A stretch of DNA of 39,194 bases, from the NCBI GenBank assembly GCA_000934665.2, contig JYFJ02003649.1, positions 1-39,194 on the forward strand, written 5' to 3'. The first letter of the stretch is position 1. The number at the start of each line of letters is the position of its first letter. A model generated the notes under the pieces. That model was not told the origin of the DNA. It saw only the letters and a program-made list of their open reading frames with translations, and searched no databases. A program made the position numbers and the translations under genes. Below, piece after piece: positions 1-39,194 of the stretch. This DNA comes from Catajapyx aquilonaris. Lineage: Eukaryota.

Positions 1-46
1 GGGGGGGGGGGAGACGTGCCCCCGTGCCCCCCTAAATCCGCCACTG
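1..46. mobile_element. Right terminus of a non-autonomous DNA transposon/MITE, truncated by the window edge
   Basis: Ends ...GCCCCCCTAAATCCGCCACTG, the reverse complement of CAGTGGCGGATTTAGGGGGG, a TIR type common in invertebrate (hAT-like) MITEs. The partner TIR is not in the window. Confidence 0.5.
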
Positions 47-169
47 CGTGTAATTAAATGGGCAAAAAACCCATAAAACCGCACACGTAGACAAACGACC
101 CTAAGGCACACCTATACTTTTGATGTGCGAATACTGTTCTGTGTATAGGATTATTGAGACATTATCATA

Positions 170-424
170 AGTGAATGTTAATAATGAATACCTCGTGATA
201 GGCCTTGGGCCTCTTAGGGGATCATCTTTTTGTGAACCGACTTTAATCATTGTCTGCGTGTGATTGATTTTGATTGCGGGAGGAAACGGGAGAACCCCGG
301 GAAAACCCACGCGAACACGGAGAGAACCCGTCTAAACTCTATCCACATAAGTATCCTCTGCGCGACCCGGGGATCGAACTCGTTCGGGACCTTAGAGGTA
401 GAAGGCTGTGGCCACTCCGCCACC
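170..424 (-). mobile_element. tRNA-derived SINE with a V-domain-like core
   Basis: The minus strand starts GGTGGCGGAGTGG (Pol III A box) and has GTTCGATCC (B box, 379-371). It continues GTTCTCTCCGTGTTCGCGTGGGTTTTCCCGGGGTTCTCCCGTTTCCTCCCGCAATCAAAA, closely resembling the V-SINE central domain. The 3' boundary is approximate. Confidence 0.75.
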
Positions 425-1474
425 AAATTTTTGAAATTGAAATAAAGGCGTTATATTAATAGTTCAATGTTTAAAAACGATATTACTGCTATCGGACTAC
501 GGCCTTCGGCCTTGAAAATTTTATGTCACATTATGTGCTTCACTTAGCATTTTTACCATGATCTGGAGTAAAGGCGATAGGGAAAACACCACATATTGCA
601 AAAAAATTGTGCGAAAGACGATATGCAAATAAATGCTACAGATGAACAAGGGACCCGGAATCCGCCAGAAAACTCCTTGCGCACCCGGCAGTATTTATTC
701 CCCCTCGCTATATCACGCATTTTTTTTTCTAAGCCTACATTAGGTATAATTTTTCAAGCCGCGATGATCGTACGATTCGTACCTGTTCCCGACCGTACAA
801 TAACAAAAAAAAATCAACGGCCCAGCATGTTAGAACGGGTCCCCTTTCCTGTTGCAATTAGAGACAACTGGCATAGTGTACTAGAAAGATCGAGGAGAAA
901 AATTCATTATAGGAACGTATATTTTGGTGGCTGATAAGGTCACTTGAATCGGGATGGCAGCAGATCAAACGAAAATGCTATTTTTTCCCCTGAAAAGTTG
1001 GAAAATGTGTCTTATTTATACAGTTTTGCCTTGATCCCCCCGGGGGGTGTTGCCCGGGTCGTGGCCATTGCCTCATCCGCCCCTCCCGCCCCCCTTCCCC
1101 CAATCACCCCCAAATAAACACCTTTTCACATACACCAGACAACGCAACGCACCTCCCACTCCCGCCCGCCTCCCAAGACCCCGACCGTGCGGCCATGGGA
1201 CCCTGGGGCCGTGGGGCCGCGACCGCGACCCGTGATCGCAGTGCTGTGGATTCCGGAATAATGCCAAATAAACAACCGCGGTTACCTGGCAGCGCAAGGA
1301 TAGCCAACACATTAAACACATAAGAAAATAAACAGTGACGACAATCTTTTTGAACGTGATAGTACACCCACTCTCCAAAGTGACTGCCCCCTTGTTCTTG
1401 GCCCCCCTGCAAGCCGTCTCTTCGTTGGTGACATTGTTGGTATTGTTGACAGCATTGTGAAGTTGCCAATACTA

Positions 1475-2455
1475 TCTAATCTTTATCTATAAATGAGTTT
1501 GTTTGTGAGTTTATTTGGCCCTAATATGGAAATCCAGGGGAAGTCCCATACATCGCCTTAAACTAGCATATCCGGGGTTACATTTTCCAAGGAATTTAAT
1601 TCCGCATGTTTCAGCTTCCGAAAAGGAACCTTAACTCCCACAACACGCATATTCTCAAATCTTCTCCCTACTCTGGCCTCAACAATTAACTTACATCAAC
1701 AAAGAGCAATATATCAATTACCATTCCCATGGAAATGCCCTCATGCATCAATACCTAGCAAATTATACCATCCCCGTAAATTCAACGCAGCCACCAATTA
1801 CTCTAATTGGCCACCTCACGGGAGTTTGTATCGTATGGTCATTCCGGGATTTTGTGGGATTTGAAAGTACACTCCAGACACAAATAAATACAATAAAATA
1901 ATACAGTATTTACATACGTTACTCCGTGTTGAAAACCAAATTTTCCACCATGCGTCTGTTCGTACATTTCTAAAGTTCTTCAGAGCAAACATATGGAACG
2001 AGGTGGGGATGTGAAGTGGGGTTGGGGGGTCAAGGGGTCAAAAATGCAGGTGAAAAACACATGGCTGTGCAGTCTTTTCCTGGGCCAACTCCATCTGCAT
2101 TCCTCTTTTTACACATCCAATCAGATATCTGTGTCGACTACACGCTATAAGCCAAGCAGAGAATCTATCACAGATAGTGACAAACTTTGGCTTATTGTAA
2201 CTTATAAGGCCTGTTTTAAGACATATCGAGTTTCGAGAGTATGGAAGGGAAATTTTTACAAACAAACACACTTCCTAAAATACTGTATATGTACTGTATC
2301 GCTCAAAAAGATAGAGACGATTGGCATTTGATTCAAGTGCAAGTTGCACTTGAGTCAAATGCAAAATCGTCTCTATCTTTTTGGGCGATATAGTACAATA
2401 CCCCTACCTTTACCAGCACCCCAACATACCCGGGCAACGCCGGGTAACCTGCTAG
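1475..2455 (+). mobile_element. Non-autonomous Helitron in a PARN intron
   Basis: The 3' end is canonical: hairpin TACCCGG-gcaacg-CCGGGTA (2427-2446), then CTAG (2452-2455) followed by T. The candidate 5' end is A|TCTAATCTTTATCTATAAATGAGTTTGTTTGT at 1475; this end is less certain (alternatives 1480, 1486). Confidence 0.65.
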
Positions 2456-2568
2456 TATATTATAGTTATTCTCCTCAAGGTCACCAAACAACTTATTTGT
2501 TATGCTGAAATCATTCACAAGAGTTAATTATGTATGTGATCATTACTTTACATTTTTTTAATTTGTAG

Positions 2569-2809
2569 AAGAAGCTGGTTGTTGGTCACAACATGATGCT
2601 TGACCTTTGCCACATGATACATCACTTTCTAAGCCCAGTGCCTGAAACCTACAATGAATTCAAGACTCTGGTGACCTCATCATTTCCAAAGCTTCTAGAT
2701 ACGAAGGTGGTTTCCAGTACCCATCCGTTTAGAGAGAAGATTTTCAATTCTGCCCTAGGACCCCTAATAGAGGCCCTACGACATGAGCCCTATTGCCTAA
2801 GTGATATTG
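2569..2809 (+). CDS. PARN: PARN internal exon (nuclease domain, ExoII motif); gene is 5'-partial
   Basis: Acceptor tttgtag| and donor G|gtaag. Translates KKLVVGHNMMLDLCHMIHHFLSPVPETYNEFKTLVTSSFPKLLDTK..., matching the PARN motifs GHNMLLD (catalytic Asp) and FPxLLDTK. Confidence 0.95.
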
Positions 2810-2923
2810 GTAAGAATATTTTTCTTGTTGTGACCTCAAGTGGACCCACTTAAATTGCTAGGCTGCTAGAGAGTTGTTTGAATTACATAAATTTGATTGT
2901 ACACTGTTGAATAATCTTTACAG

Positions 2924-3034
2924 GAGTAAAAAGTGGAGCATGTGGGTACTCCTCTACAAAGGACAGGGCTCATGTGGCCGGATATGATGCATATGTGACT
3001 GGACTCTGCTTTATAACTATGGCTGATCACTTGG
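2924..3034 (+). CDS. PARN: PARN exon (ExoIII motif)
   Basis: Acceptor tttacag| and donor G|gtaagg, phase-compatible with its neighbours. Translates GVKSGACGYSSTKDRAHVAGYDAYVTGLCFITMADHL (cf. human [22 protein letters not shown]). Confidence 0.95.
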
Positions 3035-3338
3035 GTAAGGCATGGATAATTCTCATGATCAATGTCTTGATCACTGTAGAGTGCAACTGTGTTTCAACAC
3101 TTTGATGTGCATGTCTCAGCCTTAAGGGGGAGATGTAAAAGGATCAAATTAGGCTTGGTGAGAAGTCTAGTGTGAGTGGTGGATAATGACTCGTCCTCAC
3201 TTGCTTGCCTCCCATGCCGGCAGAAATGGGCAGGTTCAAAGTAATGCTGGACAGTTTTCAGTTGCACTACACAGAGGCTGTACAATAAGTATCATTCTCG
3301 TCGTGGACGGTTATTGACTTCTGATTGCTGTTTTCCAG

Positions 3339-3408
3339 GGACATTTCAGGATCCTCCAAAAAAAAGAGTGCTGCCAGGATCACCACTCTTGGAACCATTT
3401 TTTAACAA
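3339..3408 (+). CDS. PARN: PARN exon
   Basis: Acceptor ttttccag| and donor AA|gtaggg. Translates GTFQDPPKKRVLPGSPLLEPFFNK; the EPFFNK motif is conserved in PARN. Confidence 0.9.
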
Positions 3409-3470
3409 GTAGGGAAATGCATTTGTTCCTGTCGTACATGTGAAATCTGACACTATTTAAATTGCTTCAG

Positions 3471-3526
3471 GGTGTTTATGATGAGAGTACAGGACTCACC
3501 ATATCTCAACCTGGGTGGACCTGACA
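3471..3526 (+). CDS. PARN: PARN exon
   Basis: Acceptor cttcag| and donor A|gtaagt. Translates VFMMRVQDSPYLNLGGPD (cf. human LFLMRVMDIPYLNLEGPD). Confidence 0.93.
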
Positions 3527-4979
3527 GTAAGTGCATTGGGTGGCATCAGGTTTATTTTGGGGTTAAAGTGAAGATATTACAGTGAAACCTGTTTAGGACA
3601 GAGCTTGAACGTGGTGGAGACCTGTGCTCTACAAAATTGTCGATTGCTGGTCATTTTCGATTTTTTTTTGTTGCATATATGTAATGGAAAATATCAGAGT
3701 GATCCTGCTACAGACAGGTGTCACTATGCATAATGTTGACATTTGTGCTATGCAACCTTTACAAGATAGAAACCAGTGGAAAATTGGTATTGTGAATTAG
3801 GTGCATTTATTATCAAACTATATTCTACTCAGCTGCTTGTGAATCACTGCGATCTGTGCAACCAGAATTTCTGGTCGAGTTGCCTCTTGCTGACATACAA
3901 GTGTGGCTGCTGGTTGCTATACCTGTGAGACAGTTTGAGAGGTGGTTGAATAATCAAAATGTCAGATGTGTGGAAGAATGGCTGGGTAGATGGTGAAAGA
4001 AATCATAATAAAGCCTATATAAGGTGGTGCGTTACCCAATTGCTCAATTTCAAAAGGTCTTAAGGAAGAAGTGGATTTTTCACTCCAGCAACCAGGTTCA
4101 GAGAAGCAGCCTGATGGAAGCCACAAACAGGATTCAATTCACTTATTGTGATGGTTGCCTTTGTTGTCTCATTTATGTGGTACAAATATTTGAAAAGGTC
4201 ATGTCAGGATAAATGCTTGAGATAACAACAAAGAATATATCCACACATTTTCAAGCTAACTGTGCTGGATGAAATCTGGGCTGGTCTTTGTACTTTTGCT
4301 GTGGCGTGATTTTAGTAATTTGCATATTATTTGGTACAAAAAAAGTATCAGTTAATTTTATTCATTGCTATCAGGTACATTATTTTTGCATGATATAACA
4401 AGATGGATTCTAGGCTGTAGAAGAAAGTATTCTTTTTCACTATTTGAAATGGAAGGCTGCAAATAGGTCGAATGATTTCATAACATAAGTTCAAAAGGAA
4501 GCTTATCGGTTTTATGTAAATAACATGAGAATGTCTGTTTCAATGTGAATGAATTTAGTTTTTATTTGAGTAGCATTGACGTATCCAGAAGGATGCCATC
4601 CTACTCTGAAAAGCTGCATCTGCACATTGTACAGTGAGTTCATTTGGTTGAGTGAAAGCATGATATATTGCAGTGTGCAGATGCCGCTTTCTTTGGTAAG
4701 ATGGCAGTACAGTAATTCCTGCACTACAACCTGGTTGCACCATAATATTGTCTATTATGGAATTTTTGAGTGGTTCTGGAGGAGGATTTTTAAGTGCGCT
4801 GCAGGCCTACAATGTTTCTATAATATACAATTATTCAACTTGTTCTGTATGGAATATTTTTGCAGAATAGCATGATTCTGCTGTAAATAGGTTTCACTGC
4901 AGTTTGCTACTCTGTTCCATGACGTCAGTTTTAGTATTGCACCCTTTTAATTTAGTTGTCTTGAGTGTGCTCAGTTGTA

Positions 4980-5219
4980 CAGTGCTGGACATATTAGCCG
5001 TCGCTGAATGTTTTTTTACGGCGGCGGCGGTGGCGTTACCTGGCAACCCTGTCCGGCGGGCCAATTCAAACATCAGCCCATGGAGAGTGCTTCCATTGTT
5101 GTCACTGTTGAGGGCTTTCCATGGGCTGATGTTTGAATTGGCCCGCCGGACAGGGTTGCCAGGTAACGCCGCCGCCACCGGAAAAAAACATTCAGCGACG
5201 GCTAATATGTCCAGCACTG
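4980..5219. mobile_element. Fold-back Tc1/mariner-type MITE, copy 1 (240 bp, shorter centre)
   Basis: TA|CAGTGCTGGACATATTAGCCGTCGCTGAATG...CATTCAGCGACGGCTAATATGTCCAGCACTG|TA. Inverted arms of ~105 bp, TA target duplication and CAGTG termini. Confidence 0.9.
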
Positions 5220-6286
5220 TACAGTACAACTACAGTAAGCCTAGGTGAAATTAATTAATAAGTTCATGTGTTGCCATGGGCAATACAACCTCACAAGACA
5301 CATTAAGGAATATGATTTCGAAATTATTCCCAGTTTGATATGATTATAAAATACTCAAAAATATGGAAATGGATTGAGGTACTAATATCATTGTTGCCTT
5401 AATTTTATTGAAATAAACAATACTGATTGTTTAAGGATTTTGTCCAAGGTACTTGTTTTCCATGATACACACAAATTTCACTGTGCTTCTGACATTCATG
5501 TACTTGCTTGTTGTCAGGATGCACTTTCATATCAGGAGGCCCTGCACTTTTACCTACATTCCTCGGCTTTATCTGCTGAAAGATGGGTGTGTATCCGCTG
5601 AAGGATAAGTGTGATCCACCGGGAAGGAAAGTTAGGCATGGGGTAGGATGGTACAGTACTGTACAACGTGGCCCTATCCTGCCACATTCTGTCTCCCAAT
5701 ATGAAAGTCTTTCCAGTGTTAGTACTTATACAGGGTGTAAATGAATTCCTATCAGATACTCCTAGCAGGGGTTCTTTACCTGAGTTGCCCACACCCCCAG
5801 GGGGTGCGAGGTGGCACCCTTGGGGGTGCAGAGCAAGGTGCACTCCTGGACTTACATTTAGTGTTACTATGAACTAAATGTTTTGGCTCGAAACATTGAC
5901 ACAGTTCATCTCGGTCAATGTTGGACGCAGCACAGTCGTTAATTGTCTGGCACAAAGGAAACTTTTGGCTGCTGATACGGATTTGGAGCTTCATCAACAT
6001 GTAAGAAAAAAGGTTAAACTGTTAAAACAAAAGAAAGGGAGGAAAAATAAATCGGTGACTGATAGGGAATGCACGAAGGACCAACTGTAATTTTAATAAA
6101 AGGCCTGGTTGGTAGAATGACAATTAATGGGAAGTACTCAATTAGGTACTTGTATAGGTATTCACAATACATAATGAGATGTTTTCTCTTAGTTTGGGTT
6201 GATTTAAGTGAGCTTCAGGGATGAATAGCCAGCCACTAAAGAACTGAAGATATTGAAGTTAAGTTTATATTGTTTTTAACTTTCAG

Positions 6287-6373
6287 TTGCACCTGCCAGA
6301 GACCACGTGTTCTACGTCACATTCCCGAAGGAATGGAAGACATCTGATTTGATCCAACTCTTCAGTCCATTTG
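6287..6373 (+). CDS. PARN: PARN exon (N-terminal half of the RRM), 87 nt, phase 1-1
   Basis: Acceptor ctttcag| and donor G|gtgagt. Translates [30 protein letters not shown] (cf. human [26 protein letters not shown]). Confidence 0.95.
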
Positions 6374-6647
6374 GTGAGTCCATATTTTTGCTTTTACTAT
6401 GAAATGAGGAATGCAACTTTATTGTGCATTAATTTGTGTTGATGAGGTGTTGCAGATGTGGGATTGGGCTTGTTCTGATGTATCTCCAGGCACAGATACA
6501 TCAGAACAAGCCCAATCCTGTTTCTCATTTTAATTTCAGAATGAGTTCAATGACCTCGTACTTGTTTAGATATCCACAAATCCCCAGACAACACACCTTT
6601 TTGACCTCCAGTATTTTTTTCCATTTGTAAGCATTATCATCATGGTT

Positions 6648-6973
6648 CAGTGCTGGACATAATAGCCTTCGCTGAATGTTTTTTCCCGGTGGCGGCGGCG
6701 TTACCTCTCAACCCTGTCCGGCGGGCCAATTCAAACATCAGCCCATGGAGACTGCTTCCATTGTTGCCACTTTTTACAAATCGAACGAGTGACGCGGACG
6801 ACCCAGCGACGGGTCTCTTCTGCCTGCGCACTCACTCACTCGATTTGTAAACAGTTGCAACAATGGAAGCGCTCTCCATGGGCTGATGTTTGAATTGGCC
6901 CGCCGGACAGGGTTGCCAGGTAACGCCTCCGCCAGAAAAAAACATTCAGCGACGGCTGTTATGTCCAGCACTG
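6648..6973. mobile_element. Fold-back Tc1/mariner-type MITE, copy 2 (326 bp)
   Basis: Same family as 4980-5219: CAGTGCTGGACATAATAGCC...GGCTGTTATGTCCAGCACTG|TA. Arms extend ~140 bp around a short loop. The left flank reads TT instead of TA. Confidence 0.9.
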
Positions 6974-7408
6974 TACAATCAGGGAGGAAGAAGGACACAG
7001 GTTTATAAATAGGAGCCAAAAACACAGATTCATGCCTAATTGCACCAAACGAAATTACCAATCCAATAGTTCCTAATGGGTCGTTGGAGCCCTTTTAACG
7101 TCTGCTAACGATCTGTTAGGAGCTATAAAATTGTAATTTTGTTGGTATAAACGGGCATCAGTGCAACAAAATGCAGTGTTTTATTTGGAAAGTCCACTTT
7201 AAATGTTTTTTTCCACGAAGTTGCTTACTTTTACGCAGTTAATTATGAATGAGTAGTTTTGAAGTAAGTCTGAAAATTTTGTTGTAGTTTTTAATGATTA
7301 CATTTAGTTAAACATCTAGCATTCATGTTGCTGTCAGTGAATTCATTATTCAAAGAAATGTACGTAGTGCATGTGAAGAACTACACCTTCATGACATTGT
7401 ATTGCCAG

Positions 7409-7664
7409 GCCCTGTGCAGATCCATTGGTCATCTGATACATCCGCTTTTGTTGCCCTGATCCGCAAGGAGAATGCTGGCATGGTGCTCAGAACCATAGCA
7501 GATGATGCCTGTACATACACAGTTATTCCCATGGAGGAGCAGAAGAGACGGGCAGCTGCAAAATTGGGTAGTGCATCCACCCAGCAGCCCAGTAGCAGGA
7601 AGAGGGCTCCAGCTGAAGTAGATGAACAGCCAAGGCCAACAAAGAAAAAGATAGCCATTGGAGA
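7409..7664 (+). CDS. PARN: PARN exon (C-terminal half of the RRM plus a putative bipartite NLS)
   Basis: Acceptor ttgccag| and donor GA|gtaagt. GPVQIHWSSDTSAFVAL matches human GNIQISWIDDTSAFVSL, which includes the cap-binding Trp. RKRAPAEVDEQPRPTKKK is NLS-like. Confidence 0.92.
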
Positions 7665-8284
7665 GTAAGTTTTTAGCAGGAAAAAATCTGAAGATTTATA
7701 GCTTTGAATGCTTTTGAATAGGTCTTGATTTTTAATCCTAGCAATTAGTTAATGTCAATAGCAGTTTTAGGGGGTTGATGGATCACACCACTAAGTATTT
7801 GGAGCAGGTTTTTGCTTGATCTCACCACCAACTACCATATATGGGACATTTTGCCACACCTAACCCTCTTTCTCTTCAAAAAAATTGTTGCCTGTGATTC
7901 TTACCTGTGACAATCGAGTTTTTCAGATGCAAGAGGATGGGCAGCAATTTTTTCCATTCCTAAAGCCAAAACTGTGGTCTTGGTTACATATCTGGTTGTG
8001 GCAGTTGCAATTTAGCATTCTGGTTGCAAGTGCAGTTGTCAAGTTAGGTTAATTCTTGTAAGGATTTGGATTGAAATTGAAGATAGGGATTAGGGTTCAT
8101 TATCATTTTTGCACTTGGGTGCACATTTCTCAGTGCATTGATAACCATGCAGAATTTTAACTTAGAACCAGTTTGTATCTTCAAATCTTCTGTCAAAACA
8201 ACTTGATGCATATGCAACTTTGCATTTAGTAAAACCAGAGACCTGCTCATAGGCTTGTAAGTTTTTTAATCGCATGTGTTGCAG

Positions 8285-8355
8285 GGCCTGTTTCTCTGGA
8301 CGAAGCATAGACCCAATCCCAGAAGAACAGGAGGAGGTTGAGGAGAAGCCAAAGG
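8285..8355 (+). CDS. PARN: PARN penultimate coding exon (acidic C-terminal tail)
   Basis: Acceptor tgttgcag| and donor G|gtgagg. Translates EACFSGRSIDPIPEEQEEVEEKPK. It converts phase 2 to phase 1, exactly as needed to join the flanking exons. Confidence 0.75.
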
Positions 8356-9083
8356 GTGAGGCATAAATTAATCTACCTATAACTAGTTTTTCGCTGTAAA
8401 GGTTCTCCAAAATCTCATGTTTCTGGACAAAACTTGATTTTGCCATCAGCTTTACAAGGTGAATTACACAGACATGCAATAATTGCACTCCTGGCTCAAT
8501 TATGCAATGCATGAAGTCCTACTGTCATAGTTGTGTATTTTGTTGTCCTCATTTTGCATTACAATGCAGGTTAATATAAAAGTACTGACTATTGCTTAAA
8601 AAAATTGAGATGATTTTTTGTTGAAACCAAATGCAAAATCGTTTCCATCTTTTTGAGTGATAAGGCATGTTGATGATAAAATAGGATTTGTTATCATATG
8701 TTAAGCAACTAGTTATCCTGGTGAAGTGGTTACCCAACAGGCTGAAACTACTGTAATTGAAATTTTTTACATGCAGGAGAATAGATATTCCATGCTAAAC
8801 TTGAGTGGTTTTATTCTTTACTGACATGAGGTGTAGGTGGACAAGGTTGTGCATGTCTCTCTTTATGACATGGTAATCTGATTTTATTTTTAAATGTGTC
8901 ATAGGCTATAAAAGTGACATGGCAAAATTATTCATTTGCATTAAAATTATTGAGACAACCCAGTTTGTGTTTGTTGTCGTCTGTCAAGTTTTTGTTACGG
9001 ATGTGTGTTAGTTTTCACTTTGATTTTTAAATACCATCATCCAGAAAGTATGTTAATCATCTTTGACAACACCTTACTTTCAG

Positions 9084-9124
9084 CAGCTGTGAAGCAATTT
9101 GAAGAACCTGACACTTGGGGATAG
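9084..9124 (+). CDS. PARN: PARN last coding exon
   Basis: Acceptor ctttcag| (tandem CAGCAG; alternative start 9087). Translates AAVKQFEEPDTWG*, matching the conserved PARN C-terminus (human LFEVPDTW). Stop TAG at 9122-9124. Confidence 0.88.
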
Positions 9125-9517
9125 CAGATGGACCCAAGAACTGCTGCTTTTACATATTGTTACCACCAGTCCATAGCAATAACTGTAATCCTATTTACAT
9201 TTTATGCTGTGAAAGCGCTGTGGATGAAATGTGTACTAAATGAAAAGCCTTTTTTTGTTGTTTTTTTTGAAGTTATGGTTTTCATTGAAAGGTAACCTTT
9301 TTGCCCCTTGGAGGTGATTCCTTGTCCTTTTTTGCAGGTGATGACAACTTAAGGTTATTATGCATGTTTCTGAGCAGCAAATGCAAATTAAAAATTACTC
9401 TGCTGAGGACATGGAAGTTAAATTTTATTAAGCATGTAATGGTCAGCATACTTTGAAAAAAATTGAAGTAGAAGTGGACCCCTGTTATCCGCGGGTCTGT
9501 TATCTGCTGTTTGAATA

Positions 9518-10226
9518 CAGTGGAACTCTGATTATCTGTCACCAACGGTGCTGGGGCATCCGAAAAGGTCAGATAATCCGAGGAGTAAAAAACATGAATG
9601 AAACTCAACAAAAAAACATGAAATAACATTATTGGGGGAAGGTGCGGTGGTCGAGATGGTAATGTCTGGGCTTGCTGTGCGAAAGGTCCCGGGTTATAAT
9701 TCCCGCCTGGGAGTTGCCTTTCGCCTGCGTCAGTGGGTCTCTGGCCCCTGCCTAAGGAGGCATCTTGGCAACCAGCCTCCTGGGGGACTGCACATGACCC
9801 GTTTCCGACATTGCACTTGCACCTGTGTCCATCCCCCCCATCCTTACTCTACATCCCTAATTGTCCTTGCGTGGACTCTGAAGAAAAATTGGAAAATCAG
9901 TCCCCCTAAAAGGGCTTTGTTCCCACCAATGGGGTAAGAAAGAAAAAAAAGAAATACATACATACATAGAATATTGTGGTTTTATAAGACATAGTGAAGT
10001 ATTTATTTTTTACACGCACTCTAACACTGTATTTACAATTATTGTAAATACACTACAGTAGAGTGTGTGTAAAAGATAAATACTTGACTATTTCTTAGAA
10101 AACCATAATATTGTACGTATTTTATGTTTTTGGGTTGCGTTTTATTCAAGTTTTTTTACTCTTCGGATTATCCAACCTTTTCTGCCCCAGTCCCGTTGGT
10201 GACGGATAATAATCAGGGTTCCACTG
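9518..10226. mobile_element. Inner fold-back pogo/Tc1-like MITE, interrupted by a SINE
   Basis: TA|CAGTGGAACTCTGATTATC...ATCAGGGTTCCACTG|TA. Once the SINE is removed the arms pair all the way to the centre TGTATTTACAAT-T-ATTGTAAATACA at 10040. Confidence 0.8.
9634..9950 (+). mobile_element. tRNA-derived SINE
   Basis: A-box-like TGGTCGAGATGG, degenerate B box GGGTTATAATTCCC and an A-rich tail AAGAAAGAAAAAAAA. It is flanked by GAAATA(A)CAT repeats and is absent from the opposite arm of the host palindrome. Confidence 0.7.
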
Positions 10227-10401
10227 TATTCAAACAGCATGTAACAGACCCACGGATGTAATGTTCTACACATGTTTCACTATGCATATTTCACTAAAAA
10301 ACACAGCTTTATTACTGGAGAGAGACAGTTGGATAAACCGTGGAGTCGGATATTGGGATTCTACTGCACTATCTGTATATACTGTATATGAAATTAATTT
10401 T

Positions 10402-10407
10402 AATAAA
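10402..10407 (+). terminator. Candidate PARN polyadenylation signal
   Basis: First canonical AATAAA I found after the stop codon, followed by a U/GU-rich tract (TTCTTGTATTTTTGTTG). Variant signals near 9235-9245 and at 9387 could end the mRNA earlier. Confidence 0.45.
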
Positions 10408-10589
10408 ATATTAATATGAAAAATTCTTGTATTTTTGTTGCAGTACAGTACTGTAATACAACTACCACTATCCTATTTTATTGTCACTTGTTCTTGTTAT
10501 AATGTCTTATTCAAACTTTGCATGCACGTTTAAAATTATGTTGTATAGGGCTCAGTTTCTCTGCGGGAAAGCATGAAACTTGAAAATGA

Positions 10590-10638
10590 CAGGCCCACAT
10601 AGATATTAAAAGGTAGCTTTAATATCTATGCAGGCCCA
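10590..10638. mobile_element. 33-bp TIR-only remnant with an 8-bp target duplication (P-element- or hAT-like)
   Basis: CAGGCCCA-[CATAGATATTAAA aggtagc TTTAATATCTATG]-CAGGCCCA: perfect 13-bp inverted repeats directly flanked by a perfect 8-bp direct repeat. Confidence 0.75.
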
Positions 10639-12443
10639 ATGGATCATACATATTTTATTCCTTGCCCTTGATTCCTCTGTCTGGTAGAGTGGTAGGACAC
10701 ATCGGAAGAGAACTAGTACCACTCTCTACCATCCTGTAGCACCCGTAGAGCCTGCCAATGCAAGAATTGGTGGTGGTATTGACCTTGCCTTGCACCAAAG
10801 GGCTTAGAAAGTTGAATATGGCAGTTGTGGTACTGGTACTTCCGTAGGGAATGGGTCTGGGATAGTGGGCTGGGCCCAAATGTTATCATGCCATGTGTTG
10901 TAAAAAGGGCCCAAGTCTGCCTGTGGGGAAGGTTGTGGCCTCTCGAATCCCGAAGCCCAGTTGTCATTTGGCAGCCAGGGCATTACGGGTTTGAGAAAAC
11001 CCGTAAGTCTGGATTTGCCAGACCTTTAGGGTGGGAGGGTTGGCCGCTCGACTTGGGATTTAGACATGAGGGAGAAAGGTTTGCATGTGGACACTCACCT
11101 CAAATTGTTCCTACTGGGTGGGACATGCGTGGCCCACCGATTTGCTGCACCTTTCGAGTATGCTAAGCTGCTACTTTTTTGTGTATGCTTACGGGCTAAT
11201 TGGATTGATTTCTTTTAGAGCAGCTACTTCCTAGTCATTGCACTAGTCAAGTAGCCAATTACTTTCACACTTCTGCATAGTGGACTCAACGCTGACGTGG
11301 TAATTGAGAGCTCATTGCCAGCTCTTCATTGAAATATTCCCAGGCTGATAACTTGCTCTAACCGAGCTGACCAAAATGCACCTGCACGAAGAGTTCCTCC
11401 TAGTGGTCACATCCTTCACCGTTGAAGTTGATGGACAGTGAGATGTTTTAATTGATGCGAATCAATCTGTCAAAATACGCGGGTGTTCCATCCACTCAGG
11501 TTGGTGGCGGCCATGCATTATACTTTTTTTATTCCAATACTCTCCGCAATTTTTACCAGAGTGTCTACTTCAACTGGCATGCCCATAAGAAAGCGTAGTT
11601 GGTTGCTGCATACGGTCATAAAAATACGCAACATTACCAAACGCATCCTGAAACCCATGGAAACGATTAATAATCCTCCTCGTTAAAACCGAGAGAGAAA
11701 ACTCAGGCATAAAAACGGGCAGCCTGTCACGTATTAGTCGAAGCGAAGAAGCAGCAACATTAGAGTGTTTCTTGAGTGTTGGGAATGAGAAATGCAGGCG
11801 ATGATAACAAAGGAAGACAGGTTTGCTTTGATAAATTCTTCCCAGTCATGCGATTGGTTCTGCTGGACACGTGAGGAAGCTCATTCATTCCCTAGTGTTT
11901 TTTTTCTCCCTCTTCTCTCTCCTGCTAAGCTCACTTGTTATGGGTTAAGTGTTTATCTCAAGTCGTGGGATTGCTTGAGTAGGTTTTAATGTCTCGTGAA
12001 GAAATGGGTATGAAAAAATGGCCTCACTTGTGCATGTTCAGCCAACCATGCATGCTTGCTGCCTTTTTTTCCTCCTCTGTAGTCTGCACCTCTCATCAAT
12101 TGGGAGGGTTCATTTCCCTATATTTTCACCACAAATTGGCGAATCAAATGGTCAGAAAAGCAGCGGATGGATGACACAGAATGATTTCATCGCCTGATAG
12201 AATTTTTCGTTATGACCACCCAGTTTTGCGGGTATCCCACATCCTCACAGTACTGTAACCATTCGAGTAATTGTATTTTTTTTTGCATACATTCGCTAGA
12301 GCACAATATATCTTACCTCATGAGTCATGACATTCTTCATCATTCATTCTTTATATGAAACTGTCATCATTCTCCAGTAGTCTAGTGTGACTGATAGGAA
12401 ACGAGGTGTGATTAATCCATTGACTCATAATCTTCATCAACAT

Positions 12444-12525
12444 TTTATTCTCAGTACAGTTTATTAATACATGTCGCCTATTTATAAGAGGCTATTACCC
12501 ATGGATGAACCTATTCATATTTATT
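12444..12525 (-). terminator. Cluster of three AATAAA hexamers 3' of mir-2788 (candidate pri-miRNA 3' end)
   Basis: TTTATT on the + strand at 12444, 12460 and 12520, ~290-370 nt downstream of the mir-2788 3p arm. The context is AT-rich, so chance is possible. Confidence 0.3.
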
Positions 12526-12800
12526 AACAATGCTAGTCATTAAAATTTTGAATTTAGGCATAAGCCTACAATAGAGCAGACTTTGGTAGAGAAACGCTGT
12601 GACAGCCATTCCTCACTCTGCGCACACTGGAATCAAATCTGAAAAGGAAATGCAAGTTGTACAAATATAATGTGCACAAAAAAGGTAATGGCACTCTTAA
12701 GAAAGTTGCTTGATACAAAAGGTCATTCATTGCATATGCATGACCTACTCGTACGTTCCCACGTCGCCTGCTGCGTCCAGGGTGTCCATCGAATGACTTA

Positions 12801-12894
12801 TGTTGCGCACTTTTGGGATTTCCAAGGGCATTGCATTTTGTGGTAGTTTAATCAATGACAAATGCCGCTAAGAAACCCCAAGTTTGCCTCAACG
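12801..12894 (-). ncRNA. mir-2788: microRNA precursor mir-2788 (MIR-193 family paralogue)
   Basis: The minus-strand 3p arm CAATGCCCTTGGAAATCCCAAA (12833-12812) matches arthropod miR-2788-3p as I recall it. The 5p arm TGGGGTTTCTTAGCGGCATTTG (12880-12859) pairs with it, and a basal stem is present. Confidence 0.93.
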
Positions 12895-14101
12895 TCTCAT
12901 TAGAATCCTGATTTGCACATCCGAGGTTCTCACTGGGAATGACCTGCAGACGGATGCCAAACTTCCTCTGACATTTCCTGAGAGTGTGAGTACGCTACAT
13001 GCCTCTGGCCATCATCCGTCACTTAGGGTAATGTATCTGATAGAATCGCGCTTGACCGGACTGGAGAAAGACACGCGAATTGTATTCCATCCGTGTGTAT
13101 ATTGAACAGACAGTGAGATTTTCTTTGAGAAGAACATTATCACTGATCTGGTAGATGGGTAAGGTCACTCACATGCCTGCCTCTCTATGGCCATATCCGC
13201 TCCCTGGGGGGGTGTTCAAATGAGAATCTGCTTGAAGGGCCTACTACGCTCAATTATACACTATGCCTACCTGCGTAGAAGGCATTTTACAGCTTGGCGC
13301 AGGTGCAGTTCGGGAGGAGTAGTCACCTTAATTGCTGATATATAAAGTGGGAGGCAATTACGACAACTTCTAACACCCTTTTTTGGACTAATTATTGTTC
13401 CGGGCTCACCAACTAATTGGATTTTCTTAGGCCCAGGAAGCTGTATTTTTCGATGTCATTATGCATATCTCCGCCACTGGCCTGCATCTCACTCATAATC
13501 CATTATCGTCAGTGTCCGTTCAACAAGAGTAGGTCTTCTCCCAGAAAAGTGCGTACGCGGGGTTCATATACATATCCACCAAATTGGATACCATATGACA
13601 ACCCACCCCGACATAATGAATGTCCCTTTTAGTCTGGCAGTAAGAAGCCTTATATGCTCCTCAGTCCATGTGGTCCCGCAGTGCATTATGTTGCAAGTCC
13701 GAATAGGCTATTGACTCATAAAATGCAGTGGATGAGGCACGAGCATTGTCTTTAAGAGAACGTAACTTGCTGGCATTGCTCATATAAGTCCGGCGCAGGA
13801 CATTGACTGGCTCATTAAGAGTGTGTTGAGTGACGTCGGTGCTTTTTGAAGCATTGTGTGCGCGTGTGCAGCACGTGCTATCCCCCTCCTTGTTTATTTG
13901 CCCTTATTTCCGGTGCTTTACGGTTTCCTCTTACTTCAATTACCCTATCTGCGGGATGCCTACTTCATTTCCGAGTTAGTAATGAGACTTCGTCTTCTCT
14001 CCACCGAATGAGAGAGATATATGAAACACCCCACGTATCAACAAACATTCCGGCCGTAACCATGAGGTTAAAAGGCCGTGTCTTCCAGACGTAGGTAGAA
14101 G

Positions 14102-14199
14102 ATCAGCCAACGACCCTTGGGACTTAGCAGGCCAGTAGAGCATTATTTCCCGCCAGGTGGAACCACTGAACCACTAAGGCCCAAGTCTCGCTTGGTGAT
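14102..14199 (-). ncRNA. mir-193: microRNA precursor mir-193
   Basis: The minus-strand 3p arm TACTGGCCTGCTAAGTCCCAAG (14137-14116) matches insect miR-193-3p (seed ACUGGCC). The 5p arm TTGGGCCTTAGTGGTTCAGTGG (14184-14163) pairs with it. Basal stem ATCA-CCAAGCGA / TCG-TTGG-CTGAT. Confidence 0.95.
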
Positions 14200-17100
14200 T
14201 GGTCTCTCTGGATGGCTGGCTCGATGGACGGCGGTGCTGACATCTTCTGGCCTGTGGATGATTATTAGGGAGGAGGAGCTGCAAACCATTGTTAGCAGCA
14301 GCAGGTGGAACCATTGAATCACAAAAGGGGCATAATCTAGAATTGGTTTTGCCCTATAGGGGAGTTTGGGCGACACCTAACATCGGCGTGACACTGTCTA
14401 CCTCGCTTCCTTCAGACCAACTTCTGATAATATCGGGCTGAGAACTTATCTCACTTGAACCGTGTTGGGTTGGAGGATTGGTTTCTTTGACTGGCTGACA
14501 TCTTCCGGCATCGAGATTGGGAGGAGGATTCAGGTGGGATGGGACAAAGAGAAAAGAGCAAGGCAGTTAGCACCTGGTTCATTGCTGTGCCGAGGCTTTT
14601 ATGTCGCAAGTAACACCAGTATTGCGATTAAGATGCACTTTTATGTCTCGCGGAAACCGGTCGGCCCAGTCGACAATTTTTATTCTGCTTGTTTTTTTTT
14701 CTAAAAAAACATTTTGAGTGGATTTTTAAAAGCCGATTTATTGCGCCGATGGCCGCGACATGCGACCGTCGCCAGGAATGAAGTCACTATGTGGTTTTTC
14801 AAAGTCAGTCTTTAACCTTGTGGAACTGTCGAAATCATGACTGCATTCTTAAGCTACTTCAACATCCCTGCTTTACTTACTCCACCATTAAGTTATAAAT
14901 CATCGCCATTTTATGCCCCATTATCGCATGTCTACCAGAATATTATAGCTCTACATTTTAAAATTTACTAGCCAGAAATTTGTTTTGAATCTAACAAGAT
15001 ATCGGTACCTAACACAGTGTTTTCTCACTCATACCGCCTGTACCGTACGGTTAATTGAATGAATATTGCGGTAGGTTACATGGTATTTAGCCGGAGATTC
15101 CACAGCTGTTGCTTGTATCAACCTGTGTAAAAATCTTGAGTGGGTAATAATGGCTTGGAATGCAAATTGCAGCGCTCTTCTCCCTGAGGACTTAGGAGGC
15201 ACTTGAACCGGGCGAAAAGTGGCGGCCTCTCCAAAACGCAGATTAATTAGTCACGAGAGGTAATTAATGGCAGCCAAGTCTGGTTGTAAAAGGACGGAAT
15301 ACAAGTGCGCGCAGTGGGAAGGTTCCGGTTGGATGTGCGCACACCAAAACCATCAAAGATAAGGGAGGGATGGTACCAAAAAAAAAAAAAAAAGTGGTGG
15401 AAGAATAAGAAGAGAAACTGCGCTTTTCCTATGTTATTCTGCGCATCTGGATAGCAGTGAAAAAGCATTTTTACAAATCCATGAAGATTTTCGTGAGACC
15501 GGAAAGAAGTGGTTTTATGGCTTTATACTACCCCCTGCTTGTGCCTCTTCCATGGAGGTCACGGTTTCTCCTTTTCAGCAACCTAAAAAGCCTCGACCAC
15601 CACCAGCGACATTTTGTTGCGATATTCCACTTTACGACTTAAATGCAGGTTTACTGGATTGACACACCTGATTACTGTGTCGCCATTACATCTAAAGTAT
15701 GACATGCGGATGCGTGAGTGTCGCTGTCTTAACTGGCAATCTGTCATGTCAGGGAAGAGAAACTGCAGCATTCAAACATAATTATGATGGGGGAAAGATC
15801 AAAACTAGGCTAACTAATGAGTTAGACATTTTAAAGAATCGTGTGTTGCTGTAATTTATGACATATAAAACGTGGACATTGTATTGTTTTGCTATTAGCA
15901 TAGTGCATGAGTTTCGAATGGCCTAAATCATGTACCAAATCTACATGCACAGTATCTTTTTCAATCTGGTAGGCTATTACAATGCTTATCAGACTCTCAC
16001 TCATATGGTAATCTCACATTTAAAAAATTACCTGTGTAATATTTAACACCGTCATTCCTTGAACTGACACCTAATATGACAATAAGTCATGGATACTTTC
16101 CAGTATTAAGCCTGCACAATTTTCCCAAGAAACTTGATGCGTGATTGCAGTTCATAAATTTTACAGAGGCGCGAATAAGGTGCAGTACCGGTACTATGTG
16201 CATGTACCACTAGATCACAATCTGTTACACCTGTAAGGATGGAATTCACGAATATCTGTCATCCTGAGAAACTCGTTTCACTTCTCAGCTGGCATTCTCA
16301 GTTTTCCTGTGGTCCATGCAATAGTACTTGTATAAGTTATACTAAATTCTGGTATTACTGATACCACCTCCTACGTAGTCGGCATTAAAGTATAAGTGAT
16401 GGGTACACATACACACTGCGGGGGCAGTTGATGCACCAGACGCTATGTTACATGTGGCCATTATGTATAGCTTGCATAAATTTGACACTCCCATTAATTT
16501 TGGCCAGATGAATGGCTAAAGCTCTCCGGAAAAACCTTGACATTATGTGGCTACACACACTGCACTCTGCGTTATATGCATCCAACACCAGTGACTATTG
16601 AAAGCACTTTTGAGTGACATTATGTGTTATTTTTCTGGCAGCACACACCCATCTCTGCTTGCATGCTTGCATCTTGCATCTAACTAGAGCGGTGGCAGAA
16701 AATTGCAGCCGGAAGTTGGTGAGAGATACCACCAGTCACGATAATAACAGGATTAAGATTTGACGCCACCTCTTCTGCATATGCTAATGTTACTGCTAGT
16801 GTTTATTAATAAGGGTGTGTTTAGCTCTGCTCTGAAATGCTATGCAATTATTTGCCATAATAATGTGATGATAACAGTCGCGACAGGTATAACCATGCAA
16901 GAGTTTTTGATTGGCCGTGAAGCGGTCTTATCTTTGACGATCCTGCATATGTAATTGTGATGCAATGAAAATTTCTATCCAAATGAGGATTCCTACCGTC
17001 AAAGACAATTAACCCGTCATTTTGCTCTCCTTGAGATCTTGAAACTTTCATATAAGATGATACCACTTCATGGCTATATTAATTTTCACATGAAATGCCT

Positions 17101-20100
17101 CAACTCTCAAGGAGACTGACTGGCGTTGATTGGGCACGTTATGGCGATAAACCCACATATACTCTGCCATGCCAGACAGCTACATATTAATAACCAACCT
17201 ATAAATTGTACGGATGGTTTATTTTATGGACGCAAACTAATTAGACACCAAGTCAGTAAATGTCAAAATGCGTTCAACCCGCACTATATATATGCACGTG
17301 TGTTTTTACACCACACTTGGCATTGATAAGCATCCCGATCTTGCCGTCATGCCATCGTCTGTCAGGTACGACAAGGGTCTGCTTGCTGCATTAGAAATGA
17401 ACAGAATACAACGCATGTTAAGGGATCGGAGTAGACATAAGTCACCTTGGGCGTGGCAGGTCTAATCCCGAAAAAGGAACGGCATGATCTCAAAATAAGA
17501 CCCGGGCAAGTGTAAATAATAATTATAATAATGAATGAGAAGTGCTGAGGATGAGACATCGTTACACGGTTTCCGTCTGTCAGACGACGGAAATTACAAC
17601 CGTAAACAATGGTTGCGTGTGTCTGGAAGGGTTGGGAAGTCTGGGCGCTTCTTTCGAGTCGGTTCAAGACTCGAATGAATTCATTTTATTTTTTAAATTT
17701 TTTATCCTCCAACTTGGTACTCTTTTTTTTTCGTAGGGAGGAGGGTGAGGGATGGTAACCGGTTGGTTGGTTGGCGGGGCGGTCATTGTCTGCCCAGGAC
17801 GAGTGAGTGTCCTTCTCAGAGGTGGTAGGTAGGTAGGTCGAACCTTTTTCAGGTTCATCCAATTTGGACGTACAGGGCCAAAGGCTAACTGAATCTTTAA
17901 AGGGGCACGGCCTGTTTAATGGGACAGAGACCGTAACGGGACGGTTATTCTTCGGAGGTTGAGAGTGTGTGGTCGATGGTCCTCCCCAGTATAATTTGTA
18001 AAGACTCTTAGTTCTGGCCTGCCTGAAAGAATGTATGAATGAACGAACAAAGTAAAAGACACAGAAATAAATAATAAAATAAATGAGGGTGTAGGCGCTA
18101 ATCCTGACAATCCGGATATGCAAAAAAAATGCCTGTAATATTAGTCCATAAAATATGACTGATTGTTTGCTAATGATATATTTTCTCGACTTGATAAACA
18201 ATCTTTTTTCAATAGGACTACCTCCTTTATTTACACAAATTAGCCGTATAGTCCTATATAATTTCACGCTGTATCTCATCATTACCATTAATAAGATGGC
18301 ATCTGTCCAAACATAATTTCTTAGTAAGAAGTTGGATTTGTTGCTGTCCACTTGATAGCAGAAGCACAAACCGGCCGTTAATTAAGAAAAAAGTCGCAGA
18401 TTATGAGCGGTGTGGTGGGTGGGAAGGGTGTTTCCCCATTTACATATCGACCTGAATCTAAAGAGCTCTAATTGGCCGAGAAGACCGGGTATCTCAATCA
18501 ACAATGAGGAGGATCCCCAATGCAAATGAGCACAGATCATTGTATATCAAAAGCCTTCCTTTTTTTCATTCTTGCAGCCTGTGGTGCATGGATGGCGCGA
18601 ATAAATAATCTTGACACACAAGCTTTAGGACCTATTAACTCCACCCAAGCGTGTATTAGTGACGGTTTAATCGGACGCCCCCGGTTCATGCTGATTTTAA
18701 TGCAACACCCTAATGTCTCTATGTATTTAATGCAGGCGTTGATAGGAACCCATTGCTTTAGTAGGGTGATATGGAATGTGCCCATATACACCTGGCCTCC
18801 AGGTAAGATCTGCGATGATGGCCACATCCGCGTACTGTACAGCACAGCTCGACTTCGAGTAGACTGCAGGTCAATGTCCTAACAAGAATTCCGCTTTTAT
18901 CAGCCTTTGGAAGGCCAGGAACAGACCAAGAAGTTTAGGGGGTGGGGATGAGGGGGAACAGAAAAAAAATGCGAACATCACGTTCTAAGCACCCCTTCCT
19001 CTACCCTCTGTCTGTCCAATGGCGATAGAAAAAAATTTGCTATAGTCGTGACTTCATTTTAATTGCTAAGCGAAATGCGATTAATCATTGGCAAGATGGA
19101 TATTGACATATGAGGAATTAGTTGGCGACCTGGGGAGAGATATTCAGGGGTAAGTGTCACACCGCCTAAATAGGTTGTCAGTCGTATGAATGAACCGCTC
19201 GAATCACGTGAGCTTCATTCTCACCTTGCCATACCTGAGCAGAACAACACTGCTAGTTATGTATGACAGTGAAAATGATCTTGATTAATGGATTCTTTGA
19301 ACTGTGCCGGGATCCAACCGTTTTGGTTATTTAATTATTTTTGCACATTTTATGGCCGGATCTTGGGACTAAGAACTTTATGATGTGTAACTGTCCTTTT
19401 GCGCTTTAGTGGGTTCAAATATTTGTAAAAACAGGGTTTGAGCCGTGGTGATACTAAAGAATCGTACATGTGAGGCAAGTGAACTCGTGATAGGGCGATT
19501 AGTTTTATTGAAGTATATACTCTTGTTCCGCGCCTTCTGGTTATAGCTGGGTCGATCTAGTCCGTGTAATTAGAGCCCCTAGGGCCTTAAAACTGCCTTC
19601 CAATAGGTTTTTATCGACCAAGTGCAATTCAACAGTGAATCAAATTTGTGGACAATTTCCGTTTAGATTAAGATGTGACAAAATGTAGTTACCAGTTGGC
19701 TACCGAACCATCTCCAGATGGCAGAATGGTAAAAAAAAACATTCCCTCGAAGCCAAAAGAATAATCGCAAGCAACCGGTTTAAGCGTCTTGTTATTCCCT
19801 TCGCAATATGGTCAGCCCAGGACAAGAGGTCAGGCACGTCGTTTCTTTTTAAGCGGGCGTTGTATACAAAACATCCTTCCAGTTTGTTTATTAATTCCTC
19901 CTCTTTCGTACCGACATGCTTCAGCATCATTTACTCGGTTGTTCAGAGAAGAGAACTCTGCGTTTAAGTGAATTTTTTCAGCTCAGCGTTGTCCATTAAA
20001 ATCACTTTTTTTGCCTACATATGGAGAAGAAAAGAAGAAAAACAACATGCCAGCAACTCTGGTGTGTGATCACTGGAGGTTAGCACGTGATGTCTCGTAA

Positions 20101-22653
20101 ATACTAACCCTGAAGCATGTACAGTACGTTCGCTGTCAACTCGAGCGACTGATAGGCCGTACACAGTATAAATCAAAAAAAGTTGGTCTCCGGTACAGAA
20201 GTTCTGACGGTCAGTACGTCCGTACATAAATCAATTACATCATGAAATACCGTCCAACCGAGACAGAAGTCGCGGGCAGTAAATCAAGAGTAACATGCTG
20301 AAGCAAAATGAGACCACCTTGATCGATGGCCAAGGTATGTTATATAGGGGGTTGATATTGCAAAGTGGGGGTGAATAATTGGACGGACCACACCGGGGGC
20401 TGTTGGGGCACGAGTGACAGAACCTAGCAATCGGAACCAGTAGGGGTCCAGACCCCCTTCCGGACAAAGCCCCTACACTCAAACAATCCGGACCCGTTTT
20501 TGGGCGTGGTCGAATCTCTGGGCTTCCTTCCAGATCAATCAGGCCGCTTCGATCAATCTCCTACGCCCCAAAAAATCATTCAATTCTGCCACAATATATT
20601 ATGTAAGGATATATTTTTTTGATTTTACTGTACCCATCATTATGACGGGAAAATATGGCAATGTAAATAATAATTTTGTGGCCTGATAATAATTGTGGGC
20701 CTTGCTATGTGAAAGCCTGTCCCTTTAGCACCTTTCCAAACGTGACTCGTCACATTGTCACCCCAAGGACTATATTTGTGGATGGTACCCGCATGGTATG
20801 AAAGGAATGGCGAGTCGGAGTGAACACCAGGACATAAATCTAGACGAGTAGCTGACAAGAGGAAGCAAGCGTGCAATTACTCCTCGAATGAAAGGGACGC
20901 AAAGTGGAGGTTAATGGAGACAACATGATTCGCGGGTGACAAATGAGAGCGTGGAAAAAACCTCAGGCTGTGTATTAATTTTTCAGGACTAGTCCACCGC
21001 GTAATAGAATCTGGTTGGAGATGATGACAAATTAGGGTCCTGAACAAATGATTCAAAAATTTCCCTGTCGAGGTCACCCGGACCCCTCCTGAGATGTGGC
21101 AACTAGGCTGAATAATAATTTTATCGTGGGTATATTATGAATGATTATGAAGCTGGTTGCAGAGTCTTATTATCACGCGGTTAATTACGGGGCGGCGGGA
21201 CTCATTACACTATTGCCGCCTCAAATTGGAGGGCATTAGAAGATGGCGAAAAGTTGCGAATTCCATGGAGCATTATTGGGGCCAAGTGGATTGGGATTTG
21301 GAAGAGGTCGTGCGGGGCTATAAAACCACAGTGGACTTGAGTCGAGTCTGATTTGCATACCGTGGTTTCGAGGGCTGTCCGACCTGCAGTCGTGCCTAGG
21401 CGGATTTCCTTCTTGCTACAGAAGCGCTTTAATTACCTCGTTTTACAACAAGCCATTGTTTTTTCCCACCCTTTTCTGCTTCATTTCGTCCAGGTACTTA
21501 GTTTTATTTAAATTTTTTTTACCTGAGGAAATGGGTCGCGGATTGGAGGTCACGATAATCGTCTCGGGAATGACGAAGCCCACCGGTACTAATGTACCAA
21601 ATAATTGTGTATTGAACAAGGCTGGCTTGGTTGGCTGCCTAACATTCAGGATGATGCTTGGGAAGCAGTGTCCCGTACTTGACCTCTGCTTGAACCCCGG
21701 AACGTTGCTCCCGGGAGATATGTGAAGCTGGAATGCCGGGATTGAAAGTATTAGGGGATCTAGTCCATCTACTGAACTCACCTGACCAAGTATCCAACTG
21801 GCGAGTTATTGCATCCTCATTCCATGTAGCTTACTGTAGGTGAACTCGACTGTCAGGACTTTGATGGAGGCTTCTGGACGATACAACCTGGAACGAACAG
21901 CAGTACTTATCAATTATTATGCATTGTGTAGCTTCTGTAGGAGAAGCAGTGGGCAATTTTACGCATTTTTGCTTATTATCTATTTGAACCAACATAATGT
22001 GAAATTGAACATTAGGAGTCATATGAACAACGGAGTATCCGTAGGGTAACTGCCATTATAACCGGCTATGTCTGACGTAAAGAGCAGGTTCCCTCTTGGA
22101 GAAATTACCTCTACTGTCCAGACTGGGGTCTAAAATAAGTGGTTAATTACATCTCATTGATAACATACACACGCGCTCGCGAACATGCACACGCACATAG
22201 AGGAGAGGAAACCTTAACCTCAGCCACCTCCTTGATCCTCGTGAAACATGCACGGCGATACCAGAAACACCATTGCCCATTAGCATTAACCGATGCTTCG
22301 ATACTTTCAATAAACACACAGAAACACAGGCTTGAGATTTTTCCGTGCCTAATCTATACCTATGTATTTCTAAAAGGCCTACTCTGACCCACTCTTCACT
22401 TGATCTCGCCTCTTTCACACTGTTATCAGCTTTAATGCTCATAATGTGGCCCAACAATTGTAACGTTTAGATGACGTTTCTTCATCAACATTGGAATATT
22501 TGGAAATGGCAAATGAGCAGAACAGTACTACCGTATTTTACATTTTCATACCTACCTAACTATACCTTCCTAGTTTCCTATACCCTATTTGTATTTCCGG
22601 GACGTTGAATGCCAGAGTTGTGAGGTTACTCCAAACTTCACACTGTATACTAA

Positions 22654-22779
22654 GGGCCGGTTTCACCGAGCTCAGTATATGATAAAACCAGGGTTCTTTC
22701 TCAAAATTCCTATCTATTTGTATGGATTTTCCTAAAGAAACCTGGTTTTAACATATACCAAGCTCGGTGAAACCGGCCC
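22654..22779. mobile_element. Tourist-like (PIF/Harbinger) MITE, 126 bp
   Basis: TAA|GGGCCGGTTTCACCGAGCT...AGCTCGGTGAAACCGGCCC|TAA: 19-bp perfect TIR extending imperfectly to ~45 bp, with a 3-bp TAA target duplication. Confidence 0.92.
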
Positions 22780-23886
22780 TAAGGCATAACCAGTATGATG
22801 GTACGGTTACAGTGTAGTGGAAGACGTAATTCTTCCACAGTATGGGCGGTCCTGAGCCAAGTAAGATGATGTATGTCCAATGTCCATGTATGCCAGCAAT
22901 TCACCCCCATTTTGCACATTCCTTACAAATTTCATGCCCATTTTTTCTGAAATTCTTTTGCTTCATTAATTACGAGCATGGGATGTGTGAGAGGAATGCT
23001 CCGTATGGACACGGACAGGGAAGGGAGGGAAGTAGGAAGGAAGAGGGATGTGATGGGGGTGTGGAGGTAGCGTGAGAATAAGGAGTGTCAATTACAGATC
23101 TCGGAAAAAGATTGCTCGGGTGTACCAGGCAGGGTATGACGCTCCCCTTGTTCATCTGGAGATTATTAGCTGACTGAGATATAGCTTGTAACTTTCATTC
23201 AACGCGTCATGTACAGTGTACACTGTTAGCCAGGTAATCTCTGGTTCACTTTTAAAACCTACATTTAGAAGTTGCATTACTTAATAGTGTAGTAATAATT
23301 GTGAATGAGCCTCAATGTGACAACAACAGCAATATATCGTTTACCCGTATTTTAACTCTTCCGTTTGGATAAAACTTTGGTTGACAACATTAGCCCGTAA
23401 CATTTTATCACTAGTAGATAAAGATTAGCACCAAAAGGTCATGTCGTGAAATAAAGGATTAAGCAAAATTATTGAATACAGTCGAAAGTAAATTCTTGCT
23501 GGAGTACAAAATTATCCTGTTTCATAAACATTACAAACTGAGCACAAGAACATTATTGTCGTTACTTAATGCTCTTGTATATTATCATTTTAAAAGAAAT
23601 AGAGAGATATTTTTTTTTCTACACCCTGTTTAAACATTCACCCTGTCATGTCACCCTGTCATAAAATGCATTCTTGCGTAGTGATGACGGCAAAGTGAAG
23701 AGAAGAAGTAATTAAGTACTGCCAAACACGCATTTCCACACTGTCGCCAACAACAGCAACAAAAAAGTATCCACGGTGCATGGGTTCGAGATGGAAATAA
23801 CGATACCTACTGACGTCATTCGGGAGAGCGCAAGTTCATTGGCATTAATTCTTAATGGCTTTGTGCCCCCCCCCCCCCTTCTTGGC

Positions 23887-23911
23887 TTGTGGAATCACNT
23901 TGTGGAATCAC
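23887..23911. other. Assembly gap/contig join
   Basis: A single n at 23899 with TTGTGGAATCAC repeated on both sides, next to a poly-C run. Confidence 0.8.
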
Positions 23912-26900
23912 TAGGAATGAAAGATTAGAAAAAATAATCATAGTAGTTGCTTAATGATGATTTCCTGCCGATACCGACTGCGCCCCTTTTTTCACTAGGT
24001 TCCCTCGGGATGTCTCGCTCATCCTTGACAAAGCTTAGAATAAGATAGAGCCATTTCCTTTCCTTGTAACAATATTAAGCTAAGCCTCTTTTAACAGGAT
24101 GAGTGGAGTCTAATTATGGTGTAATATTGAAAGCCTGAAGGTCTGATTTTTTTTTTTAATGTAAAGAAATAATGTAAATACGACAAACTTCAGCGATGGA
24201 AGCATGTAAATGTAAATCTACAGAGTTTTCTGATTGAAAGGTCCATTTTTGGAATTAAAATGCTTACTTCAATCAGTTACTTATAATGGATCGTTACTTT
24301 CAGTTTTTATCAGAAGTATTAGAGCTAATATTTGGTTGCGTGAACCCATATTTTTAATGCCTGAAAGAGGTATGGCCTGCAAAAAATGGGTTCTATCACT
24401 CACGTTCAACCGCACGGGCCTTTCCCAATATGAAATTCCTTGATGTTCAGAACCTGAATAAATTCAATAATATTGAATGTAATTGATATCGACAAAATAA
24501 CTGCTCAAAATAAACAGCCAACTGAAACGAAAATTTCTAACATCCTTTATTACTATTGGATGTAACATGAACTGCAAAATGCTGGTTTCATTTTCATGGG
24601 GGTACTAATGATTTTCAGAAAATTAAGGATTTTCAAATGTCATTTAATGTGGGCCAAACATTGTAACTTTTTCGGATGTTGTTTTCTCCCGATTGTATCA
24701 ATCCAAACTAAATAAGCACTCTTACAGGATGTTACGAAGGTGCTCATTTCCTCTCGTACCTCTAGCTATTTCTCGCAATATTTCAAGAGAAATCACCCTA
24801 GTTGATTTTGCGATTTAAACTTAATTACGGAGGCAATTGCATTTTTTCAAAAAATGTGCTAGCTACAACTACACAATTTTATCAGTGGGGTACAATATTT
24901 ACTTTTCCTGCATTGTACAGTACATCTAAAGCACGATGGGGAAAAATGCAGTGTTTATAAATTAAGATCCCTAGTATCAGCAATTTTTCATGTTTATGGA
25001 AGCAGAATATGACAAGCTGTGCAGTAAATCAAACACAACTTCGGTATAGGGTGGAGCTGTAATAATACAGTCAGAAGATTACGGATAGTGTTGCACCTAA
25101 TGATTGCTGGCTTATAAATTTAACTTGCGCGGATGTAAGTGAAGCAAAGGTGCTTCAGAGGTACTCGCCCAATTTTTCATGTTACTTTCAGTGCAAGGGT
25201 GACCGTGGCAGGTAATTTGCAGCAACATGCATAATTAGCGTAGCAATGGTATACTCCGTGAAATGCAGACTGATACACCAGTACCGGCGAAGCGAAGTGA
25301 ACCGGTCAAATCGGAGACTTCGCTCTAGAGGATTGACCTTAGTTCTCATCTGGACTGAGGTCATGCGTGACGTCACCCCCCTGTTGCAATTGCGGGGTCA
25401 TAAAGTTTATACTACAAGTTCATTACCGGAGATTGAAACAAGGTCTGGAGCTACCTTTCGGGCCGTTTTGTGCCAGAATTAATTACACCAAGGTGGCAAT
25501 TAGGACCAATATTTAATTTTAGCCCCCCATTACTTTTCTGAAAGTAACCTCGTTAATCTTGAGCACATACTGCATACTGATGTCTATTCTAACCAAAAGT
25601 TTTGCCACATTTTGAAGCATACTTGAGAATAAAATGCTACATCCGAGTTTGAGATTTGAGAATAAATTGTCACGCAAGGATATAGCTAATCGGAGGCTTA
25701 GCTGGGGAACAAGTGCAAGCTGCCGGAACACACATTAGGCGTAACCCGCCTTTGAAGGCAACAAATTGGTTCTCTACATCAACATGATTTTGCACTCCAG
25801 CCTTTTTCTTCTTTCGCATTTTTTTGGGGGAGATGACTGCTAGCTGGTGGTCTCCTGTTCCTTTTTTTTCTCCTTGTCGCCCACTTGATTGGCTGTTCCC
25901 GAGTGCCAATTAAAGTATATGGATACGTCTCGTCACGTACTGCGGTCCATTTTCTCCCACACCCTATCTCCAGTTATAATGAGACGGACAATTATTGGAG
26001 GTGGCAGTCAACAGTAAATTAAAGTTTGGGCTGCCACACGTCTCTTTGTGCAACTGTATACATCAGGCTGGCAATAATCACCGGCTGCATTTTTATTAAG
26101 GAATGAATCATAATGATTGTCGGAATAAAAGAAATTGTTGGGTCTAAAGTTGGGCGCTCGGGTGCGTCATTGTAACGCTTGGCAGAACGGCAAGAACGTT
26201 ATACCATTTATTTGGCCGATGAGGACGGGAAGTAATTTTTCCTAAGCTCGTTGGGCTGGATTTCCTACATATGTGCTGTGGCCTGTGGCCTCCACATTAG
26301 TGTTATCTGCACTGCTCGCACTTTTTTTTGGAGGGGTGCCCACTTACAATATTGTCACGTGGACTAGTCAAGTGGAACTGAGCGGAACAATTCCAGATAT
26401 TTCTGTTTGTGCAGTGCAAGAATTTCTTGAACAAATGATCGAAATATTTGTGGCCGTTTCTTCTGAACATTTGAAGGTCTTTGCAATTAACTTAGTATTT
26501 TTTGGAATACTTTGATTTTTGATTTGTAGTGCTATAAACACTTGAGATTTTGGCATTGCCCATGAGGCGTCCTGAATATTTGAACCTTTCCAATGAACTT
26601 AGGTTACCATCTACGATGGAGGGGTGTCAGGTAGAGGTGCAAGTGTATTGGTGTAGCATTGCTGGTGTAACATAAACTGACATGAAACACTACTGGCACG
26701 ACAGTAATCACTGTTATTCGCGCTAACGATCCTTGCGAGAGAAATCCCTGAAACATTAATTTAAATATGATAATTATGCGAGCCTGAAGCAGTCATGTTT
26801 GTGGCCGACATGCGTTTCAGGCCAATTCATCAGCCTTCAAAGACTGCATTCCTAAATTGCCACATGCTATGCAAAAATCAGCTAACATGCTCCTTGGACC

Positions 26901-27135
26901 TGGCAGTGTATATCGCACCTTCTGCTATCCCCCACCCTCCATCCCACCCACCTCTGTATACTGTCCTCTCGGCAGTTCTTATGCGTGATGGAATGTTTCC
27001 ATTCCCGCATTCTTTCGCACTCTGAAGGAGGAACATTATTACCCAGCAGCTCACGTGCGTCCCAACCATACCTTTTTGGATTGTTCTCATGTGTTATGGA
27101 CAGCATGCATGCATAACGGGCCTTCCGAAGGCTAT

Positions 27136-27158
27136 CCACCACCACCACCACCACCACC
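27136..27158. repeat. (CCA)n microsatellite
   Basis: Seven perfect CCA units plus CC. Confidence 0.9.
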
Positions 27159-30100
27159 GGATCATTGGGTGTGGTATATCAAGGCACCCCTCACCCCCTC
27201 CTTCACCCCCGTCATCGCCATCACCCCCCTCACTGCTCAAGAACACTGTCGTACAGTCTGATACTAGGTCTAAAAGGGGTCAAGAGCAATACCTTTTCCT
27301 TTGCCTCAGCCTGGGATCCTAGGCTTTTGCACAGTTACTAGTTGTCTCTGGAGGGCTCAAGAGGAGGAGGAGTGGTTGTTGGTGAGTGCCGACCAAAAGA
27401 ACTGATAATTAATTGTCTCTCGAGCCTGCGGGAGGTCAATTCAGTGCCGCTGCGGTCACTCGACATGTTTTTGCTCCCTCCTTGGCTATTCTCTGATACG
27501 TGCAAGCCACAGTCCGTTTAGCTAAGGGAATGCGACCGCCGCGGCCAGCCGTTCTACTGCTGTAAGACTCAATCGCATAGCACAAGTTAATCAGGGGATG
27601 ATATTCACTAGATTTACCTAGCCGTTAATTGGTACCGTATATGTGAAAAGGATGATACAGGTGGACACCCGTGTAAAATGCAACCAAGTTTTAGAACACT
27701 GTGTTGGCAGAGTGCAATTGCAAATTGATGATGAAATGTATCCGTTCTGTCATGTACTGAATCCAAAGTGTTTGTTTGTTGCGCGCGTGACTGTCATTCT
27801 ATTATATTATATTCTATTCACGTCAAGAAGAAATGAAATTTTAATTAATCAGTGCAATGCCACCAATAAACCCACCGGTAACCACAAGGTCGCCTAATAA
27901 AACCCACACCATCCTTTCATCAAATCTGACGGGGAAGTACATTGCTATGGTTTAGGGAACAGCCATAAAGTATGTCACGCTGATGTGACGTGAGGGTGCA
28001 GGGGTCGGCCCAATATTCATAATTTAAAAAGAAAACTGAATTTATCTGCGAGTTCAATAAGTTAATTTTTGTAGAGATAAAACCGAAACTTGGGGAAGGG
28101 TGTCCATATAGCAGAGTGACTTACTCTTTGAGGGAGGTCGCTATTAATGTGATTATACCGGTACGTGACATATCTATTCATGAAGCATCACATGCCCGTC
28201 CATCACAACAATACAAACTGTCATCATCCTTACCTGAGATCCGCATCGCCCGAACAAGTTGAAGCTTCCATCCACAATAAAAATCGAACCCCCAAACAAC
28301 CGACAGTCACTGTAACTGGCAGGTGCTCCTTTTCGATTCAAGCGTTGAAGTCTCCGGGCGCCTAGAAAATATTCTTGAGCAGACTGGAAGAAGGGTGGGT
28401 GGCCGGTGGGCACTGGCGGTGGTAGGTTGAGGAATGGTAAGGTAGGTCCGGTTGGATGATCGTGCACACCAATTGGGCGGAGCATGCGACAAGATGCGCG
28501 TCTCTTCGCAGACTGAACTGCCGCTTCTTCTTGCTTGCACCTCACCTTCTTCTTGGGTATACCTTCCACCCCCACCACTTGGTCTCCCACCTTTTTTTTT
28601 TCATTCCTCCCTCGGTTGCTTCTCAGGTTGCTCTTCACGCTTCTTCTGTGCCCATGTGAGCGCGTGCCTTTTGCAGACGATGCAATGCCATCAGCATATA
28701 ACCAGGGCATGACTTTAGATGAGTCAGGTGTTGGTAATGGAAGGGTCCGAACTCGTTATGACTAGTCCCCACTTAGTCCAGATGACATGGGACTACAAAT
28801 AAGGCTAACCCAGCAAATCTGGGCCTGGTTCACATACTGCCACCCCACCACCCCCCTACACCCACTCTGCTGACATCTCTTCCGCCCCACACAACCTTAC
28901 ATCCCGAAAAACCCGCCTTTCCTCGTTGTAAAATTCCAGTCCAAGTAAAATGGCTGACTTTTACGATGTTGAACTGGTGAGGACTGTGAAGAGAAGGTGG
29001 AGGATAGGGAGTAAGTAAAGGTTGGATTGGGTGAGATGAGAAAGAGGAGCGACATTACCAGCTGAACGACTACCATTTTCCCATGCATACACTCAACTTC
29101 TGGTAAAGGGAGAAGTCGGGCCAGTTCAGACAGGTGTTCTTTTGTTTCTTGATTGAGAAATAAAAGTCTAATTTATTCGAGCCTGCTAGAGATTAAAAGT
29201 ACTCAAGACGAGCTGGAGTTATGCATACGTAGGTTTTATTGCCTAACCTCACGGGGGCTGAACCGTATTTTTTTTTTTGCTTCTTCCAGAGGAAATCGCA
29301 CGGTTGTGTAGCTTGAGTCATGGGGGTCCTCTGTCAGCAGGTGCTAGACCTTAACCCAGTCGCAGATTAAATATTACCAGAACCGCGTATAAATTCAATA
29401 AGATATTTCGTTCATTTGTGTGCGCAGTTGGGCAGACAGTAAGATGTGGTTGTCACACAAAAGTTGGCGCCAAGTTATACCCCCCATGAAAGCACTTTCA
29501 GTACCTGGCATGGATACACAACTATGTAAAATGCACCTAGACAGCCGCCAGTACAATAAAACCCCTGAAGAAACATATTCCAGCCTGTTTCTTATTACAT
29601 CTTGAAAGGAAAAAGACTCGCTCGTCAAGCCGGATCGGCAGCCTATGAGGAGACGAAAAAAAGAAGCTTTAGGCCTGGCTAAAACTTACCCGAATTCTCT
29701 TAAAATACCTATAAGGTTCGTTAGTCTTATGTTCGTTCGTGCGTGCAGCCGCCAACTTTCTTCTTTTTCGCTGCTCTGCCTTTGGCGTCATACCATGCCG
29801 AAAGGAGACGGAAGTGTATAGTACAATATTACAATGTAGACTAATACCAGTTTTTTTCAGTACAGACTCTGCTAAGTGTACCGCAGTAAAAGAGTGCTAT
29901 TTCTACTCGGAGCAGGATGATGGATTGAAAAATACAGGGTGAGTTTTTTTTAACGATCCTTGAAATGAATGTGTATTGTGGCGGTATACATTGAAAGTCG
30001 CGCCATTGCACCTATAAAATGTCCTGGATCTCGGATTTAAATATCCAGTAATTTTATTGAAGAACTGGATAAAAGTCGCCGTTTCTCTTCCTCCGAAGAA

Positions 30101-31235
30101 TGCTGTTTCCTTACGGGCAAGCCATTGCGGTGAAATTATGGCGGTGTTAAATTGAATATAGTGAAACCCGGTGTCCGCATTTTTTCGCAATGATTCTTTT
30201 CTGTGTATGCCGGTGGACACCAAACCTACCGCCTGTGGACTTACAGTACTGCTCTTTACACGGTGAAATTTATGGTAGAAATAAACAGAGTCTAATAAAA
30301 AAATTGATGGTTGTATCAACACAAATAATATAATATGATAGAAACAATACCAAATATGAATATTTCCCCTAATTTGCATGTTAGCCGTGCACACCGTACC
30401 CTGATCCGATTGTCGTCACCAATTAAACGCCAGTTTGTAGCCGACGCTGCAATTACTAATTTATCACTGTGAAGCGTATTCTGCGGCGAACATCCGGAAC
30501 CAAACGTCGAGTTCAATGTAACTCTTGTATACCTTGTAATTTCACAGTTTATTTTTTTGCATGGTCCTCTTTGATTGTCGGCGGCGCGGCGTGATTACTA
30601 TTTTGCGTCGGGTTGGTCTAATATTATTATGTCAGGTGATGCCGGTACGGAGCGTCTGCAGAAAGGGTGTGGCATTCAATTAAAGTCCCCAAAGGAGGAG
30701 AGGGGTAATCTAATGATTTACGTTTGTCTCCATCGTGAAATGAAGATGGGAGAGATAGTCGGGCCCGAACATCGTTTATGCGATGCCTACACTTTATTCG
30801 CAGATTTATCGCGCATTTGCGGACCGCCAATCGCTCCATTCACATTCCGCGAGTCATGCCACTCCCTATTTCGCGCCTAATTCCTTGTAACCCCCATCTT
30901 CAGGAGGAGGAGCGGATTTTGCACAATTAAATGAAGATCAGCAATGCAGTCATATTTTGATCAGAATTGGGTTAGCCATTGCGGCTCAAATTGAGAAATT
31001 ACAGCCATCAGAGATAAATTCAAAAAAAAATCTCACGAGGAATAATATATGTAATCTTCAAGCTCTTTTAATGCGGAACAAAATCAGACAATATTGTGAC
31101 ACTGATTGTTTTGCATTCCGGATCTCGATATGATTTACTGCAGGTGGTTAACAGAAACGCGTGGCATTTTAAACATCTAGAAAAACCCTCGCTTCGCTCG
31201 CATTTTTCTAGGAAATTGATAGTTATCCTTCCCAC

Positions 31236-31330
31236 CCACCAGAGGCGCTGCCTCCACACCATTGCGCAGGCGCAGAACTGGGCCAATAGGTAGCGTTGCG
31301 GTAACAACAATACGCCGCTGACCAATCAGA
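31236..31330. promoter_or_regulatory. Promoter-like motif cluster (NRF1/EWG site, two CCAAT boxes, CTCF-like site)
   Basis: CCACCAGAGGCGCTG (31236-31250), TGCGCAGGCGCA (31263-31274), GGCCAATAG (31281-31289) and GACCAATCAG (31320-31329) within ~95 bp. Function is inferred from motifs only. Confidence 0.35.
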
Positions 31331-31724
31331 ATGCTTATACAAACAACGAAAGATTTTAATACAATAGATATGAAATAATATGATGACTGCAAAAATACCA
31401 TTTAATTGCACAAATATTGAGCGTTGGGACATTATAATTTGGTATGATTTGTATGCCTTATTACAGTATTAATATATTTTTTTAAAATAACTCTGCATGA
31501 AACAGTAGTGTAACACCTTTTACTTTCCGGTGTCGGATATTTTGAGCCCGATTCAATTGTCTGACTGTACCAGGAAAAGGTCCATTGTTGTTTGTCCAAT
31601 GAATTGCAACCTTTTGTTGCGCTTTTCTTTTCTCAGTGGTGGGGCTGGAGAAACAATAATTCGTACCTGGTGTTAGGTCTAGAAAATCAATTAGTGATAC
31701 GTTGGAGTCGAGAGGTGTTTGAGT

Positions 31725-31850
31725 GTGGGGTGGGAGGGGGGGAGGGGACACAGAGGCGGCCTTTTGATTTTGTGTGGAGGAGGAAGGAGTGGGGTAGACA
31801 GCAGGTGGGAGGGGGAGGGGAGAGGGGATGGAGAGGAAGGGGGGGGGGGG
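31725..31850 (+). repeat. G-rich purine tract with G-quadruplex potential
   Basis: GGGGTGGGAGGGGGGGAGGGG and further runs of three or more G up to a poly-G ending at 31850. Confidence 0.6.
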
Positions 31851-34800
31851 CAATTCCACTCCGTTTATTCACCCCGGGAACAAACGCGACGACCTTTCGC
31901 AGGCTGAGAACATGTTCCACATTCTTCACAAGGGTAAAGGTAGCGATCGGTTCGGAAATTGGCCACTGGCGCCAGAAATAGTTCCAAAGGCATGAGCCAG
32001 CACTTTTCACTCTCTCCCCTCTATTACCAGACTGCGAAGTTTAACCTGGACTAGAGGTCAAAGGGCTTTCGCTGCGGGTTTCAACTGAAGCGATCAGGAA
32101 TAATAGAAGAGCGGTTGTTTCAATTAGGCCTACCTTCCTGCTCATTCATTTATGCTTCGGTCCTGCATTACTTGCAGATTCGCCAGATCTATAATAGGCT
32201 ATAGCTCAAAACCAAGTGTATATTATTGGAAGAAACGTCTTGGGTTTTTAGTGGTAATAATTTGTCACATAATGTATATGAATCTAGCTAGATATCGTGG
32301 AATCCTTCTCAGGCAATTTAGTACAGGTGCTCTTGCATAAAACCAGATTAAAATTACAGCATTGTTACTATATTATTTTCACATGGTTTGCAGACATCGC
32401 TGTAATTTGATTCGGTGGTTTTTTAAAAATTACATCTTAATACGGGCAATGCATAAGCTCTCTTACTGATGACTAATAGACAAACTCGACATTAATTTGA
32501 CTAAAAATTGGAGAGTCTATGAGTCCCTCTGAATCTACAGTATAGCAGGAAAAATTAATAAAGATTCTTAAGCAATTTTTAACAAATTTTCTATTCGCAA
32601 CAATTATTTTAATATCGAGGTGGATATCCCCGTGCGAGATCCAAATCTAAGTGAGGGAAAATTAAGAGCAAGGTACTGTTGCAACGTGTTGTACAGCAAG
32701 TAAATTTTATTGGGGAAGTGTATTGGAGTGAAGAGCGTTTTCATGCATTCCAAGGGCCGCTTTTGTATATCTGGACACGGAATCGCACAGTATAAGGGCA
32801 GCCCCTGGTCGGGGTTACGCCCTTTTTAGCGACCCGGGGGGCCTCTACAATGCGGATGACCACCCAGTAGGATACTTGTAGAATCATGTGCGGTATTACT
32901 CCTTTGCCTATGTATTACTTGAGGTGACCGTGAGTTAGGAACCTCGTTCTCCTGTCAACAACACACCTCCTCTTCCATTGTAATTATGCTATATAGGATG
33001 CGGTCAGCCGAGAAAAATGTTCAGTCTTCTCAGAATGAGTTAAACAGCACCGGTGATGTGAATCACGGCCGGCATTTAAGGCATATAAAAAAAATGGTGG
33101 ATTGAAAGCATGGCGGCTAGAGAGGGTAAAGGGATGGGTTGGTCATTGGATCGTGAGTGTGTGGCATGATCTGGACCGAGAAACCCCGAAGGCCTTTGCG
33201 TCGGAATGGATTTCGTGATGTATGGGGCCATCTGCAGCGGATTCCTCCTGACGTCACCAGACAAACGCTCTCTACAGGGCGCGAAATAATGCATGCTAAC
33301 CACACATATGCAGACCACCATCTTGGAATTGTTGGAACAATCCGAGCAGGTTGAAATATTACGCAATTGCGAGCAACATTCTTTTGTGGTATGCCACATA
33401 CTCTGCACGCTTGGCAGAACTCGAGAGATTCGAGCACACGCCCTGTACTACACAAATTACCACTTTTACCTACTGTGTTCGGTGGTATGAACTTGATTAC
33501 CTTCGATTTGTTTTTCTCCAGCACAACCTGTCGCCGAATTCTTTCAATGACTGACAGATCCGCGGATATCATTTTTTTCCTGAGGCCAGACAGTTATCCT
33601 GATTAGATTTGATAAGTGCGTGGTAAACCGCCATGTAGAGATGTTAAAGCCAGGATTTGTTTATGGCATTGAAGATTGCTCCCTTACTCATTAGCGCCTC
33701 CGTCCCTAAGCTTGCGCAAGAACAAAAAGTTTGTGACGGACACAAATCAAAGGGCGGATTAGGAGGAGGATGGATGGATGGATGGTCCTGAAGGAACTGG
33801 TTGCAAGTGAGCCGGTGGTGGTGTGGACGGCAGCCAGAGCAGCAGCACAAGAAGTACAGCCGGAACCTGTTTCAACCCAAGAAGGGCCGGCATTAATTAC
33901 TCGTAGCCACGGATTAACCATGCAGCAGAAAGCCCCTCTTTTTCATACCATGGGATTTATGAGACGACGCCTCACATACAACATGGCTGACTTCTCTGAA
34001 TGGGATCCAAAATGGCGCAAAATGAAAGTCTGCTCCTGGCGGAATTGGGCTTGAGCGAGACCGTCTAAGGGTTGAGCGACCGCACCCAGGCCTCAGGCCA
34101 CATTCTGGCTGCTGGTAGGGTTATGGCCGGTGGGTCGACGTATATGTGCTGCTCACATTCCCAGCACTTGCCGCGCCACTGCTGCTCACAAGTCCATGCA
34201 CCATTTTCTTATTTCCCACGGAATCTAGCCACATCCGAAAATAATTAAACGGGAGCCAGACAGACAGTGTGGTGCGGATTTCATTATGTCATGTAAACAA
34301 GTCTGTTGCGTTATTTCGAACAATGGTGTCAGCCTAGAAGAAGAGGTCACATACCTCATAAACAAGGCCCGGAACTTCCATCCCGCCCCCCTACCGTTCC
34401 TGGTTGCAATTGCGGTTTTTTTTTCTCACTCCTCCTTGTGCTCTGAAAGAATCGCTCATTCAATCTGCCCATATGATCAGAAGAAAAGTTGCAAAAAAAA
34501 AAATCGGTTCCCGCCCGCCCGCTAGATACTTAATTATGATTAAGTAAATCAGAGAGCGCTGGTTTTTGGGACACACCTCCTCCCAATTTTAAATCCACCT
34601 CCCCTACTCCCCTCCTGCCCCCTCTTTCCGGCTGTGCCTGATGTGTGATGTAGAGAGAAAAGGCGGTTGTAAGGGTGTGTCCAGTCACGATAGGCTGCCG
34701 GCGCTCCCTATCCGGGAATTAAAACCGAGTTTTCCTGCCTCTCATTAAGCAACCTGACGAATTCCGTATTTTTTTTCTGTACCTAATCGCTAGGTTTTTT

Positions 34801-37800
34801 TTTGTGTGTATCCAAAAAGTAGACTGAAGACGGACATCTCAATATATAGGAAGCGGTCAAAATGGAGCGGGCGTACACGATATCTGGGCGAGTTAAATGC
34901 CAACTTTCGGCATTTTTGAAGGGGACGTGAGCATCGTCGAAATAGTTCCGTGATACCAGATTCGCACGAAGTGGTGAGGGTAGGTGATGGTGGTTCTAGA
35001 GATGGGGAGGGGAAGGGAGGAGGGGAGGCTGCAATTTGCATAATTATCTGGTGGCATCGCTCTCGATGACAGCATCGGTGAGCAGTAAGGGGAGAGGGTG
35101 ATGGGAGAGGAAAAAAAAGTCCTGGTCGTGACTCCCGAATGGAAGGCCCCTATCTTCCTATAGCTCCTTTGGACCACGCCCTTCCCTAAGGTCATGCCTC
35201 CTTGACGACTTGTACTTTGGGGTCACCGGCATACAGTAATTTATGTGTGCCGCACGCTGAGCAGTCACCCGAATGTCATCCGATCAAAGTCCCATATTGT
35301 GCGCGGGTCGAGAGGATTTTTTTCCCCCCCTCGATAAGTCGTCACAGAACGGGAGACTAATTTTTTGTTGGAACTGCATCAATATCTGGGAGTCATATTT
35401 CTTTGGATATCTCGCTCCAATATAAAATACTGAATATCTGAATTAGCTAAAAGAATAAAAGAGCAGGGGTTTTCTAGGAAGTGAGGACAAATGAAATTTT
35501 TAAAAAGACTGAAACGTAATCGGTCGATAGGACTGTAAATTGTAGATTTTTCCAATGATACAACTTGTAAACCTGCCAAGATAACTGCGTTCTTGGCCTG
35601 TTACAGAACACGTCGCAGTAGTGTCCTTTGTTAATGGTTACACGCATGAAGTCCTCTAATAATAGTGACATTGGCAGAGTGCTCTTTTATTCAATTTTTT
35701 GTCACATCAGCGTTGCAGTTGAATTAGTTTTAATTTTTTTTTACACTGACTGTTCTCATCGGCCAGGAAAGCTAGAACCAGGAGTGCCAGAAGGTGGATA
35801 TAATGCTACTAAAATCTCAGGTATGTCAACATCTTAAACTGCGATATTTGGCAGAGTCCTATACAGTGAGCTAGACGATTCCACCTTCTACGCGTCTACA
35901 GTATTAGCAACAAACAGTTTGTTTTCAGTCAAAGAATAATATTAATCCGAGCAGTTCTGGCTACTTGAAGACATAGAACTGGTTACATGTGAAGAAGCGC
36001 TGTCCATAAAGAAGAAGAAACAATTCGAAACAGGAAACAAGTTCAAGTCTACTTCTTAAAATGGGCTGGTCGAAGCTTACAAAAATCGAAACAAGTCGAA
36101 TTACATATAATTGATGCTCCTAGCGAGGCAAAAAGCTAACTAACACAATAAACAGGAAATAAAGCAATGGCGTGACTAGATGATCTGAAGGCCTGAATAA
36201 GCAATGAATGCTTATTACCTATATCAACCCCCTTCTGCCACACCTTCCATTCCTCCCGCCACCTTCCCTTAGCTCCGAAACGGAGCCTTATGTTGTGGCG
36301 ATATAATATTTTAATTAAAATTATACCGTTATTTTTGGTTTTCCTATAACTTGTGGCTTTTTAATATTATCGGCTTAATGCACTGCACAACATGGGCTGC
36401 ACCCGCTCAGTTCCTCTCTGTTTGCACACTGGTTGTCGGTACAGGCTTTCCCACCTTCACTAAAAGCAATGATTTCATGTGAGGTTTTGGTCTTGGACCT
36501 GCCATTTTAACACTTACATTTTCTCATACTCATCACTGGCTGTATAACAAAAGGCTCTCAGATAGCAAATTAAAGGTGTCTTGTTTCTAACAGCAGAGGT
36601 AATGGCATGCTTTCTGCTTCCCAAAACCATAGGGGTGCTGGATTGGTTATTAAATTGTGACGAGTAAAAATATAAGATCTGAAATGTGCTGTAGAACAAT
36701 CAGGGTCACATTTTTCGAAATATGAGGCTTTGAAGTGCTGGAGATCCTTTCGTATCAAACATTTTTGTAGATGATTGTTATTATTTTATGTAAGCATATT
36801 ACACAACTGACTTGACCATAAGGTACCATTTGAAGACTACATGCCTAGCTCAATTTTGACCAAAATTCGATTATGATTGTTCCATATTTCAGGTCTTCTT
36901 TCTATTTACTTATCAGAAAACTAACTCGACCATCCTAAAGTACGAGCGAATGACTATTACATTTGACACGATGTTCCATTTCGACTAAAATGTAACTGTT
37001 CAATCTGCAACTCATCGCACCATTACAGTCACACAGAGAGGAATGAATCGTATGGATAATTATGCAAATATCGAACAATTTATTTGGCAAACCGCCTAAA
37101 AGTCATTTACGGTAGAAGCAGAAATTTTGAGATAAGATAGAAAAGTGTATACATCAGATATGCATTTTTCTCTGCAACACAGTCGTGTAATACGTAGGGA
37201 ATTTTAAACTGGCACGAAAGTCAACTACGCATCGATCAAGCTCACGTCTTTCCGATAAATATATGGGCGGTGTTGCTCAACAATCATTCAATAGTGTTTG
37301 CATATAGTCAGCAAAATTTATTTATGACATCAATTTTTCTCTCACTAGTACTAAAAATTGCTGTCACATTGAATACTATATTAAAAAATGAACTGTCGGC
37401 CATGACAGTCAAGATGCTCTTAACCCCAACATTGAAAGTGGACGGAAGCCTCCCCCTGATTTGTAACATTGCGTCAGTAAATGAAATCGAGTCAAACTTC
37501 GCGATAGCGCACTTGAAATATGGGAAATCGGGAGAACATGACGCTGTAAATCTCATCTGAGCCCTGCTGCTGCTTCGTCGTAAATAAGTCTTCTTTTTTA
37601 CCCTCTTTCACTGGGAGTAAGGTGGAGGAGGGGGTGTGTGAATAAATCATGAGTGCAGCAAACAGAATGTGTGAGCGAAGAGTCACGATTCGGGCTGGAT
37701 TGTCGTCCGTTGACCCGATTGTCGCAACGGACCATAAAAAAAGGCGACCAGAGAATGATGAGGCGGCAAACTGTAAATAAATCAGGTGGGATTAATTAAA

Positions 37801-38416
37801 TCGAGATTCTTTTCTAGATCTACCTTGATTGCTCTCTAATTATTGAAAGCGCAGGTGTCTTCATTGAAACCGTGTTGAAGAGTTTCTTTTGAGTTTTATA
37901 CCACGTGACAATATAGGTAGGCTACACAAAATGCAGTTTGATGCAGTGGGATTTTCAATGGTAAATCCAGTTACAGGTTAAGGTTCTGCATGCGAAGCCC
38001 TGCCTCTTAGTGCTAATTAATTGGAAATCCGGTTCCGGGCTGGAAAAGGATGGCAAAAAAAAAAGTTGGGGATCTTGAAGTGCAAAAAAAAAATGAAGGT
38101 GGTTGTTGAGAGGGTGTGGCAGGGCGGGGCAGTGCGTATGCGCATTCAATAGGGGCACAATTGTATCCACAGCCAAATTACTGCAGGACTGGATTTATTA
38201 TTATGTAGGCGAAGGTTACGTCATGGTAAGACTAACGGCTGATTTGCGAAATGAATTTTGGAGCCTGAGGGGCCTTGCCTGCTTCCAAACCTATAGTTTA
38301 AGGAGCTTTGCTGTACTTAATGCATTATTGGTGAGTTCAATAAATTTTACAATTTACATACGGCACCAGTATTCCGAAGAGTTAACCACATGATCGATTT
38401 ATCGGAGTGCAGACTT

Positions 38417-38600
38417 GGCCCGTATTCATAATGGAATTCGAACGCGGGGTCGGGGTTGAACCCGGGGTTGAGGCGGAGTTGACCCCGGGTTCGTATTCAT
38501 AATGGCCTTGAAACCCCGCGATCCGGGGTTGAGTCGGGCGGGGAGTTGACCCCGGTCCTCGACCAGGGTTCAGTTCTGAACTCGGGGTTGAGGTCGATTG
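38417..38600 (+). mobile_element. Left end of a PIF/Harbinger transposon with subterminal repeats
   Basis: Harbinger-type terminus GGCCCGTATTCATAAT, with CGTATTCATAATGG repeated at ~38492. CGGGGTTGA occurs four times and GAGTTGACCCCGG twice, directly before a transposase remnant. Confidence 0.7.
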
Positions 38601-38603
38601 CAA

Positions 38604-38845
38604 ATGGCGGAAGGGGTCGAAGTTCATGCCGTTCTGAAGCGGCTAGACCTCCGACGCGTGTGTCTGAGGGACCGGGAGAACCCGATGGAGGTGTACGACG
38701 ACGCCATGCGTCCCTCCGGCAACGCGGTACCGCCTGCGGAAAGACTGCGTGTTGAACCTGCTCGAAATGATCGCGGCCGACCTCGTTCTTCCTCTGTAGA
38801 CAAGCGGGCCATTTCAGGGCCACTGATAAATTGACATCAGTCATG
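38604..38845 (+). pseudogene. Frameshifted N-terminal fragment of a Harbinger/HARBI1-like transposase
   Basis: MAEGVEVHAVLKRLDLRRVCLRDRENPMEVYDD, then after frameshifts RYRLRKDCVLNLLEMIAADL (38725-38784) and *TSGPFQ. This resembles the Harbinger pattern RDRxNPLExYDD..F..RYR....LL..I..DL...ATGSFQ. Confidence 0.7.
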
Positions 38846-38880
38846 CAAAGACAGTGATTTTATTGGGTGGGCTACATATA

Positions 38881-39194
38881 CAGGGAGTCATCCCAAGTTC
38901 AAGTGACGATTTAACGGTTATAAATAGCAGCGATTTTGTGCTATTCATGTAGCAGCTACGTCTGAACTATTACCTCTTCGGCGTCATCGAAAAGATTAGC
39001 TGCCAATAGCAGCATACATGTAATGAATCTGCTGGAACCACATGCCACATGCGGCACCAATGCCAATCCGGCAGTCCGCAAAGAAGGCTGCCACTTCCGC
39101 GCCACACGCGGGGTAAAACAGGGCACTGTATTTTTTCCAGGTCAACCCGACAGGATTCATTACATGCTTGATTACATGTATGCTGCTATTGGCA
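38881..39194 (+). mobile_element. Degenerate Tc1/mariner-superfamily (maT-like) remnant; right end not seen
   Basis: TA|CAGGGAGTC start. Broken peptides LNYYLFGVIEKISC*QH (~38962-39024) and AVRKEGCHFR...VKQG resemble the post-catalytic C-terminus of these transposases (LDYYVWGVLE...H...VRKAC..FR). Confidence 0.4.

What the first reader, a model, noticed from the sequence alone, without database searches (positions are those of the whole stretch)
2569..14199. parn - mir-2788 - mir-193 linkage: the core of the butterfly cortex/ivory colour locus
Seen: two complete, co-oriented miRNA hairpins 1.3 kb apart on the minus strand, convergent with PARN and invisible to the ORF track. Established: in Lepidoptera mir-193 and mir-2788 lie between cortex and parn, derive from the lncRNA ivory, and mir-193 is the effector of the melanic wing-pattern hotspot. 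Inference: this is the orthologous locus. The V-type SINE and the lack of visible cortex exons hint at a non-lepidopteran host, which would make the parn-miRNA microsynteny much older than the wing-pattern role and point to an ancestral cuticle or pigmentation module.
Basis: partly seen in the sequence, partly recalled or inferred. Interest (0 to 1): 0.9.

Follow-up and report, generated by a model that had tools for sequence, protein, structure and literature searches.

The report
Conserved mir-193/mir-2788 cluster beside PARN

Summary
On the minus strand lie a mir-193 hairpin (14109-14192) and, 1.2 kb downstream, a mir-2788 hairpin (12798-12900). Both carry mature arms identical to published arthropod sequences, and both converge on the 3' exons of PARN on the plus strand (2569-9249). 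PARN is the only recognisable protein-coding gene in the 39 kb. The 25 kb upstream of mir-193 holds no cortex/WD40 exon.

The host could not be named, because every route to an organism name was closed or empty. It is probably an arthropod. The evidence against a lepidopteran is weak.

An unrelated metagenome contig (L001) shows the same mir-193, mir-2788, reverse-PARN order. Papers also place the mammalian miR-193b-365a tandem, which is intronic in the lncRNA MIR193BHG, between MKL2 and PARN. miR-365 shares its seed and 15 of 22 bases with the window's miR-2788-3p.

The linkage therefore says nothing about pigment or cuticle. This is a new member of a known, conserved miRNA cluster. I found no paper that connects the butterfly ivory locus with MIR193BHG/PARN.

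The parts
14109..14192 (-). mir-193 precursor hairpin (upstream member of the tandem)
   Evidence: RF01895 40.6 bits, E 8.6e-7. Fold -43 kcal/mol, z -3.36. 6 of 33 predicted pairs keep pairing through changes on both sides across window/L001/L003.
14116..14137 (-). miR-193-3p arm (seed ACUGGCC)
   Evidence: Unique exact 22-mer, 0 of 100 shuffles. Identical to the commonest Heliconius miR-193 read. The same string is printed in crab, crayfish and termite papers.
12798..12900 (-). mir-2788 precursor hairpin (downstream member)
   Evidence: RF03212 63.4 bits against gathering score 62, E 6.9e-13. Fold -36.4 kcal/mol, z -3.62. 79% identical over 96 nt to metagenome loci L004/L007.
12812..12833 (-). 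miR-2788-3p arm (seed AAUGCCC, the seed of vertebrate miR-365)
   Evidence: Unique exact 22-mer. The same string is printed in the mud-crab paper, and it matches all 21 letters of dvi-miR-2788. 15 of 22 positions, including 2-8, equal miR-365a-3p as printed in PMC8347250 (my count).
12859..12880 (-). miR-2788-5p arm
   Evidence: Read. 20 of 22 identical to the commonest Heliconius miR-2788 read (my count).
12843..13097 (-). Piece of the primary transcript: a 255-nt contig of the cDNA-like run X5, 0 differences, covering the 5p arm and loop of mir-2788 and about 200 nt upstream
   Evidence: table 8, record 13, in sequence that is single-copy in the DNA run X1 (depth 27.8). A contig shows neither strand nor ends; the strand given here is inferred.
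2569..2808 (+). PARN exon (CAF1 nuclease domain, C-terminal part)
   Evidence: PF04857 78.1 bits. Matches human PARN residues 282-355. Laid piece of the spliced contig.
2923..3033 (+). PARN exon (end of the CAF1 domain)
   Evidence: Spliced contig piece. CAF1 21.4 bits, below the cutoff, for ORF 2911-3105. tblastn.
3326..3555 (+). One or two small PARN linker exons (about 3326-3409 and 3469-3555), boundaries not fixed
   Evidence: tblastn of PARN homologues, 20 and 21 hits. From the X5 depth in table 2 I calculate that about 127 nt of the mRNA contig lie in bin 3335-4001.
6271..6402 (+). PARN exon (start of the PARN RNA-binding/RRM domain)
   Evidence: PF08675 55.5 bits. 57 tblastn hits.
7408..7664 (+). 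PARN exon (rest of the RNA-binding domain and the basic tail)
   Evidence: PF08675 33.5 bits. Spliced contig piece with a GT just after 7664.
9086..9249 (+). Last PARN mRNA piece seen (3' region); ATTAAA at 9387 is a possible poly(A) signal
   Evidence: Contig piece that reaches the contig's end. Motif scan.
9250..12797 (.). Tail-to-tail spacer between PARN and mir-2788, with SINE-like repeats at 9478-10260 and AATAAA on the minus strand at 12525, 12465 and 12449
   Evidence: No Pfam family in its ORFs. High repeat depth in 9338-10671. Motif scan. A pri-miRNA end here is inferred, not shown.
14193..39194 (.). 25 kb upstream of mir-193 without a recognisable coding exon (candidate non-coding host-gene territory); no cortex/WD40
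   Evidence: 0 of 212 ORFs of 50 aa or more reach a Pfam cutoff. 2 of 212 give weak sub-cutoff hits (BP28CT 17.2 bits, DUF2719 16.3 bits).

Best explanation
The region holds the conserved tandem miRNA cluster mir-193 then mir-2788, in a genome that is most likely an arthropod's, lying tail-to-tail with the poly(A)-specific ribonuclease gene PARN. The most likely mechanism is as follows. Both hairpins are transcribed from the minus strand as part of one non-coding primary transcript. That transcript starts somewhere upstream of 14192, possibly far upstream as with ivory or MIR193BHG, and ends in the roughly 3 kb spacer before PARN's 3' end. Drosha/Pasha and Dicer then release miR-193-3p (seed ACUGGCC) and miR-2788-5p/3p (3p seed AAUGCCC), which repress target mRNAs. 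mir-2788 is the arthropod counterpart of vertebrate mir-365. It has the same seed, the same position just downstream of mir-193, and the same neighbour, PARN. The order host transcript, mir-193, mir-365/2788, reverse PARN is therefore inherited from an early bilaterian ancestor, and the lepidopteran colour locus is one lineage's use of it. Shown here: the two hairpins, their mature arms, their order and strand, PARN and its splicing, and one RNA contig over the mir-2788 flank. Inferred: co-transcription, the transcript's ends, processing, which arm is dominant, and any phenotype.
For: Hairpins and arms. Published identical or near-identical mature sequences: Heliconius read sets, Diabrotica table, Parhyale table, and crab, crayfish and termite papers. 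Structure is kept across loci, with 6 of 33 mir-193 pairs compensatory. PARN: and the spliced cDNA-like contig. An RNA contig at 12843-13097 overlaps the unprocessed mir-2788 hairpin. Independent locus L001 (metagenome contig, 35% GC) has mir-193 at 3409-3498 (+), mir-2788 arms at 3866-3888 and 4129-4148 (+), and a whole PARN gene on the opposite strand at about 7656-5265. Its PARN exon is only 49% identical to the window's, and outside the hairpins and one exon there is no DNA similarity. L003 has mir-193 and mir-2788 1.27 kb apart in the same order. [quoted passage not shown] In goat and mouse the neighbours are MKL2, PARN and BFAR (PMC9779864 passages). miR-365a-3p as printed in PMC8347250 shares 15 of 22 positions, including 2-8, with the window's miR-2788-3p. 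[quoted passage not shown]
Against: mir-193 scores below Rfam's gathering threshold (40.6 against 55), as do the L001 and L003 copies (41.9 and 46.8). No Rfam family other than mir-2788 matched 12798-12900 at E up to 1, so the link to mir-365 rests on seed, arm identity, position and neighbour, not on a profile match. PARN was found next to mir-2788 in only 1 of the 6 true metagenome loci. The other five hold only about 0.6 to 3.1 kb downstream, less than the window's 3.5 kb gap, so they neither support nor contradict. L005 has 3.6 kb upstream of mir-2788 with no mir-193 at E up to 0.001. Drosophila mir-193 lies in a different context, so the linkage is not universal. Co-transcription is supported by a single 255-nt contig at depth 3 from a run whose kind is not on record. 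The orientation of the human genes is recalled, not read from a paper. DNA contigs of run X1 break at repeats between 9746 and 10090, so no contig I saw independently bridges PARN to the miRNAs in this window.
Confidence: 0.85

Rival explanations
1. The host is itself a lepidopteran, so this is simply the already described ivory:mir-193/mir-2788-parn locus with nothing added.
For: The miR-193-3p arm is identical, and the miR-2788-5p arm 20 of 22 identical, to Heliconius reads. The gene order and convergence match what is described for Heliconius. No tool named the host.
Against: All of this is weak. The window is 42.7% GC. CpG observed/expected is 0.43-0.59 over the PARN body against 0.75-0.87 in the flanks, a gene-body methylation pattern that, from my own knowledge, is not typical of Lepidoptera. 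The gap from the last seen PARN mRNA piece to mir-2788 is 3.5 kb, against 276 bp from the PARN stop codon in Heliconius. No PARN with shared words was found in the protein collection, although many lepidopteran genomes are annotated (the tool calls this weak evidence). The same mature arms occur in crustaceans and a termite, so they do not point to Lepidoptera.
Confidence: 0.1
2. The parn-miRNA linkage marks an ancestral arthropod cuticle or pigmentation module.
For: mir-193 promotes melanisation in three butterflies and in Drosophila (abstract and section 6 of the Tian et al. preprint).
Against: In Drosophila the pigment role persists even though mir-193 lies elsewhere, so function does not depend on this context. 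The same PARN adjacency exists in mammals, where the locus is studied for sterol, fat and muscle biology. parn knock-outs in Bicyclus gave at most faint effects. There are no miR-193 or miR-2788 seed sites in the PARN 3' region 7400-9300.
Confidence: 0.05
3. The two hairpins are separate transcription units with their own nearby promoters, not products of one long host transcript.
For: No transcript spanning both was seen. In goat cells, perturbing miR-193b did not change miR-365. In Bicyclus only moderate evidence tied both miRNAs to ivory.
Against: They share strand and order, 1.2 kb apart, in the window and 0.4-1.3 kb apart in L001 and L003. Counts rise together in Parhyale. The human pair lies in one intron of one host gene. 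The RNA contig lies between the hairpins and runs into mir-2788.
Confidence: 0.2
4. The juxtaposition in this window is an assembly artefact across the repeats at 9.7-10.1 kb.
For: De Bruijn contigs of the DNA run break at 9746, 9801, 10083 and 10090.
Against: The window has only one N, at 23899. The same arrangement is seen in L001 on one uninterrupted contig, and in Lepidoptera and mammals according to papers.
Confidence: 0.03

Closest known systems
Lepidopteran ivory:mir-193 / mir-2788 locus next to parn (Heliconius, Bicyclus, Anticarsia)
   Same: It has the same two miRNA families, both just beyond the 3' end of parn, and a long non-coding region upstream. The mature miR-193-3p is identical, and miR-2788-5p is 20 of 22 identical, to Heliconius reads.
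   Different: The hairpins are 1.3 kb apart here, against 2.4 kb in Heliconius and 5.2 kb in Bicyclus. The gap to parn is about 3.5 kb, against 276 bp from the stop codon in Heliconius. No cortex exon lies within 25 kb. The ivory promoter could not be looked for because I held no reference sequence. No phenotype is known, and the host is probably not a lepidopteran.
Mammalian MIR193BHG locus (miR-193b-365a tandem) between MKL2/MRTFB and PARN
   Same: A mir-193 gene is followed by a second hairpin whose 3p arm has the seed AAUGCCC. Both are hosted by non-coding RNA, and PARN is the flanking protein-coding gene. From memory only: in human the order is 193b, 365a, then PARN on the opposite strand, which is the window's arrangement.
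   Different: Distances are far larger in mammals (recalled as about 0.1 Mb). miR-365 and miR-2788 differ at 7 of 22 positions, and no Rfam model links them. Vertebrates have a second copy of the tandem (recalled).
Metagenome contig L001 (unnamed organism)
   Same: The order is mir-193, mir-2788, then a convergent complete PARN gene.
   Different: The locus is compact, with 1.1 kb between the 3p arm and the PARN end, and 35% GC. The two arms of its mir-2788 are about 240 nt apart, although they still pair. miR-193-3p has A instead of G at position 10.
Drosophila melanogaster mir-193
   Same: It belongs to the same miRNA family, and its pigment effect is shown by sponge and over-expression lines.
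   Different: It lies in a different genomic region, lacks ivory, and sits between two co-oriented protein genes. There is no PARN neighbour. From memory, Drosophila has neither PARN nor mir-2788.

Membership tests
mir-193 (Rfam RF01895) | Precursor matches the family covariance model at or above the gathering score | tested here: inconclusive
   40.6 bits against 55, E 8.6e-7. The clear mir-193 copies in L001 and L003 also score below the threshold (41.9, 46.8), so the model under-scores this lineage.
mir-193 (Rfam RF01895) | 3p arm with seed ACUGGCC and near-identity to published miR-193-3p | tested here: met
   The 22-mer at 14116-14137 equals the commonest Heliconius read and the strings in three crustacean and termite papers. 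It is unique in the window.
mir-193 (Rfam RF01895) | Stable hairpin with the arm in the stem and a conserved basal stem | tested here: met
   -43 kcal/mol, z -3.36. 6 of 33 pairs are compensatory over 3 sequences.
mir-193 (Rfam RF01895) | Mature and star reads with fixed 5' ends | not testable with these tools
   No small-RNA run was offered.
mir-2788 (Rfam RF03212) | Precursor reaches the gathering score | tested here: met
   63.4 bits against 62, full-length match.
mir-2788 (Rfam RF03212) | Both arms match published miR-2788 | tested here: met
   The 3p arm is identical to the string in the mud-crab paper and to all 21 letters of dvi-miR-2788. The 5p arm is 20 of 22 identical to Heliconius reads.
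PARN (poly(A)-specific ribonuclease) | CAF1-type nuclease domain | tested here: met
   PF04857 at 78.1 bits, covering profile positions 206-281. Only the C-terminal part of the domain lies in the window. By my count of the alignments, 35 of 74 residues are identical to human PARN and 37 of 74 to mouse.
PARN (poly(A)-specific ribonuclease) | PARN-specific C-terminal RNA-binding (RRM) domain | tested here: met
   PF08675 at 55.5 and 33.5 bits on two exons.
PARN (poly(A)-specific ribonuclease) | N-terminal catalytic half and R3H domain | not testable with these tools
   No PARN exon lies upstream of 2569, so the 5' part of the gene is outside the window.
Lepidopteran cortex/ivory colour locus | cortex (fizzy/Cdc20-family WD40 gene) on the far side of the miRNAs | tested here: not met
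   0 of 212 ORFs in 14.2-39.2 kb reach any Pfam cutoff. This applies only to 25 kb, whereas ivory spans 200-370 kb in Lepidoptera.
Lepidopteran cortex/ivory colour locus | Conserved ivory promoter and first exon upstream | not testable with these tools
   No lepidopteran reference sequence was available to me.
Lepidopteran cortex/ivory colour locus | Host is a lepidopteran | tested here: inconclusive
   Organism names are coded. No genome is held. Only weak compositional hints point away from Lepidoptera.
Bilaterian mir-193 / mir-365-type tandem flanked by PARN (mammalian MIR193BHG arrangement) | mir-193 followed on the same strand by a hairpin with the 3p seed AAUGCCC | tested here: met
   The miR-365a-3p sequence was read in PMC8347250.
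Bilaterian mir-193 / mir-365-type tandem flanked by PARN (mammalian MIR193BHG arrangement) | PARN is the adjacent protein-coding gene | tested here: met
   Window. Mammals.
Bilaterian mir-193 / mir-365-type tandem flanked by PARN (mammalian MIR193BHG arrangement) | Hairpins embedded in a long non-coding host transcript | tested here: inconclusive
   There is one 255-nt RNA contig at 12843-13097 and no coding potential for 25 kb upstream. No transcript model could be built.

The most novel reading that the evidence does not exclude
The butterfly lncRNA ivory and the mammalian lncRNA MIR193BHG descend from one ancestral bilaterian non-coding host gene. That gene carried mir-193 and a mir-365/2788-type hairpin and ended tail-to-tail against PARN. 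The arrangement has been kept for over half a billion years because of a functional constraint, such as a shared regulatory landscape or convergent-transcription coupling with PARN, and not by chance. On this reading the window, from an unannotated non-lepidopteran arthropod, is an intermediate that still shows the ancestral layout. The classic 'cortex' colour hotspot would then be a lineage-specific use of a locus that in humans carries GWAS signals for puberty timing.
Probability: 0.3. Interest if true: 0.6.

Novelty: new member of a known kind. Interest (0 to 1): 0.35.

Why it matters
For this genome the result is a useful annotation. It has two conserved miRNA genes that no ORF-based track can see, a PARN gene confirmed as spliced, and a likely non-coding host region.

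The wider point came from following the neighbours. The parn/mir-193 linkage made famous by butterfly wing-pattern genetics is not a lepidopteran or arthropod peculiarity. According to papers on mammals, the miR-193b-365a tandem in MIR193BHG also lies beside PARN.

The Tian et al. preprint states that how the genomic context of mir-193 evolved across animals remains to be examined. I found no paper that holds both 'mir-2788' and 'mir-365', and none that holds 'ivory', 'mir-193' and 'MIR193BHG' together.

If the connection is indeed unstated, it gives evo-devo groups a concrete comparison: ivory against MIR193BHG, both long non-coding hosts with the hairpins in an intron. It also removes the temptation to read pigment biology into the linkage.

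Tried and rejected
Host naming. All of the following failed:
- The search for homologous proteins with two PARN exons found nothing.
- The Atlas did not hold the window's peptide. For the best library hit, P0001, it gave only 'commonest Arthropoda' for the nearest cluster.
- No genome is held for the window.
- Earlier findings of the scan held nothing relevant.
- A scan of genome contigs for the window's high-copy repeat core found nothing, and scans for the miR-193-3p arm found nothing in genome contigs or viral contigs.

Sequencing runs. No RNA holder was listed. Parts of 10.7-22 kb without X5 cover other than 12843-13097 are not used as evidence.

Six-frame Pfam scan of whole stretches.

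Cross-regulation of PARN by the miRNAs. No 6- or 7-mer seed site lies in 7400-9300.

Exact PARN exon model. I do not trust it, because the laid piece ends are ambiguous by a few bases.

Other Rfam hits. MIR1428, mir-4529, mir-549, MIR4208, mir-999 and mir-3613 are all far below their gathering scores. The first three lie in the high-copy foldback repeats at 5022-5180 and 6690-6934, mir-999 in the high-depth repeat around 2300-2400, and MIR4208 on the palindrome at 22650-22783. I rejected them all as miRNA genes.

Metagenome loci L002 and L006. These carry the 20-mer but no 5p arm or hairpin, so I treated them as chance matches.

'Mir-193-P2' nomenclature. 0 occurrences in the library, so my recollection that MirGeneDB files both mir-365 and mir-2788 under it is unconfirmed.

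The final Science version of Tian et al. This is not held, so I used the preprint. Its supplements are closed and may bear on conservation claims such as Fig. S1.

Full report
**What is there**

An Rfam scan of the whole window gives one match above a gathering score. This is mir-2788 at 12798-12900 on the minus strand, at 63.4 bits against 62, E 6.9e-13, over the full model. A more permissive scan adds mir-193 at 14109-14192 on the minus strand. It scores 40.6 bits, below the gathering score of 55, with E 8.6e-7 in 6 kb.

The mir-193 score alone would not be enough. In the same window, repeat-derived palindromes score 42-52 bits against unrelated plant and vertebrate miRNA models.

What settles the identification is the mature arms. 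TACTGGCCTGCTAAGTCCCAAG occurs once, at 14116-14137 (-). CAATGCCCTTGGAAATCCCAAA occurs once, at 12812-12833 (-). Neither occurred in 0 of 100 shuffles, even allowing three mismatches.

- The first string is identical to the commonest miR-193 read of Heliconius (supplement passages). It is also printed in papers on a crab, a crayfish and a termite (search listing).
- The second string is printed in the crab paper and matches all 21 letters of Diabrotica dvi-miR-2788.
- The 5p arm of mir-2788 (12859-12880) is 20 of 22 identical to the commonest Heliconius miR-2788 read.

Both stretches fold into long hairpins that are better than shuffles, with z -3.36 and -3.62. Across the window and two metagenome copies, 6 of 33 predicted mir-193 pairs are kept through changes on both sides. 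For mir-2788 the figure is 1 of 28 over five sequences, because most of that stem never varies.

The hairpins are co-oriented, with mir-193 upstream and their 5' ends 1,292 nt apart.

**PARN**

Plus-strand ORFs match the CAF1 nuclease domain (78.1 bits) and the PARN-specific RNA-binding domain (55.5 and 33.5 bits). They also match solved human and mouse PARN at E about 1e-18. By my count of those alignments, 35 of 74 residues are identical to human PARN and 37 of 74 to mouse.

tblastn with library homologues finds exon-like pieces at 2569-3036, 3326-3409, 3469-3555, 6271-6390 and 7387-7581, and none upstream of 2569. The window therefore holds only the 3' part of the gene.

Run X5 has no recorded kind, but it contains a 2,145-nt contig that joins 2569-2808, 2923-3033, 7408-7664 and 9086-9249 with the introns removed. 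X5 therefore behaves as cDNA, and PARN is expressed and spliced.

PARN mRNA reaches at least 9249, so PARN and mir-2788 are tail-to-tail, at most 3.5 kb apart.

No other ORF of 50 aa or more in the window reaches a Pfam cutoff. The counts are 0 of 108 in 1-14.2 kb and 0 of 212 in 14.2-39.2 kb, with two weak sub-cutoff hits. There is no cortex-like WD40 exon in the 25 kb upstream of mir-193.

**Transcription of the miRNA region**

The same run X5 has a 255-nt contig with no differences at 12843-13097, in sequence that is single-copy in the DNA run. It covers the 5p arm and loop of mir-2788 and about 200 nt upstream of them. It is thus a piece of unprocessed RNA from between the two hairpins.

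It has low depth (3), and a contig shows neither strand nor ends. I take it as a hint, not proof, of a primary transcript.

AATAAA motifs on the minus strand at 12525, 12465 and 12449 could mark the transcript's end (inference).

**Related loci**

An exact-pattern scan of metagenome contigs for 20 bases of miR-2788-3p returned eight loci.

- Five have an Rfam mir-2788 hairpin at E up to 0.001: L003, L004, L005, L007 and L008.
- L001 has the two arms about 240 nt apart, and they still pair in the minimum-energy fold.
- L002 and L006 have no hairpin and are chance matches.
- mir-193 lies upstream on the same strand in L003 (1.27 kb) and in L001 (about 0.4 kb to the 5p-like arm).
- L005 has 3.6 kb of upstream sequence with no mir-193. 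The other loci are too short to tell.

PARN was found in L001 only, as a complete gene on the opposite strand that ends about 1.1 kb from the miR-2788 arm. The other five true loci hold only about 0.6-3.1 kb downstream, so they are uninformative.

L001 is not a close relative of the window. Its PARN exon is 49% identical, and the only DNA similarity lies in the hairpins and one exon. The arrangement mir-193, mir-2788, reverse PARN therefore recurs in at least one other, distant genome.

**The host**

I could not name it.

- Organism names of the runs are coded.
- No genome is held.
- The cluster look-up was off.
- Two protein-word searches found nothing.
- An exhaustive HMMER search gave at best 56% identity (P0001). 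The Atlas cluster nearest to P0001 is 'commonest Arthropoda'.

mir-2788 is described as conserved in Arthropoda (Tian et al. preprint, passage), and both arms match arthropod sequences. I therefore rate an arthropod host at about 0.85-0.9.

The evidence against Lepidoptera is only weak:

- The window is 42.7% GC.
- CpG depletion is confined to the PARN body, at 0.43-0.59 against 0.75-0.87 elsewhere.
- The spacer to PARN is larger than in Heliconius.

The absence of cortex within 25 kb is not evidence, because ivory spans 200-370 kb in Lepidoptera.

**How old the linkage is**

The seed of the window's miR-2788-3p (AAUGCCC) is the seed of vertebrate miR-365. Against miR-365a-3p as printed in a table of PMC8347250, 15 of 22 positions agree, including positions 2-8 (my count).

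In mammals, miR-365a lies in tandem with miR-193b. Both are intronic in the lncRNA gene MIR193BHG, whose flanking genes are MKL2/MRTFB and PARN (PMC7505984, passages). In goat and mouse the neighbours of miR-193b are MKL2, PARN and BFAR (PMC9779864, passages).

In mammals as in the window, therefore, a mir-193 gene is followed by a hairpin with the AAUGCCC seed, the pair is hosted in non-coding RNA, and PARN is next door. [quoted passage not shown]

That PARN should be the neighbour twice by chance is very unlikely, so the linkage most probably dates to an early bilaterian. Drosophila, where mir-193 lies elsewhere, would then be a secondary loss of the arrangement.

Two points rest on memory alone. 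One is that in human the order is 193b, 365a, then PARN on the opposite strand. The other is that MirGeneDB treats mir-365 and mir-2788 as the same paralogue of the MIR-193 family. The library holds no occurrence of 'Mir-193-P2'. The Platynereis genome paper only names Mir-193-P1 among ancestral paralogues.

The orthology call is right, and the linkage is indeed older than the wing-pattern role. For that very reason it cannot point to a cuticle or pigmentation module.

- The pigment role of mir-193 holds in Drosophila without this context.
- The mammalian locus is studied for quite different biology.
- I found no miR-193 or miR-2788 seed sites in the PARN 3' region.

**Novelty**

The two hairpins, their clustering and their position beside parn are known. 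This copy is a new member in an unannotated genome.

The deep PARN synteny may not have been stated. The preprint leaves the evolution of mir-193's genomic context as future work. It contains no mention of mir-365, human, vertebrate or mammal. My searches gave these results:

- 0 papers hold 'mir-2788' with 'mir-365'.
- 0 papers hold 'ivory', 'mir-193' and 'MIR193BHG' together.
- Among the 9 listed of 11 papers holding 'mir-193', 'PARN' and 'synten', only the Heliconius paper is relevant, and it speaks of synteny within Lepidoptera.

The final Science version and the preprint's supplements were not available to me and could contain such a statement.

**Verdict**

The feature is real and correctly recognised, but over-interpreted. 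Interest is moderate to low for the window itself. The lead connecting butterfly ivory with mammalian MIR193BHG/PARN is worth checking.

Noticed in passing
L001:3866-4148: In this metagenome contig the mir-2788 5p-like and 3p arms are separated by about 240 nt of structured sequence, yet they still pair in the minimum-energy fold (-87.6 kcal/mol, z -2.68). This is either an unusually long-looped precursor or a hairpin disrupted by an insertion.
   Followed up: partly
window 5022-5180 and 6690-6934 (PARN introns): Two copies of a foldback (inverted-repeat) element, 91-96% alike, show summed depth of up to about 100,000 in the DNA run against about 28 in unique sequence. They give spurious sub-threshold hits to plant and vertebrate miRNA models (MIR1428 51.7 bits, mir-4529 46 bits, mir-549 42.5 bits).
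   Followed up: partly
window 2302-2385 (+): A sub-threshold mir-999 match (38.3 bits against 58) lies in a very high-depth repeat just upstream of the first PARN exon in the window. It is most likely a repeat palindrome, not a miRNA gene.
   Followed up: no
window 9478-9590, 9640-9850 and 10150-10260: A SINE-like element with a tRNA-like head (B-box-like GGTTC.A..CC; the loose-end consensus also shows it) is flanked by two inverted partial copies of another repeat. ARAGORN finds no tRNA, and I could not type it.
   Followed up: partly
window 1-10000 against 15000-39194: CpG observed/expected is 0.43-0.59 over the PARN gene body and 0.75-0.87 in the non-coding flank. This pattern is expected from gene-body DNA methylation.
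   Followed up: no
window 22650-22783: A 63-nt inverted repeat, 84% complementary with an 8-nt loop, gives a weak MIR4208 hit. Its meaning is unknown.
   Followed up: no
window 23899: There is a single N in otherwise continuous sequence.
   Followed up: no
L003 (whole locus): [quoted passage not shown] No Pfam domain was found in the 30 of its 62 ORFs that I scanned.
   Followed up: no
L001:9503-10779 and 13963-14148: Beyond PARN in L001 lie an MFS-type transporter and a uracil phosphoribosyltransferase fragment. These could extend synteny comparisons once the window's own left flank is available.
   Followed up: no
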